The notes beneath the pieces are model-generated. The model ran no database searches. It was not told the origin of the DNA and was given only the letters and a program-made list of their open reading frames with translations. Shown piece after piece: positions 1-59,970 of a stretch of 59,970 nt of DNA; the first letter of the stretch is position 1, and each line of letters opens with the position of its first letter. The stretch is from positions 1 through 59,970 of IMG/VR virus record IMGVR_UViG_3300030101_003657. The stretch is one strand, 5' to 3'. This DNA is from a virus (Duplodnaviria; Caudoviricetes). The translations under genes were made by a program, and so were the position numbers.

Positions 1-195
1 GATCTTGTTAGTATTAGTATAGTTACCATACTTGATGAAACAATTCATTGAGAGTAAACGATCTGTGTTTTGAGCAAACACTTGATCATGATCGTATGTA
101 TATGATTCACCTTTTTTATTTGTGAATGATATGATGAGGTTTTTGCCAAGTAATGAATTAGAAAGAATGAATCGAGATTTAGTTATATTAGTCAT
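1..195 (-). CDS. Early hypothetical protein, truncated by the window edge (MTNITKSRFILSNSLLGKNLIISFTNKKGESYTYDHD...)
   Basis: Open frame from ATG at 195 to the window start, translated by hand; lies downstream of promoter-like motif 238-269. Confidence 0.7.
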   Translation of the reverse strand, partial: MTNITKSRFILSNSLLGKNLIISFTNKKGESYTYDHDQVFAQNTDRLLSMNCFIKYGNYTNTNKI

Positions 196-237
196 AATTG
201 TTATATTTATTTATTAGTTATTTAATTTAGTTATTAG

Positions 238-269
238 TATTATCTATTGACAGTCGTGTTTAGTTTGTA
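238..269 (-). promoter_or_regulatory. Putative early promoter, copy 1 (TACAAACTAAACACGAC-N6-TAGATAATA)
   Basis: One of four fixed-spacing copies, each intergenic and upstream of a minus-strand ORF. Confidence 0.75.
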
Positions 270-272
270 AAA

Positions 273-434
273 TTATATTTTAGTGACTGTGTAAATTGAG
301 TTGTGTATGTCAATGTGAATGTCTTCTAGAAAGTCAAGAAAGTCTTGAGTTAGTTGAGGTGAGTCATTGTATTGATAAGTTGGTTGGTCGTCGCCAGGTT
401 GATAGATTTCGAATTGATAATTAAAGTTTGACAT
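273..434 (-). CDS. Small acidic early protein, 53 aa (MSNFNYQFEIYQPGDDQPTY...)
   Basis: Hand-translated ORF below the track cutoff; fits between two promoter motifs. Confidence 0.6.
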   Translation of the reverse strand: MSNFNYQFEIYQPGDDQPTYQYNDSPQLTQDFLDFLEDIHIDIHNSIYTVTKI

Positions 435-458
435 AGGATTTATTTTATTAGTTTATAT

Positions 459-490
459 TATTATCTAGGTTTGGTTGTGTTTAGTTTGTA
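459..490 (-). promoter_or_regulatory. Putative early promoter, copy 2
   Basis: TACAAACTAAACACAAC-N6-TAGATAATA upstream of ORF 273-434. Confidence 0.75.
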
Positions 491-492
491 TA

Positions 493-723
493 TTAGTATT
501 GTTGATTAATGAAAGTTATTAATTGATTGTATAAATTATTAGTTAGTAATTGATGGTCGTCAATTAAATAGTTTTTAGTTTTGTTATTAATATATTGTTT
601 AGTTAGGTCTAGAGTTATATTTAAATTTTTAATAAATATTGTATAAGTTAGATTATTATAAGATTTATTATTTGAGTTAAATTTTTTAAGAGTTATATTA
701 GTTATATTGAAATTATTTGGCAT
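493..723 (-). CDS. Asn-rich early hypothetical protein
   Basis: ORF track; flanked by promoter motif copies. Confidence 0.6.
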   Translation of the reverse strand: MPNNFNITNITLKKFNSNNKSYNNLTYTIFIKNLNITLDLTKQYINNKTKNYLIDDHQLLTNNLYNQLITFINQQY

Positions 724-755
724 TGTTATTAATTTTAGTTTGTTAATTATATATA

Positions 756-787
756 TATTATCTAGCGATAGTCGTATTTAAATTGTA
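756..787 (-). promoter_or_regulatory. Putative early promoter, copy 3
   Basis: TACAATTTAAATACGAC-N6-TAGATAATA upstream of ORF 493-723. Confidence 0.7.
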
Positions 788-988
788 TAAATAATAGTTA
801 TTTAAGTTTATGTTGCTGACATGATCTCATAAACAAAATATAATCGTGGGGATTTTGAAACAAATGAAACAAAATTATGAAAACTTAGGGGAACCCATAA
901 TTTAGATTTGCGTTTTATATAAAAAACAAAATAAAAATGTGGTGGGGGTACCCAAAACTCCTAAAAATCTAATAATTTTTAAAAAATA

Positions 989-1034
989 GTGACACTAGGC
1001 TGCTATATATGGTAGAATAACAGGCAAATGTCAC
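989..1034 (+). promoter_or_regulatory. GTGACA-N34-TGTCAC inverted-repeat element (operator/origin-like)
   Basis: Inverted repeat; similar copy on the - strand at 57215-57256. Confidence 0.55.
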
Positions 1035-1055
1035 AGTTTTTAGCTTATAATAGTA

Positions 1056-1080
1056 TGTAAATTTACTGTTTTACGTGTAA
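1056..1080 (+). promoter_or_regulatory. Putative middle/late promoter TGTAAATT-N9-ACGTGTAA
   Basis: Same boxes and spacing at 55828-55852 (-); sits just before the first gene of the + arm. Confidence 0.6.
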
Positions 1081-1131
1081 ATACTCTATTATGTACATAA
1101 AACTAAGTTTATAAACTAAAAATATTAAAAA

Positions 1132-1644
1132 ATGCCAAGTTATAAGAACGCAGAAGACGCAATGGGTGCTTCAAAAATGACAGATGAAGAGAAAATAGAA
1201 AAGCATAAGAACAAAGCTTTAGCTAAAAAGAAAAGAAAAGAGATTAGAAGGAAAAGAAGAGCTCATGGGAACATATTCACTAGCAAAAAGAAGAAAAAAG
1301 CAAGAATGTTAGCCGCTGATAAAAGAAAAGCAGCAGATCAAATGTTAGCAAGAGTAGCCTCTGGTGACTCCGTTACAGGAAGTGATGAATCAGTATCTAT
1401 GAAATACGGTAAAAAGATGGGATCATCTATGAAGACGCCATTTTTAGATTTAGAAAGAAAAACACCGTCAGCTATGGCAGTAAAAGCTGGGATAGGAAAA
1501 TTAATGGGTATTTCTATGAAAGGCAAAAAACACGGCATGTCCATGTATAAAAAAGATGGTGGATCTATGTATGGTGAAAAGCATGGATCATCTATGAAAA
1601 AGCCACATGCTCACCCTATAATGAAACACATGCGTAAGTTTTAA
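1132..1644 (+). CDS. Lys/Met-rich basic protein with repeated G-x-S-M motifs (possible internal virion protein)
   Basis: ORF; motifs GSSM, GISM, GMSM, GGSM, GSSM. Confidence 0.65.
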   Translation: MPSYKNAEDAMGASKMTDEEKIEKHKNKALAKKKRKEIRRKRRAHGNIFTSKKKKKARMLAADKRKAADQMLARVASGDSVTGSDESVSMKYGKKMGSSMKTPFLDLERKTPSAMAVKAGIGKLMGISMKGKKHGMSMYKKDGGSMYGEKHGSSMKKPHAHPIMKHMRKF

Positions 1645-1647
1645 GTT

Positions 1648-1983
1648 ATGCCACTAAAAAAGTATAATAGAAAAGGTGGGTCTAGTATGAACGGTGTAAC
1701 TCCAGGTGGTAAGCAAAGTAGATATTTTAATAAAATAGATAAAACTTTTAGTAATCTCAAGTCTAACGCTACAAAAAATAAAGAAAAGTTTACCCATTTT
1801 GGTATACCTGAAAAACTATATGACGCAAACAATGAACCTATAAACACTAGAGACATAGATGAAGGAGAATTGTCTAAGGTTAAGATTCAATACGGAAAAG
1901 TTCCGTTAAAAAATAGAGAATATGTTTCAACTAGTTCAGAAAGTGCTTATCCTAATGAAAGACTATACTTAAAACCTAAATAA
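1648..1983 (+). CDS. Hypothetical protein (GSSM motif near the N-terminus)
   Basis: ORF track; tightly packed with neighbours. Confidence 0.6.
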   Translation: MPLKKYNRKGGSSMNGVTPGGKQSRYFNKIDKTFSNLKSNATKNKEKFTHFGIPEKLYDANNEPINTRDIDEGELSKVKIQYGKVPLKNREYVSTSSESAYPNERLYLKPK

Positions 1984-1992
1984 AAATAAGTT

Positions 1993-3057
1993 ATGGCTAT
2001 AATATACACATATCCAAGAAAAGAAAGACCTACGCTAGAAGATTTAGTGTTAATATCTGATGCTGGAACTAAAAAAACTATGCAAGCCAGCGCTGGAGAT
2101 TTACCTATAGTACATAGTTTTTCTACTGGTGAAACAGGTTTAGAGCCAGGTAAAGTATCTACAGGAGATATCGTTCTATCTGGAACACTAAATGCTAAGT
2201 ATGGAGGAACGGGAGTAGGCAAACCAGGTTCAGCTGGCAATATGGTAGAAAAAGAGTGGAGAGGCCATGATCAAGGAGCTTTACTATACTGGGATGACGA
2301 GTATTATTCTAACTACTCTGCTTTAAGAAGAGTAGTAACAGATATTAGTTTAGTTGGTAATGTACTTGTACTAGCAGATTTTAACGGTGAGTTAACTCCT
2401 GGATGGGGTGCTGTTCCAGGTTTACAAGAGGTTTCAAATCTAGCTGCGGCCAATGAAGCAGAAATAGATCAATTAGAAATTACTGTTGGGAATATGGGAG
2501 GAGAAATAGCACAAGATATAGATCAATTAGAAACTACTACTAACAATTTAGAAACTACTACTAACAATTTAGAAACTACTGTTGACAATTTAGAAACTAC
2601 TGTTGAAGATTTAGCACAATCAAATAAAAACTTAGGTATTACTCCTTTAGACATTTATCAAGGTGGAAAAACTGTAAAATTAGAAAACAAAGTTATAATA
2701 GTTCAAACAGTAAGTGATACTACTTTCAATTGTAATTATATATATTTTGCATGTTTAAACTCTCCAGCGGCTGGTAAAGTTAATTTCGCTATATATAGAG
2801 GTGATCTTGACGATAGCACACCTACTTTTGGAGCTTCATATAGTTTTGATATTACAGACACTGATTATTCTAACTCTGTTGTGAAATGTGCTACTATAGA
2901 ACAAACTGTTGATTCATTTAGAATAATGAGTGGTGATTCTTACTTAATAGCGGTATCATCTGATGCTGACGTAGATTTATTAGGTATAGACAACGGTATA
3001 CAAAACGAAAAAATAGCTGTAACTAATTCAGGCTTTTATGAGCTTGGTGACAAATAA
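1993..3057 (+). CDS. Putative fibre/structural protein with coiled-coil heptad repeats
   Basis: Fibre-like GGTG motif (LNAKYGGTG), LETTxNN heptads, beta-rich C-terminus. Confidence 0.55.
   Translation: MAIIYTYPRKERPTLEDLVLISDAGTKKTMQASAGDLPIVHSFSTGETGLEPGKVSTGDIVLSGTLNAKYGGTGVGKPGSAGNMVEKEWRGHDQGALLYWDDEYYSNYSALRRVVTDISLVGNVLVLADFNGELTPGWGAVPGLQEVSNLAAANEAEIDQLEITVGNMGGEIAQDIDQLETTTNNLETTTNNLETTVDNLETTVEDLAQSNKNLGITPLDIYQGGKTVKLENKVIIVQTVSDTTFNCNYIYFACLNSPAAGKVNFAIYRGDLDDSTPTFGASYSFDITDTDYSNSVVKCATIEQTVDSFRIMSGDSYLIAVSSDADVDLLGIDNGIQNEKIAVTNSGFYELGDK
2527..2610 (+). repeat. Four tandem 21-nt repeats encoding LETT(T/V)(N/D/E)(N/D)
   Basis: ttagaaactactactaacaat x2, then ttagaaactactgttgacaat and ttagaaactactgttgaagat. 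Confidence 0.9.
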
Positions 3058-3072
3058 ATAAAAAAAGATATT

Positions 3073-3333
3073 ATGATTTCAATAGACGAAAACGAAGATG
3101 TAAGGGATCCTGAAGATCCAAAGGGTCCTGAAGAGGAAAGGGATCCTGAAGATTCAAGGGATCCTGAAGAAGAAAATGCCGCAAGGCCTCCTATTGGTGG
3201 CGATTGGCCTTTTAGTGATCCTAATGGTCAATATGATCCTCAAGTATGGGCTAATTTTATAGGAAAACCTCTCCCAACGTTAACAGGAGAAAGGATTGCA
3301 ATACATTTAACTTATTCTAAAAACCTAAATTAA
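3073..3333 (+). CDS. Acidic protein with RDPE(D/E) repeats; in frame with the upstream gene
   Basis: ORF; agggatcctgaaga repeated at about 3103-3170. Confidence 0.55.
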   Translation: MISIDENEDVRDPEDPKGPEEERDPEDSRDPEEENAARPPIGGDWPFSDPNGQYDPQVWANFIGKPLPTLTGERIAIHLTYSKNLN

Positions 3334-3381
3334 TATTCTACATAACCGTAGAACCTATATATAAACCAAAAACTAAATAAC

Positions 3382-3669
3382 ATGACGTTTTTATATACCA
3401 GCAGTTTTAGAGCTGCTACACGACCTGATCAAAGAATGATCAACCTTTGGAAACACATAGCCGAAAAGAAAAACTGGAGGATTGTTCAGTTACCAAATGG
3501 ATTTTACCAAACAGAATATAACCATCCAGAAGAAAAAGACTGGATTGATGTAACAAGAAGAGAAACCATGGAAGGCGCTGAAGCTGCTATTGATGGTTCT
3601 ATAGAACATTATATAAAAAAATTAGAGTTCTTAAAAGGACCTAAAGTAGTTAAAACATTTAATGATTAA
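3382..3669 (+). CDS. Hypothetical phage protein
   Basis: ORF with an A-rich leader. Confidence 0.7.
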   Translation: MTFLYTSSFRAATRPDQRMINLWKHIAEKKNWRIVQLPNGFYQTEYNHPEEKDWIDVTRRETMEGAEAAIDGSIEHYIKKLEFLKGPKVVKTFND

Positions 3670-3672
3670 AAA

Positions 3673-4818
3673 ATGACATTTATAAGTGAAGCTTTATATA
3701 AAAGCTTAAAAAAAGAACAAGCTAGTTTATTAGATAATATAGCAAAACTACAGGAAACAGAAGTAGAATTAAAAGCTAGAATCAACATAGAAGAAGCTTT
3801 TTTAGCTTCTTTTGATACTGAGCAATCAAAATTACAAGCAACTATAGATAATGCAATATCTCAAATCAACCCTATCGAGCGTAAGTTGGATGAAGCTGCT
3901 AAAAACCAAGAGGAGCTTGAAGAAAAATTAAAAGAAAAAATCGATGATGTTGAAAAAGCTGAAGTAGCGTTAAAAGAAGCACAAGACGAGAAAGAACCTG
4001 ATCAAGTGGAAATTAATAAGATCAGCGCTCAGGTGAATACATTACGTATTCAGAAAAATGATTTAGAAGCTGCATTAGATGCTAATCAAAATCAAATAGA
4101 TACTCTTGAATCTCAACTAAAAACTAACCATGAAATAGCAAGCCAAACTGAAGCTCAGTTAGAAGAAAACGAGTCAAGAAAATCTTCTCTTGAAGAAGAG
4201 GAATTAGCAAATTTTAAAGACCATTTAAGTGCCGTCGAAAAGGAGTTAGTGGATACAAGTTTGGAGTATAAAACTTTTTTAGAAAGAAATCTTCAAACTA
4301 TAAATAACTTTGAGTTACAAGATTCAAAAAGAAACAGTATTATAAAACCAGTTTCTAGTAGAGAATTATTTAATAGACCACTACCCACGGAGGAGGGTGA
4401 CGCTTTAATAAATGAATCTAATGTATTGACCGAGGTTGTTTCTAACGACTTAGGTGTGGAAAATTTATCTGAAACTGAACAAGAACTATTAGATGCTGCT
4501 ATAGAGCAAGGTCAAAACAAAGAGTTTGATAGAAATTATTTATCAGCTCAAGAAGCTTCATCTATGTCAAGGGCTTTTAATTTTTCTTTAATACCTGTTT
4601 CTCTAAAAATAAAAGAGGCCGCAATGAATGGATTATATTCTATAGTTGTTCGAGATCTTAATGACTCTAGCTTATATGCTTTAGATAAAGCTGGATATAC
4701 AGTTACATTAACAAGTTCTAGATTTCCTGAATTTGAAATTAGATGGGATCAAATTACTCAAGAAGGATCAAGTCCAGTAGAGGAAAAAGAAAAAGAAAAA
4801 CTGCAAGAACAAGCTTAA
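3673..4818 (+). CDS. Long acidic coiled-coil protein
   Basis: E/Q/K/L-rich heptad pattern over about 210 aa. Confidence 0.7.
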   Translation: MTFISEALYKSLKKEQASLLDNIAKLQETEVELKARINIEEAFLASFDTEQSKLQATIDNAISQINPIERKLDEAAKNQEELEEKLKEKIDDVEKAEVALKEAQDEKEPDQVEINKISAQVNTLRIQKNDLEAALDANQNQIDTLESQLKTNHEIASQTEAQLEENESRKSSLEEEELANFKDHLSAVEKELVDTSLEYKTFLERNLQTINNFELQDSKRNSIIKPVSSRELFNRPLPTEEGDALINESNVLTEVVSNDLGVENLSETEQELLDAAIEQGQNKEFDRNYLSAQEASSMSRAFNFSLIPVSLKIKEAAMNGLYSIVVRDLNDSSLYALDKAGYTVTLTSSRFPEFEIRWDQITQEGSSPVEEKEKEKLQEQA

Positions 4819-4850
4819 AATCAAAATCAAATCAAATCAAATTAAATTAA

Positions 4851-6401
4851 ATGCAAGAATTAAAGTTAGTTAAAGAACTGGCTTTTGGCGATACTGCTAG
4901 AAGTCAGGTCTTAACTGGCGTTGAAAAGTTAACCAACGCTGTTGGTTCTACGCTGGGCGCTAGTGGAAAGTGTGTTATACTTGAAGATGGCAATGGTCAA
5001 CCAATTATAACAAAAGATGGTGTAACAGTAGCAAATTCAATAACGCTACACAATCCATTAGAAAATATTGGAGCAACACTTATTAAAGAGGCTGCTCAAA
5101 AAACAGTTAAAGACGCAGGTGATGGTACAACAACCGCAACTATATTAGCAAAAGCTATATTAGATAATGCCTACAAAGTTTCAGATCAAACATCGCTAAG
5201 AGATTTAAAACATGGCATTAATCAAGGTGTTGAAAACGTAGTTAGTTACCTTAACAAGAAGAGAAAAAAAGTTAAAGGTAAAAAAATAGATCAAGTAGCT
5301 ACAATATCTGCTAACAATGATAAAGAGTTAGGAAAAATTATAAGCGAAGCTTTTAAACTAGTAGATGAAACAGGTATTGTAATGATGGAAACCAATGAAC
5401 AACCTGAAACTGTAGTTGAGCTAATAGAAGGAGTTCAGTATGATCAAGCATTAAAAAACAATCATTTTATAAACAACAAAGAAAAAGGTACAGCTGAACT
5501 TGAAAATCCAATGGTATTAATAGTAGAATCTAAAATACCTAACATAAGAAAAATACAAGCAGTACTAGAGTATATTATAAAAAAAGGTAAAAGTTTATTA
5601 ATAATTGCTGATGTTGATCAACAAGTGGTTTCTGCGCTGGCTATGAATAAAGTAAAGGGTAATATAAAGGTTAACATCATAGATGCACCAGTGTACGGTA
5701 TAAATAAAAAAGATACACTAAGTGATTTATGTTCTGTTACTGGTGCTACTCTTATTAATGAAGATTTAGGAGATGATATGGATCTTATACAACCTGAACA
5801 TTTAGGTACTTGTATAAAGTCTATAACAAATCAAGAGGAAACCATATTGCAAGTTGATTTGTCTAACAAACCAGAAGTAGATGAAACTATTAAGATGTTA
5901 GAAAATCAAATTAAAGAAACTAAAAACCCAAACATTGTAGTTAGACTCGAAAAAAGATTAGCTAAATTAAAAGCTAAAGTAGCAACTGTTAAAGTAGGTG
6001 CTAACTCAGAAGTAGAGTTAAAAGAAAAGAAGGACAGGGTTGAAGATGCTATTTGTGCTACAAAAGCCGCGATCAAAGAAGGTATAGTACCAGGAGGTGG
6101 CATAGCGCTACTAAACGCCTCAATGAAACTTAAAGCTGAAAATATAGGTGAAGAAGTTTTATATAATGCTATACGTAAACCTTATGAAATAATATTGCGT
6201 AATGCAGGTATAAACTACGATAAAGTTTCAATTAGAGAAGAAGGCATAGGATTAGATGTGGTTACAGGAAATGCGGTTAATATGGTTAAAGCCGGAATTA
6301 TAGATCCTCTGCTAGTTACTAAAAGCGCACTGATGAACGCGGCTTCAGTAGCTACGACAATATTATCAACTGATTGTGTAATTAATAACATACGAGCATG
6401 A
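4851..6401 (+). CDS. groEL: Chaperonin GroEL (Cpn60)
   Basis: ITKDGVTVA, AGDGTTTAT, VEDAICATKAA, GIVPGGG and GIIDP motifs; no GGM tail. Confidence 0.96.
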   Translation: MQELKLVKELAFGDTARSQVLTGVEKLTNAVGSTLGASGKCVILEDGNGQPIITKDGVTVANSITLHNPLENIGATLIKEAAQKTVKDAGDGTTTATILAKAILDNAYKVSDQTSLRDLKHGINQGVENVVSYLNKKRKKVKGKKIDQVATISANNDKELGKIISEAFKLVDETGIVMMETNEQPETVVELIEGVQYDQALKNNHFINNKEKGTAELENPMVLIVESKIPNIRKIQAVLEYIIKKGKSLLIIADVDQQVVSALAMNKVKGNIKVNIIDAPVYGINKKDTLSDLCSVTGATLINEDLGDDMDLIQPEHLGTCIKSITNQEETILQVDLSNKPEVDETIKMLENQIKETKNPNIVVRLEKRLAKLKAKVATVKVGANSEVELKEKKDRVEDAICATKAAIKEGIVPGGGIALLNASMKLKAENIGEEVLYNAIRKPYEIILRNAGINYDKVSIREEGIGLDVVTGNAVNMVKAGIIDPLLVTKSALMNAASVATTILSTDCVINNIRA

Positions 6402-6658
6402 GAGCAATAGGTAAATATATAGTTATTAAACCAATCAAGGAGGTTGACACAAAAACAAAAGGAGGCTTAATACTAGCTGAATCGCAAAGAGAAGACATAA
6501 GATACAGACGTGCTAAAGTTGTAAAACCAGGTACTGATGTTAAAGCTTTAAAAACAGGTGACGAAATATATTACGATAAAGCAGCTGGTTTTAAAATAGA
6601 GATTAAAAAAGAAGAGTATAAAGTTATTAAAGAGTTTGATGTAGTAGTTGTATTATGA
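6398..6658 (+). CDS. groES: Co-chaperonin GroES (Cpn10)
   Basis: KTKGGLIL mobile loop, AKVVKPG, LKTGDEI; overlaps the groEL stop. Confidence 0.9.
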   Translation: MRAIGKYIVIKPIKEVDTKTKGGLILAESQREDIRYRRAKVVKPGTDVKALKTGDEIYYDKAAGFKIEIKKEEYKVIKEFDVVVVL

Positions 6659-7086
6659 GATTACACTCTTCTGATTTAAAAGAATTAAATTTATTTAAAC
6701 ATTATAGAATTGTCCGCAAGTGGGCGTGTAAAACCAACGATTTAAACGACGCAGATCTAGAACTTTTAATATACTTAGAGGCTATTGATCTTTTTACTAA
6801 AGATGATTTTAAAAAAGGTACATACTCGTATAGCTGGGATAACAGGCGCTGGAACAGATTATTGAAACAAGGGTGGATTACAGTGTGGAGGAGAAGAAAT
6901 CGCACAACTCAAAAATATCATATATATAAAGTTTCTCAAAAGTGTAAACAGCTAACAAGTAGAATGTATCGTATAATATTAGGTGAGGAAAATATGCCTA
7001 CTAATAAATTTGAAAACAGTGGTAGATACAGCTTCACTGTTATGAAAACAGCTATACAAAACGTTAATAAAGATAAAACAAGATAA
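6655..7086 (+). CDS. Putative winged-helix DNA-binding protein
   Basis: MarR-like pattern LNDADLELLIYL...RLLKQGWI...IYKVSQK. Confidence 0.5.
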   Translation: MRLHSSDLKELNLFKHYRIVRKWACKTNDLNDADLELLIYLEAIDLFTKDDFKKGTYSYSWDNRRWNRLLKQGWITVWRRRNRTTQKYHIYKVSQKCKQLTSRMYRIILGEENMPTNKFENSGRYSFTVMKTAIQNVNKDKTR

Positions 7087-7087
7087 C

Positions 7088-8128
7088 ATGGCATTTAAAC
7101 AACCATATAATAACTTTAATAAACAAGGAGCTTCTATAGCACCAGCAGCGGCAGCAGCACCAGCAGCTGTTAAAGGTATAGGTGCGTTACTGGCTAAGCT
7201 AGGAATTGGTAAAGCTGCAGCAGGAGCAGGTAGTAAAGCTGCTTTATCAAAAGGTGGCAGCTTTTTAGCTAAATTTGGAAAAGGCAAAGCTTCAAGTCTT
7301 GTAGGACCTACACAACCTAAACAAGGTTTTATAAAACAAGCAAGTTCAAAAATAAGTAAAGGTTATAATCAAAAAATATCTGATTTAGCTAAAAACTTAG
7401 GAGAAAACAGAGAAGATGTTGACAAGTTTGTTAAAAACAAAGCAATGGACGCAGCTTCTAATGTTGTTTCAAGTATAGGTAGTAAAAATGAGGAAACACT
7501 AGATCGTAACGACAGTGAAAAAATAACTGTAATAAATACACCATCAGTTGAAACTAAAGAACCAAAATTATCTGGTTACGGTAACCCTCAAGGACCATCT
7601 CAAGGGTATAGCAATCCATCAGGTATATCAAAATCTGATGAAGCTCTGAATGTTATAAAACCAAAAAAAGATGATTTTATTTCTAACTTTCATGCGCCTG
7701 TAACTGTCAAAGGTATAACGTTTGATGCTGGCGATGCCGTTAGAGCTGGTAGACTTTTGTACAATACTATTAAAGATAGAAAAACAAGGAGTAGTAGATT
7801 TAAACAAATAAGTGACAAAGATATACAAAAGGCAATTGCAAAAAATGAATATGATAAAGATTTAAAAAACAAACCAATCGTAGATACTACAGGTGATACT
7901 ATTTTTTCTTACTCAAAAAAAGGTAAAACTCCTAAATCAACCTCTAGTAAGCCAACTTCTAAATCAACCTCTAGTAAGCCAACTCCTGTTAATAAAACTA
8001 CTACTAAACCAACCTCAACTAATTCGTATTCTAAATTTTATGATAAAACTAAAAAAAGAAAAAGCATAAAAGAAAATAATAAAAGATATAAAACTAACAC
8101 AAAAAACTTAATAGCTGGTAAAAGCTAA
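7088..8128 (+). CDS. Ala/Lys-rich low-complexity protein (possible internal virion protein)
   Basis: MAFKQ N-terminus; GASI, GPSQ and GISK motifs; KSTSSKPT repeat. Confidence 0.65.
   Translation: MAFKQPYNNFNKQGASIAPAAAAAPAAVKGIGALLAKLGIGKAAAGAGSKAALSKGGSFLAKFGKGKASSLVGPTQPKQGFIKQASSKISKGYNQKISDLAKNLGENREDVDKFVKNKAMDAASNVVSSIGSKNEETLDRNDSEKITVINTPSVETKEPKLSGYGNPQGPSQGYSNPSGISKSDEALNVIKPKKDDFISNFHAPVTVKGITFDAGDAVRAGRLLYNTIKDRKTRSSRFKQISDKDIQKAIAKNEYDKDLKNKPIVDTTGDTIFSYSKKGKTPKSTSSKPTSKSTSSKPTPVNKTTTKPTSTNSYSKFYDKTKKRKSIKENNKRYKTNTKNLIAGKS
7932..7984 (+). repeat. Direct repeat, 27-nt period, encoding (P/S)KSTSSKPT
   Basis: ctaaatcaacctctagtaagccaact occurs twice. Confidence 0.85.
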
Positions 8129-8158
8129 AACAACACTAACACTTTAAAAAAAATAAAA

Positions 8159-8329
8159 ATGCCAAGTTACGGAGAAAAACAAAAGTCAGCAGGTAGAGTA
8201 TTAAACACTGCTAAACCCATAGTAAGTACAAGAGTAATGATGAGTAATAACAGTACTATTAGACCAGTATTAGGCGGCATTAGCAACTGTAAATATAAAG
8301 GTAACGCAGTTATTAACGCTCAGAAATAA
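8159..8329 (+). CDS. Small basic protein, 56 aa (MPSYGEKQKSAGRV...)
   Basis: Hand-translated; A-rich leader; shares MPSY start with ORF 1132. Confidence 0.6.
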   Translation: MPSYGEKQKSAGRVLNTAKPIVSTRVMMSNNSTIRPVLGGISNCKYKGNAVINAQK

Positions 8330-8484
8330 TGTTCAGTGACGTAAGGCTCTATGTTTTAAATGCTATATCATTTAGCATTACTATGATGGATTGGCTAGAA
8401 CCTATTTTAAAAATACTATTATTAGTTGTTACAATAGGTTATACAGTTCACAAATGGTTAAATTTAAAAAAAACAAAGAAATGA
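8329..8484 (+). CDS. Small two-TM membrane protein, holin-like, 51 aa
   Basis: MFSDVRLYVLNAISFSITMMDWLEPILKILLLVVTIGYTVHKWLNLKKTKK; TAATG and ATGA coupling to neighbours; near the endolysin. Confidence 0.6.
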   Translation: MFSDVRLYVLNAISFSITMMDWLEPILKILLLVVTIGYTVHKWLNLKKTKK

Positions 8485-8765
8485 ATAACGATATACTTGA
8501 TCAACAAATAAGACAAAGTCTTCAAAATATGAAAAACAATAGAGCTATAGAGGCAAGCAAGCCTGATCCAAGCTTAGCTCAAACACCAAACACTGTTCCA
8601 GATCCAAATATGAATCCAGATATAAATATGCTTTCAAATGCTACTACAAATCCATATTCAAATGGAACTGGTTCTGCTAGACCTGTTTTTGAAGAACCAA
8701 CACAAGATGCTTTAAATCAAGTTAGACAAGGTGTTGCTATGAAAAAAGTATTATTTAAAAAATGA
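8481..8765 (+). CDS. Hypothetical Pro/Asn-rich protein (start revised to ATG 8481)
   Basis: ATGA overlap with the upstream ORF. Confidence 0.6.
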   Translation: MNNDILDQQIRQSLQNMKNNRAIEASKPDPSLAQTPNTVPDPNMNPDINMLSNATTNPYSNGTGSARPVFEEPTQDALNQVRQGVAMKKVLFKK

Positions 8766-9223
8766 AAAATATAAGTGATCATGTTTCTTATAAAGAAGCT
8801 ATTAGATCTATAACAGCTAAAAGATTAGGTATTGATAACACTCCAGATGTAGAACAAATATACAACATGCAAGTATTAGCTGAAAATATATTTGAACCTC
8901 TTAGGAAGTACGTAGGAAAACCTATATGTATAAACAGCATGTTTAGATCGCCAGAACTTAACAAAGCAGTAGGCGGTAGTATGACTTCTCAGCATTGTAA
9001 AGGCCAAGCTATGGATATCGATGATAAATACGGTCATGCTACAAACGCAGAAATGTTTGAGTTTATAAAAAATAACTTAGACTTTGATCAAATGATATGG
9101 GAGTTTGGCGATGATGAAAATCCTGACTGGGTCCATGTAAGCTATATATCTAAAGAAGAAAATAGAAATAAAATATTAAAAGCGTATAAAAATAAAGGTA
9201 GAACTGCTTACAAAGTTATATAA
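8762..9223 (+). CDS. Peptidase M15 (Zn D-Ala-D-Ala peptidase family), putative endolysin
   Basis: FRSPELNKAVGG, SQHCKGQAMDI and WVHVSY motifs. Confidence 0.85.
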   Translation: MKNISDHVSYKEAIRSITAKRLGIDNTPDVEQIYNMQVLAENIFEPLRKYVGKPICINSMFRSPELNKAVGGSMTSQHCKGQAMDIDDKYGHATNAEMFEFIKNNLDFDQMIWEFGDDENPDWVHVSYISKEENRNKILKAYKNKGRTAYKVI

Positions 9224-9498
9224 TGAAAATAAACCAAAGTACAGAGCTAAATATAGATATTAAAACTATTGTAGCTATTATAATGTTTACATCTTCTATG
9301 GTAGGAATGTATTATACTTTACAATCAGATATAGATGACGCTAAAAAAATGCCAAAAGCTGTAATAGATAGAATAGAGTATGACTTGAAGCAAGAGTGGC
9401 AGACAGAACATATTGAAGAGTTAGAAGAAAAAGTAGATGAAATATTATACTGGTGTAAAGAGCTAGACAAAGAACTTCACAATAAAAAAAATAAATAA
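9223..9498 (+). CDS. Single-TM protein with a coiled coil (possibly lysis-associated)
   Basis: N-terminal hydrophobic helix, acidic coiled coil, directly after the endolysin. Confidence 0.55.
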   Translation: MKINQSTELNIDIKTIVAIIMFTSSMVGMYYTLQSDIDDAKKMPKAVIDRIEYDLKQEWQTEHIEELEEKVDEILYWCKELDKELHNKKNK

Positions 9499-9647
9499 TG
9501 GGTAAAATTAGTCCTGCTTGCAAAGCTGCAGCAAAAAAGAAATTTAAAGTTTGGCCATCAGCTTATGCTAGTGGTTGGGGTGTGAGATGTACTAAAGCGG
9601 GTGGACCAGGTAAAATGGGTTCTAAAAAAAGAAAACGTGGCAAGTAA
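9498..9647 (+). CDS. Small basic protein with WPSAYASG motif (DUF5872-like), 49 aa
   Basis: Hand-translated: MGKISPACKAAAKKKFKVWPSAYASGWGVRC... Confidence 0.6.
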   Translation: MGKISPACKAAAKKKFKVWPSAYASGWGVRCTKAGGPGKMGSKKRKRGK

Positions 9648-9915
9648 AGTAAAAGGCGGTGGAACATCAAAAGTTTGTCTACCTGCCAGTAAAGTAAGAT
9701 CAATGTCTGCGGCGGATAAAAAGAAAGTAGTATCTGCTAAAAGATCTGCAGCGTCAAAAGGTAAATATAAAAGATCTAGTAGCTCTAATGTGAAAGGCGC
9801 TAGAAAAAAAGGCGCTACACTTAGAGATTGGTTTGAAAAAGAAAACTGGATTAATGTAGCTACAGGTGAACCTTGTGGTGGAGGTGGTTCTAAAAAACGT
9901 AATAGAAAAAAATAA
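9637..9915 (+). CDS. Basic protein with DUF5872-like segments (probable GTG start at 9637)
   Basis: VCLPASKVRSMS and LRDWFEKENW...PCG segments. Confidence 0.55.
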   Translation: MASKVKGGGTSKVCLPASKVRSMSAADKKKVVSAKRSAASKGKYKRSSSSNVKGARKKGATLRDWFEKENWINVATGEPCGGGGSKKRNRKK

Positions 9916-9920
9916 AATTA

Positions 9921-10184
9921 ATGAGTAAGTTGACTAAAAAAAATTTATCTTGTAACAAGCCAAGAAGAACTCCAAACCACAAGACTAAGTCTCATATTGT
10001 TAAAGCTTGTGCAGGTGGTAAAGAGAAAATTATTAGATTTGGCCAACAAGGAGTGTCTACAGCTGGTAAAAAACAAGATAAAAAATCTAAAGCTAGAAGA
10101 GCTAGTTTCAAAGCAAGACACGCGAAGAATATTGCCAAAGGCAAAATGTCAGCTGCTTATTGGGCTAATAAAGTAAAATGGTAA
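9921..10184 (+). CDS. Basic phage protein (IRFGQQG...SFKARH...AAYWA type)
   Basis: Motif pattern common in phage and giant-virus basic proteins. Confidence 0.65.
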   Translation: MSKLTKKNLSCNKPRRTPNHKTKSHIVKACAGGKEKIIRFGQQGVSTAGKKQDKKSKARRASFKARHAKNIAKGKMSAAYWANKVKW

Positions 10185-10185
10185 A

Positions 10186-10338
10186 ATGAAATCAAAAGGT
10201 TTAGGTGACACTATAGAAAAATTTACAAGAGCAACAGGTATAAAAAGAGTTGCAGATTTAATACCAGGTGGTTGCGGTTGTGATGAACGCAAGCAGTGGT
10301 TTAATAAAAATTTTCCATACAACATGAATAAAAAATAA
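10186..10338 (+). CDS. Small protein with GLGDTIEK and CGC motifs, 50 aa
   Basis: Hand-translated; fills the gap between neighbours. Confidence 0.65.
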   Translation: MKSKGLGDTIEKFTRATGIKRVADLIPGGCGCDERKQWFNKNFPYNMNKK

Positions 10339-10342
10339 AACA

Positions 10343-10906
10343 ATGGGTTATAAAAGTCACGCACAAAGAAAAGCTGTTCACGCTTCTAAAGCTGAGCAAG
10401 GAGCTTCAATGAAAAAGTTTAAAGTACATATGATGTATAAAGACTGTAAGGAGGTTGAGGCCAAGACAATGAAAGAACATGAAAAATTAAAGAAAAAAGG
10501 CTATAGTCATAAAAAGTCAAAAAATTGCAAAACCAAAAAAGATGGCTCTAGTTTTAATCCTAAACTAAAACAAGCGGTTGCTGATGGTAAGGTAAAGGGT
10601 AAGTTTGCAGATGCAGTAATGGGAGCTTCTGTGGATGATGAGAAATTAAAAAGAGAAGTAAGAAAGTCTACTGCAGATGATGGAAGAAGAATTAAGCAAG
10701 TGTTTAAAAAAGGAGATAAATTTGCATCTAAACAAGTTACAAGAAGTGCTAAAGGCGGTAATAAAGATGGTATAAAAGTTAGGTCCGTAAATAAAATGGA
10801 TGGATCCACCGGTGAAAATATATCTCACAAAGTGGTAGCAAAAGCAAAAGGAAACAAAATAGTTAAAAAAGACGGTAAAATTGTTAAAGTTAAAAAGAAA
10901 AAATAA
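10343..10906 (+). CDS. Lys-rich basic protein with GASM, GSSF and GASV motifs
   Basis: ORF track. Confidence 0.65.
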   Translation: MGYKSHAQRKAVHASKAEQGASMKKFKVHMMYKDCKEVEAKTMKEHEKLKKKGYSHKKSKNCKTKKDGSSFNPKLKQAVADGKVKGKFADAVMGASVDDEKLKREVRKSTADDGRRIKQVFKKGDKFASKQVTRSAKGGNKDGIKVRSVNKMDGSTGENISHKVVAKAKGNKIVKKDGKIVKVKKKK

Positions 10907-10910
10907 TATT

Positions 10911-11069
10911 ATGGAAAGTATAAAAGAATATATTAATCATCCACTTTCCAAATGTATAATATCATTTTTAATAGGTGGAGGTTTACTTTTAGAAGGTCAT
11001 TTATTTTACGGAGGTGTTGGGTTTGGATATGGGTTAAGAGAATTATTTTTAGCATTTAAATCAGATTGA
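10911..11069 (+). CDS. Small Gly-rich membrane protein (start revised to ATG 10911)
   Basis: Hydrophobic segments IISFLIGGGLLL and LFYGGVGFGYGL. Confidence 0.55.
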   Translation: MESIKEYINHPLSKCIISFLIGGGLLLEGHLFYGGVGFGYGLRELFLAFKSD

Positions 11070-11528
11070 ATGGGTTATAAGTTAAAACCTAAGCCACCCT
11101 GGTACAACCCAGATGATATGAACATACCAGTATATCGTAAAGATTTAAAAGATGGTTCTGCAGGTAAATCTAATCACACTGGTATAGTAGTTGATATAGA
11201 TGTTGATGCTAAAATGGAGGAGGCGGTTATAGCTCATGAAACTGTTCACCAACATCAACAGAGAAATGGTGAGCTAGATTATGACAATGAAAACTTTTAC
11301 TGGAAAGGTAAAATATATCCAAGAAAAAACTTAAATGAACATAATAAAAATTTACCTTGGGAAGTAGATGCTTATAAAGAAAGTGATAAGATATTAGCTA
11401 ATAAAGATAAAAACATGGATAAAAAATTTAAATTAGAAGGATATAGAGGTAACAACTCACCGTTTAAAAACTTAAGTGACAAAGGGTTAATTAAAAAAGA
11501 TGAGCGAAAAGAAAAGAAAAAAGCTTAA
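11070..11528 (+). CDS. Zincin-like metallopeptidase
   Basis: IAHETVHQHQ (HExxH) with downstream LPWEVDAY third-ligand motif. Confidence 0.7.
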   Translation: MGYKLKPKPPWYNPDDMNIPVYRKDLKDGSAGKSNHTGIVVDIDVDAKMEEAVIAHETVHQHQQRNGELDYDNENFYWKGKIYPRKNLNEHNKNLPWEVDAYKESDKILANKDKNMDKKFKLEGYRGNNSPFKNLSDKGLIKKDERKEKKKA

Positions 11529-11955
11529 AGATAGCAAAATAGGTGCTTTCTTAAAAAACAAAGCACCTAAAATACTTAAAACCATTGGGGATGTGCTACC
11601 TGATAAAGGTGGTCTTGGTATAGTAAAAAATATTATATCAAGTGATTCTAGTATTGGGCCAGAAGATAAAGAAATGGCTTTAAAAATATTAGAGCAAGAA
11701 ATCGCTGAAATGGATAACATTTCAAGAAGGTGGGAAAGTGATATGAAAAGTGACTCATGGCTTAGTAAAAATACAAGACCTATGACACTTATTTTCCTAA
11801 CGTTGTCAATGACGATATTTATAGTACTAGATTCAACAGTGCTATTAGAAATTAAAACAGGTTGGGTTTCATTATTAGAAGCTTTACTTATAACAGTTTA
11901 TGTAGCATACTTTGGATCTAGAGGTGCTGAAAAGATTACAAAAATAAAAAAATAA
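11500..11955 (+). CDS. Holin-like membrane protein (GTA 3TM holin type)
   Basis: RWESDMKSDSWLSKNTRP followed by two TM helices and YFGSRG. Confidence 0.65.
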   Translation: MSEKKRKKLKDSKIGAFLKNKAPKILKTIGDVLPDKGGLGIVKNIISSDSSIGPEDKEMALKILEQEIAEMDNISRRWESDMKSDSWLSKNTRPMTLIFLTLSMTIFIVLDSTVLLEIKTGWVSLLEALLITVYVAYFGSRGAEKITKIKK

Positions 11956-11960
11956 ACAAA

Positions 11961-12884
11961 ATGAAAGGTGTACAAGGAAATCAGGCCGCTCAAGTACGAA
12001 TGTTTGCACATGACGCAATACCAGTAGCTATAGGTGCAATAAACAAAGAAAACGGCATAACAGTAGACTCTGGTGGTTATGGTTATAAAGTAGGAGATGA
12101 AGAGACTTTAACTGTAGCAAGTGGCACTGCAGCTACTATAAAAGTTACAGGTGTAGGTAAACAAGATATTATAAACGTTCAAGCACAAACTGGTCAACAG
12201 TTTTACTTAAATGGAATACAGCTTTTAACTGATAAATTAGTTTTATTAAGAGGTAAAACTTACACTTTTTACCAAAAAGCATCTTCAAACAGTACTCATA
12301 TTTTAGAGTTTAGTTCAACAGATCCTGATACTTCCCCCACTTCTTATGCTACAGGTGTAGATCCAACTGGAACACCAGGCACAACTGGAGTAATAACATT
12401 TACAGTTGCTTCTGATGCTCCTGATGATTTGTGGTATTACTGCTCTGCTCACCCTAATATGGAAGGACAAATAGAAATAAAAGATAGCGGTGATGATTTT
12501 TTTGACACTTACCCAAATAACAACGCTATAAGAACAGCTGAAATAGTTAGAGCTGCAGGCGCTAAACCTTTTGGTAAAGGATATACTATTGGAGAGCAGG
12601 TTCAAACCAGCTCAGAGTCATTTAATACTGACAGTCCGTCTGCTTTTATATTCAAAGTAGCTAGTATAGATTTATCTAGTACTATGGATAGAGGAGCTTG
12701 TTTATACGTAGCTGAAAAATTAGCAACACTAGAGTTAAAAACAGAGAGCGACGAGTATGTAACTTTTAAAAATATTCCAGCTGGAACTTTTATGCCTGTT
12801 TTAGCTAAAGAAATAAAAACAGCAACTTTAGATAGAGATGGTAATCCAACCATAGGTGACAACGACGTAATAGCACTTTACTAA
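11961..12884 (+). CDS. Virion structural protein with an internal cupredoxin-like domain
   Basis: LLRGKTYTF...STHIL...LWYYCSAHPNMEG. Confidence 0.6.
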   Translation: MKGVQGNQAAQVRMFAHDAIPVAIGAINKENGITVDSGGYGYKVGDEETLTVASGTAATIKVTGVGKQDIINVQAQTGQQFYLNGIQLLTDKLVLLRGKTYTFYQKASSNSTHILEFSSTDPDTSPTSYATGVDPTGTPGTTGVITFTVASDAPDDLWYYCSAHPNMEGQIEIKDSGDDFFDTYPNNNAIRTAEIVRAAGAKPFGKGYTIGEQVQTSSESFNTDSPSAFIFKVASIDLSSTMDRGACLYVAEKLATLELKTESDEYVTFKNIPAGTFMPVLAKEIKTATLDRDGNPTIGDNDVIALY

Positions 12885-12885
12885 A

Positions 12886-14010
12886 ATGAGTTATTTAGGC
12901 ATAGGATCACTAATACCAACGCTTAAAACTTCAAGAGAATTAGGAGTTACTTTAAACTATCCTGTTGCTAGTGCTTGTGAACAAGATAATACTGCTGTTA
13001 CTCCTAGTATTAAAGAACCTGCAGGTGGAACATTTAGTGCTCCTAGCGGGTTAACAATAGATCCTAATACTGGTGTGATAACACCTGGCAGTTCTACAGC
13101 AGGTGATTACGTTATTTCATATAATGTAAGTGGAGTAGTTGGTAATTTTGATTTTGAAATAGCAGCTAATAAAGCATCTGGTTTTAATTATGGAAATAGT
13201 AGTTTCCAACAATCTGGCTATGCTACACCAACTTTTGATTCAGGTGTTGAATCTGAGGGTACTTTCACATACAGTAGTTCTACTGGTGGAACTTTATCTA
13301 TAACTCAAAATCAAAGCAGTCCTGATAATGGTAGAATAGATTTATCTAACTCAGATATAGATACGTATAGTATTTCTTACACTAGCCCAGGTCCTTGTTC
13401 TACTACAACAACTATATCTTTAGAAATAGTCGCTGCGTATGCTTCAACTTCCTCGTTTTATTTTGATGGAGTAAATGATTATTTTGACACAACAACTTTT
13501 GCTTATGGTGCTGGAAGCGTTTCTGCAAGTATTTGGATTAAAACAAGTGCTTCTGCTTTTTATAATTTAGAATTTCCTATAATAATAAGAAGTAATTCAG
13601 GTTCGGGAACTGACATTGGAAGAACTTATGGAGCGTCTACAAATAGAGTAATTGCTATCGGTGCTAATTTAGGTTCAACAAAGCTTAATGATGGAAATTG
13701 GCATCACTTAGTTTGGACAAGAGATATCAGCACAGGAGATATGAAAGGTTATGTGGATGGAAATTCAACTCCTGAAGTAACATCAACACACACAGGAACT
13801 TTTGGTAGTATGTTTAGAATTGGAGCTTATACAAACGCAGCTGGAGCAGTAAGTTATCATTATGAAGGTTTAATAGACGAGGTTTCAATTTGGAATACAG
13901 CTTTAAGCACTGATGCAATAACAGAGATTTACAACAGTGGTTCACCAAATGATTTAACAAGTTTAACAAATGCGAGTTCAAGCAACCTTAAGGCTTGGTA
14001 TAAAATGTAA
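12886..14010 (+). CDS. Tail/fibre protein with Ig-like repeats and a LamG/ConA domain
   Basis: FDGVNDY, WHHLVWT and GLIDEVSIWNTALS motifs. Confidence 0.75.
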   Translation: MSYLGIGSLIPTLKTSRELGVTLNYPVASACEQDNTAVTPSIKEPAGGTFSAPSGLTIDPNTGVITPGSSTAGDYVISYNVSGVVGNFDFEIAANKASGFNYGNSSFQQSGYATPTFDSGVESEGTFTYSSSTGGTLSITQNQSSPDNGRIDLSNSDIDTYSISYTSPGPCSTTTTISLEIVAAYASTSSFYFDGVNDYFDTTTFAYGAGSVSASIWIKTSASAFYNLEFPIIIRSNSGSGTDIGRTYGASTNRVIAIGANLGSTKLNDGNWHHLVWTRDISTGDMKGYVDGNSTPEVTSTHTGTFGSMFRIGAYTNAAGAVSYHYEGLIDEVSIWNTALSTDAITEIYNSGSPNDLTSLTNASSSNLKAWYKM

Positions 14011-14016
14011 TTAAAT

Positions 14017-16419
14017 ATGAGTACAGAATTTTACAATCGTAACTGGAGGATGCCAAATAGCTGGAACGGATCAAATGACAACAATAATAAAGTGTCTAAT
14101 TACAGCATGAGCTTCAACGGTAATGATCAATATATTTCAGTTGGTAATCCAGCTGAATTACAATTTAATGGTTCATTTAGCATATCATGTTGGGTTAAAG
14201 TTGATAATTCTAGCAATAACGCTGTAATATCTAAAGATTCAAATGTTGGTAATGGAGCAGGTTATCATATAGATTTTAGAGATGGAAATGCTGTTCATGC
14301 TTGGGCTTACAATGCAAGTAATAAAGTAATAGCAAATGGTTTAAGTACAAATGTTTGGTATAATATTGTTTTTGTTTTTGAAAGCACAGGAGGTTCTAAT
14401 GGAAATCAAAGTTTATATATAAATGCTGAAAAAACTTCAACAAATACTATTAACAACTTCCAAGCTTCAACCGTTAGAGATTTAAGAATAGGTGGGAGTG
14501 AGGTTCTTTCAAATCATTTTGGTGGTAATATAGACCACGTTGCAATCTTTGACTACGCTCTTTCAGACGGTGGTGTTTCAGTAGGTCAAACGGCTGGCGG
14601 GCAAATATCAGACTTATACGGCAACTCTACTAATGGAGTGGGTAATCCAATGAGTTTAAACCCAAAGCCTAAAGCTTACTACCCAATAGGTGATTATGCA
14701 GCTTTTAACGGTTCTGAGTATTTAGTAAATAATGGAGCTTTGCAAGATTATAATGTATCTTTAAATCCAACAAATTCAATCACAAATCAATCTATAGGTT
14801 TAAATCAAGCTTATTCTTACCCAAATGGTTTTACAATTAGCTTTTGGTTTAAACAAAGAACTGCAACTAGTCAGACCTTTTACGATAATAGAAGTACGGA
14901 TGAATCGCAGAAAGTTTTGGTTTGGGGAAATGCTACTTATGTTGGCTTTAATGTTAATAATAGAGGTGTTTCTTCTAAAACTCCACCAAATGTCTCTATG
15001 AGTGCAAATGCTAACAAATGGACGCATGTAGCATGCGTTTATAATCCAAATGCTACATTTGTTTCTAATCGACAAGCAGCTGATTTTGGTACAATATATG
15101 TTAACGGTGTCTCTAAAGACAGCAGTAGTTGGACTTACGGTTTACCTAGAATGCTAGTGTACGGGGCTAGTACTTCTGGAGCTATAAGCCCAGCTCTTAA
15201 TTTAACAACTCAAAATGCTAGAATAGGTGCTCGTGCTTTAAACCCACTCAGTCAGGAAGTGTTAGGTCAATTATCTAATTTTGCTATATTTGACACTGCA
15301 ATGCCAGGTCTTGGAGCACAGTCAGTTGATTCATTATATAACAATGGGACTCCACCAGATTTAAGCACATATAACAATTTACAAGGTTGGTGGCCACTAA
15401 ATGCCAGTAGTACTTATAGTTCTTCTACAGGTAATTGGACTTTTCCAGATTTTAGCTCTAATTCTAATGACGGAACTTCTACAACTAATATGAATCAGTC
15501 TAATCTAGTTCAATCTGACTTAAATATAACAACTCCTTATTCAAGGTTTGCTTTAAGTTTTGATGGGCAGGATGATTATATTGATTGTACAAATGCTAGT
15601 ACTTTAAATTTTGAAAGAAATGACTCTTTTAGTGCTTCAGTGTGGGTAAATTTTAAAGTAAGCGGAGTTGCACTTCAACTTATAGGAAAACAATTAAACT
15701 CTTCTCCTTACACTGGTTGGGCAATACAACAAATAACTAATTACGCAATTAGAGTTATACTAATAAACAGTGGTAATAATAAACTTATGCTCGAAACACC
15801 CGCTAACAGCGTTTCAACTACAGGTTGGTATCATATTGCATTTACTTATGATGGAAGTTCATCTTTTAGTGGTGTTAAATTATATATTAATTCAAGTCCA
15901 ACTCCTCTAAGTTCCCAAGGTCAATCAAATATTACCGCAACTATGCAAAGTAGTGCTAACTTTTCAATTGGCGCAAGAAATAACAGTGGTATAAAATTCT
16001 CCGGTGAACTTTCAAATCCATCAGTTTGGAGTTCAACTTTAACACCTTCGCAAGTTACAGAACTTTATAATCAAGGAAAGCCAGGAAATTTAAATAATCA
16101 TTCAGCGTATTCAAACTTAGTTAGTTGGTGGCAATTAGGTGAGAATATGAGTTTTGTAGGTGGTGATCCACAAGGAGCTGGAGGCACCGAGTGGATTGTG
16201 TTAGATGAAAAAGGAAGTAACAATGGGACAGGTTCAAACTTAGGACCAGCAGAAAATGCAATAGTAAATGGAGTTGGCACAACAGCAAATGGTTTGAGTG
16301 ATGGCATGGGAGGAGCAGATAATATAATAGGGGATGCTCCATATAGTACAGCTAATGCTGCAAGTTATGGAATGGATGTTGAAGCTAGAGTATCAGGCTC
16401 TGGAAATGTACCTACTTAA
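14017..16419 (+). CDS. Multi-LamG (about 3 domains) receptor-binding/fibre protein
   Basis: Repeated FNG/FDG, FSISCWVK, WxH[IV]AxxY, GxLSN motifs. Confidence 0.8.
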   Translation: MSTEFYNRNWRMPNSWNGSNDNNNKVSNYSMSFNGNDQYISVGNPAELQFNGSFSISCWVKVDNSSNNAVISKDSNVGNGAGYHIDFRDGNAVHAWAYNASNKVIANGLSTNVWYNIVFVFESTGGSNGNQSLYINAEKTSTNTINNFQASTVRDLRIGGSEVLSNHFGGNIDHVAIFDYALSDGGVSVGQTAGGQISDLYGNSTNGVGNPMSLNPKPKAYYPIGDYAAFNGSEYLVNNGALQDYNVSLNPTNSITNQSIGLNQAYSYPNGFTISFWFKQRTATSQTFYDNRSTDESQKVLVWGNATYVGFNVNNRGVSSKTPPNVSMSANANKWTHVACVYNPNATFVSNRQAADFGTIYVNGVSKDSSSWTYGLPRMLVYGASTSGAISPALNLTTQNARIGARALNPLSQEVLGQLSNFAIFDTAMPGLGAQSVDSLYNNGTPPDLSTYNNLQGWWPLNASSTYSSSTGNWTFPDFSSNSNDGTSTTNMNQSNLVQSDLNITTPYSRFALSFDGQDDYIDCTNASTLNFERNDSFSASVWVNFKVSGVALQLIGKQLNSSPYTGWAIQQITNYAIRVILINSGNNKLMLETPANSVSTTGWYHIAFTYDGSSSFSGVKLYINSSPTPLSSQGQSNITATMQSSANFSIGARNNSGIKFSGELSNPSVWSSTLTPSQVTELYNQGKPGNLNNHSAYSNLVSWWQLGENMSFVGGDPQGAGGTEWIVLDEKGSNNGTGSNLGPAENAIVNGVGTTANGLSDGMGGADNIIGDAPYSTANAASYGMDVEARVSGSGNVPT

Positions 16420-16442
16420 AAATACTAAATAAATAAAAAAAA

Positions 16443-16685
16443 ATGAGACAATACGCAGTAATTAGTTTACAAAACACAAATAAAGTGTTATTTTCACAAG
16501 TAAATCAGTCCTCTGCTCAAACAATGAGAAGAAACTTAGCTAATACAGAAGGTTTACTTTCGTGGATAACAACACCTTCATTTATTACAGATGGTAGTTT
16601 ACCTATCGTAGGTGATATTATGAATCAAGAAGAAGCTTCAGCTTTAATGGCAACACCAGAGTGGTCACCACCAGAGCCTGAGTAA
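16443..16685 (+). CDS. Small protein following the LamG fibre gene
   Basis: ORF track. Confidence 0.65.
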   Translation: MRQYAVISLQNTNKVLFSQVNQSSAQTMRRNLANTEGLLSWITTPSFITDGSLPIVGDIMNQEEASALMATPEWSPPEPE

Positions 16686-16706
16686 ATAATAATTAAATTA
16701 AATTAA

Positions 16707-16955
16707 ATGAAAAATAAAATAAAAAAAGAACAACTAGATAGAATTAAAAAGCAACAAGCTAAATTAAACGAAGTAATACACGAGATAGGTATTTTAGAAA
16801 GTACTAAACATAGTTATCTACACCACGTAGCTGAAATAAATAAAGAAGTAGAAATATTAAAAAAAGAGCTAGAAGAAGAGTACGGTGAAGTTAATATTGA
16901 CTTAACAGACGGAAGCTATAAGCCAATAGATAAAAAAGAAAAACAAAATGTCTAG
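16707..16955 (+). CDS. Small coiled-coil protein
   Basis: Heptads ending LEEEYGEVNIDLTDGSY. Confidence 0.7.
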   Translation: MKNKIKKEQLDRIKKQQAKLNEVIHEIGILESTKHSYLHHVAEINKEVEILKKELEEEYGEVNIDLTDGSYKPIDKKEKQNV

Positions 16956-17175
16956 CATAATTAGAAAGATTAGCATAGGTTCTGATTATAAAAACGACGC
17001 TATGCATTATTCTATTGGTCAAGAAGTATATGGTGGTCACATTATATGTGATATATTAAATAATGAAAAAAGCGGAGAGTATTCTATTTATATAAAAAAA
17101 AATAACGAAGTACTTCCTTGGAAAAGATTTAATAGTCAAATGGCTATAGCTGTAGAATTTGATCTTAAATACTAA
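16948..17175 (+). CDS. Hypothetical phage protein
   Basis: ORF coupled to neighbours. Confidence 0.7.
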   Translation: MSSIIRKISIGSDYKNDAMHYSIGQEVYGGHIICDILNNEKSGEYSIYIKKNNEVLPWKRFNSQMAIAVEFDLKY

Positions 17176-17768
17176 TGAAAAGTTTATATCAGTTTTTAGT
17201 AAAGCCATATTCTAGTAGATATGATAATACTAGAGATATAGATGGCAAAGAATTAATTATAAATACAAGTATTGAAGATCATAAGTTTGTAAGCAAAAAA
17301 GCAGTTGTTGTATCTACTCCAATTGCTTTTAATACAGAGGTTAAGTGTGGTGATATAGTTTACGTTCATCATAATATTTTTAGAAGATACTATGATATGA
17401 AAGGTAAAGAAAAAAACTCATCTACCTTTTTTAAAAATGAATTATACTTTTGTAGCCTAGATCAAGTATATATGTATAATTTAAAACCACATTTAGATTA
17501 TTGTTTTGTAAAACCAATATTAAATAAATCACATCTAAGCAGTGAAAAAGAGCAAGAACATTTTGGTATACTAAAATACTCTAATAAGTCCTTAGAAGCT
17601 GTAGGATTAAAACCTGGAGAACTTGTGATATTTACACCCAACTCTGAATTTGAGTTTATTATAGAAGGCGAACGTCTTTATTGTATGAAATCTAATGATA
17701 TAGCATTAACTTATGAACACGAAGGAAACGAAAAAGAAAATAATCCAAGCTGGGCAAAAAGCAGTTGA
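17175..17768 (+). CDS. GroES-like protein, possibly tandem domains
   Basis: Two GroES-like segments: FLVKP...AVVV...VKCGDIVYV and CFVKP...LKPGELVIF...IEGERLYCM. Confidence 0.5.
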   Translation: MKSLYQFLVKPYSSRYDNTRDIDGKELIINTSIEDHKFVSKKAVVVSTPIAFNTEVKCGDIVYVHHNIFRRYYDMKGKEKNSSTFFKNELYFCSLDQVYMYNLKPHLDYCFVKPILNKSHLSSEKEQEHFGILKYSNKSLEAVGLKPGELVIFTPNSEFEFIIEGERLYCMKSNDIALTYEHEGNEKENNPSWAKSS

Positions 17769-17985
17769 CGAGTTAATAAAAGTAGCAAAAGAACCTATTG
17801 TAGATACAGGTGAAGATGTTACAGCAGATAGACTTAAAAATGCAGCTGCAACTAAAAAGTTAGCTATATTTGATGCTTTTGAAATACTAACTAGAATACA
17901 AGAAGAAGAAGATATATTAAACGAAAAACCAAAACAAGATAAAAAAGAAAGAGTATTTAAGTTTGCCGAAGGGAGGAGTAAGTGA
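17713..17985 (+). CDS. Putative terminase small subunit
   Basis: Small helical protein overlapping the start of the large terminase. Confidence 0.5.
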   Translation: MNTKETKKKIIQAGQKAVDELIKVAKEPIVDTGEDVTADRLKNAAATKKLAIFDAFEILTRIQEEEDILNEKPKQDKKERVFKFAEGRSK

Positions 17986-20207
17986 TTTACAAACAAACTT
18001 TATATGAAGAGTTAGAAGATTATATAAATCCTAAGCTACTTAAAAAAGAAAATAGGTATAATAAGTGGAAATATGGTTATAACTCTGATTATGATTTTAT
18101 AGTAATTAGTAAAACAGGTAAGATTGGAAAGGTCATTGAAATACAAAATCTCAGAATTGCTTTACCGGCAATCAATAAACCGTTTAAACGAAGCGAAAGA
18201 AAAGCAGAACAATACTGGGAAAAGCAAGAGTACCCAAAGGCTTTAAGTAAAATTAAAAGTAGATTCGACTGGGATGAATACCCAAATGAATTTAAAGAAA
18301 AATGGTACGATTATATAGATGAAGAATTTAAACGTAGATCAGACGGTTACTGGTTTTTTAATAACGGTATGCCTACTTATATCACTGGTTCTCATTACAT
18401 GTATTTGCAATGGTCAAAAATTGACATCGGAGCTCCCGATTATAGAGAGTCAAATAGACTCTTCTTCATATTTTGGGAAGCATGCAAAGCAGATAATAGA
18501 TGTTATGGAATGTGCTATCTTAAAAATAGACGGAGTGGATTTTCTTTTATGTCCTCAGCTGAGCTCGTTAACCAAGCCACAATATCTAGTGATGCAAGAT
18601 TCGGTATCCTTTCGAAGTCTGGAGCAGATGCTAAGAAAATGTTCACAGATAAAGTTGTACCAATATCCGTTAACTATCCGTTTTTCTTCAAACCAATCCA
18701 AGACGGTATGGACCGTCCAAAGACCGAACTGGCATATAGAGTACCCGCTTCAAAGCTTACTAGGCGTAAACTAGAAACAAACGAACAATTAAAAGAATTA
18801 CAAGGTCTTGACACAACTATAGACTGGAAAAATACGGGGGACAACTCTTACGATGGTGAGAAATTAAAATTATTAGCACACGATGAATCAGGAAAATGGG
18901 AACGACCAGACAATATATTAAACAATTGGAGAGTTACAAAAACTACATTAAGACTAGGAAGACGTATAGTAGGCAAGTGTATGATGGGCTCAACTTCAAA
19001 CGCTTTAGATAAAGGTGGAAACAACTTCAAAAAATTATACTACGATTCAAACGTTACAAAAAGAAATAAAAACGGACAAACAGCTACTGGCCTCTATTCT
19101 TTTTTCATCCCTATGGAGTGGAACTACGAAGGATTCATGGATACTTTTGGATTACCTGTATTCACTACGCCTGAAAATAAAAAAATCGGAAGAGATGGTT
19201 TTGAAATTAAAGTCGGAGTAATAGAGCATTGGGAAAATGAAGTAGAAGGATTAAAGCACGATCAAGATAGTTTAAACGAATACTATAGACAGTTTCCAAG
19301 AACAGAGCAACATGCTTTTAGAGATGAAACTAAAAACAGCTTATTTAATCTCACTAAAATATACGAACAAATAGATTATAATGAAGAAGTAAATAATATT
19401 TCTTCTACTACTAGAGGTAGCTTTATATGGCAGAACGGTGTTAAAGATACTAGCGTTTCATTTATTCCCAATAAAAACGGTAGATTTAAAATATCTTGGG
19501 TTCCTTCTAAAAATTTACAAAATAAAGTAATTGTAAAAAATGGTACTAAATATCCTGGAAATGAACACATTGGAGCTTTTGGTTTAGACAGCTATGATAT
19601 ATCTGGCACTGTCGATGGGAAAGGGTCTAACGGGTCTCTTCACGGTCTAACCAAGTTTTCAATGGAAGATGTTCCACCAAATCATTTTTTTTTAGAATAT
19701 ATATCAAGACCTCAAACAGCTGAAATATTTTTTGAAGATATACTAATGGCTTTAGTTTTTTATGGCATGCCTATACTTGCTGAAAATAATAAACCTAGAT
19801 TTTTGTATTATTTAAAAAGAAGAGGTTATAGAGGTTTTAGCATGAATAGACCAGATAAAATTTGGAACAAGCTATCAATAACGGAAAAAGAAATAGGTGG
19901 AATACCTAACTCAAGTGAAGATATAAAACAAGCCCACGCTGCTGCAATTGAATCTTATATAGAAACTTATGTTGGTCGTTCTGAAAACGGGTTTGGAGAT
20001 ATGTATTTTCAAGAAACGTTAGAAGATTGGGCTCAATTTAATATAAACAATAGAACAAAGCACGATGCTTCTATTAGCTCTGGGCTAGCTATAATGGCTT
20101 GCAATAAAAATATGTATAGGCCAATACCTGAAAAAGTAAAACAAGTTTACAACTTTGGTATAAAAAAATATAACAACAATGGAAGTTTATCTAAAATAAT
20201 AAAATAA
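17982..20207 (+). CDS. Terminase large subunit
   Basis: KNRRSGFS Walker A, LLAHDESGK Walker B, GSTSN coupling motif, GLDSYD nuclease motif, HDASIS. Confidence 0.88.
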   Translation: MIYKQTLYEELEDYINPKLLKKENRYNKWKYGYNSDYDFIVISKTGKIGKVIEIQNLRIALPAINKPFKRSERKAEQYWEKQEYPKALSKIKSRFDWDEYPNEFKEKWYDYIDEEFKRRSDGYWFFNNGMPTYITGSHYMYLQWSKIDIGAPDYRESNRLFFIFWEACKADNRCYGMCYLKNRRSGFSFMSSAELVNQATISSDARFGILSKSGADAKKMFTDKVVPISVNYPFFFKPIQDGMDRPKTELAYRVPASKLTRRKLETNEQLKELQGLDTTIDWKNTGDNSYDGEKLKLLAHDESGKWERPDNILNNWRVTKTTLRLGRRIVGKCMMGSTSNALDKGGNNFKKLYYDSNVTKRNKNGQTATGLYSFFIPMEWNYEGFMDTFGLPVFTTPENKKIGRDGFEIKVGVIEHWENEVEGLKHDQDSLNEYYRQFPRTEQHAFRDETKNSLFNLTKIYEQIDYNEEVNNISSTTRGSFIWQNGVKDTSVSFIPNKNGRFKISWVPSKNLQNKVIVKNGTKYPGNEHIGAFGLDSYDISGTVDGKGSNGSLHGLTKFSMEDVPPNHFFLEYISRPQTAEIFFEDILMALVFYGMPILAENNKPRFLYYLKRRGYRGFSMNRPDKIWNKLSITEKEIGGIPNSSEDIKQAHAAAIESYIETYVGRSENGFGDMYFQETLEDWAQFNINNRTKHDASISSGLAIMACNKNMYRPIPEKVKQVYNFGIKKYNNNGSLSKIIK

Positions 20208-22586
20208 ATGCAGATACAAACTTATAATGGTAGTTCGTTTCCTGATCAGGTGGTACCTGAAGAGGTAAAGCAGAGTATAGATTATGGTAGACAAGTAGGT
20301 AGAGCTATAGAAGGAGATTGGTTTAGTGGAACTAGAACAGGTGTTTCTGGTAGATATAATACCAACTATAATAATTTTAGAAACTTAAGATTATATTCTA
20401 GAGGCGAACAATCTGTTCAAAAGTATAAAGATGAGTTAGCCATAAATGGTGACTTATCTTATTTGAATTTAGATTGGAAGCCCGTACCTATTATACCAAA
20501 ATTTGTAGATATTGTTGTTAATGGTATGGATAGTAAAGTTTTTGAAGTTAAAGCTTTTGCACAAGATCCAGAGTCGTTAAAAAAAAGAACTAAGTACGCA
20601 GAAGCTATAATGCGTGATATACAAGGTAAAGAGCTTATAGATAAAATTAAGCAAGTTACCAACATGGACATGTATTCTACTTCTAATCCAGAAAATCTAC
20701 CTCAAAACAGTGAAGAGCTAGGGGTACATATGCAGCTTACTTACAAGCAGTCTATAGAAATTGCAGAAGAAGAAGCTATAAATAATACACTTGCATTTAA
20801 CAAATACGAACTAACTAAAAGAAGAGTTGCTCAAGATTTAGTTGTTTTAGGTATTGGTGCTGTTAAAACTAATTTTAATTTATCTGAAGGTGTAACTGTA
20901 GAGTATGTTGATCCTGCTAACCTTGTTTATTCTTACACGGAAGATCCTAATTTTCAAGATATATGGTATGTAGGTGAAGTTAAATATATTAGCTTAAGTG
21001 AAATTAAAAAAGAATTTCCCACATTAACAGATTCCGAATTAGATGAAATACAAAAATATCCAGGTAGTAAAAGTTATAACTATCAATTCAATGGTAGAAA
21101 TGACGGTAACAGTATAGCAGTTCTTTATTTTGAGTATAAAACTTATCAAGATCAAGTATTTAAAATTAAAGAAACACCAACTGGATTAGAAAAAGCTTTA
21201 GAAAAACCTGACACTTTTAATCCTCCAAAAAGCGATAACTTTGAAAGAATATCTAGATCTATAGAAGTTGTTTATGAAGGTGCTAAAATACTAGGTCATG
21301 AGATGATGTTAAAGTGGGGTTTAGCTAGAAATATGGTTAGACCAAATTCTAATCTAGTTAAAGTCAATATGAGCTACAACATATGTGCACCTAAAATGTA
21401 TAAAGGACGTATAGAGTCTTTAGTTGGTCGTATGACAGGTTTTGCTGATATGATACAACTAACACACTTAAAACTGCAGCAGGTATTATCTAGATTAGTG
21501 CCAGACGGTGTATTTTTAGATGTAGATGGCTTGGCAGAGGTTGATCTAGGTAATGGTACTAATTATAATCCAGCCGAAGCTTTAAATATGTATTTTCAAA
21601 CTGGTAGTATACTAGGTAGATCAATGACTCAAGAAGGCGGAGCTAACCCTGGTAAAGTCCCAATACAAGAACTACAAACTTCAGCTGGTGGTGCTAAAAT
21701 GCAGTCTCTCATACAGACTTATCAATATTACTTACAGATGATAAGAGACGTTACGGGGTTAAATGAAGCTAGAGATGGTAGTTCTCCTGATCCCAACTCT
21801 CTTGTTGGTTTACAGAAACTAGCAGCTGCAAATTCAAATACAGCAACTAAACACATTGTTCAAGCTAGTTTATATCTATCTGCTAAAATTTGTGAAAATA
21901 TAGCTTTAAGAATATCTGATGCTTTAGAATATCCTTTGACAAGAGAAGCCTTAAGATCTAGTATAAGCTCTTATAATGTAGGCACGTTAGAAGATATGTA
22001 TAATTTAAATTTATTTGAGTTTGGTATATATTTAGAGCTAGTTCCAGATGAAGAAGAAAAAGCTCAATTAGAGCAAAATATTCAAATAGCTTTAAAAACA
22101 CAATCTATAAATTTAGAAGATGCTATAGAGATTAGGCAAATAAACAATTTAAAACTAGCTAATCAAGTATTAAAAATTAAAAGAAAAGAAAAAGCAGAAT
22201 CAGATAGAAAAGCTCAACAAGCCAACATACAAGCTCAGGCCAATGCTAACGCTGAGGCTTCTGAAAGAGCTGCTTTAGCTGAAATGCAGAAACAACAAGC
22301 TTTAGCTCAAACAGAACTTCAAATAGAACAAGGCAAGTCACAATTTGCTATTAAAAAAATGGAGCAAGAAGCAGCAATAAAAAGACAATTAATGGAACTT
22401 CAACATTCTTACAACGTGGAATTAAAACAAATGGAAGTTGATAGAATGGCTGAAAAAGAAAAACTAATAGAAGATAGAAAAGATAAGCGAGTTAGACAAG
22501 AAGGAACTCAGCGAAGTCAATTAATAAATCAAAAACAAAATGATTTATTACCTACAAACTTTAACGACAATAGTATTGTTGAATAA
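20208..22586 (+). CDS. Portal protein
   Basis: Follows terminase; PIIPKFVDIVVNG, VTGLNEARDG, Q/E-rich C-terminal helix. Confidence 0.8.
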   Translation: MQIQTYNGSSFPDQVVPEEVKQSIDYGRQVGRAIEGDWFSGTRTGVSGRYNTNYNNFRNLRLYSRGEQSVQKYKDELAINGDLSYLNLDWKPVPIIPKFVDIVVNGMDSKVFEVKAFAQDPESLKKRTKYAEAIMRDIQGKELIDKIKQVTNMDMYSTSNPENLPQNSEELGVHMQLTYKQSIEIAEEEAINNTLAFNKYELTKRRVAQDLVVLGIGAVKTNFNLSEGVTVEYVDPANLVYSYTEDPNFQDIWYVGEVKYISLSEIKKEFPTLTDSELDEIQKYPGSKSYNYQFNGRNDGNSIAVLYFEYKTYQDQVFKIKETPTGLEKALEKPDTFNPPKSDNFERISRSIEVVYEGAKILGHEMMLKWGLARNMVRPNSNLVKVNMSYNICAPKMYKGRIESLVGRMTGFADMIQLTHLKLQQVLSRLVPDGVFLDVDGLAEVDLGNGTNYNPAEALNMYFQTGSILGRSMTQEGGANPGKVPIQELQTSAGGAKMQSLIQTYQYYLQMIRDVTGLNEARDGSSPDPNSLVGLQKLAAANSNTATKHIVQASLYLSAKICENIALRISDALEYPLTREALRSSISSYNVGTLEDMYNLNLFEFGIYLELVPDEEEKAQLEQNIQIALKTQSINLEDAIEIRQINNLKLANQVLKIKRKEKAESDRKAQQANIQAQANANAEASERAALAEMQKQQALAQTELQIEQGKSQFAIKKMEQEAAIKRQLMELQHSYNVELKQMEVDRMAEKEKLIEDRKDKRVRQEGTQRSQLINQKQNDLLPTNFNDNSIVE

Positions 22587-22620
22587 GTTACCAAACAATT
22601 ATTAATTATTATATTATATT

Positions 22621-23754
22621 ATGTCAGAAGAAATAAAAGAAACAGCAGGGGGTGAATTAACTCAAGGTGATTTTAAAATTAAAAAAAAGCCTAAGAAATT
22701 AATTACTAAAGATGATTCAATAAAAGTAGATTTATCTCAAAAAAAAGAAAATGTAGAAGAGCCTATTACTAAAGTTAATTTAAAAACAGAAGATAAAGAA
22801 GTTGAAAATAAAGTTGAAGATAAAGTTGAAGATTTAAACCCTATATCAGAAATTGAGCCCAAGGAAGTTGAAACTGAAAAAGAAATAAAAAAAGAACTTG
22901 AATTAAAAAAAGATAAAGTAAAAAGAATAGTAGAACTTCCAGAAGACTTAAACAAGCTAGTGAAGTTTATGGAGGAGACTGGTGGTAGTGTTCAGGATTA
23001 CGCTAGGTTAAATAGGGATTATTCTAATGTTGATGAAAAAACATTACTAAGGGAATATTACAAAAGCACTAAACCACATTTAAATACAGATGAGGTTGAC
23101 TTCATAATGGAAGATAAGTTCGATTATGATGAAGAAATTGATGAAGAGCGAGACATCAAAAAAAAGAAACTCGCTATGAAAGAAGAAATTGCTAAAGCCA
23201 AAAACTTTTTAGAGGATGTTAAAAATAAATATTACGAAGAGATCAAGTTGAAATCTAACGTAACTGAGGATCAAAAAAAAGCTATGGACTTTTTCAATAG
23301 ATACAACGAAGAGCAAGAAATAAAAAATAAACAGCATGAAAATTTTGTTAACAATACAAAAGAGTATTTTTCTAAGGATTTCAAAGGTTTTGAGTTTAAC
23401 TTAGGAGAAAAAAGCTTCAAGTATGGCGTTAACAATATAGATGAGGTGATTAAAGAACAGTCAAGTTTACAAAATTTTGTTGGAAAGTTTCTAAACAAAG
23501 ATGGCGATGTTACTGATCAAGAAGAATATCACAAAGCTTTATATGCTGCTAGAAATGCTGATACAATAGCTAAACATTTTTATGAACAAGGCAAAGCCGA
23601 CGGTATAAAAAATATTGTTGATAAATCAAAAAATATCGACACAGCTAATAGACCACAAAATAATGAAGATATTTTTATTAATGGTTTTAAAGTAAAAGCA
23701 ATTTCAGGTATTGATAGTTCTAAGTTGAAAATTAAAACAAAAAAAATAAACTAA
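22621..23754 (+). CDS. Putative scaffolding protein
   Basis: Acidic, helical, between portal and capsid genes. Confidence 0.6.
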   Translation: MSEEIKETAGGELTQGDFKIKKKPKKLITKDDSIKVDLSQKKENVEEPITKVNLKTEDKEVENKVEDKVEDLNPISEIEPKEVETEKEIKKELELKKDKVKRIVELPEDLNKLVKFMEETGGSVQDYARLNRDYSNVDEKTLLREYYKSTKPHLNTDEVDFIMEDKFDYDEEIDEERDIKKKKLAMKEEIAKAKNFLEDVKNKYYEEIKLKSNVTEDQKKAMDFFNRYNEEQEIKNKQHENFVNNTKEYFSKDFKGFEFNLGEKSFKYGVNNIDEVIKEQSSLQNFVGKFLNKDGDVTDQEEYHKALYAARNADTIAKHFYEQGKADGIKNIVDKSKNIDTANRPQNNEDIFINGFKVKAISGIDSSKLKIKTKKIN

Positions 23755-23767
23755 AAACTAAATAAAA

Positions 23768-25228
23768 ATGAGTTTATCTGGAGGGGCTTTCCCAGCGTCA
23801 ATAGTGCCAGCGCAAAAGAAAATGGCATTACCCACAAACTTTCTAGAGTTTAATACTGGGTCAGGTAGAGATTTTTCTCAACAATATTTACCTGAGCTGT
23901 ATGAAGCGGAAGTAGAAAGATACGGAAACAGAACACTATCTGGTTTCTTGAGAATGGTAGGAGCTGAAATGCCAATGACATCAGATCAAGTTATCTGGTC
24001 AGAGCAAAACAGGTTACACGTCGCTTACAAAGGCTTAGCTGCTGCTATTACAGTTGATGCTACAAACGTAGGTCAATTTACTATCAAACCTAAGTTAACA
24101 GGAACAGGAACAACTAAGCATGCTATCAGAGCTAATCAAACTATATTAATTTCTGATCAAGCTACTGGTTTAGTTACGGCTAAATTATTAGTTACATCTG
24201 TAAATGACACTGACGCTGTTTGTTCTTTATATGGTTCAAACACACTACCTGCAGCTCTTACAGGAACAGAAGCTATTAACATATTTGTTTATGGTGCTGA
24301 GTTTAAAAAAGGAACTGAAGGAATGATAGGTTCAATTGAGCCAAGTTTTAGTCAGTTTTCAAACAGACCTGTAATTATTAAAGATAGATATGAAATAAAC
24401 GGCTCTGACACTGCTCAAATTGGTTGGGTTGAAGTTGCAACTGAAGACGGAACATCTGGATACTTATGGTATCTAAAAGCTGAATCTGAAACTAGATTAC
24501 GTTTTGAAGATTATCTTGAAATGATGATGGTTGAAGGTGAAAATGCTAAGGACTCTTCTGGCGGCGATACTTACTTAAGTAGTATACAAGGTTACGAAGG
24601 TAGTCAAGGTATGTTTGCTGCTATAGAAGAAAGAGGTAATATTTACTCTGGATTTGCTGGTGCTGCTGCTCCTGGACAAGGGGCATTAGGAGATTTTGAT
24701 GAAATCCTTAAAAACTTAGACAAGCAAGGTGCTATTGAAGAAAACATGTTATTCTTATCAAGATCTACCGCTCTTGACTTTGACGATATGATTGCTGCTA
24801 TGGCAGGTGGAGGTTTTTCTTCTACTGCTTCCGCTTCTTATGGTTTATTCGATAACGAAGCTGAAATGGCACTTAACTTTGGTTTCTCTGGTTTTAGAAG
24901 AGGTTCTTATGACTTCTACAAAACTGATTGGAAATATTTAAACGATGCTTCTACTAGAGGATTAGACAAAGCAATTGATGGTGTTTTAGTTCCTGCTGGA
25001 ACTTCAACAGTATATGATCAAATGTTAGGATCTAATATTAGAAGACCTTTCTTACATGTAAGATATAGAGCTTCTGAAACTGAAGATAGAAGATTCAAAA
25101 ACTGGATCACTGGTTCAGTAGGTGGAGCTTACACTTCTTCTTTAGATGCTATGGAAGTACATTTCTTATCTGAAAGATGTTTAGTAACTCAAGCTGCTAA
25201 TAACTTCGTGTTATTTAAAGGAGCTTAA
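23768..25228 (+). CDS. Major capsid protein
   Basis: Position after the scaffold gene, size, highly-expressed codon usage, terminator shortly downstream. Confidence 0.8.
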   Translation: MSLSGGAFPASIVPAQKKMALPTNFLEFNTGSGRDFSQQYLPELYEAEVERYGNRTLSGFLRMVGAEMPMTSDQVIWSEQNRLHVAYKGLAAAITVDATNVGQFTIKPKLTGTGTTKHAIRANQTILISDQATGLVTAKLLVTSVNDTDAVCSLYGSNTLPAALTGTEAINIFVYGAEFKKGTEGMIGSIEPSFSQFSNRPVIIKDRYEINGSDTAQIGWVEVATEDGTSGYLWYLKAESETRLRFEDYLEMMMVEGENAKDSSGGDTYLSSIQGYEGSQGMFAAIEERGNIYSGFAGAAAPGQGALGDFDEILKNLDKQGAIEENMLFLSRSTALDFDDMIAAMAGGGFSSTASASYGLFDNEAEMALNFGFSGFRRGSYDFYKTDWKYLNDASTRGLDKAIDGVLVPAGTSTVYDQMLGSNIRRPFLHVRYRASETEDRRFKNWITGSVGGAYTSSLDAMEVHFLSERCLVTQAANNFVLFKGA

Positions 25229-25257
25229 TTTTTGTTTAACATTTAAAAATTTAAGAA

Positions 25258-25590
25258 ATGGCTTATATAAAATTTGCAAGAAATCAAAGTAACGAAGCAA
25301 ACAACATGCTTGTTAATGTAGATAATATTGTTGCTATTAATGCTACTGTTGTTACTAATAACTCTTCTACTCTAACAATGAAAAGTGGAATTGTTGTACA
25401 TCAAGATGCAGATAATCCTGAGGTTATATCTTACGCTCTTTCAGTGAGCGTTGGTGATGGCATGACTAAAGGAAGCATTGTTCAAAGCGTAATTGATGCA
25501 ATAGAAAAATCCGGTGCCGATGGAGGTGCAGCTGTTAAAGTTGCAGGTCTTACCGTTACTGGTGTTACTATAGCTGGAGATACACTTTAA
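25258..25590 (+). CDS. Putative capsid decoration/minor structural protein
   Basis: Lies between the capsid gene and the terminator. Confidence 0.5.
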   Translation: MAYIKFARNQSNEANNMLVNVDNIVAINATVVTNNSSTLTMKSGIVVHQDADNPEVISYALSVSVGDGMTKGSIVQSVIDAIEKSGADGGAAVKVAGLTVTGVTIAGDTL

Positions 25591-25603
25591 TAACAATCAA
25601 CAT

Positions 25604-25631
25604 AAGATCCCGCTTAGGCGGGGTCTTTTTT
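25604..25631 (+). terminator. Rho-independent terminator
   Basis: AAGATCCCGC-TTAG-GCGGGGTCTT stem followed by a T run. Confidence 0.85.
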
Positions 25632-25654
25632 AAATTATTATATTATATTATATT

Positions 25655-26437
25655 ATGGAAAAAACAAAAAAAGCTACCGCTCCCAAGCAAGAGGTTAAAA
25701 AAAATACTTGGGAATACAAAGACAGAAATTATTATTTGTTAAATAATAAAAACCCACTAACTTACACTTTACCTAGTAAGCATAATTCTAAATATCCTTT
25801 AGTTTGGTTTGATCCAGAAAAAGGCTATGAAAGAGAGTTAAGATACGCAACTAATCAAAAATCTATTTTTGTAGATGAACAAAAAGGTCAAGTAACTTTA
25901 AAACATATTGTTTTTGAAAATGGACATTTATACGTTCCAAAAGAAAAAAGAAATTTGCAAGAGTTTTTACAAAAACATCCACACAATCAATTAATATTTG
26001 CAGAGCACGACGCTGTTGAAATAGCCACGGATGAGGTTGAGGATTTACAATTAGAAGTTTTAGCTATGAACGCCGCATTAGAAATGGATGTTGATTTTAT
26101 GGAAGCTATAATGAGAGTTGAATTAGGATCATCTGTAAGCGCAATGAGTACTAAAGAATTAAAAAGAGACACCTTACTTTTTGCTAGAAGAAATCCAGCT
26201 TTATTTATAGAATTAGCAAATGACGAAAATGTACAACTAAGAAACTTTGCTATTATTGCAACTGAAAATAATATTATAAAACTTTCTAGTGATAACAGAG
26301 CTTTTACTTGGGCTAGTAATGGTCGTAAACTTATGAATATTCCTTTTGATGAAAACCCATACTCAGCCATGGCTGCTTGGTTTAAAACAGACGAAGGGCT
26401 TGAAGTTTATAAATCTATAGAGAAAAAACTAAAATAA
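25655..26437 (+). CDS. Hypothetical protein in the structural module
   Basis: ORF track. Confidence 0.7.
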   Translation: MEKTKKATAPKQEVKKNTWEYKDRNYYLLNNKNPLTYTLPSKHNSKYPLVWFDPEKGYERELRYATNQKSIFVDEQKGQVTLKHIVFENGHLYVPKEKRNLQEFLQKHPHNQLIFAEHDAVEIATDEVEDLQLEVLAMNAALEMDVDFMEAIMRVELGSSVSAMSTKELKRDTLLFARRNPALFIELANDENVQLRNFAIIATENNIIKLSSDNRAFTWASNGRKLMNIPFDENPYSAMAAWFKTDEGLEVYKSIEKKLK

Positions 26438-26449
26438 CATGTAACAGTA

Positions 26450-26479
26450 ATATAGGGTTCGTTTACTCGAGCCCTATAT
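26450..26479 (+). other. Intergenic hairpin without a U tract
   Basis: ATATAGGGTTCG-TTTACT-CGAGCCCTATAT. Confidence 0.6.
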
Positions 26480-26499
26480 ATTAAAATAAACAAAACAAA

Positions 26500-27216
26500 A
26501 TGGCTATAAACGTAAACAAAGTATATAAGTCTGTACTTGTAGTACTACAACAAGAAAAAAGAGGTGTATTAACACCTACTGAGTTTAATAAAATTGCAAC
26601 TCAGTCCCAGCAGGAGATATTCACAGATTACTTTGATGAGTTGAACCAGCTGTTAAGACAACCTCAAACTAGCTTAGCTTATGCCGATAGATACGCTATG
26701 TTAGATGAAAAAATATCATTATTTAAAAGAACAGATACTGAATCAACCAATCAGGATTCTAACTTATCTATAAGTAATGTTCAAGAACTTGGTTCTGTTG
26801 TTTATTTTGAAACACCAACAAGTGAAGGAAGAGAAGTTCAAAGAATACAAAAATATGAAGTTTACACTACTAATCAATCTCCTCTTACGGCGCCTACAAA
26901 ATTCTACCCTGTGTATACTTATGAAAATAATGTTATACAACTGTACCCAACATCTATTGGTCAAGGCAATAACAATATTCAGGTTAATTACTTGAAATAT
27001 CCTGATGACATAAAGTGGGGTTTTACTATTGATACAGAACTTGGTAATTACATTTATAATCCTTTAGATTCTGTAGATCCAGAAATACATGAATCAGATC
27101 AACCATTATTGATAGATAAAATACTAGGTTATGCTGGTGTTATGACTAGAGACCAACTAGCGTTACAAATGTCAGCTAGTAAAGAACAACAAATAGACAT
27201 TGAAGGACAAAAATAA
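26500..27216 (+). CDS. Tail ring/adaptor protein, type A paralog 1
   Basis: MAINVNKVY...EKRGVLTPTEFNK, paralogous to 27847. Confidence 0.6.
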   Translation: MAINVNKVYKSVLVVLQQEKRGVLTPTEFNKIATQSQQEIFTDYFDELNQLLRQPQTSLAYADRYAMLDEKISLFKRTDTESTNQDSNLSISNVQELGSVVYFETPTSEGREVQRIQKYEVYTTNQSPLTAPTKFYPVYTYENNVIQLYPTSIGQGNNNIQVNYLKYPDDIKWGFTIDTELGNYIYNPLDSVDPEIHESDQPLLIDKILGYAGVMTRDQLALQMSASKEQQIDIEGQK

Positions 27217-27222
27217 TAAATA

Positions 27223-27837
27223 ATGGCAACAACAACTTTATCAAACGCTTTTATATCACTTAATGATATTATAAATAACTTCTTAATATCTTATACTGGA
27301 CCTGGTAAATTAATACCAGATGCTATAAGAACAGAAGTAATATTTCACGCTCGTAGATGTTTACAAGAGTTTGCTTATGAAACTTTAAAAAGTCAATTTT
27401 CACAAACAACGGTAGTGCCTACACAAACTCCACCACCACCAAACGGTTATATTTTAGACTTACCACAAGATTTTGTAGCTATTATATCTGCACAAAATCT
27501 AGATATTAGTAACTTACCAAATCCATTAATAGAGGTTTCTACGTCTCCTCCAGGAAATGGTGAATATTATATAGACTATGCTAATAAAAAAATTGCCTAT
27601 GCTAATCCGGGTAATACTCTTGGTATAGAACTAACATACTTGTCTAATGCTCTTACAACAGATGAAAGTGCTGCTATACCTAAACTAGCAGAAGAAGCTT
27701 TATACTCTTGTATGGTTTATTCTATTTTAGCTAACAGAGAAAAAACAAGACCAGACGTATTGCAAAGATTACTTATAGAAAAAACTGATAAATTAGAAAA
27801 AGCAAAATCAAGACTAGTATTTACCAACTTCGATTAA
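27223..27837 (+). CDS. Tail ring/adaptor protein, type B paralog 1
   Basis: VIFHARRCLQEFAYETLKS and PKLAEEALY, paralogous to 28673. Confidence 0.6.
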   Translation: MATTTLSNAFISLNDIINNFLISYTGPGKLIPDAIRTEVIFHARRCLQEFAYETLKSQFSQTTVVPTQTPPPPNGYILDLPQDFVAIISAQNLDISNLPNPLIEVSTSPPGNGEYYIDYANKKIAYANPGNTLGIELTYLSNALTTDESAAIPKLAEEALYSCMVYSILANREKTRPDVLQRLLIEKTDKLEKAKSRLVFTNFD

Positions 27838-27846
27838 AATTAAAAT

Positions 27847-28650
27847 ATGGCTATTAATGTAAACACGGTATATACAACTGTATTGAGTATTCTTAATAAA
27901 GAACAACGTGGTTATTTAACACCATATGAGTTTAATAAAGCTGCTACACAAGTTCAACTAGACATATTTGAAAAATACTTTACTGATCTAGATACTCAAT
28001 TAAGAATACCTCAGAACAATTTTAACTACGTAAATACTGAAACTAATTTAGATGATGAGATATCTATATTTAAATGTTTTGGATCTTGTGATTATGTAAC
28101 TCAGGATGGTTATTTTTCTTTACCAGAAGAAGACGATTTATCAGGTTTTGATATAGTATTTGACGATCAACCAGAAAGTGACGAGTATGCTTTTTATAGA
28201 CTAGGAACAGTTGTATATGACCCCGTGGACTCAAGTGGTAATAGTACAAGAGATTATAAAGAAGCACAAAGACTTCAAAGAAACGACTTTTACAATATAG
28301 ATAGATCAGATTTAACGGCTCCTAGTGAAAACTTTCCAGTTTATCTATATGAAAACAATCAAATAAGAGTAAAACCAACGACAATAAGTACTGAAGTTTA
28401 TGCTAGCTTTATAAGGAAACCAAAAGATGTTAGATGGGGTTATACTGTTAATTCCAATAATGGTGCTTTCGTTTATGACTCTACACCTTTTGATTCATCT
28501 AATTTGCCTACAACAGAGGGATCAACAAATTTTGAAATAAGTAGTAATAATCAAACAGAAGTAATATTAGAAATACTTAAATATGCTGGTGTAGTTATAA
28601 GAGATCCTCAAATAGTACAAGCAGCGGCTCAAGAATTAGCTCAAAAATAA
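27847..28650 (+). CDS. Tail ring/adaptor protein, type A paralog 2
   Basis: MAINVNTVY...KEQRGYLTPYEFNK. Confidence 0.6.
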   Translation: MAINVNTVYTTVLSILNKEQRGYLTPYEFNKAATQVQLDIFEKYFTDLDTQLRIPQNNFNYVNTETNLDDEISIFKCFGSCDYVTQDGYFSLPEEDDLSGFDIVFDDQPESDEYAFYRLGTVVYDPVDSSGNSTRDYKEAQRLQRNDFYNIDRSDLTAPSENFPVYLYENNQIRVKPTTISTEVYASFIRKPKDVRWGYTVNSNNGAFVYDSTPFDSSNLPTTEGSTNFEISSNNQTEVILEILKYAGVVIRDPQIVQAAAQELAQK

Positions 28651-28672
28651 GTATAATATTAAAAGATAAAAT

Positions 28673-29821
28673 ATGGCATTAATAAACGAAACAAACGCAC
28701 AATATTATTCTGGACAACAAACTTTTGAAAGCATATCTAGCGTTGTTAATCCAACTTTATCTTGCACTTTTAATACTCAATTAGTTAGTGCTTTTGATAG
28801 CAGTGGAAACCAAATAGGTAGTTTATCTAATTATACCGTTTACTTAGACGGTGTTGGTGTTAGCGAGAGCAGCTCTTTTATAAGAGAAGGAAATACAATT
28901 GAATTAATTGGAACTTATACAGCTTCTAGTGTTTACGTTCAGCTAAAGAATTTTGCTATAGAAGACAATTATGGAGGATATTCTTATACAAAGCTAGACA
29001 ATATTGTTGGTAATTTTATGATAGCATACGTTGGAGACGGTAAATTAATACCATCAGCTAAAAGAACTGACGTAATATTTCATGCTAAAAGAGGTTTGCA
29101 AGAGTTTTCTTACGATACTTTAAAATCAATAAAATCTCAAGAGTTAACAATACCACCTAGTTTATCAATACCTATACCTCAAGACTATGTAAATTATGTT
29201 AGATTATCTTACATAGATGATAACGGTGTAAAAAGAATAATATATCCAGTAAATAATTTAACTACCTCACCTACGGAGTTACCAATACAGGACGCAGATG
29301 GCATACCTACTCAAAACTCGTTTGGAGAAAACAATGAAGCCGAACAGTCAATAACAGAAGAAAGATGGAACAAAGAAACACAAAACAACATAACAGGTGA
29401 AATTGACGACAACGAAACTAATGTTTACGATTGGTCATGGTGGAAATTAAACTTTGGTCAAAGATATGGTTTAGAACCTCAAGTTTCACAGAAAAATGGA
29501 TGGTTTCAAATAAACGAAAGGACAGGTTGTTTTACATTTTCTAGTGGTTTAGTTAATCAGTTGATAGTGTTAGAATATATATCGGATGGATTAGCTTATG
29601 ATATGGATTCTAAGGTACCTAAGATGGCAGAGGAAGCGTTGTATGCACATATTAATTATTCTATACTATCAACACGTGTTAACATACCAGAGTATATAGT
29701 TCAAAGATATAAAAAAGAAAGATCGGCAAAACTTAGAAATGCTAAAATAAGATTATCTAATATTAAAATAAGTGAAATAGCTCAGGTTTTTAGAGGTAAA
29801 TCAAAATGGCTTAAATTTTAA
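28673..29821 (+). CDS. Tail ring/adaptor protein, type B paralog 2
   Basis: VIFHAKRGLQEFSYDTLKS and PKMAEEALY. Confidence 0.6.
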   Translation: MALINETNAQYYSGQQTFESISSVVNPTLSCTFNTQLVSAFDSSGNQIGSLSNYTVYLDGVGVSESSSFIREGNTIELIGTYTASSVYVQLKNFAIEDNYGGYSYTKLDNIVGNFMIAYVGDGKLIPSAKRTDVIFHAKRGLQEFSYDTLKSIKSQELTIPPSLSIPIPQDYVNYVRLSYIDDNGVKRIIYPVNNLTTSPTELPIQDADGIPTQNSFGENNEAEQSITEERWNKETQNNITGEIDDNETNVYDWSWWKLNFGQRYGLEPQVSQKNGWFQINERTGCFTFSSGLVNQLIVLEYISDGLAYDMDSKVPKMAEEALYAHINYSILSTRVNIPEYIVQRYKKERSAKLRNAKIRLSNIKISEIAQVFRGKSKWLKF

Positions 29822-29823
29822 AT

Positions 29824-32800
29824 ATGGCAGAAGTTAAAAATACTTTTATAAAATCTAGAATGAACAAGGACCTAGATGATAGGTTGTTATCTAAAGATGA
29901 GTATAGAGAAGCTTATAATGTTAATGTAAGCAAGTCTGAAGGTGAAGACGTTGGTTCCCTAGAAAATGTACTAGGTAATGTATCACTATCTAACTTTGGT
30001 ATTAGTTCCACAGAAAGAGTACAAGTAACTGGTTTTTACTCAGATGACACTAATAGAAGAATTTATCTCACGGCGACAAACTATACAGACACCTCTTCCG
30101 ACAGTTTATCAAACCCAGCACCATACAACTCTCTTCATTACATTTTAATGGCAGATCTAAATAGTGTTCCTACTTATAATATTTTAGTTCAAGGAAGGTT
30201 TTTGAATTTTTCAAAAACTCATCCAGTGGTTGGTATAGATCTTATAGAAGATCTATTATTCTTTACAGATAACAGAAATCAACCTAGAAAAATAAATGTA
30301 AAAAGAGCTATTGAAGACTCTTCTTACTACGATAACGAAGAGAATATATCTGTAGCTAAATATAATCCATACAAAGCACCATCTTTTTTAAAAAGCGTTG
30401 AATTAACAGTATACGAACCATCACGCGCTGGTGAAGATGCTGAATGGCGTATATATAACTATAGAGAAGATACTCCTAGTTTAGACTGGGATGATGTTGA
30501 CTGTAGGCAAGACTTTGTTACTGAGTTAAGAGTTCCACAAAGTGTTTATAACGAATTAGAAATAGGTATGATTCTTGATAGGACTGTATCTAATTTCGAT
30601 AACAATCAATTCGAATTAAACCCTATTGACACTAATCAACCTAACTCTTTAATAGCATACACTTTTCCACCATACGAGCAAAGTGTGTTAGATTACGAAT
30701 TCTATATTAGAGAAAAATTAACTAGAGTTATAGATAACCAGTTAAAATATTGCATAAGGTTAAATGGTGTTTTATTTGATTGGAGAAATAATCAATTAAG
30801 ATGGTGGAACGGGGAAGTTAATTTAAGATTTTTACAAACAGGTTTAATAGATAGATCTAGTAAACTACTTCCACCATCATTAACAGCTAGGGTAAAGTCT
30901 GTTGATTATAGTACCAGCGAAATGGAATTAATAGACTTAAACGGTGAATGGCCCGAAGTAGGCATGCAATTAGGATGTCCAGGTAAAGATAGCCCTGGAT
31001 TCAATATATCAGCTTGGCCTTACACTGTAGATAGTGTTGAAAGATTAGGATTAATTGGTTACGAAATACCAAAAGATCCGCAATCAAATCAAAAAACCTA
31101 CCATCCTAATAATTTATTAACTCAAAAATCTACCACTTGGATTTCTGGTTGGCGGTTTAGTGGAATAAAAAATAGCTATAGATTATATATAGAGCGTGTT
31201 ACCGCTACTCCAAATGTAGGATTAAATCCTTTAACCGATCTTTTTATGGAGCTAGTTCAAGAAGGATTTACTGTTTGGAAAGAAAGCACTAGTGCCACGG
31301 CTATTAATGGATATATTAATATAGGGACAGTAAAATCTATTACACATCCACCAACTAGTTGTGGTAGTGGTGGTGTATCTTGTGATTGGATAGAAGTTGA
31401 GTTTGAAACCTTCCACAATCAAAGTGGGGTTTTTCCCCAGTCCGCAGGTTTAATTTTTAACAACTCTTCAGCTGGTCCCTATACTCCAATAGCTGGTAAT
31501 AAAGGAACTTTATCTGCTCAGTGTAATGTAACCTTTAATGGACTACCTCCAGAGCCAGGTTCTGATCCTGCAGCTAGTTTTATAACCGCTGGCGATGTTA
31601 TACAATTGTCTAATCCAAATCCTAGTTACGATAGTGGTTTTGTAGGTGACAAAGAGTTTTTAAAAGATAAGTTTGTTAGATTTGCATACAGATTTAAATT
31701 TGAAGATGGTGAAAACTCTTTAATTTCACCATTTACTCAAGTTGCTTTTATACCTAAACAAAATGGATATTTTCAAGATTACCCATCGTCAAGTAATCAA
31801 AATGAAATTATAAAGCAAGAAGACGCTGTTGGCGCTTCCACGATAGTTCCATTTATGGAAAACAAGGTTACGGAAGTAAACATGGAAATTGAAATGCCTT
31901 ACTCAGTTGATGAGCTGCAAGATAGATTGAAAGTAAAGCAAATAGATATTTTATACAAAGAGTCAGATGGTTTAGCCGTTAAGATAGTAGAGTCTATAGA
32001 GGTTGATGATCCTGTTATAACTGGTAATTCAACAAAAATTTTTAAATACTCATACAAGTCAACTAAACCCATAAGAACTTTACCTGAAAGTGAAATAACA
32101 AGAGTTAGTGATAAAGTTCCAATAAGAGCAATGACTCAATCTATAGTTGGTAATAGGGTTGTTTATGGTAATTTTATAGATAAACATTCTTCTCCTCAGG
32201 CGTTGAATTATAAAGTAAGCGTAGGTCCAAAGGCTAGCACAATAAAGAGTGCTGAATATAGCATTATTTCAAACTCGGATCCATTATTTGCCAAACCAGG
32301 TGGTGGGTTTTTTAAAGCTAATTTTTCAACAGTTGCTTATCCTAATCACTCTGTTAAACAAAATAGAACATATCAAGTTGGAATTGTACTATCTGACAAG
32401 TATGGTAGACAATCTGATGTAATATTATCTAAAGATTCTCAAGTATCAAAAAAATGGTCTGGACTTGGAATTTTTGGAGATAATACTTTGTATAGTAATT
32501 ATAATTCTTTTTACAACGCTACTGAAGGTTATTTTGATCAAGATGGATCTTGGGGTTTGGATGAATTAAGATTACTATGGGAACAAGTTATACCTGAAAC
32601 AATAAGTGGAGAAGGATCTAATGGTTATCCAGGTATTTACAAACCTGACACTTATACTGTTATTACAGCTGCAAGCGTTACTAATAGTGCTGATATATTT
32701 TTAAAAGAACAAAACTTTAATTATATATCAGTTGGTGACTTAATAAAAATTGGTAGTACTGGACCTGTATTAGCAGTAGTAGCAATAGACAACGCTGCTA

Positions 32801-33846
32801 AAAAAATAACATTGTCTGAACCTGTAATTCTTTCTTTGGCACCTATTGGATTAACTGTTAATGGTACAGGAAATAAACTTGGTTGGTATAGTTATAAAGT
32901 TGTTGTAAAACAAACAGAGCAAGAATATTATAATCTTTATTTAGCTAATGTTAGTTTAGCCTCTGATGAGTCTGCCCTAGTAAATGCTTTTGGAGGTAGT
33001 AATATTCTTTTACAATCAAACAGTTTTTATTCATCATTAATATCAGATAATATAAATAAACTACCACCCGATCTACAAGAAGTACAACCAGAGCAAGCTC
33101 AATTCGGAACAAGTGATGATGTTTTATATCCTAGAGTAGGTTTTAACCCTGACTTAATAGGAACAAGAGACAAATGGAATAAGGTAAGTTCTCAATTTTT
33201 TGAAGGATCAAGGTTTTGCACTGTTAATGGTATTGGTAAAATAACCGACCTAGGGCTACAATCCGTTAAGTTAAATGGTATAAACTTAGGTAGAGTAAAT
33301 GCCATTTCATCTGCATCTGTTCTTGCAAACAGTAGTGGTAGAGTAGTTTACAATTTTCCAACCACAAATGGAAATGGAACAGGTTGTAAAGTTAAGGTAG
33401 GTGTAACTACAGGTAATACTACACCTAATTATGTGGTTGTAACTAACACAGGTAGAGATTACAAATCAGGTGATACTATAACTGTTCCAGCTCACGGGCC
33501 TAGCACGGGTACAGGTTGGGTTGAAGGTCAATCACAATGGAACCAATTTACTTTTGCAGCATCTCAAACAGGTATTAACTCTCCTGTTGGTGAAGATATT
33601 TCACCTAGAACAGCACCTGGTATATTTAATGCTTCTTCAGACCCTAATGCTTTTGCTGTAACATCAGAAGATGGTAAGTTGTTAGGTCAAGATGCTGATT
33701 CAAGAAATATGGTTTTTAGTGCTTTTGAAATAAAACCATTGAATTCTAGTTTAGATATATTTTGGGAAACTTCTACATGTGGTTTAGTAGCTGATCTTAA
33801 TGCTGCTATAGAAAACATGAGTGGTTTTACATTACCTAATGCTTAA
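29824..33846 (+). CDS. Tail stabilization/nozzle protein (beta-propeller type) with large insertions
   Basis: MNKDLDDRL...EYREAYNV...GSLENVLGN N-terminus, LFFTDNRNQPRKIN, FAYRFKFEDGE. Confidence 0.65.
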   Translation: MAEVKNTFIKSRMNKDLDDRLLSKDEYREAYNVNVSKSEGEDVGSLENVLGNVSLSNFGISSTERVQVTGFYSDDTNRRIYLTATNYTDTSSDSLSNPAPYNSLHYILMADLNSVPTYNILVQGRFLNFSKTHPVVGIDLIEDLLFFTDNRNQPRKINVKRAIEDSSYYDNEENISVAKYNPYKAPSFLKSVELTVYEPSRAGEDAEWRIYNYREDTPSLDWDDVDCRQDFVTELRVPQSVYNELEIGMILDRTVSNFDNNQFELNPIDTNQPNSLIAYTFPPYEQSVLDYEFYIREKLTRVIDNQLKYCIRLNGVLFDWRNNQLRWWNGEVNLRFLQTGLIDRSSKLLPPSLTARVKSVDYSTSEMELIDLNGEWPEVGMQLGCPGKDSPGFNISAWPYTVDSVERLGLIGYEIPKDPQSNQKTYHPNNLLTQKSTTWISGWRFSGIKNSYRLYIERVTATPNVGLNPLTDLFMELVQEGFTVWKESTSATAINGYINIGTVKSITHPPTSCGSGGVSCDWIEVEFETFHNQSGVFPQSAGLIFNNSSAGPYTPIAGNKGTLSAQCNVTFNGLPPEPGSDPAASFITAGDVIQLSNPNPSYDSGFVGDKEFLKDKFVRFAYRFKFEDGENSLISPFTQVAFIPKQNGYFQDYPSSSNQNEIIKQEDAVGASTIVPFMENKVTEVNMEIEMPYSVDELQDRLKVKQIDILYKESDGLAVKIVESIEVDDPVITGNSTKIFKYSYKSTKPIRTLPESEITRVSDKVPIRAMTQSIVGNRVVYGNFIDKHSSPQALNYKVSVGPKASTIKSAEYSIISNSDPLFAKPGGGFFKANFSTVAYPNHSVKQNRTYQVGIVLSDKYGRQSDVILSKDSQVSKKWSGLGIFGDNTLYSNYNSFYNATEGYFDQDGSWGLDELRLLWEQVIPETISGEGSNGYPGIYKPDTYTVITAASVTNSADIFLKEQNFNYISVGDLIKIGSTGPVLAVVAIDNAAKKITLSEPVILSLAPIGLTVNGTGNKLGWYSYKVVVKQTEQEYYNLYLANVSLASDESALVNAFGGSNILLQSNSFYSSLISDNINKLPPDLQEVQPEQAQFGTSDDVLYPRVGFNPDLIGTRDKWNKVSSQFFEGSRFCTVNGIGKITDLGLQSVKLNGINLGRVNAISSASVLANSSGRVVYNFPTTNGNGTGCKVKVGVTTGNTTPNYVVVTNTGRDYKSGDTITVPAHGPSTGTGWVEGQSQWNQFTFAASQTGINSPVGEDISPRTAPGIFNASSDPNAFAVTSEDGKLLGQDADSRNMVFSAFEIKPLNSSLDIFWETSTCGLVADLNAAIENMSGFTLPNA

Positions 33847-33868
33847 GTAGTAATTTTAAAAATATAAT

Positions 33869-35887
33869 ATGCCAACTTTAATGAATGTTGATTTTTTCAA
33901 CACTTTTGTTTTAAATAAATTTTCTAGTAGAAATGGGCAAAATGGTACAGCTAACTATTCGGTTCCAAGCATGGGTACTTTAAAGTTTTCCAAGGGGTGT
34001 ACAACTGGTAGCTCTTGGCAAAGACCTATTTTTTCAGGTGGTCAAAATAGAGACCCTTTTGGTAGTACTATAAGTGAGAGATGGTACATAGAAGAGTCTA
34101 GAATAAGAGGTGGTTTTAATAATGTTTCTATAGACCAAGGAGTTAGAGCTTATATTAATGAAGAAAATATATTCCAAGAACAAAGAATAAATACTTTAAT
34201 ATATTCTGGGATTTATAATTCTAGAACAGGCGTTAATAATACTAATGTTTTTTCAGTAGCGGATAGTATAACTAAATCTTTAAATATATCTTACGGTAGT
34301 ATACAAAAAACTTTTTCTGAAGAAACAAACTTAATAGTTTTTCAAGAAAATAAAATACACAGAGCTTTAATAGACAAAGATACTATATATACAACTGAAA
34401 GTGGTACACAAACTCAAGCTGGCAATGCTGTTATAGGTCAGTTTGTTGCTTATAAAGGAGATTATGGAATAAGTAAAAATCCAGAATCTTTTGCAATATA
34501 TAACTATAGAAAGTATTTTACAGACAAAAACCGTAATGCAGTCATGCGATTATCTAATGACGGCTTAACAGAGATAAGTAAATATGGTATGTTAGATTAC
34601 TTTAGAGATAATTTAGCTGAGATAAGTGATGATTTTGAAAACTGGGAAATAGAAACCCAATATGTTAGTGGAGGTAATGTTGGAGATTTAACAGTTGTTT
34701 TAAGTGGAGCTTCAGAGGTTTCTCCTGGCATGAACATTGAAGGTCAACCTGGTTATATAACATATATTGAAACAGTTGCTGGTGGTAAAAAGATTTTTTA
34801 TTCACAACCTTTTATAAGTTTTCTTGGTGTTGGTGCAGGGAGAGTAGGTAGTGTACAATTATCGGTGCCTGGTCATCCTCAATACATTACAGCTCCGGCT
34901 ACTACAACAGCATTAGCAGAGTTAATGGGCGAACCCGAGTTTGGGACTGGATTGACTCTTGATGTAGTTGCTGGAACCCCAGGTAGTCCCGGAGCTATAA
35001 CGTCTGTTAGTGTAGTTAACCCGGGTGTTGGTTACACTACTACCGCACCTGATTCTATAGTAGTCGTAGATTATCAATCTGGAACTCCACCAACTGGATT
35101 TATTGGCACAAGTATCGAGGTTACTTCATTATTACCAAGTGAACCTGTAATAGTAACTTCAAAAGTAAAAGGTAGAATACCAGGTGGATGGGATATACAT
35201 AGTAAAAATTATGTTTTATCTCTTCAAAAAAATCCACTAGAAGTTAGTCAAGATGAAACAACTTACAAAACAATATCATTTGACGAAGATATAAATGGAT
35301 GGGTTAGTTTTTTCAACTACAAACCTGGATTTATGTTTAGTAATTTAAATCAATATTTTAGTACTAACGGAATAAATCTTATGAAGCATTATCACGTTAA
35401 TTCTTCTGATACTTCAAGAGGTGAATTTAATGGTGGGTTATTTACATCAAGCGTTACTTTTGTTTTGAATGCTCAACCAAGTGTAATTAAAAATTTCAAC
35501 ACTGTTTTTTACGAAGGTAGTAATGGTTGGGAAATTGAAAGTTTTGTTTCTAGTAAAACAGGTGTAGACGATGGACAAACTGCAGGGACGAATGTTCAAT
35601 ACAGTGATCAAACTGCTTCTGTGTCAAGTTATAATGAAGGTTCTTATGTTGATCCTAATAGTGGTTATACTTTTAGAGCTGGATTTGATAGAAAAGAAAA
35701 TAGATATGTTTCTAACTTAAAAAATAATTCAACCGTGGCTGAGGGAGAGGTTTTATTCGGTGCTCAAATGAGTGGTATCAAAGGTTATTTTGCTACAGTA
35801 ACGATGAAGACTGATGATACTACAAATGTTGGTGGTTCTAAAGAACTATGGGCCGCTGGATCTAATTACGTAGTATCGTCATATTAA
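33869..35887 (+). CDS. Second tail stabilization/nozzle protein
   Basis: YGSIQK, YGISKNPESFA, YFTDKNR...RLSNDGLTEIS, GWVSFF motifs. Confidence 0.65.
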   Translation: MPTLMNVDFFNTFVLNKFSSRNGQNGTANYSVPSMGTLKFSKGCTTGSSWQRPIFSGGQNRDPFGSTISERWYIEESRIRGGFNNVSIDQGVRAYINEENIFQEQRINTLIYSGIYNSRTGVNNTNVFSVADSITKSLNISYGSIQKTFSEETNLIVFQENKIHRALIDKDTIYTTESGTQTQAGNAVIGQFVAYKGDYGISKNPESFAIYNYRKYFTDKNRNAVMRLSNDGLTEISKYGMLDYFRDNLAEISDDFENWEIETQYVSGGNVGDLTVVLSGASEVSPGMNIEGQPGYITYIETVAGGKKIFYSQPFISFLGVGAGRVGSVQLSVPGHPQYITAPATTTALAELMGEPEFGTGLTLDVVAGTPGSPGAITSVSVVNPGVGYTTTAPDSIVVVDYQSGTPPTGFIGTSIEVTSLLPSEPVIVTSKVKGRIPGGWDIHSKNYVLSLQKNPLEVSQDETTYKTISFDEDINGWVSFFNYKPGFMFSNLNQYFSTNGINLMKHYHVNSSDTSRGEFNGGLFTSSVTFVLNAQPSVIKNFNTVFYEGSNGWEIESFVSSKTGVDDGQTAGTNVQYSDQTASVSSYNEGSYVDPNSGYTFRAGFDRKENRYVSNLKNNSTVAEGEVLFGAQMSGIKGYFATVTMKTDDTTNVGGSKELWAAGSNYVVSSY

Positions 35888-35902
35888 ATTAAATTAAATT
35901 AA

Positions 35903-36325
35903 ATGGAATTAAATATAAGAAGATTACAGAGTAAAGACTGGAAGACTTTATGTGAATGGTGGAAGGAATGGGACTTTGATTTTGTGCCTTCAAAAGATTT
36001 TTTACCTGATAATGGAACTGGTGGACTGATAGTAGAAACAAAAAACGGTGTAGGCATATGTAGTGTTTTCATGTACACAACAAACTCTAAAGTATGTCAG
36101 GTGAACTGGCCTTTGTCTAATATAAAATTTAGAGAAAAGCAAGTAAAGGATAAAGCTTTTAAATTACTTTTTTTAGGGGTTAAAAACATGTGGAAAAAAC
36201 ATCATGGAAAATATTTAATGTTTTATGGAGAAAATAAAACTATTAAGTTTCAAGAAAGATTAGAAGATGCAGGGTTTATTAAAACAGACGACAACACTTA
36301 TTCAGCGTTAATACAAAAAATTTAA
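35903..36325 (+). CDS. GNAT-fold-like protein of the podovirus ejection cluster
   Basis: IRRLQSKDW start, LEDAGF end; position before internal virion genes. Confidence 0.5.
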   Translation: MELNIRRLQSKDWKTLCEWWKEWDFDFVPSKDFLPDNGTGGLIVETKNGVGICSVFMYTTNSKVCQVNWPLSNIKFREKQVKDKAFKLLFLGVKNMWKKHHGKYLMFYGENKTIKFQERLEDAGFIKTDDNTYSALIQKI

Positions 36326-36328
36326 AAT

Positions 36329-36949
36329 ATGAGTAGAAGTAAAAAAGAAGCAGGAGAAGCTGAGGCTGATGGGATATTTGCAGGTTTAAAAACTCTTAGA
36401 CAAGCTGCTAAAGATTCTGTAAATAACAGAGCTGATGAATTAGCAGCTTTAGTAGCTAATAGACAGGATGTTATAAATCCATACGCAAACGTAACTAACA
36501 CTTACGCTGACTTAACTAACCAATTTGCTAACTTAGGTGTTGCCACTCAAGCCGCCGAGTTCCAAGCAGAGCAAGCTGACATAGCTTTAGCCAACACATT
36601 GGACACAATAGCTGCTACAGGTGCTGGCGCAGGTGGAGCTACTGCTTTGGCTCAAGCAGCTTTACAAAGTAAAAGAGGTATATCAGCTAGCCTAGAAAAG
36701 CAAGAGGCTGCAAATCAAAAAGCCGCTGCTAGAGGCGCTGCTAATGTAGATCAACTAAAAGCTCAAGGCGAAAGATCTATGCAAATGGCTAAGGCTCAAG
36801 GTGAAAGATTTGCTTTTCAAATTACTGAAAATAGAGAACAACAAGAAATTGATAGACAATCTAATTTATTAGACCAAGAAAGACAAGCTTTAGAAAACGC
36901 TATGAATGCACAAAATGAAGCTGATATTTACGAATCTCAACAATACTAA
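36329..36949 (+). CDS. Putative internal virion/ejection protein
   Basis: Ala/Gln-rich helical protein with GAGAGGATALAQAA. Confidence 0.55.
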   Translation: MSRSKKEAGEAEADGIFAGLKTLRQAAKDSVNNRADELAALVANRQDVINPYANVTNTYADLTNQFANLGVATQAAEFQAEQADIALANTLDTIAATGAGAGGATALAQAALQSKRGISASLEKQEAANQKAAARGAANVDQLKAQGERSMQMAKAQGERFAFQITENREQQEIDRQSNLLDQERQALENAMNAQNEADIYESQQY

Positions 36950-36950
36950 A

Positions 36951-38384
36951 ATGAGTTACAAAAACCCTGCAAAAGTAATTAAAAACTCACCTACTGGAGG
37001 AGGTTTTTCAAATTCTGTAGCTGTTAGACAGGAAAAAATAAATGAAAGTACAAACAAAAAAAATATATCTTCTCTAATTCAAGGTGGTTTAAATGCTGTT
37101 TTAGCAAAACAAAATGGATTAAACAACCTAAACGAAAAAGTAACAAAGTCTAGTTTAGGAATTTATAACAGAATAGAGTCAGATGGATTTAAAACTGGTT
37201 TTAGTGAGTTTGACAGTAAGATGGAAAATTTACTTTTTAACGCTGTAACTAAGTTTAATAAAATAAAAGGTAGTATAGAAAATGGTACTTCTCAAGACTT
37301 AGAGTTAAGTAAAAGAGGTTTAGGGTCTATAAACAACATGATAGATCAAGCTGGTGATGGTACTAAAAATATTTTAGCTGTTAGTAGAGCTATAAAAGAA
37401 CAAGTTAATACAAATAAGTTAGATGAACAGTTTAGTGTTACTGGAGCGCCTGCACATCAATTAGCTATTATAGAAAAAGCTAGTAACGGTAGTGGAGATA
37501 TAGAAATTTTAGAGGAAAACGATAATATAATATTAATTGACAATAACCCTGGAGACTGGTATATTGAGGATGATTATGGTAATTTAACAAAGGGAACTGG
37601 ACCTGCAAGATTGAACATGTTTGAGTTCAATAGAAGCGTTATGGATAAAAATAATAATTACTTAAAGTACAAAGTAGACCCTACAAAAGTAGAAGAGTCC
37701 GCGTGGAGCGAAATTGTTAAGCAAGATAGTGGTTACAATCCTAACTATGTAACAGATGAAGACGGTAAGTATAGTATGACTGTTGAACAACAAAAAGCTT
37801 TTAAAGATAAAGTAACAGGTTTAGCTAGTTATAAAAAAGATGATAAAGGTTTTTATACTTATCTACCTGGTGACTACAACAACGAATACAATGGTTTTGC
37901 TACATTATTAAGAAAAAGAGGAGAAAGTATATGGGAAGACGAAGGTAACATGCAGGCGATTGTTAAAAGTAAAAATTTAAAATCTCAATGGCCTAAAATA
38001 TTTCCACAACCAGGCACTAAGGAGTTTAACGAGTTTGTAGAAAACCAATACATACCTGCTTTAGAATGGTTAGCTGAAGAAACATTAAGAAAAAATTCTC
38101 AAGATATTAAATTAGATCAACCAGGTGATAATATGTCAAGTAATGAAAATAAAACTACTGGTAGTAAGGAAAATAAAAACAAAAGCCCTTATAAAACTCA
38201 AGAAGAGTTTAACAACGCTTGGAACAATGCTAATCCTGGAGATAAACTAATTGGGCTTGATGGAAAAGAATATACTAAACCTGTGGAACTTGGGGGGTCG
38301 CAAGATCGCACATCCGCTGATGGGCAAACTAGGAGTTTCAATATGATGGAGAAAGAAGCTTTAGGTAAATTGAAAATGAATTAA
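36951..38384 (+). CDS. Putative internal virion/ejection protein (start revised to ATG 36951, MSYKNP)
   Basis: Position; ATG just after the upstream stop. Confidence 0.55.
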   Translation: MSYKNPAKVIKNSPTGGGFSNSVAVRQEKINESTNKKNISSLIQGGLNAVLAKQNGLNNLNEKVTKSSLGIYNRIESDGFKTGFSEFDSKMENLLFNAVTKFNKIKGSIENGTSQDLELSKRGLGSINNMIDQAGDGTKNILAVSRAIKEQVNTNKLDEQFSVTGAPAHQLAIIEKASNGSGDIEILEENDNIILIDNNPGDWYIEDDYGNLTKGTGPARLNMFEFNRSVMDKNNNYLKYKVDPTKVEESAWSEIVKQDSGYNPNYVTDEDGKYSMTVEQQKAFKDKVTGLASYKKDDKGFYTYLPGDYNNEYNGFATLLRKRGESIWEDEGNMQAIVKSKNLKSQWPKIFPQPGTKEFNEFVENQYIPALEWLAEETLRKNSQDIKLDQPGDNMSSNENKTTGSKENKNKSPYKTQEEFNNAWNNANPGDKLIGLDGKEYTKPVELGGSQDRTSADGQTRSFNMMEKEALGKLKMN

Positions 38385-38386
38385 TT

Positions 38387-41300
38387 ATGGAAGAATTTAG
38401 ACCACCTGCAGATGCTGTAGAATTAGTAAGTAATGTTTTTATTCCACCATCAGACGCTATAGAGGTTTCTCAACAAGACGACGAAAAAAAGAAGAAAGCT
38501 GTTACAGAGAACACTGCGAATGTAGCAGCGGAAGATCAAAGCAGTACGGATTTATTATCGGGAAATGGTTCGTCGGACTCTCAAAAAAATAAAAAACCTA
38601 TTGTTTCTAGAGAGGATTTTAAATTAGAAGAAGATGAGTTTATTAAGAAAGTTTCTGAAAATCCTTTATTATCTCATTTAAAAATACAAACTACTTTTCA
38701 ACCTGGATATGATCAAATATATGTAAAAGGCTCCACAGGTGAGGAAGAGTTTGATCTAGACAGTAAGTGGAATAACTCTTTAAGTAGTATGGGCCCAGGT
38801 AGTACTCCTGATCCAACGGCTGGTGATAAAGAATATAAAAGGTTTTTAGATTTTATTGAAAAAGAAATAGCTACATCTTCACCAGAAGCAAAAACTTTAG
38901 GTAGAAAAGGATTAGCAGAGTTTCAAAACGAAGATGGATCTTACGAATTAGAGCATATAGATTATTTTCAAAAAAAGAAAATTAAATTCAACGAACAAGA
39001 AGCTGTTAAAGTAGTAGAAGGCATAGAGAACGAAGTAGAAGAAACTCTTGCCAATGCTAACAAAATGTTAGGCTTAGCTGAAGATGAAGCAGGTTTGTTA
39101 CCTACCTTAAATGATGATCAAAAATCTAAATTAAGAAGACAATCTTACAACAATTACAGAGCTCAAGAAAAAGTAATAAAAGACGAAAATGCCAATATTG
39201 CTAATAAAGCCGGAGCTAACATAACTGAAGAATCTTTTAACAAAATATTTAACGCTGTATATGATGACGCTTATGCTAAAGCTAATCAAAGATCTATAAC
39301 AGATTACAACAATTACACATCTAAGTTTGAAAGAAGTGAGGATTTTAAAAACAATTTTAATGATGAAATGCTTTCTATTGGTGACAATAGAGAGTTATCA
39401 GAGTTAAATAAAAAAATTACTAGTTCTCAAGAAGCTATAGATAACTACACCGATAGATTAGAAAATGAAAACACGACACCAAATGAAAGAGCTTCTATAC
39501 AAAGTCAACTAAATAAAGCTATAAAAAATAAAGAAGATAATATAAAAAAGTTTGAGGAAAAAAGTAAAATATTTTCTTTCAGTATAGAGGGTGAGCAAAA
39601 TATAAGTAGACTTACAGATGCTAGTGGTAATTGGATAAACCAAACTGTTGTTGATGAAGAAAGTAGAAAATCATTAAATAAGTTAGTTAAATCTACAGAG
39701 CAATCTGCTTTAATAGAAGCTAATGTAAGTAATCCTTCTAATCCTAAGTTATCTCCAGCTGAAAACTTAAGAAATATGAGTGATGATGCTGTTTATAACT
39801 TACAAAAAGCTATTGAAGTTGGAAACGAAAGAAAAGTATTTATACCTTTCGATGTTTCAGAAGCTGGATCTAGTTCTGTTCTTGAATTTTTACCTGGACA
39901 AAAAGCTATCTGGTCTAAAATGATAAAAATACCTGGTGTTAATATTAAGAATTTAACTAATAAAAGTGGTGCTGAATTAACTTATTCTCAACTAGCTCAA
40001 GCAGGTATAAACTCAGAAGAGTTTGAAGGTATTATAGATCAATTTGGCATTAGCTTAGATAAAGATAGAGATCTTTTTGGTGATGCTGGCTTAATTAGTC
40101 AAAAAGAAATAGATCAATATAAAGCTTGGGAAAAAAAATATAGAGAAGAAAAAGCTGTAGCTACAGGCTTGTGGAACGCTACAAATTTAAATCAAGACTA
40201 CGGTAGTATAACTAAACCTGGAGATAAGTGGTATGATATACCAGGTCATCTCAACAATTTAGCTAGCTCTACTACTGGAACTTTTTCCGAACGATGGTTT
40301 GATGCTAGTCCTTCTGAAGCTAAAAAAGCTAGAGGTTTTGGTAGTGAAAAAGGAAATGAAGCTGATATAACTAAAGAACTTAATATATTAAAAGATCAAT
40401 ATAATAACTCACAAGCTGTAAAAGACGGTGAGTTAAAAAGTATTGAATTTACAAAAGACCAAGAAAAAGCATTATCTAGTACGATGTATCAAGACGTAGC
40501 AAATGGTGTTGGTGAGTTTGTGCCTATGATAATTGAATTAGCTGCTGTTAGTTTAGCTACTGAAGGTGCTGCTACTATACCAATGATCGCTTCTAGATTA
40601 TCTAGGATGGCACCTTTGACAAAACATTTACTTTACGGTGGTATTGAAGAAGTTAAAATGCAAGCGCTATTTGATATGCCACCAACGGGTGGTGCTGCCT
40701 TTTATACTTTAGGCCATGCTACTCGTAACATGTTCAAGTTTTCAGGTCCATTGAGGTTTTTACAAGGAGCATTTGACAAGACAATAAAGTCAGGTGTTAT
40801 TGGTGCTGCTTCTTCAGAATTTGCTCATTTAACAGAAAAAGGTTTTGAACAATTAGCTGGAGATGGGACTTCTTTTTCTAATGAGTTTAATAAATTTTAT
40901 TCTGACCAAGATGAAGTTACTAAGCGTATAATAACTAACGCTGCGGTATTTGGTTTAACTGGAGTTCATAATCTTAAAAAACTAGATTACTCTACTCAAA
41001 GAATGAAATTTAATACGCTTAATGAAATAAGTAACAAGATAGAAGCTATAGAGAAAGATATAAGTGATAGAAAAAGTAATATAGATAAATTAGAAAAGAA
41101 AGGCGGTGTAATTATACCTAAAGAGTTAGAGGTTAAGTTAACACCTGAAGACATTAAAAAATATGCTACAAAGGAAGAGCTACAGAAGCTAGATCAATAC
41201 ACTAGTGATTTTTATAATGTTAACAAAATGTTTCAAGCAGAGGCTTTAGCTAAAGGTTTAGATCATAAAAAAGTCCCACTACAAGAATTTGAAAAAAACT

Positions 41301-44300
41301 TTAACAACGCTTATACTAAGCCAATAAATGAAATGCTAAACAAACTAACTGGTGGCAATTATAATCCACCTGAAGTAAAGTTTACAACTGATAGAGAGTT
41401 TTTTACTGGAAACGAAACGGCTAAGTACGTCTCTGGCGCAGGTAAATCAAAAGGAGGAGTTATATATTTTGATATAAACAAGTATGTTCCTGGTAAAGCT
41501 ATACATGAATTCACTCACTTAGCTTTAGATATTTTTCACAAACAAAACCCAACAGCTAAAGAAAATATGTTAAAAAAGTTTAGCGAAATGTTTAAAGGTG
41601 TTGATTTAGGAGAGGTTACTGGAAACAAAAATATAGAGGGTTTTAAAGGTGAAGAACTGATGGAGGAGGTAGGTGAAGCTTATAAGCCTGAAATAATAGA
41701 AGCTTCAACAAGAGCTGGTAATGCAAAAGCTGGAGAGATGTTAAAGCAAGAGGAGTTTGTTACGTTTATAGCTGAAATGCTTACCAAGCCTGAGTTCTAT
41801 TATCAAAACACTAAAAAGGCTAGTAACATACTTAAAGACATGAAAGATTATGTTACTAACGTACTGCAAGGTAACGGAATGATGGAGGTTAAAGCACCTG
41901 AAACAGCTCAAGAAATGGTTAACTTAATTGTTAACATGGGTGAAAATGTTAGACAAGGTAGACAGTTTACTAATCAATTTGAAAAAGCTTTTTTAAAAGA
42001 TATAAATATAGAGGGTTTATATTTTGAGCAAAAACTATCTGGCAATCCAGAAGGTAAGTCTAGTTTTGTAGAAACAAAAGCTAACGCTAAAGCTTCTAAA
42101 GATTTAGTTGAAAGTATAGTTGAAGAAAATACTAGGTTAGTAGGAGATCTTAAAGAAGCTATAGAGTCTGAAAATTTAACCAAACAAATAGATATAAAGA
42201 ACGATTTAGCTTTAAACAATGAGCCTCTAATCCAAGACTTTGTTAATCAAAAATTCAAACCAGGTTTAGGTGTAACTAGAGATGAATTTAAATCAGGAGT
42301 TTACAGTCATGTTTTTGATAAAGTAAACAAAACTTATAATCCAATAAAAAACCCTGAGTATGGAGCTTATTTAAGACAAGTACTATTTGGAGGTGGTGGT
42401 TTTGGCGGAGGCCGACTTGGTGATATATTAAGAGAAATAGGTCAAAAAGAAGATTTATTTCTCAAAAGTACTGAAGATCCTAACGTGCAAAGAGAACTAA
42501 AAAATATAGAACAAGATGCTCCAGCACCTGTAGAAACTTCTAAAAAAGGAGATATTGTAGTGGCAAAAGAATTAAATAAAAGATTGAATAATGTAGCTGA
42601 GCCATTAGTGTCTGCTATTAAAGAAAAAATACCTACTGATCTAAAATTACAAGAAGAGTTTTTAAAAGATAAAACTTATAAAACTTTAAAAGATTTAGCA
42701 GCTAAAGAAACTCAAGAGATGTTTGGTATAAAACCAAAGCCAGGTAATTTAACTAAGTCAGATGTTAAAAACGCTCAAATGTTTATTAACAGAAATCCTG
42801 ACTTATTTTATTCTTTACTACCTAAACAACATACTACTAAAAGAGTTAACATTGGAACCAAAAACGAACCTAAGTTTGTAACTAGGCCAGATAAAGCAAC
42901 TGGAGTTCAAAACGTGTTGTTAGACGCTTTTTATAATAAAGGAACTAGAAAAGATAACTTAACACCTTGGACTAAAAAACCTTCTTCAGATGTTAAAACA
43001 GCAGAGTTTTTAGAATTATTTGGTATAACAGATAGAAACAATCCAAACCTATACAAGAAAGATAGCAATGTTAGTGCCAGAATAAAAGCTTTAGTTGAAC
43101 AAACAGGTAGAATAATTACTAATCAAACTGTAAGAGAAGTTACAGGAGCCACAAAAGTAGGAGAAGGTAGAGCAGAAACTATGGCTTCTAAAGAATTAGT
43201 TGAGTCTTTATTGGGAGCTTATGATCTTGTTTCTAAAAATAGAATACTTACTAAAGCTGATAAAGCAAGGTTATTAAAAACTTTAACTAAAGAAAACGAA
43301 AAGAAAGAAATAAGAGACTTAGACGGTGCTAGATTATTTGCTGCTATTGAAAGAGGTTTAAAGAGAGAAGACATAAAGAAAGTAAGTGACTTAAACTTAG
43401 ATAAAGACATAGAGTTGTTTGAGCAGTTAACTATAGAGGATATTGCTAGAAGAGAAGAGATCACACCTGCTGAAGTTAGAGAAAGATACATGAGTGAAGA
43501 AATGGCTTCTATAACTGATGGTAAGAAACTAAAAGCTAGTATGCCTGGAACAGTATATAGATCAGCTGAAGAAAGAGGAAAATCTGCTACTTTTAAAAAA
43601 GCTAAACCTTATCACATAGCTTTGATAGAGGAGATGATACCTAGAGGATCTAAGTTTAGTGAAATGCCACAGAAATACCAAAAAATGGTAATGAGCACTA
43701 TGGGTATGGGGGATTCTAGAGGTAAAACAAATGGTAAAAGTTTTACGTTTAAACAATATAATGTTGCGGAGGGGAATTACACTGGTTTATTAGAGGCTGT
43801 ATACGGCATAAAAGAAGCAAATTTAAAAGGTAAAGGAGAACCTATTGAATCATTTGCTGAAAACATCAACATATCATCTCCAGGTGGTGGTAAGAAAAAA
43901 ATTACTGAAGCTGAAATTAAATCTAGTAGTGTAGAAGAATTCCAAAAATTAGCCGGCAAAGCTATATTAGGTAGAGGACAAACAAGTGTTGACAAAGTTT
44001 TAAATGCTAATAAAGAGTCTTTAAAAAGAATATATAATTCTGCTAAAAATGTAGTTAAAAATGCTAAAGATCCTATAAAAGCTTTAGATCATATAATAGA
44101 CTTAATGCTTGCTCAAACTAATAGATCCATAGGTGGGATTAAAGGTTTAGCTGGAATTGAAAGTGCAACTATGGAAGGTATGAGAGGTTCTAATCCAGAG
44201 CTAGCAAAAGAACTTCACAATGAACACTTAACTGAGTTACTTACCATGACTAAGAACTTTGGTAAGATGATGGAAAGGTTTATTAATAAAGAACAATCTT

Positions 44301-47300
44301 CAAGAAGCGTTGATCTTCAGCTAGACAGAATGGTTGAAGATTATAACCAAGGTGTAATAAGTGAACAGCGTAGAGAGCTTAAGGATTTTACTGGTGCTTC
44401 TAAAATGGATTATTTTAACAATAAACTATTCTTAGGTAAAGATGCTTTTAAACAAATACCATTAAGCGAATCTACATTTGCTGAAGCAAAAAACATGGCT
44501 GAGGTTATAAGAAATGAAGCTACAAAATCTATATTAGATAAAATTAAAAACACACCTTATAGTAAATTAACTCTCACTGGCGTTATTGCTAAACAAAAAA
44601 TTGAAAACGCTAAAGAAATAAAAAAAGTAGAAAGCTCAAATAGAAAAGTTGCTGAACAAGCATCTATGGCTAGTAAAGATATGTCTACTTCTAGAATTGT
44701 AAAAGAGTTAAATAAAAGAGATGAAGCTTTAAGATTAGCTCACAAAGCTAATAAAGTAGTTAAGAAAGCTAGGGTTTTTGATTTTGATGACACAGTTGCT
44801 AGAACTAATAGTAAAGTGTTCGCTACTAGAGGTAATGATAGAAAAGTTTTAACAGCTGAAGAGTTTGCAAAACAAGGAGAAGGATTAGTCAATGAAGGTT
44901 GGAAAATGGATTTTTCAGACTTTAATAGAGTTGTTGAAGGTAAAAAAGGACCTTTGTTTGAAGTTATGAAAAAAATGAAAGAAGCAGCTGGTGATAGAGA
45001 CATGTTTATATTAACAGCTAGAGCTCCTGAATCTGCACCTGCTATCAAAAGATTTTTAGATGCTATGGGTATTAAAATACCTTTAGAAAATATAACTGGT
45101 TTAGGTAATTCAACTGGTAAAGCTAAGGCTGATTGGTTAGTTGGCAAAGCAGCAGAAGGTTATAATGACTTTTATTTTGCCGACGATGCTAAACAGAATG
45201 TTAAAGCCGTTCGTGACGCGTTAGAGGTTTTAGATGTTAAATCTAAAGTTCAACAAGTTTATGCTGCTAGAGATTTATCAGGTGAATTTAATAGAATACT
45301 AGAAGAAAAAACGGGTATAGGTAGAGAAAAAGTATTTTCAGATATTAAAGCTGAAATAAGAGGTAACAAAGCTAAGAAAGTAAAATTCTTTATACCACCG
45401 TCAGCTGAAGACTTCTTAGGTTTATTATATAGTACCTTACCTAAAGGTGAGAAAGGAACTAAAGCTTTAGATTTTTATCAGAAAAACTTATTTGATCCAT
45501 ATACTAGAGCTACTGATAACTTATCTACAGATAGAGTTAATTTAATGGCTGATTTTAAAGCGCTTAAAAAAGAATTAGACGTACCTAAAGATCTTAGAAA
45601 ACAAACTGAATCTGGTTTTACTAACGAACAAGCTGTTAGAGTTTATTTGTGGAATAAAACTGGAATAGAAATACCTGGTTTGTCTAAAAGTGATTTTAAA
45701 GAGTTATATGATATCGTGCAGAAAAATCCTAAACTTCAAGCTTTTGCTGAGCAAATATTAAGCATAACTAAAGGTGATGGTTACTCTGTTCCAGGTCAGC
45801 ATTGGCAAGCTGGAACTATAACAACAGATCTTATAGATGTTTTAAATACCACAAAAAGAGCTAAGTATTTAGAACCTTGGAAAGAAAACATTGATATTAT
45901 TTTTAGTAAAGAAAATATGAACAAGCTTGAAGCTGCTTTTGGTCCTAAATATAGAGAGGCTATGGAGAACATACTTACAAGGATGAAATCTGGCAGCAAT
46001 AGAGTAGCTGGTGGAAATAGGCTAAGCAATCAAGTTTTAGATTACGTAAATCAGTCAACAGGTGTTACAATGTTTTTTAACACCAGATCAGCATTATTAC
46101 AAACTATATCATCTGCTAACTTTATTAATTGGAGTTTTAACAATCCACTTAGAGCAGGGCAAGCTTTTGCTAATCAACCTCAATACTGGAAAGACTTTGT
46201 TGAATTAATGAACTCTGACTATTTAAAAGATAGACGTAATGGTTTAAAATTAAATATATCTGAAAGCGAAATAGCAGATGCTGCCAAAACATCTAAGAAT
46301 AAGGCTAAAGCAGCTATTAGTTATATAATAGAAAAAGGTTATATGCCAACTAGGTTTGCTGATAGTTTTGCTATAGCGTCCGGTGGCGCTATGTTTTATA
46401 GAAATAGAATAAAAGATCTTGTTAAAAAAGGAATGACAGAAGCAAAAGCTAAAGAAATAGCAATGAAAGAGTTTAGACAAGCTTCTGAAAAATCTCAACA
46501 GTCTTCTGATCCAAGTAAGATATCTCAACAACAAGCTGGTGATTTAGGTAGAATAATATTACAATATGTTAATACACCTATGCAATACGCTAGAATCCAA
46601 AAAAGAGATATACAAGATATAATTAATAGAAGACCTATGCAAGGTAAAACATTGGCTCAAAGTAATAGAATTAGACTATCAAGAATAGCTTATTATTCTT
46701 TCTTACAGAATTTAATGTTTAACGCTCTACAACAAGGAGCATTTGCTTTAGGATTTGGAGATGACGACAAAGAGTTGACAGAAAAACAAATGGAAAGTAA
46801 GGCTAAATTTAAACAAGATAAGTTATTTAACACCGTTAATGGTATGCTTGACTCTCAATTAAGAGGATTTGGCTTAGGTGGTGTTACTGTACAAGTTCTC
46901 AAAAACCTAGGTATAGACATATATAAAAGATCTAAAAAAGATAGACCTGAATATGTAGACTCTTGGATAACGTTGTTAGAATTTTCACCTTCTATAAAAA
47001 GCAAGTTATCTAGATTTAAATCAGCAGCTTATCCTTTTGACACTAAAAAACGAAGACAAGAGGTGTTTGATAAAGGATTTAGTTTAGATAATCCAGCTTA
47101 TGAATCCATGGCTAAGGTTATTACAGCTACAACTAATGTTCCACTAGATAGAATGTATAGCAAAATAGACAATCTTAAACATGCAATGGCTGATGAAACC
47201 GAAGCTTGGCAATCTGTTGCTAACGTGTTAGGATGGCCAAGTTGGCAGTTAGAGCAAAGAGAATACACTAATAACGTTGAGTTAACACCTATGCAAAAAG

Positions 47301-47665
47301 AAGTACAAAAGCAAACTAAAGAATACGAAAAATATAAAGAAGCTGAAGGATCAACTGATTACGAAGTTATAAAGAGGTTAAACTCTTCTCAACAAATTAA
47401 AATGTTAAAAGATTTAGGTTATGATAGTTATACAATTAAAAAAGCTAAATCAGAAAAAGACAAAATTAATTTAATAATAAAAGTAAATAGTGGAGAAGAA
47501 ATAAAAATAAATAAAGAAGAAAAAGAAGCTGCTAAATACAAAGCTTTAAGCAAGGCGGAGCAAGTAAGAAAACTAGATAGCTTAGGACTAAGTAAAGCTG
47601 CTATAAGAAAGTTAAAGTATGAAGCAGATAGAGTTAAAAAGCTTTTAAAATTAATGAATAAATAA
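38387..47665 (+). CDS. Giant (3092 aa) multidomain ejection/polyvalent protein: HExxH peptidase, sigma-like segment, HAD phosphatase
   Basis: HEFTH at aa 1040; sigma-region-2-like segment at about aa 1270-1345; DFDDT, ILTAR and FADD HAD motifs from aa 2132. Confidence 0.7.
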   Translation: MEEFRPPADAVELVSNVFIPPSDAIEVSQQDDEKKKKAVTENTANVAAEDQSSTDLLSGNGSSDSQKNKKPIVSREDFKLEEDEFIKKVSENPLLSHLKIQTTFQPGYDQIYVKGSTGEEEFDLDSKWNNSLSSMGPGSTPDPTAGDKEYKRFLDFIEKEIATSSPEAKTLGRKGLAEFQNEDGSYELEHIDYFQKKKIKFNEQEAVKVVEGIENEVEETLANANKMLGLAEDEAGLLPTLNDDQKSKLRRQSYNNYRAQEKVIKDENANIANKAGANITEESFNKIFNAVYDDAYAKANQRSITDYNNYTSKFERSEDFKNNFNDEMLSIGDNRELSELNKKITSSQEAIDNYTDRLENENTTPNERASIQSQLNKAIKNKEDNIKKFEEKSKIFSFSIEGEQNISRLTDASGNWINQTVVDEESRKSLNKLVKSTEQSALIEANVSNPSNPKLSPAENLRNMSDDAVYNLQKAIEVGNERKVFIPFDVSEAGSSSVLEFLPGQKAIWSKMIKIPGVNIKNLTNKSGAELTYSQLAQAGINSEEFEGIIDQFGISLDKDRDLFGDAGLISQKEIDQYKAWEKKYREEKAVATGLWNATNLNQDYGSITKPGDKWYDIPGHLNNLASSTTGTFSERWFDASPSEAKKARGFGSEKGNEADITKELNILKDQYNNSQAVKDGELKSIEFTKDQEKALSSTMYQDVANGVGEFVPMIIELAAVSLATEGAATIPMIASRLSRMAPLTKHLLYGGIEEVKMQALFDMPPTGGAAFYTLGHATRNMFKFSGPLRFLQGAFDKTIKSGVIGAASSEFAHLTEKGFEQLAGDGTSFSNEFNKFYSDQDEVTKRIITNAAVFGLTGVHNLKKLDYSTQRMKFNTLNEISNKIEAIEKDISDRKSNIDKLEKKGGVIIPKELEVKLTPEDIKKYATKEELQKLDQYTSDFYNVNKMFQAEALAKGLDHKKVPLQEFEKNFNNAYTKPINEMLNKLTGGNYNPPEVKFTTDREFFTGNETAKYVSGAGKSKGGVIYFDINKYVPGKAIHEFTHLALDIFHKQNPTAKENMLKKFSEMFKGVDLGEVTGNKNIEGFKGEELMEEVGEAYKPEIIEASTRAGNAKAGEMLKQEEFVTFIAEMLTKPEFYYQNTKKASNILKDMKDYVTNVLQGNGMMEVKAPETAQEMVNLIVNMGENVRQGRQFTNQFEKAFLKDINIEGLYFEQKLSGNPEGKSSFVETKANAKASKDLVESIVEENTRLVGDLKEAIESENLTKQIDIKNDLALNNEPLIQDFVNQKFKPGLGVTRDEFKSGVYSHVFDKVNKTYNPIKNPEYGAYLRQVLFGGGGFGGGRLGDILREIGQKEDLFLKSTEDPNVQRELKNIEQDAPAPVETSKKGDIVVAKELNKRLNNVAEPLVSAIKEKIPTDLKLQEEFLKDKTYKTLKDLAAKETQEMFGIKPKPGNLTKSDVKNAQMFINRNPDLFYSLLPKQHTTKRVNIGTKNEPKFVTRPDKATGVQNVLLDAFYNKGTRKDNLTPWTKKPSSDVKTAEFLELFGITDRNNPNLYKKDSNVSARIKALVEQTGRIITNQTVREVTGATKVGEGRAETMASKELVESLLGAYDLVSKNRILTKADKARLLKTLTKENEKKEIRDLDGARLFAAIERGLKREDIKKVSDLNLDKDIELFEQLTIEDIARREEITPAEVRERYMSEEMASITDGKKLKASMPGTVYRSAEERGKSATFKKAKPYHIALIEEMIPRGSKFSEMPQKYQKMVMSTMGMGDSRGKTNGKSFTFKQYNVAEGNYTGLLEAVYGIKEANLKGKGEPIESFAENINISSPGGGKKKITEAEIKSSSVEEFQKLAGKAILGRGQTSVDKVLNANKESLKRIYNSAKNVVKNAKDPIKALDHIIDLMLAQTNRSIGGIKGLAGIESATMEGMRGSNPELAKELHNEHLTELLTMTKNFGKMMERFINKEQSSRSVDLQLDRMVEDYNQGVISEQRRELKDFTGASKMDYFNNKLFLGKDAFKQIPLSESTFAEAKNMAEVIRNEATKSILDKIKNTPYSKLTLTGVIAKQKIENAKEIKKVESSNRKVAEQASMASKDMSTSRIVKELNKRDEALRLAHKANKVVKKARVFDFDDTVARTNSKVFATRGNDRKVLTAEEFAKQGEGLVNEGWKMDFSDFNRVVEGKKGPLFEVMKKMKEAAGDRDMFILTARAPESAPAIKRFLDAMGIKIPLENITGLGNSTGKAKADWLVGKAAEGYNDFYFADDAKQNVKAVRDALEVLDVKSKVQQVYAARDLSGEFNRILEEKTGIGREKVFSDIKAEIRGNKAKKVKFFIPPSAEDFLGLLYSTLPKGEKGTKALDFYQKNLFDPYTRATDNLSTDRVNLMADFKALKKELDVPKDLRKQTESGFTNEQAVRVYLWNKTGIEIPGLSKSDFKELYDIVQKNPKLQAFAEQILSITKGDGYSVPGQHWQAGTITTDLIDVLNTTKRAKYLEPWKENIDIIFSKENMNKLEAAFGPKYREAMENILTRMKSGSNRVAGGNRLSNQVLDYVNQSTGVTMFFNTRSALLQTISSANFINWSFNNPLRAGQAFANQPQYWKDFVELMNSDYLKDRRNGLKLNISESEIADAAKTSKNKAKAAISYIIEKGYMPTRFADSFAIASGGAMFYRNRIKDLVKKGMTEAKAKEIAMKEFRQASEKSQQSSDPSKISQQQAGDLGRIILQYVNTPMQYARIQKRDIQDIINRRPMQGKTLAQSNRIRLSRIAYYSFLQNLMFNALQQGAFALGFGDDDKELTEKQMESKAKFKQDKLFNTVNGMLDSQLRGFGLGGVTVQVLKNLGIDIYKRSKKDRPEYVDSWITLLEFSPSIKSKLSRFKSAAYPFDTKKRRQEVFDKGFSLDNPAYESMAKVITATTNVPLDRMYSKIDNLKHAMADETEAWQSVANVLGWPSWQLEQREYTNNVELTPMQKEVQKQTKEYEKYKEAEGSTDYEVIKRLNSSQQIKMLKDLGYDSYTIKKAKSEKDKINLIIKVNSGEEIKINKEEKEAAKYKALSKAEQVRKLDSLGLSKAAIRKLKYEADRVKKLLKLMNK

Positions 47666-47709
47666 GGAACAAAAAAACTGGGCACCATACCCAAAGTTCC
47701 TGTAACCAA

Positions 47710-47737
47710 AAAAGGGAGGCCGAAAGACCTCCCTTTT
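47710..47737. terminator. Bidirectional intrinsic terminator where the two arms converge
   Basis: AAAAGGGAGG-CCGAAAGA-CCTCCCTTTT, with an A run before and a T run after. Confidence 0.88.
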
Positions 47738-47742
47738 ATTAT

Positions 47743-47781
47743 TTAGCAGCTACAACAGTAGCTATTACAATATGGACACAT
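47743..47781 (-). CDS. Putative 12-aa Cys-rich micropeptide MCPYCNSYCCSC
   Basis: A-rich leader (aacttaaaacaaatatt-ATG); ends just before the terminator. Confidence 0.4.
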   Translation of the reverse strand: MCPYCNSYCCSC

Positions 47782-47846
47782 AATATTTGTTTTAAGTTGA
47801 TTGATATAGTTGATCTCTACAGACCCCTTCTTGTAATGAGCAGCTG

Positions 47847-49709
47847 TTAAGTAATCTCACAAGCACCACCAGCACAAGCAAGCTCACCACTAAGATCAGT
47901 GTTGTCTTCAGTTTCGAGTACATTTTCTAAATTTATATCAGTTAAGTGTTGTAACATATTTATATATGTTCCTTCATCAATGTCTTCAAAAGGCGCTTGA
48001 GTATAAGTACCACCATCATACGGTAATACAGATAAACCATTATAATGTTTTCTATTATTCCACATCCATTCACCTGCATCTTCCCACTCTCCAGACTCTA
48101 AACTAACAGTAGCAGAAACATTATGAGTGTTAGATCCTTTTCTATGACCAGGTGCAACCCATTCTGTAGCTACCTTTTTTATACGTTCAAGCAATTGAAA
48201 AGGTGACTCAGTTCTAAGTATAGATCCCTCAGGTGCTTTCTGTGGTATACTAATCACAGCGGTATCATGAGGTCTAAAAAATTCATCTTCAACTAATAGT
48301 GGATGTTTTTTAACTAAGTATTTATATATACTTTCGTTTTTACCAACTCTGATCCTACGGACATAATAATCGTTATGCCATGCATGTATACCAGATGATG
48401 TTCCTAGCGCCAGAGATGTAGTCCCTGCAGGCTTTACGGTTGTACATCGCGCTGCAGAATTAATTCCAATCAGCTTCGCGACTCTTGCGTTTTCTTTTTT
48501 TACTACTTGAGCGGCTTTCTTCATGTCGTATCCTAACACCGTGCCAGATCCTATACCCGTCATACTCACACCTATTAAAGCGTCTTTCTCTGTTGTTTGT
48601 TGCCATACTTCTCTTAAATAGTGAAAGTCAGTATACCCTGCTTGTAAAGTGCCTATAAAGGCAGCAGCTTTCACTCTATTGTTTAAATCTTCTTGTGATT
48701 CAATATCACTAGCGTTTACTTCACACAGGTTGCAAAACTGATATGGTCGTAAAGCTATCTCACAGCAAGGGTTTGTACCCCACTCTTTATCATTGTTGAA
48801 ATATATTCCAGGCTCTCCTGCTCCAGATAATTCTACACGTTTCCATAAATCCATAAAAAAATCCTTAGTAATTTTATGTCTCATAAGAACAGCAGAGTTG
48901 TTAGCTCTACCTCTTTGTGGATTTGTTTCCCACCAATTTCCAGATTTTGCTGAGATCATTTCGTCGTCGTCTGCGGAAAACAAACTTATTAAAGCTGCTC
49001 GACGTATCCCACCAGCTAAAACAGCATCTGCTATATGGCATACTATATCGTGTACTTCTAATGTGGAGAGCATATCTGTATCTTCCTTTGAATCTAAGAC
49101 TCCTGTTATTTTTACTATACATTCTTTAAGTGGTTGAGGTCCAGGTGCTTTACCACCAGACGTTACTAACATTGCACCTTTAGGGCGTATATCAGAGTAA
49201 TCAAACTCTATACGTGAACTTCTTTTGTCACCTAAATATGATTTCATTAATACTTTAATAGCATCTGCCCAGCCTTCTATTGAATCACCTATTAAAAACC
49301 TTCTTGTTCTTTTATTGTAAGGTTTATTTATCATTGGTAGTTTATTTACGTGGTGTTGTTGAACTGAGTAACCTACACCAGTGCCACCTAATAATAAAAA
49401 CATCACCTCATTAAACGATTCAACATGGTCAATAGGTAAATAAGCACAATTGTAGACACGATTAGGTGATATTTCAATCGGCTTACCACCAAACTGAAGC
49501 GATCGCATAGATGGTAAAATCTTTTTTTCATAGACCAATTTATATGTTGTTTTAATTTCATCTGTAAGCTCAGGATATTTTTTAATATGCATGTTCATGT
49601 TACGTGTAACTAGTTCGCCCCACGTCTCCCTACGGTTTAATTCAGGAATATATTTTGCATATTTCATGTAGACCGTTATATCACTTAGTATCTTGTTTGA
49701 TAGCTCCAT
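47847..49709 (-). CDS. nrdJ: Class II (adenosylcobalamin-dependent) ribonucleotide reductase
   Basis: VYNCAY, GTNPCCEI, TTVKPAGT and C-terminal ACAGGACE; no beta-subunit gene. Confidence 0.88.
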   Translation of the reverse strand: MELSNKILSDITVYMKYAKYIPELNRRETWGELVTRNMNMHIKKYPELTDEIKTTYKLVYEKKILPSMRSLQFGGKPIEISPNRVYNCAYLPIDHVESFNEVMFLLLGGTGVGYSVQQHHVNKLPMINKPYNKRTRRFLIGDSIEGWADAIKVLMKSYLGDKRSSRIEFDYSDIRPKGAMLVTSGGKAPGPQPLKECIVKITGVLDSKEDTDMLSTLEVHDIVCHIADAVLAGGIRRAALISLFSADDDEMISAKSGNWWETNPQRGRANNSAVLMRHKITKDFFMDLWKRVELSGAGEPGIYFNNDKEWGTNPCCEIALRPYQFCNLCEVNASDIESQEDLNNRVKAAAFIGTLQAGYTDFHYLREVWQQTTEKDALIGVSMTGIGSGTVLGYDMKKAAQVVKKENARVAKLIGINSAARCTTVKPAGTTSLALGTSSGIHAWHNDYYVRRIRVGKNESIYKYLVKKHPLLVEDEFFRPHDTAVISIPQKAPEGSILRTESPFQLLERIKKVATEWVAPGHRKGSNTHNVSATVSLESGEWEDAGEWMWNNRKHYNGLSVLPYDGGTYTQAPFEDIDEGTYINMLQHLTDINLENVLETEDNTDLSGELACAGGACEIT

Positions 49710-49920
49710 TTGCTTTTACTTTTTGCTTTTCTTTAACTTCTTCTTCCATTTTTGTTTTTAACTTTTCAATGGCGTCTTCATATCCGGGTAATAACTTAAC
49801 TGTTTCTAAAGTTCCTACGCCTAGTTCTCTTAAGTGAGATGTTTCATTTATTAATTGCTGCAAAACTCTAGTCATTGCATCAATTTTATTTTTCATTTCC
49901 AGCAAAGTATTTTCTTTCAT
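49681..49920 (-). CDS. Hypothetical coiled-coil protein
   Basis: ORF track. Confidence 0.65.
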   Translation of the reverse strand: MKENTLLEMKNKIDAMTRVLQQLINETSHLRELGVGTLETVKLLPGYEDAIEKLKTKMEEEVKEKQKVKANGAIKQDTK

Positions 49921-50059
49921 ACTCTAATAATTCTTTTAATTTTAAATAACCTTTATTTTCAACGCTCCACTTAATAAACTTTTCTAGTTTACGCTCTGCA
50001 TATTTTCTTCTAGCTAAGTCTTTCTGTTCCCAAGAATTAAGCTTACGGTTTCGTCGCAT
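49886..50059 (-). CDS. Small basic protein, 57 aa (MRRNRKLNSWEQKDLARRKYAERKLEKF...)
   Basis: Hand-translated; bridges the gap between neighbouring ORFs. Confidence 0.5.
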   Translation of the reverse strand: MRRNRKLNSWEQKDLARRKYAERKLEKFIKWSVENKGYLKLKELLEYERKYFAGNEK

Positions 50060-50457
50060 TCTTTTTGATTTTGAGGTTTGTAGATAATAACTTTAGGTAG
50101 TTTTTTTGAGGCATACATCTTAAAAAGTTTCCAACGTATAGGAAAAGATTCGTTTGGCCTTCCTTTACACTCAATAATGAAGCCTGTTCCTGTAAAATCA
50201 GGTGTATAAGTGACTTTACGTATTGCTTTGCCTCCTCTATTTCTATACTCTCCCTTAGAGTTTGTTTGTCTTTCATAACATTTATTTTTAAAGTCAAATG
50301 AAGGGATTAACTCATAGCTAACCCCTTCATATTTAGCTTTTATTTTTGCGGCTTTTAATGCTTTATACATATAAGCTTCAAGACCTGACTTAAATTCTAT
50401 ACCATCAACAATTACTTTTTTAGACCTTACAGGACCTCTTTTTTTACGTCGTAACAT
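50014..50457 (-). CDS. T7 endonuclease I-like Holliday junction resolvase
   Basis: FKSGLE...YEG...YTPDF...IIECKG PD-(D/E)xK pattern. Confidence 0.75.
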   Translation of the reverse strand: MLRRKKRGPVRSKKVIVDGIEFKSGLEAYMYKALKAAKIKAKYEGVSYELIPSFDFKNKCYERQTNSKGEYRNRGGKAIRKVTYTPDFTGTGFIIECKGRPNESFPIRWKLFKMYASKKLPKVIIYKPQNQKECDETVSLILGNRKT

Positions 50458-50761
50458 CCGTCACGTAATAAGGCAACCCAGCGTTTTTATCGTTAAAATC
50501 TAACTGTGCTGTTGATAGTTTAGGTTGTGATTTATTTTCTAATGATTCTTTAGCAGATTGAATATATAATATTGCATCCATTAACTCCTCTTGAACGTCG
50601 TTAAGATATCCTGCTAGATCTTTATGTCCACCAGTTCTTTCATCGTGTAATGTTTTACCGTATTTTTTATAACCCACATCAGAGCGTGTTACAAATTTAT
50701 CAACAACTCTCTCTACAACAGGGTCTCTAAATTTAATTTCTTTAGTCTTCATCTTTAACAA
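50444..50761 (-). CDS. All-alpha NTP pyrophosphatase (MazG-superfamily)-like protein
   Basis: RSDVGYKKYGKTL...QEELMDAILY (EExxD). Confidence 0.5.
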   Translation of the reverse strand: MLKMKTKEIKFRDPVVERVVDKFVTRSDVGYKKYGKTLHDERTGGHKDLAGYLNDVQEELMDAILYIQSAKESLENKSQPKLSTAQLDFNDKNAGLPYYVTDVTT

Positions 50762-51584
50762 ATGTTCCGTTAATCATTTTACCAGTACGTTTTGATATCA
50801 CCTTGTAAGCCTTGTCTATACAGTTCTCAATAGTAGTTCCGCCTAAGTGAGCTAAGTTAGTTAATACAACAACCATATCGCCAATAGCATCTTCAAACTC
50901 AGCTTGGTCATTTTTTAACACTGCTCTACCAAGCTCACCTGCTTCTTCCATTAATTTGCAGTATTGAGTTTTAGTATCGCCTCCTTTGTATAAGCCTCTT
51001 TCTCCTGCCCAGTCTCTTATTAATTGGAACCTGTCATTATCGACCCAAGCTTTACCATTTTGTTTTATTGGTCTTTCAACTAACTGTCTTATATACTTAG
51101 TATATTCATCAGATGTTTTTCTAGCGTGTACAGGTTTTATTATAGCTTCAAAAAAAGCTTTGTTGTATATGTAAGATCTATTTTTATTAAACATAGATGT
51201 TTTTACATTTTTCATTATCCAGTCTATAGACTCATTGTTTATTGTAAATGTACCATGTATTGTTTCCCATGAGTTACCTAACTCATCCATCAATCTACCT
51301 TTTAATTTGTTTACAGGCACTGGAAATGTACTGGTTTGTTCGGTTGCGTTTATATTCATTTTAAATAATTTATTATATGGTTTAAGGTCTACTTTATAGC
51401 CATAAGACTTTTGAAGTTCTAACTCGCGGCTCGATATATAATCGATGTCTGTGCTTTGATCTAGAACTTCATATTCGTCTGGGTTATAACCTTGTTGTTC
51501 GGTAACCCTGCTATTAAGATTACGTGTAACACCTATTTTTTTACCCGGTATATGGTATAAATAATATACACAATTATTATCCAT
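50742..51584 (-). CDS. MazG-like pyrophosphohydrolase with a GIY-YIG-like N-terminal extension (start revised to ATG 51584)
   Basis: C-terminal KLMEEAGEL...DAIGDMVVVL; N-terminal YYLYHIPGKKIGVTRNL. Confidence 0.75.
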   Translation of the reverse strand: MDNNCVYYLYHIPGKKIGVTRNLNSRVTEQQGYNPDEYEVLDQSTDIDYISSRELELQKSYGYKVDLKPYNKLFKMNINATEQTSTFPVPVNKLKGRLMDELGNSWETIHGTFTINNESIDWIMKNVKTSMFNKNRSYIYNKAFFEAIIKPVHARKTSDEYTKYIRQLVERPIKQNGKAWVDNDRFQLIRDWAGERGLYKGGDTKTQYCKLMEEAGELGRAVLKNDQAEFEDAIGDMVVVLTNLAHLGGTTIENCIDKAYKVISKRTGKMINGTFVKDED

Positions 51585-52287
51585 AATGATCAGATTTTCT
51601 TTGTGCAAGATTATCAGGACGTTGCGGATATTTACCTAAGTCCCTGTTGTAAAGATGTAAGTTGTGTGCGAAATGAAAATAACTACCAGTTTCATAATCT
51701 GTTTCCTCTGCAACTAGTTTTTGTAATTCTGAAAAACAGTATTGATCATTACAGAAACCAAACCAGAGATCATTAGATCGCATTGTAACGCACATATTTA
51801 ATTTATCATTTACAACTGTAAACTGTATCGCATAGGTACAAGGCGTATCGCTGTCGTATGTGTTTATTTCTTTACCGTCGTATATTGATATTGCAGCTTG
51901 TCTAGTTGTAGGTTGTCGTCTTAACATTGCTATAACTCTATCTAACTGATCTTTTCTTTCCCATTGATAACCATAGTTAGAGTTAACATTACCGTTATCG
52001 TCTGCCATACGTCTCCATATAGCAGGTATTTTACCGTATAGTTCACCTAGCTTTTTAATGTTACGATCACCTGACTCATACCAACGCCACTCTGCTTTAG
52101 CGTAGTTATGTTTCCAATTACGCCAATCAAAAGTTATTATATTATTGTTAGGTTCTGTCATTTCGAAACCTATATTAAATAAAGCTCTTGTACCAGCAAA
52201 GTCTACACCATAGTAAGATATACACTGATACCAGTATTCAAAAGCTTCATTCGCTGTTTTAAATTTATTTGCGAATGTTTTTATCAT
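51577..52287 (-). CDS. Thymidylate-synthase-fold enzyme, dCMP hydroxymethylase/methylase-like (start revised to ATG 52287)
   Basis: NSNYG, DTPCT, MRSNDLWFGFCND and NLHLY; Asp at the ThyA Asn177 position. Confidence 0.8.
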   Translation of the reverse strand: MIKTFANKFKTANEAFEYWYQCISYYGVDFAGTRALFNIGFEMTEPNNNIITFDWRNWKHNYAKAEWRWYESGDRNIKKLGELYGKIPAIWRRMADDNGNVNSNYGYQWERKDQLDRVIAMLRRQPTTRQAAISIYDGKEINTYDSDTPCTYAIQFTVVNDKLNMCVTMRSNDLWFGFCNDQYCFSELQKLVAEETDYETGSYFHFAHNLHLYNRDLGKYPQRPDNLAQRKSDHYG

Positions 52288-52528
52288 AATAAAATCTATA
52301 TAATTCAAATATTTTACTATATAAGTCTTCAGGTCCATATGTTTTAGGACTTATGACTTTCTTGCCTTTAACTTCAACTTGGATAGTCCACGCTTTATTG
52401 TAGTTACCCTTGCCTACAGCTAAGGCAGATATGTATATTCCATGGTTTATACACCAACTGTATGCATCTTTATTAGCTTTATCCCACATAGGTGGTTTGC
52501 ATTCAGTGTACTTAGGTTTTATTCCCAT
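52265..52528 (-). CDS. Hypothetical protein
   Basis: ORF coupled to neighbours. Confidence 0.6.
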   Translation of the reverse strand: MGIKPKYTECKPPMWDKANKDAYSWCINHGIYISALAVGKGNYNKAWTIQVEVKGKKVISPKTYGPEDLYSKIFELYRFYYDKNIRK

Positions 52529-54243
52529 GGCATTGCCTCTTCCATTTCAGGCATTACATGTGGTACAAAGCAGCCAGACTTTGGTTCCCATGTAAAAAAG
52601 GCTTCGGCTCCATTTTCGCCGAGGTTTTGAAACTTACACTTAAGTATTTTAACTTTAGTTGTTTTAGTTTCATAATCACGATGTACAAGTAAACCGTGAT
52701 AACTAGCATCATACCACTCACCACCGCCTTTAATGTTGTACATAGTTGGTTCTTCAATTTTACCATCTTGTGTTTTATACATTTTAGTTGGATGAGCTAC
52801 TATAAATACTAATACATCATATTTCTTAGCAAATGTTTCGATCTTAGTTAAGTACTCCATTGTATACTTGTTAACATCCTCTGTATTGCAATCAACGTCT
52901 CTTACTTTATTAAATGGATCTATAACTAAACATTTAATACCTTTACGTTTAACTAGCTCAGCTCCTTTACGTAATACAGATTCTAAAGTATAACGCTCCA
53001 TGTCGATAAAGAAAAAGTTATCATTAACATGGCTTGCTACACTGTTCCATTTATCTCTACCAATGTCTCCTCTTTGAGGCATATCACCCCATACTTTACG
53101 CATTAACTTATGTGCGTGTAAATAAGTAGGAGCATTTTCAGGTGAAGCAAAAGCTGTTTTCCAACCATACTCTTTATTATAACCTACACACATTTGATCT
53201 ACAAAATCTGATTTACCTGAACTAGGTATACCAGTTACAGTTATAAATTGTTTAGTATACGTACTAAATATGTTATCAAAGTTATTAAGGCCAATAGTGT
53301 AACCACGTTTAAAACCATTTTTAACAAAATCTGTGATTTCATCTTCTATATCTCTAAATGTAGTAACGTTTTCTAACGGTACTGGTTTTGCATTTTTAAC
53401 ACGTGACAATAGCTCTTTAGCTGAATACTTTAATAAGTATTCGTTGGCGTCTTTACAATCATCAAATGTAACTAAATAACAAGTTTCAGCACCTAGTCTA
53501 CGTATAAGCTCAGCTTGTAGCGCTTGACCAGGTGGATCATTGTCTACTGCAATGATTATTTTCTTTTTATCTTCAAAATAATCTATACAGTTATCTAAGT
53601 AGTCTAAATTGTTACTGTTTAATGTAGCACCGTTAGGAACTGATATTGCGTTTGGTATACCAGCTTCATGTAAAGCTAACACGTCCATTTCACCTTCAAC
53701 TATAATACATTCATCATGGCCTACAGTATTATCTATATTATAAAATACTTTTTCAGCTCCTTTGTATAACTTAAAGTTTTTACGAGCATCTCTGTATTTA
53801 ATATTAGTAAGCTGTCCACCTACATAATAATTAAACTGAATAGTATTCTCGGTTTTACCGGTCTGTGGCATATATTCTTTACCTACACTAACTTTTAGCT
53901 CATCTAATGTTTCTTTAGATATACCTCTAGTTTTAAACCATTGTAATGCTTTGGGTTTAGGTCTACTGCTAATTTTCTGAAAATTAAGCTCAGGTGGTAT
54001 AACATATTCACGTTCAGCTTTACCTTTACGTTTGTATGTGTGCATTTGAAAAGTGCTATCACAGTTATGGCAAGTACCAAGACCACGTTCCCAATCATAG
54101 CTAGCACACTTTGCTTTTCTATTTTCAGGTTTCCTAGAAGACGAACACAGGGGACAAGTCCCCTGCGATTTACCTACGTCTAAGCCGTGCTGATTAAAGT
54201 TTTCAATTTGAAAACCATTTATTTGTATTTCTTCGACTTGCAT
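52519..54243 (-). CDS. T7 gp4/Twinkle-like DNA primase-helicase
   Basis: CPLC...CHNC Zn finger, TOPRIM EGEMD/DND/DANE, Walker A GIPSSGKS, VIDP, VAHP. Confidence 0.92.
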   Translation of the reverse strand: MQVEEIQINGFQIENFNQHGLDVGKSQGTCPLCSSSRKPENRKAKCASYDWERGLGTCHNCDSTFQMHTYKRKGKAEREYVIPPELNFQKISSRPKPKALQWFKTRGISKETLDELKVSVGKEYMPQTGKTENTIQFNYYVGGQLTNIKYRDARKNFKLYKGAEKVFYNIDNTVGHDECIIVEGEMDVLALHEAGIPNAISVPNGATLNSNNLDYLDNCIDYFEDKKKIIIAVDNDPPGQALQAELIRRLGAETCYLVTFDDCKDANEYLLKYSAKELLSRVKNAKPVPLENVTTFRDIEDEITDFVKNGFKRGYTIGLNNFDNIFSTYTKQFITVTGIPSSGKSDFVDQMCVGYNKEYGWKTAFASPENAPTYLHAHKLMRKVWGDMPQRGDIGRDKWNSVASHVNDNFFFIDMERYTLESVLRKGAELVKRKGIKCLVIDPFNKVRDVDCNTEDVNKYTMEYLTKIETFAKKYDVLVFIVAHPTKMYKTQDGKIEEPTMYNIKGGGEWYDASYHGLLVHRDYETKTTKVKILKCKFQNLGENGAEAFFTWEPKSGCFVPHVMPEMEEAMPWE

Positions 54244-54253
54244 TTATATTTAA

Positions 54254-54559
54254 TTAAAATGGTAGATCAGCTTCTTCTACCTTTGGTTGTGCTTGTTTTT
54301 GTGGTTGATTATCTGTTACTCTATCTGGAAACATACCGTTAGTCCATACTACTTTAACATTACCTAAGTAAGTCTTTTCGCTTTTAGCTTCTCTTTCTTC
54401 TTTAGTCTGATCAACTATAACTGGACCTTGGTTTCCAAATTGGTCTGGTTCATCATTAATAGTTATGGAAATAGGAAGATACCTACCCTTTTTTCCTTTG
54501 TATATTTTATCCTTTGGTATCGCGTCTAAGTTAATATTAGCTTTTACTATTCCTGCCAT
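54254..54559 (-). CDS. Putative single-stranded DNA-binding protein
   Basis: Small beta-rich protein with an acidic tail ending DLPF, next to the helicase. Confidence 0.6.
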   Translation of the reverse strand: MAGIVKANINLDAIPKDKIYKGKKGRYLPISITINDEPDQFGNQGPVIVDQTKEEREAKSEKTYLGNVKVVWTNGMFPDRVTDNQPQKQAQPKVEEADLPF

Positions 54560-54561
54560 TG

Positions 54562-55293
54562 TTATAATGTTTGGTTTATAAAATATTGCTCAGGGTCAAA
54601 ACCCTCTGTGTTATAAAACAGATCGTAAGCTTCTGAAGCTTTTTCAACTTTGTTCATGCCTGATCTATAAAAGTCATCAGAGCAGTCAAACAAACCTATT
54701 CTACCGTTGTTTTTATCTATTACTATAAATACAAACTCATAGCCAAATAGCTCTCTATATATGTACGCTTGAGAATCATAATTATATTTTTTAGCGTTCC
54801 ATTTAAAGCTATCAAGATCAGAAGTTGTTTTAAGATCTATTATTAGTTTTTCGTTGTGATTAACAACGTCTGCTTTGCCTTTCCACATTTGGCCAAACAA
54901 CTCTGTTATTTGAGGTATTTCATATTCAGAAGCTTCTTCTGATATTAAATCTCTACAAACTTTATTGTTTAACATTGTAGAAATAAGATTGTCAATTAAG
55001 TCAACCTCGTGTTGTAGTAAACACATTTCACCGCCTGACATCTCTTTGTAAACTTTAGTATTTCTAGTACTAGCATCTATTATCTTGTACTTTTTTAGTT
55101 TATCAGGTTCAAGTATTGCAGTGTGAAAATAGCCTCCTACTAAGAAGTGAGCATTTGTCTTACTTGGTTCTTTTAGTTTTAACGGATCTTTAAGTAGTGT
55201 TTTAATATCTGAATTACTTAAATACTGTTTACCAAAGTCACCGTAGTAGTGCTCATCTATTCTAAGTTTATCTATTATTTCATCACGTTTCAT
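54562..55293 (-). CDS. RecE/exonuclease VIII-like PD-(D/E)xK nuclease (DUF3799 type)
   Basis: LSNSDIK, GGYFHTAILEP, KGKAD...IIDLKTT, YDSQAYIY. Confidence 0.78.
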   Translation of the reverse strand: MKRDEIIDKLRIDEHYYGDFGKQYLSNSDIKTLLKDPLKLKEPSKTNAHFLVGGYFHTAILEPDKLKKYKIIDASTRNTKVYKEMSGGEMCLLQHEVDLIDNLISTMLNNKVCRDLISEEASEYEIPQITELFGQMWKGKADVVNHNEKLIIDLKTTSDLDSFKWNAKKYNYDSQAYIYRELFGYEFVFIVIDKNNGRIGLFDCSDDFYRSGMNKVEKASEAYDLFYNTEGFDPEQYFINQTL

Positions 55294-55817
55294 AACGTAG
55301 TTAATAACTTTTCATGCTTAGGAGTTACATCGTATTTAGCTTTAATAGCATTTATGCTACCACCTTTTGCAATATATTCCTTAGCTTTAGCTAGTGATTC
55401 GTTTGTCAACTTTTGCTTGGCAGTTGATTTACCATGTGTATTTGTTGCATCTGAATCTTGAGTATCATCTATCAAGAACAGATTGCCAAGTGCATATTTT
55501 TTACCATACGAACTTGCAGCGCCGTATTTCTGTGGCATTTGCATACCTTTTTGATCTAGATCAACACCGACTACAGCTTTAGATTCTATACTATCTTTAC
55601 CATCAGATACTTTTGCAGTAACCTGCATTACTGGTGGATCAAAAGATACTAGCTGCTCGTTAACTGTAACCGTTACGTTTAGCTCTTTTAAAAAAGGTTT
55701 TGTTGCTTCGAGAATGTCTTCGGCAGATCGGAAATAATACTTACCGAACGAATTAAATCTACTTTTCTTTGATTTAAATTCAACTTGAATTTTACTTAAC
55801 TTTTCGTTAATTGTCAT
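55290..55817 (-). CDS. ERF-family ssDNA annealing protein
   Basis: FNSFGKYYFRSAEDIL and QKYGAASSYGKKYALGNLFLIDD. Confidence 0.85.
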   Translation of the reverse strand: MTINEKLSKIQVEFKSKKSRFNSFGKYYFRSAEDILEATKPFLKELNVTVTVNEQLVSFDPPVMQVTAKVSDGKDSIESKAVVGVDLDQKGMQMPQKYGAASSYGKKYALGNLFLIDDTQDSDATNTHGKSTAKQKLTNESLAKAKEYIAKGGSINAIKAKYDVTPKHEKLLTTL

Positions 55818-55827
55818 ACTATTATAA

Positions 55828-55852
55828 TTACACGTTTATTATACAATTTACA
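55828..55852 (-). promoter_or_regulatory. Putative middle promoter TGTAAATT-N9-ACGTGTAA
   Basis: Intergenic, upstream of the ERF/replication cluster; twin of 1056-1080. Confidence 0.6.
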
Positions 55853-55860
55853 ATGGTAAC

Positions 55861-56610
55861 TCACAGATAATCAAGCACTTGCGAGTGATCCACGTTTTCT
55901 ATTAATTTTTCTACAGCTTGCTTTTTTAGCTCTGAAACTCTTACATAAGCTGATACACCTTTAATACCTAATGCAGAAGCTATTTCATTAGCGGACCATT
56001 TAGGACCATCTAAACCATAGCTTTTGTTTAGAACAAACATTTCGTTCCACTCAAGATGTTTTAATAACAAACTCATTAAGTAAGCGTTGAGTAGTGTTTC
56101 GTTATAAGGATCTGACTTTTCAGGTATTTGATAAATCATATCTTCATCATCTTGCTTAGCATCGTAAGATAAAAATATAGAATTAAAAAACATCCTAACC
56201 ATTTTTTCATCTTTAGTGCTACGCATTTCATTAAGCTTATGCTCAGGTATACGCATTGTACCTCTATTTATATCAATAGCTCTACGTATTCCGCCTCTTA
56301 TTCTTTTAGCTAAAAATGATTTTAAAGTTTTCTCTACGTCGTCAGATGCAAATAGTTTTTCTCTATCTATTTTATCTACAGCTTTACATAGTTGTAAACT
56401 ACCTTCTTGTATTATATCCATTATAGACATAACACCTGAAGCTTCTTGACTTGTAGCAAACTTTCTACTTATGTTTTCTACTAAAGGTAAGAATATTACT
56501 TTTAACTCTACAGGTTTGTAATCTATAAATCTTTTTGTTTTTATACATTGTATAGCTATTTTAATATCTTCTTTGTATCTTATATAGTTCTTTACGTTAT
56601 ATTTTTTCAT
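55861..56610 (-). CDS. Phage sigma-70-family RNA polymerase sigma factor
   Basis: Region 2 LPLVENISRKF...DIIQEGSLQLCKAVDK, RIRGGIRRAI..MRIP; region 4 SANEIASALGI...VSELKKQAVEKL. Confidence 0.85.
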   Translation of the reverse strand: MKKYNVKNYIRYKEDIKIAIQCIKTKRFIDYKPVELKVIFLPLVENISRKFATSQEASGVMSIMDIIQEGSLQLCKAVDKIDREKLFASDDVEKTLKSFLAKRIRGGIRRAIDINRGTMRIPEHKLNEMRSTKDEKMVRMFFNSIFLSYDAKQDDEDMIYQIPEKSDPYNETLLNAYLMSLLLKHLEWNEMFVLNKSYGLDGPKWSANEIASALGIKGVSAYVRVSELKKQAVEKLIENVDHSQVLDYL

Positions 56611-57220
56611 TTTCTATATTTAGAAGATCTTTTTCTTTTCTTAACTCATCATTCATGCTTCTATGTATTGTTCTACTTGAACAGTCTAATAAGCCCGCTA
56701 TACGGCTTATTGTTATTTTTTTACCATCATGATTTAAATCTAACATGCATTGATAAATAGCTTCTTCATCTATCATACTTTTTCTACCTATTAATTTTCC
56801 TACAATACTAAGTTTTTGTTTTTTACTTAAACCACTATTGTCTTTAAATACTACTTTACGTAGTTTATTTTTAGGTGGTCTATCAAGATCTTGCATATAG
56901 ATATCATTTATTATATTGTTTAGCATTAAATTTGATATACTAAAAGTTACAAAACCATTTGGTTTATGTGTAATTACCATAGCTAATTCATCAAATTTAG
57001 CTTTATCCATACTAGGGTTTAGCCACCATAGTGTTAACAAATGCCATTTTAAAGATCTAATTGTGTTTATTCTAGCATCACTATTAAATAGACTATAATA
57101 CCCGTGAGTACCATCAGCATAATACCAACCCCAATCAAACTCTTTAGTTGGCTGATCTTCTGAATACTTTCTGTACACGATGCGGTTATCATTTAAGTAT
57201 TTCATAGCTCTGTATGACAT
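56597..57220 (-). CDS. Protein with a C-terminal helix-turn-helix (regulator or replication initiator)
   Basis: KITISRIAGLLDCSSRTIHR HTH. Confidence 0.6.
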   Translation of the reverse strand: MSYRAMKYLNDNRIVYRKYSEDQPTKEFDWGWYYADGTHGYYSLFNSDARINTIRSLKWHLLTLWWLNPSMDKAKFDELAMVITHKPNGFVTFSISNLMLNNIINDIYMQDLDRPPKNKLRKVVFKDNSGLSKKQKLSIVGKLIGRKSMIDEEAIYQCMLDLNHDGKKITISRIAGLLDCSSRTIHRSMNDELRKEKDLLNIENEKI

Positions 57221-57256
57221 TAGCCTATTACTCTATATCATTAGACCTTGTGTCAC
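57215..57256 (-). promoter_or_regulatory. GTGACA-N31-TGTCA element overlapping the HTH gene start
   Basis: Similar to 989-1034. Confidence 0.5.
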
Positions 57257-57368
57257 ACAATGTCTCATAAATCATTTGATCTTCTATATCTAATAGATAT
57301 TTTTGTACAATATCTTGTAAGGTTGCATGTCCATGCAAATCCATATAAGTTCTTTTACTTCCTGCCAT
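57228..57368 (-). CDS. Small hypothetical protein, 46 aa (MAGSKRTYMDLHG...)
   Basis: Hand-translated; overlaps the upstream stop. Confidence 0.45.
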   Translation of the reverse strand: MAGSKRTYMDLHGHATLQDIVQKYLLDIEDQMIYETLCDTRSNDIE

Positions 57369-57552
57369 TTTTTAATTTTCTTAAATATTCATTATATTTT
57401 AAGTATAACTTTCTTGTATTTATACCTATAGTACCATGCAAAGCTGCATCGTTACATATTTTATTTCTAAGCTCTACAACTCTTTTTTCTACATAGTTGT
57501 AGTGTTTTTTATGCTTTAAATACTTTATTAGTTCTTGTTTGTATCGTCTCAT
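57355..57552 (-). CDS. Small basic hypothetical protein
   Basis: ORF track. Confidence 0.55.
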   Translation of the reverse strand: MRRYKQELIKYLKHKKHYNYVEKRVVELRNKICNDAALHGTIGINTRKLYLKYNEYLRKLKNGRK

Positions 57553-57561
57553 GTTTAGTAA

Positions 57562-57651
57562 TTAAGGCAACGTGAACATAACAAATATTATAGTAAAAAA
57601 AACTATTATAGCACATAAAGACATTATCCACCAATCTTTATAATCTTTCAT
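57562..57651 (-). CDS. 29-aa single-TM peptide (MKDYKDWWIMSLCAIIVFFTIIFVMFTLP)
   Basis: Hand-translated; overlaps the upstream stop. Confidence 0.45.
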   Translation of the reverse strand: MKDYKDWWIMSLCAIIVFFTIIFVMFTLP

Positions 57652-57847
57652 TGTATACTTTTTTTCTTTTTTTAACTTTTGGTACGCGGCCTTGATTACC
57701 AATACCATCCATATCTATTACATCTATGTTAATAGTTGGGTAGTTTTCTTGTTTTTCTTTTTTACTATTGTAAAATATATTCCACACAAGAAAAATAATA
57801 TATAGTATGAATATAAAAAATCCTACTATAAACATTGTTAGTGTCAT
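57638..57847 (-). CDS. Small membrane protein with an N-terminal TM helix
   Basis: Hydrophobic N-terminus; DMDGIGNQGR motif. Confidence 0.6.
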   Translation of the reverse strand: MTLTMFIVGFFIFILYIIFLVWNIFYNSKKEKQENYPTINIDVIDMDGIGNQGRVPKVKKRKKVYNERL

Positions 57848-58083
57848 ATCGCTTTTAATTGTTTTAGTGCTATACTAAATAACAATATAGTGCCTGGCCA
57901 ATGGGCTGAGTAAACAGCTTCATCTGTGTAACCTGCAAGACCTAGCCCTACAGAGTATAATAAGCATATAAATGCTATTATAATATAGTAATATTTGTTA
58001 ATAAATTTCATTTTACTTGGTTTTTGTTCATAAGCTGCAGGCGAGGGTAAGCCTGAGTAATGACAGTATTCTTCTTCTTTCAT
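57844..58083 (-). CDS. Small membrane protein with YCHYSGLPSP N-terminal motif
   Basis: Two hydrophobic segments. Confidence 0.55.
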   Translation of the reverse strand: MKEEEYCHYSGLPSPAAYEQKPSKMKFINKYYYIIIAFICLLYSVGLGLAGYTDEAVYSAHWPGTILLFSIALKQLKAI

Positions 58084-58199
58084 TGGTTATTACTTAATAG
58101 TGAAAATAATAAAGATGCAAATAATAGAGCAGCGCCAAACAATATAATGTCTGGCACTTCTATTATATCACCGTTACTAGTTTCACCTAGTTTTATCAT
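58080..58199 (-). CDS. 39-aa single-TM peptide (MIKLGETSNGDIIEVPDIILFGAALLFASLLFSLLSNNQ)
   Basis: Hand-translated; ATGA overlap with the next gene. Confidence 0.5.
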   Translation of the reverse strand: MIKLGETSNGDIIEVPDIILFGAALLFASLLFSLLSNNQ

Positions 58200-58219
58200 A
58201 AAATCTTGTTGGTAGTAGT

Positions 58220-58393
58220 TCATGATATTATTCCTTCTTCTAATAAAGCTTTAGCTGTTCTACCAAACCAACCTTGTAGTTTGTATGCGTGACCGCTATC
58301 GTGTAGATATTGCCAAGCTTCTACTACTTCTAATTCGGTACCTTCGACAAAACCTTCTGCCAAGCCTACCATAGTGTATAAATCTTTATTCAT
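58220..58393 (-). CDS. Small protein with LQGWFGRTA motif (start revised to ATG 58393)
   Basis: ORF; AWQYLHDSG...LQGWFGRTAKALLEEG pattern. Confidence 0.6.
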   Translation of the reverse strand: MNKDLYTMVGLAEGFVEGTELEVVEAWQYLHDSGHAYKLQGWFGRTAKALLEEGIIS

Positions 58394-58487
58394 TGTTGTA
58401 GTTTTTATCTCTGCAGTCAGGACAAATATCACAGAAGTTGTATTCTTCTTCAGTCATGTTTTGACCGCAAAATTCACATTTATTCAT
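58386..58487 (-). CDS. 33-aa Zn-finger microprotein (MNKCEFCGQNMTEEEYNFCDICPDCRDKNYNNE)
   Basis: CxxC...CxxCxxC; overlaps both neighbours. Confidence 0.55.
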   Translation of the reverse strand: MNKCEFCGQNMTEEEYNFCDICPDCRDKNYNNE

Positions 58488-59325
58488 AATTTCTTAAGCA
58501 TTTGTAGTGTGGGTGTCTGTAAGAGCCTGCTTGAGTTCTTTGAAAGTAAGTAAAGGTAGCACGCTGACCTATGTAGTCATTAATGTTATCGAGCATACCT
58601 GCTAGATCCTTGTAGGAATAACCTTTGCCCGGTGGGCAGCCGAACTGTATACCTTCGTCATCCTGCATGATGAACTTACCAAGCGTGCCTTGCCTCTTAC
58701 CTTTACCTATTTCATAACCAACGATAACTGCTTCGTCATCGTTAAAATCTTTAAATTTCATTAGATCCCATGATCTAGTATTTTTATATATACCATTAAT
58801 AGATCTGTATATACTGCCTTCATAACCTGATCTTAGGTTGTAACTGTGTAGTGACATAGCTTCGTCAAGGTCTAGTGCAACTTTAGTGTCAATAATTACT
58901 AAATGAGGACTAGTTCTAACAATACTAGAGTCAGTTAGTCTTGTTATAAAACCCATACGCCAGTCATAAGTAGCGTGTGGAAAACTAGCTACATCGTATA
59001 TATGATATTGTACTAGTTGAGCTGCTTCTTCTCTGTGTTCTTGTGTTGGTTTTGTTTTTCTGACTAATGAAATAATCTTTTCAAAGTCATCTTTTAATCC
59101 GTGGTTGTATAATTCGCCATCTAGTATTAGATTTGGGTATTTATTAAACACTGATGTTAGATTTTTTTTAATGTGATCTACATTTTTAAACTCTTTACCT
59201 GTTCTGCTGTATGCACCATTTTTTGTAAATACACATCTTACGCCATCTAGTTTTGGCTGTATGTATGCAGGGTAATCAGCTTTGTCAGGATTATATTTAT
59301 GCGCTAGCATAGGTTTAATCGTCAT
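58480..59325 (-). CDS. ATP-dependent DNA ligase
   Basis: QPKLDGVRC, LDGELY, YEG and LMKFK motifs. Confidence 0.9.
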   Translation of the reverse strand: MTIKPMLAHKYNPDKADYPAYIQPKLDGVRCVFTKNGAYSRTGKEFKNVDHIKKNLTSVFNKYPNLILDGELYNHGLKDDFEKIISLVRKTKPTQEHREEAAQLVQYHIYDVASFPHATYDWRMGFITRLTDSSIVRTSPHLVIIDTKVALDLDEAMSLHSYNLRSGYEGSIYRSINGIYKNTRSWDLMKFKDFNDDEAVIVGYEIGKGKRQGTLGKFIMQDDEGIQFGCPPGKGYSYKDLAGMLDNINDYIGQRATFTYFQRTQAGSYRHPHYKCLRNYE

Positions 59326-59608
59326 TGTAATCTCCTTTTCTTAGTTTTGTTTTAATTGCGTTAAGCTTGCTAAGTACTATAGCAGCTTTCTCGTATTCTT
59401 CGTTGTTTTCGTATATCATGAGAATAGTTTGCATTCTAGCAAGTTCACCAATAAGCATTTCTTCTTCTGACATGACAAAAGCTTCTTTATTACCTTTGCC
59501 ATAAAGATCAGCTATAGAATTATGAAACTCTTCATCCCATTGCTGTTGTTTTATTTCTAGTTTAGATATTATTATATCAGCTAGTTCATTCATTTGTTTT
59601 TTCGTCAT
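59315..59608 (-). CDS. Hypothetical protein with a UVR-like C-terminal motif
   Basis: NEEYEKAAIVLSKL. Confidence 0.6.
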   Translation of the reverse strand: MTKKQMNELADIIISKLEIKQQQWDEEFHNSIADLYGKGNKEAFVMSEEEMLIGELARMQTILMIYENNEEYEKAAIVLSKLNAIKTKLRKGDYNDD

Positions 59609-59613
59609 AATAA

Positions 59614-59645
59614 TATTATCTATTAGTAATCGTATTTAGTTTGTA
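59614..59645 (-). promoter_or_regulatory. Putative early promoter, copy 4
   Basis: TACAAACTAAATACGAT-N6-TAGATAATA, 5 nt before ATG 59608. Confidence 0.75.
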
Positions 59646-59646
59646 A

Positions 59647-59862
59647 TTATACTGATTGTAACTTATCAAGTCTATCTAATTTTTGTTTGTTAGTTAGCTC
59701 GTTCCAGTAGCTAGGCGGTTGCCAATCAGGTATGCTAGCTCTCATTGTAGCGAAAGCTATTCTTTCTTTGTATTTGACCGCTGTGTCTGACAGCTCGTCA
59801 CCTGGTTTAGTTGATAGATCTCCTAACAACATAAACACTTTCATTGCTTCTATATTACTCAT
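59647..59862 (-). CDS. Early hypothetical protein (probable start ATG 59862, MSNIEA)
   Basis: ORF track; ends just before promoter copy 4. Confidence 0.6.
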   Translation of the reverse strand: MSNIEAMKVFMLLGDLSTKPGDELSDTAVKYKERIAFATMRASIPDWQPPSYWNELTNKQKLDRLDKLQSV

Positions 59863-59863
59863 A

Positions 59864-59956
59864 CCACGAAAAGCCCGTACCTTCACCTATGGGCTTATGC
59901 CGAAGGGAAAATACGAGCCGATCAAAGGATCACTGGTCGCCTTATATATTTCGTGG
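59864..59956 (-). ncRNA. Candidate structured RNA leader
   Basis: GC-richer than surroundings; nested stems CCACGAAA/UUUCGUGG, GCUCGUA/UACGGGC, CCUUCG/UGAAGG. Confidence 0.35.
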
Positions 59957-59970
59957 AAACTAAACTACTA

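Follow-up and report, generated by a model that had tools for sequence, protein, structure and literature searches.

Among described proteins, the closest counterparts of the giant protein studied here are the phage polyvalent proteins with a zincin-like metallopeptidase (MPTase) domain. According to the text of Iyer, Burroughs, Anand, de Souza, and Aravind (2017, PMC5512222), these are giant multidomain late proteins in which one HExxH is combined with enzyme modules, and autoproteolysis by this kind of domain, i.e. self-processing by the MPTase, was proposed there. The same text describes DdrB of phage P1, an MPTase-domain protein that undergoes proteolytic processing before it occurs in the head. 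In coliphage N4, the giant ejected podovirus protein gp50 has a C-terminal HExxH subdomain followed by an alpha-helical part of ~110 kDa without structural relatives, as described in the text of PMC13434306, and it is packaged unprocessed according to that of PMC5512222.

The 3092-aa protein (the query) from ORF 38387..47665 (+) of an uncultured marine phage is built from a zincin-like domain, a putative HAD phosphatase, a conserved helical module, and two unassigned modules, with related short peptides at the borders. It is like the MPTase-bearing polyvalent proteins in its size, its late position, and its single HExxH plus enzyme modules, but unlike them it matches no Pfam MPTase model. It is likened to P1 DdrB by description only, with one cut in DdrB versus a series of joints in the query. 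The layout of N4 gp50 resembles the zincin and large helical module of the query, whereas no RNA polymerase module was found in the query.

Polyproteins with a built-in protease are familiar from RNA viruses, e.g. those processed by picornavirus 3C and potyvirus NIa. As in these, a site motif stands at every border of the query and changes with the protease-bearing part. However, the query belongs to a dsDNA phage, its putative protease is a metalloprotease, its products would probably be virion cargo rather than replication proteins, and its cleavage is a step that we infer. In the giant phage SPN3US, packaged ejection proteins are reportedly cut at short motifs by a prohead protease. In contrast, the motif of the query is confined to one protein, and no prohead protease was found by PHROG and Pfam searches in 40 of the 53 other ORFs; within the ORFs scanned, the query does not appear to be a prohead-protease substrate of the T4 or phiKZ type.

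The giant late gene and its predicted domains

The window, i.e. the whole stretch of 59,970 nucleotides that was analysed, contains the following features of the giant gene.

38387..47665, + strand: giant late gene, 3092 aa, which closes the + strand structural block
38387..38587, + strand: N-terminal 67 aa, 85% identity in the homologue P0018, in which the next ~2000 aa are unrelated
41279..41869, + strand: zincin-like domain, ~aa 965-1161 (model A residues 26-222; block pLDDT mostly 60-80)
41504-41518, + strand: HEFTH at aa 1040, the sole HExxH in the protein
41747..41758, + strand: QEEF at aa 1121; E1123 is invariant and a candidate third zinc ligand
42089..42106, + strand: junction 1, KASKDL, aa 1235-1240; coil within the pLDDT<50 stretch 271-311 of model A
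42107..43180, + strand: module 2, aa 1241-1598, no function assigned; C-terminal half (~aa 1420-1598) well conserved
42557..42574, + strand: candidate weak fifth junction, VVAKEL, aa 1391-1396; VVS[KD][KR]L in homologues, breakpoints at aa 1403-1420
43181..43198, + strand: junction 2, MASKEL, aa 1599-1604; coil 653-662, pLDDT<50 stretch 648-660 of model A
43199..44665, + strand: module 3, aa 1605-2093; largely helical, without a family match
44666..44683, + strand: junction 3, MASKDM, aa 2094-2099; coil between helices in models A and B
44684..45259, + strand: predicted HAD-type phosphatase, aa 2100-2291; DFDDT occupies aa 2132-2136
45260..45277, + strand: junction 4, YAARDL, aa 2292-2297; overlaps the pLDDT<50 stretch 226-235 of model B
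45278..47266, + strand: all-alpha C-terminal module, aa 2298-2960, conserved and common to the whole family
47267..47662, + strand: K/E-rich variable tail, aa 2961-3092

Genes 5' of the giant ORF match the PHROG terminase, portal, capsid-like, and virion structural families; judged by gene neighbourhood only, the giant gene is a late (virion) gene. GroEL and a GroES-like protein are encoded by the same phage. At least 2584 metagenomic homologues of the giant protein were scored at E<=0.001, and P-loop kinase domains are added in some of them according to Pfam annotation. No match came from 50,697 cultured phage records searched by tblastn with aa 801-3092 and aa 2296-2958, and the 3859-aa giant gene in the syntenic position of MW202828.1 is unrelated by BLAST (best E 0.18). 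Related-locus searches with the zincin region or module 3 as single proteins returned no relatives, and the Atlas held nothing usable for module 3. Shorter proteins were also considered as standalone C-terminal modules. There were 1322 of them, and the 120 listed start at scattered internal Met, as expected for genes truncated by the ends of contigs; therefore, they are uninformative on split genes or cleavage.

The predicted topology of the zincin-like domain is a helix, three strands, and the HExxH helix (98-114 in model A, whose mean pLDDT as a whole is 57). H1040, E1041, H1044, E1090, E1123, E1130, P1135, and Y1139 are invariant in 7/7 aligned sequences. Exactly one HExxH occurs in 114/120 listed proteins, and four of the remaining six have HExxxH. 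The HExxH domain is thus conserved, single, and located shortly before the first junction, in support of the original prediction. In one homologue, L008, EELFH replaces HExxH, and [FL]SKSK is still present at sites 3 and 4. The HExxH on a predicted helix and the invariant downstream Glu residues of the query are features of a zincin metallopeptidase, here a putative one. A Pfam search of the whole protein (E<=0.1) gave nothing but a spurious CREPT match and no match to the curated MPTase or large polyvalent protein-associated domain (LPD) models, and the zincin region alone (E<=5) matched no peptidase family, with DUF3267 at E 0.049 in 1/7 sequences. A profile search of the zincin alignment against the PDB found nothing below E 0.01, and Foldseek of model A against the PDB gave only long helical-repeat noise and no meaningful match. 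Complex prediction of the zincin with the site-3 peptide scored 0.18 against a mark of 0.32, which speaks neither for nor against binding.

Between the last two junctions, all 46 aligned sequences have D2132, D2134, and D2135 together with a number of later invariant residues, and T2136 is kept in at least 90%. In fold searches, HAD phosphatases such as AphA were matched at probability 0.95-0.97 with weak E values (0.3-0.6), and PHROG 415 matches aa 2122-2295 (E 4.5e-4). With a DxDxT motif I and a predicted Rossmann-like fold, aa 2100-2291 may be assigned as a HAD phosphatase, in line with the original prediction that the last two motifs tightly bracket a HAD domain. The same prediction placed a sigma-like segment between the first two motifs; a weak lead for it came from one Atlas cluster, 10% of whose members have Sigma70_r2, whereas the Pfam scan gave no match there. 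The C-terminal module had 75 Foldseek matches in BFVD (E<=0.001, probability 1.0), among them C-terminal pieces of viral proteins named PolyVal ADP-ribosyltransferase, LPD, and MuF C-terminal domain, and no fold match in the PDB. Overall, size, domain mix, gene context, and C-terminal fold suggest a phage-type polyvalent protein, and it is through this fold that the kinship foreseen in the original prediction was recovered.

Junction peptides and their lineage-private versions

HEFTH, QEEF, KASKDL, MASKEL, MASKDM, and YAARDL lie exactly where the original prediction had put them. From composition, ~0.027 occurrences of ASK[DE][LM] are expected in 3092 aa and three were observed, while none occurred in the other 53 ORFs of >=80 aa (15,311 aa), the capsid-like, scaffold-like, and portal ORFs included. 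Ser is encoded by TCT at junctions 1 and 2 and by AGT at junction 3; such differing codons suggest selection on the peptide at the protein level. Junction 4 of the query has no Ser. All four junctions fall in predicted coil between modules, as would be expected of linkers, and a predicted helix directly follows each of them. Given the low quality of model A (mean pLDDT 57; 441/1197 residues below 50), the location of junctions in low-confidence stretches is weak evidence. S-[KE]-x-[LM] right before a helix also resembles a helix N-cap, which counts against a cleavage reading. Internal translation starts at MASK were considered and discarded, as most homologue sites lack Met, and aa 2004 was dropped as an additional junction, as homologues have no motif there.

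The claim that the hexapeptides stand at domain borders holds up in the homologues, by breakpoints at sites 2-4 and by conserved position. Internal endpoints of BLAST HSPs from 119 homologues lie within +-5 aa of the four sites in 59/340 cases versus 4.9 expected, and in 47/211 cases versus 3.1 expected against 80 loci, with endpoints of related homologues being non-independent events. Those within +-10 aa belong to sites 2, 3, and 4 only; site 1 has no endpoint within +-10 aa, the nearest ending at aa 1248-1266. ASK[DE] occurs two to six times at aligned junctions in 54/120 listed proteins, the position of YAARDL in the query included, where relatives in its clade have ASKDL. Moreover, extra modules inserted in homologues come with an additional ASKDL. 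The same short motif thus recurs at each predicted domain border, as in a polyprotein.

While the positions are conserved, the peptide is private to each clade, and the proposed family consensus xASK[DE][LM] has to be narrowed to the version of a single clade. At the equivalent joints, other lineages have, for example, NTSEKM/NASEKL, KFSEDM, SQAKDL/KQAKDI, ISRSTK, KFSQGL, or NASNK. The lineage-specific peptide is repeated within each protein, e.g. ISRSTK in three copies in L049. The core of the junction family appears to be small/hydrophobic-S-[KE]-x-[LM], with xASK[DE]L as the version of the query clade. The site-4 heptamer scored 20.8 against the upstream region of its own protein and 18.0 against those of others (n=72; reached in 0/10,000 permutations), and site 3 against site 4 within a protein scored 13.3 against 9.5 (n=50; 0/20,000 permutations). 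All of the motifs counted in 45 proteins (178/178) lie downstream of HExxH, though 34% of the length is upstream, and the first motif follows HExxH by a median of 169 aa. A BLOSUM-thresholded scan of five complete relatives for their private motifs outside the giant gene gave too much noise to be of use. As far as sequence comparison goes, a motif at the borders that is conserved in position and varies concertedly and privately by lineage is well established.

The variation goes along with the N-terminal part of the protein. Among pairs with C-terminal modules >=0.8 similar, those with similar zincins share 6.06/7 motif residues (n=360) versus 2.69/7 for those with dissimilar zincins (n=1511). 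A partial Mantel test with both flanks controlled gave r=0.32 (p=0.001, n=159); an earlier one on loci alone was negative (partial r=0.0005, p=0.49, n=70). With the pre-zincin window added as a control, the two regions performed equally well (zincin r=0.19, pre-zincin r=0.17). Therefore, the reader of the junctions can be placed no more precisely than in the N-terminal body. Over aa 2096-3092, P0018 shares 88.9% identity with the query, yet it has a different zincin class, with MNTSEKM and ARMNASERL at the positions of MASKDM and VYAARDL. Junction similarity goes with the zincin-bearing N-terminal body, also where, as in P0018, the flanking modules are ~89% identical.

A possible self-cleaving polyprotein and its alternatives

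One possible scheme suggests that this phage-type polyvalent protein is made as a polyprotein, with an N-terminal body of ~1235 aa that ends in the zincin-like HExxH domain and is followed by four modules: two without assigned function, the HAD phosphatase, and the conserved all-helical C-terminal module. Neighbouring modules would be connected by a short exposed peptide that serves as recognition and cleavage site. After packaging of the whole chain into the particle or its delivery into the cell, the built-in zincin would cut the junctions and free the individual modules, and the peptide version of each lineage would change along with the N-terminal protease-bearing body. Conservation of the motif at borders, its concerted private versions, their co-variation with the N-terminal body, a position exclusively downstream of HExxH, and the lack of a prohead-protease match in the 40 ORFs scanned speak for this scheme; the motifs kept by L008, the zincin's missing family match, and a co-variation shared with the pre-zincin region speak against it. 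The scheme is offered tentatively, as a reading with a serious but somewhat less than even claim, in which we infer the cutting, the identity of the cutter, and the timing.

It is also possible, if rather unlikely, that the junctions are functional joints that stay uncut, either as docking tags for the N-terminal part or a virion or chaperone partner, or as a helix-start/linker cassette that doubles as a recombination seam. Homology breakpoints exactly on the motif, a predicted helix directly after every site, and the phage-encoded GroEL and GroES-like protein agree with such a role, as does the N4 virion RNA polymerase, which also has an HExxH domain and is packaged uncut according to the text of PMC5512222. 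However, 15-18 nt make a short seam for exchange by homologous recombination, and the codons in it differ (Ser TCT or AGT). Site 4 of P0018 differs from that of the query while both flanks are near-identical; therefore, the difference is not a crossover product. Furthermore, a pure helix cap would not vary concertedly at several sites per protein.

Cutting by another protease, either of the phage in the procapsid or of the host, with the zincin doing something else such as attacking host proteins or the cell wall, is distinctly unlikely. The retention of motifs in L008 despite its broken HExxH would fit it, as would the zincin's missing family match and a co-variation that does not single out the zincin; in addition, 13 small ORFs outside the protease scan and several unannotated ORFs leave room for such an enzyme in the phage. 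Among giant phages, phiKZ and SPN3US have prohead proteases that cleave at S/A/G-x-E, and the site of herpesvirus assemblin lies between A and S. A-S-K-[DE] resembles both kinds of site. On the other hand, the 40 ORFs searched hold no prohead-protease match, the motif is missing from the capsid-like, scaffold-like, and portal ORFs, its lineage-private versions speak against a conserved host enzyme, and it occurs exclusively downstream of the zincin.

Chance recurrence of a K/E/S-rich word in a long, low-complexity-leaning protein is hardly credible: in a naive repeated-word search of the query, several other 3- to 4-fold K/E-rich near-repeats do turn up and the motif is not top-ranked, but the excess over composition and the homologue data, in which the position is kept in dozens of proteins and coincides with breakpoints, contradict it.

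Significance for giant phage proteins

A literature search did not find the junction-peptide pattern described in print; the supplementary files of PMC5512222 may list the family or its MPTase clade. Since the word 'linker' is absent from the text of PMC5512222 and 'cleavage site' occurs in its reference list only, the junction peptide and its lineage-private variation appear to be new here. In a broader reading, as tentative as the self-cleaving polyprotein and likewise a little more doubtful than probable, dsDNA phages would use a true polyprotein strategy for injected cargo, in which a built-in metalloprotease and a lineage-private code co-evolve, the code is rewritten at new joints after module exchange, and polyvalent proteins are modular, self-addressed effector cassettes. 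The case cited for rewriting is the query and P0018, with different junction peptides between 89% identical flanks.

The notion that phage polyvalent proteins are split into separate effectors by their own metallopeptidase dates from 2017 and has so far lacked defined cut sites. The family of giant proteins studied here supplies precisely located candidate sites, a wealth of natural code variants, and a natural swap experiment in the query and P0018; therefore, the hypothesis becomes testable with few constructs. If it is true, module borders in giant phage proteins would be readable from sequence, and the cargo enzymes would be open to study as the units actually delivered by the phage.

Genomic setting and extent of the family

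The 59,970-bp viral record is estimated to be approximately 93% complete. The 3092-aa giant protein is encoded in its late block, which includes the following features:

17982-20207, + strand: terminase
20208-22586, + strand: portal
after the portal, + strand: a K/E-rich 377-aa ORF, then a capsid-like structural protein, then further PHROG 'virion structural proteins'
38387-47665, + strand: giant ORF, last gene of the late block
38387-38587, + strand: conserved N-terminus (aa 1-67) of the giant protein, 85% identical in the relative P0018

The portal shares 41-51% identity with its counterparts in podoviruses of Flavobacterium, Cellulophaga, Maribacter, and Tenacibaculum. In MW202828.1, the closest deposited phage, a 3859-aa gene occupies the position matching the giant ORF (741-12320 of locus L003, minus strand; two HExxH motifs). 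By BLAST it is unrelated to the giant protein, it lacks the ASK-type motif, and a naive repeat search gave no clear junction word in it. Among 50,697 cultured phage records, no match was found to aa 801-3092 or to the all-alpha C-module (aa 2298-2960). Of 7996 scored candidates from a metagenomic protein collection, at least 2584 qualified as homologues (E<=0.001), and IMG/VR contributed 271 related stretches, 80 of which were kept as loci. The lack of cultured matches and these metagenomic counts show that the family is a large, uncultured clade.

The phage also encodes GroEL (4851-6401, +; PHROG 5725, E 1.4e-134) and a GroES-like protein (17175-17768, +; PHROG 13932), and MW202828.1 has groEL and a chaperonin-10 gene as well; the pair could have a bearing on giant-protein folding. 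An ORF at 55861-56610 (-) has a match (E 1.5e-14) to the PHROG family 'RNA polymerase sigma factor' and is distinct from the 'sigma-like' segment noted earlier inside the giant protein.

Junction peptides and module borders

The four related peptides of the original prediction, KASKDL (aa 1235), MASKEL (aa 1599), MASKDM (aa 2094), and the weaker YAARDL (aa 2292), lie exactly where they had been placed, as do HEFTH (aa 1040) and QEEF (aa 1121). ASK[DE][LM] occurs three times in the giant protein against about 0.027 expected from its composition, and is absent from 15,311 aa of other ORFs of at least 80 aa in the window. Among the 120 homologues listed, ASK[DE] is found two to six times in 54, once in six, and not in sixty; its instances in the carriers align with the four sites, so that a conserved border motif does exist. 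The carriers read ASKDLS.DFN at the place of YAARDL, which bears out the fourth site. Additional inserted modules in homologues are flanked by an additional ASKDL, and in some the site-1 joint is doubled (ASKEMASKDL). Serine is encoded by TCT at sites 1 and 2 and by AGT at site 3, and eleven ASKDL instances among the loci comprise five different 15-mers, with codon use near background, which argues that selection targets the peptide and not the DNA.

BLAST alignments with 119 homologues tend to start or stop, in query coordinates, at aa 2096 (22 starts), 1598-1608, and 2289-2303. Of the 340 internal endpoints for these homologues, 59 fall no more than 5 aa from one of the four sites (4.9 expected); for the 80 loci the count is 47 of 211 (3.1 expected). 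Both counts come from related proteins and hence from non-independent events. In several relatives without the HAD module (aa 2100-2291), similarity begins exactly at aa 2293/2294. These endpoints bear out the proposed placement at domain borders for sites 2, 3, and 4, the only ones with endpoints within 10 aa; site 1 has none in that range, the nearest alignment ends being at aa 1248-1266.

The predicted structures agree with a linker position, as all four sites fall in coil or in stretches of pLDDT<50. In model B (aa 2060-3092; 46 sequences, mean pLDDT 73.5), site 3 is in coil between two helices, and site 4 overlaps a pLDDT<50 stretch separating the HAD domain from the helical C-module. In model A (aa 940-2136; 22 sequences, mean pLDDT 57), sites 1, 2, and 3 are likewise coil; each lies inside or next to a stretch of pLDDT<50 and is directly followed by a helix. 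Since 37% of this model is below pLDDT 50, all that follows is that none of these sites is buried in a confidently folded domain.

The HAD domain expected between the last two sites was recovered, as its model matches HAD phosphatases in a fold search. The C-module finds no relative in the PDB. Its viral matches (probability 1.0, 75 of them at E<=0.001) are C-terminal segments from many giant proteins named PolyVal ART, LPD-containing, MuF, or nuclease, which ties the giant protein to the polyvalent-protein class. Some relatives (P0004, P0017, P0093, and several of P0146-P0174) have P-loop kinase domains, with precomputed Pfam labels Zeta_toxin, AAA_33, or CPT, that by module spacing probably adjoin the HAD module. 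The HAD module of the query has a PHROG 'polynucleotide kinase' match, and the combination would resemble a kinase-phosphatase end-healing enzyme.

Three further words were observed. VVAKEL (42557-42574, aa 1391-1396), for which homologues have VVS[KD][KR]L, falls in a low-confidence stretch shortly ahead of breakpoints in homology at aa 1403-1420 and could form a fifth, weaker joint that divides module 2 (aa 1241-1598). The hexapeptide KELNKR occurs within this possible joint (42566-42583, aa 1394-1399) and seven residues after junction 3 (44702-44719, aa 2106-2111). A virion structural protein (26500-27216, +; PHROG 14543) ends with the junction-like word ...QMSASKEQQIDIEGQK (aa 226-232), 12 aa from the C-terminus, and its paralogue at 27847-28650 is without it; the resemblance may be fortuitous, or the word may be a target in trans.

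Lineage-specific peptides and their association with the N-terminal body

The sixty listed proteins without ASK[DE], and most loci, carry a different peptide at the corresponding joints. Pairs within one protein include MNTSEKM and LNTSEKM, NLSEKM and NASEKL, NMSERM and NASERL, KLSEDM and KFSEDM, SQAKDI and SQAKDL, and KFSKTK and KFSKTV, and single proteins have KQAKDI in three to four copies, ISRSTK in three, or NASNK-type words in four to five. The peptide is thus private to each lineage and recurs within each protein. In 153 distinct site-4 contexts, the core has Ser at position 0 in 113, K/E at +1, and L/M/V/I at +3 in 125. The site-4 heptamer matches upstream sequence of its own protein better than that of others (20.8 vs 18.0, n=72, 0/10,000 permutations), also within the site-3 window (13.3 vs 9.5, n=50, 0/20,000 permutations); these two tests point to concerted change. 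Inherited similarity inflates tests of this sort, yet the pattern is shown by each of at least eight distinct motif classes.

Of the 120 listed proteins, 114 have exactly one HExxH, at a comparable position, and four of the other six have HExxxH, a variant that PMC5512222 reports for polyvalent-protein peptidases. The zincin-like domain (about aa 965-1161) has no Pfam, PDB-sequence, or PDB-fold family match; in its model the HExxH helix comes after a first helix and three strands. Residues invariant in the zincin alignment are H1040, E1041, H1044, E1090, E1123, E1130, P1135, and Y1139, and E1123 belongs to the QEEF that had been singled out. Among 45 proteins that each carry three or more motifs, every one of the 178 motifs is downstream of HExxH, the first at a median of 169 aa.

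The PGKxxHE zincin class goes with ASKD in about 49 of 50 cases, GGTxxHE with MNASE[KR] in 11/11, and GSTxxHE with LNTSE[KR] in 14/16. Zincin and C-module similarities are uncorrelated (r=0.02), which means that reshuffling has taken place between the two halves. After control for both site-4 flanks, motif similarity still tracks the similarity of the zincin region (partial r=0.32, p=0.001, n=159), and pairs with C-modules at least 0.8 similar share 6.06/7 motif residues when zincin-similar vs 2.69/7 when zincin-dissimilar. An earlier test confined to the loci gave a negative result (n=70, partial r=0.0005, p=0.49). The clearest case is P0018, 88.9% identical to the query over aa 2096-3092 and 85% over the first 67 aa, with an unrelated middle (~2000 aa after residue 67) and a different zincin class; its junctions are MNTSEKM and ARMNASERL vs MASKDM and VYAARDL, with near-identical flanks. 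Adding a control for the window 230-400 aa upstream of HExxH puts the zincin (r=0.19) on a par with that window (r=0.17), which maps the motif reader to the N-terminal body and not to the zincin specifically. In locus L008, EELFH replaces HExxH, yet [FL]SKSK is kept at two joints, which counts against the zincin as reader.

Possible function of the junction peptide

The junction peptide very probably serves as a signal, one that a lineage-specific partner reads. The most economical reading, put forward tentatively, is that it is cleaved by the zincin of the protein itself. The giant protein resembles phage-type polyvalent proteins in the fold of its C-module and in an HExxH domain, for which PMC5512222 proposes autoprocessing by the MPTase; that paper cites processing for P1 DdrB and its absence for N4 vRNAP. 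In its text the word 'linker' is absent and 'cleavage site' appears in the reference list only, and our literature search turned up no paper on junction motifs in proteins of this type. An uncut docking or seam element is a less likely role for the peptide. Cutting by another protease is less likely still, as PHROG scans (40 of 53 other ORFs; all but one of the other 13 are <115 aa) and Pfam scans (10 of them) gave no prohead protease or other protease candidate, and the capsid-like, scaffold-like, and portal ORFs do not contain the motif.

The conserved ends around a swapped middle in the query and P0018 suggest that the termini carry virion-loading or ejection signals, and upstream modules would reach the particle as part of a chain bearing these termini. 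Since such modules have no other evident means of particle entry, cutting before assembly seems unlikely.
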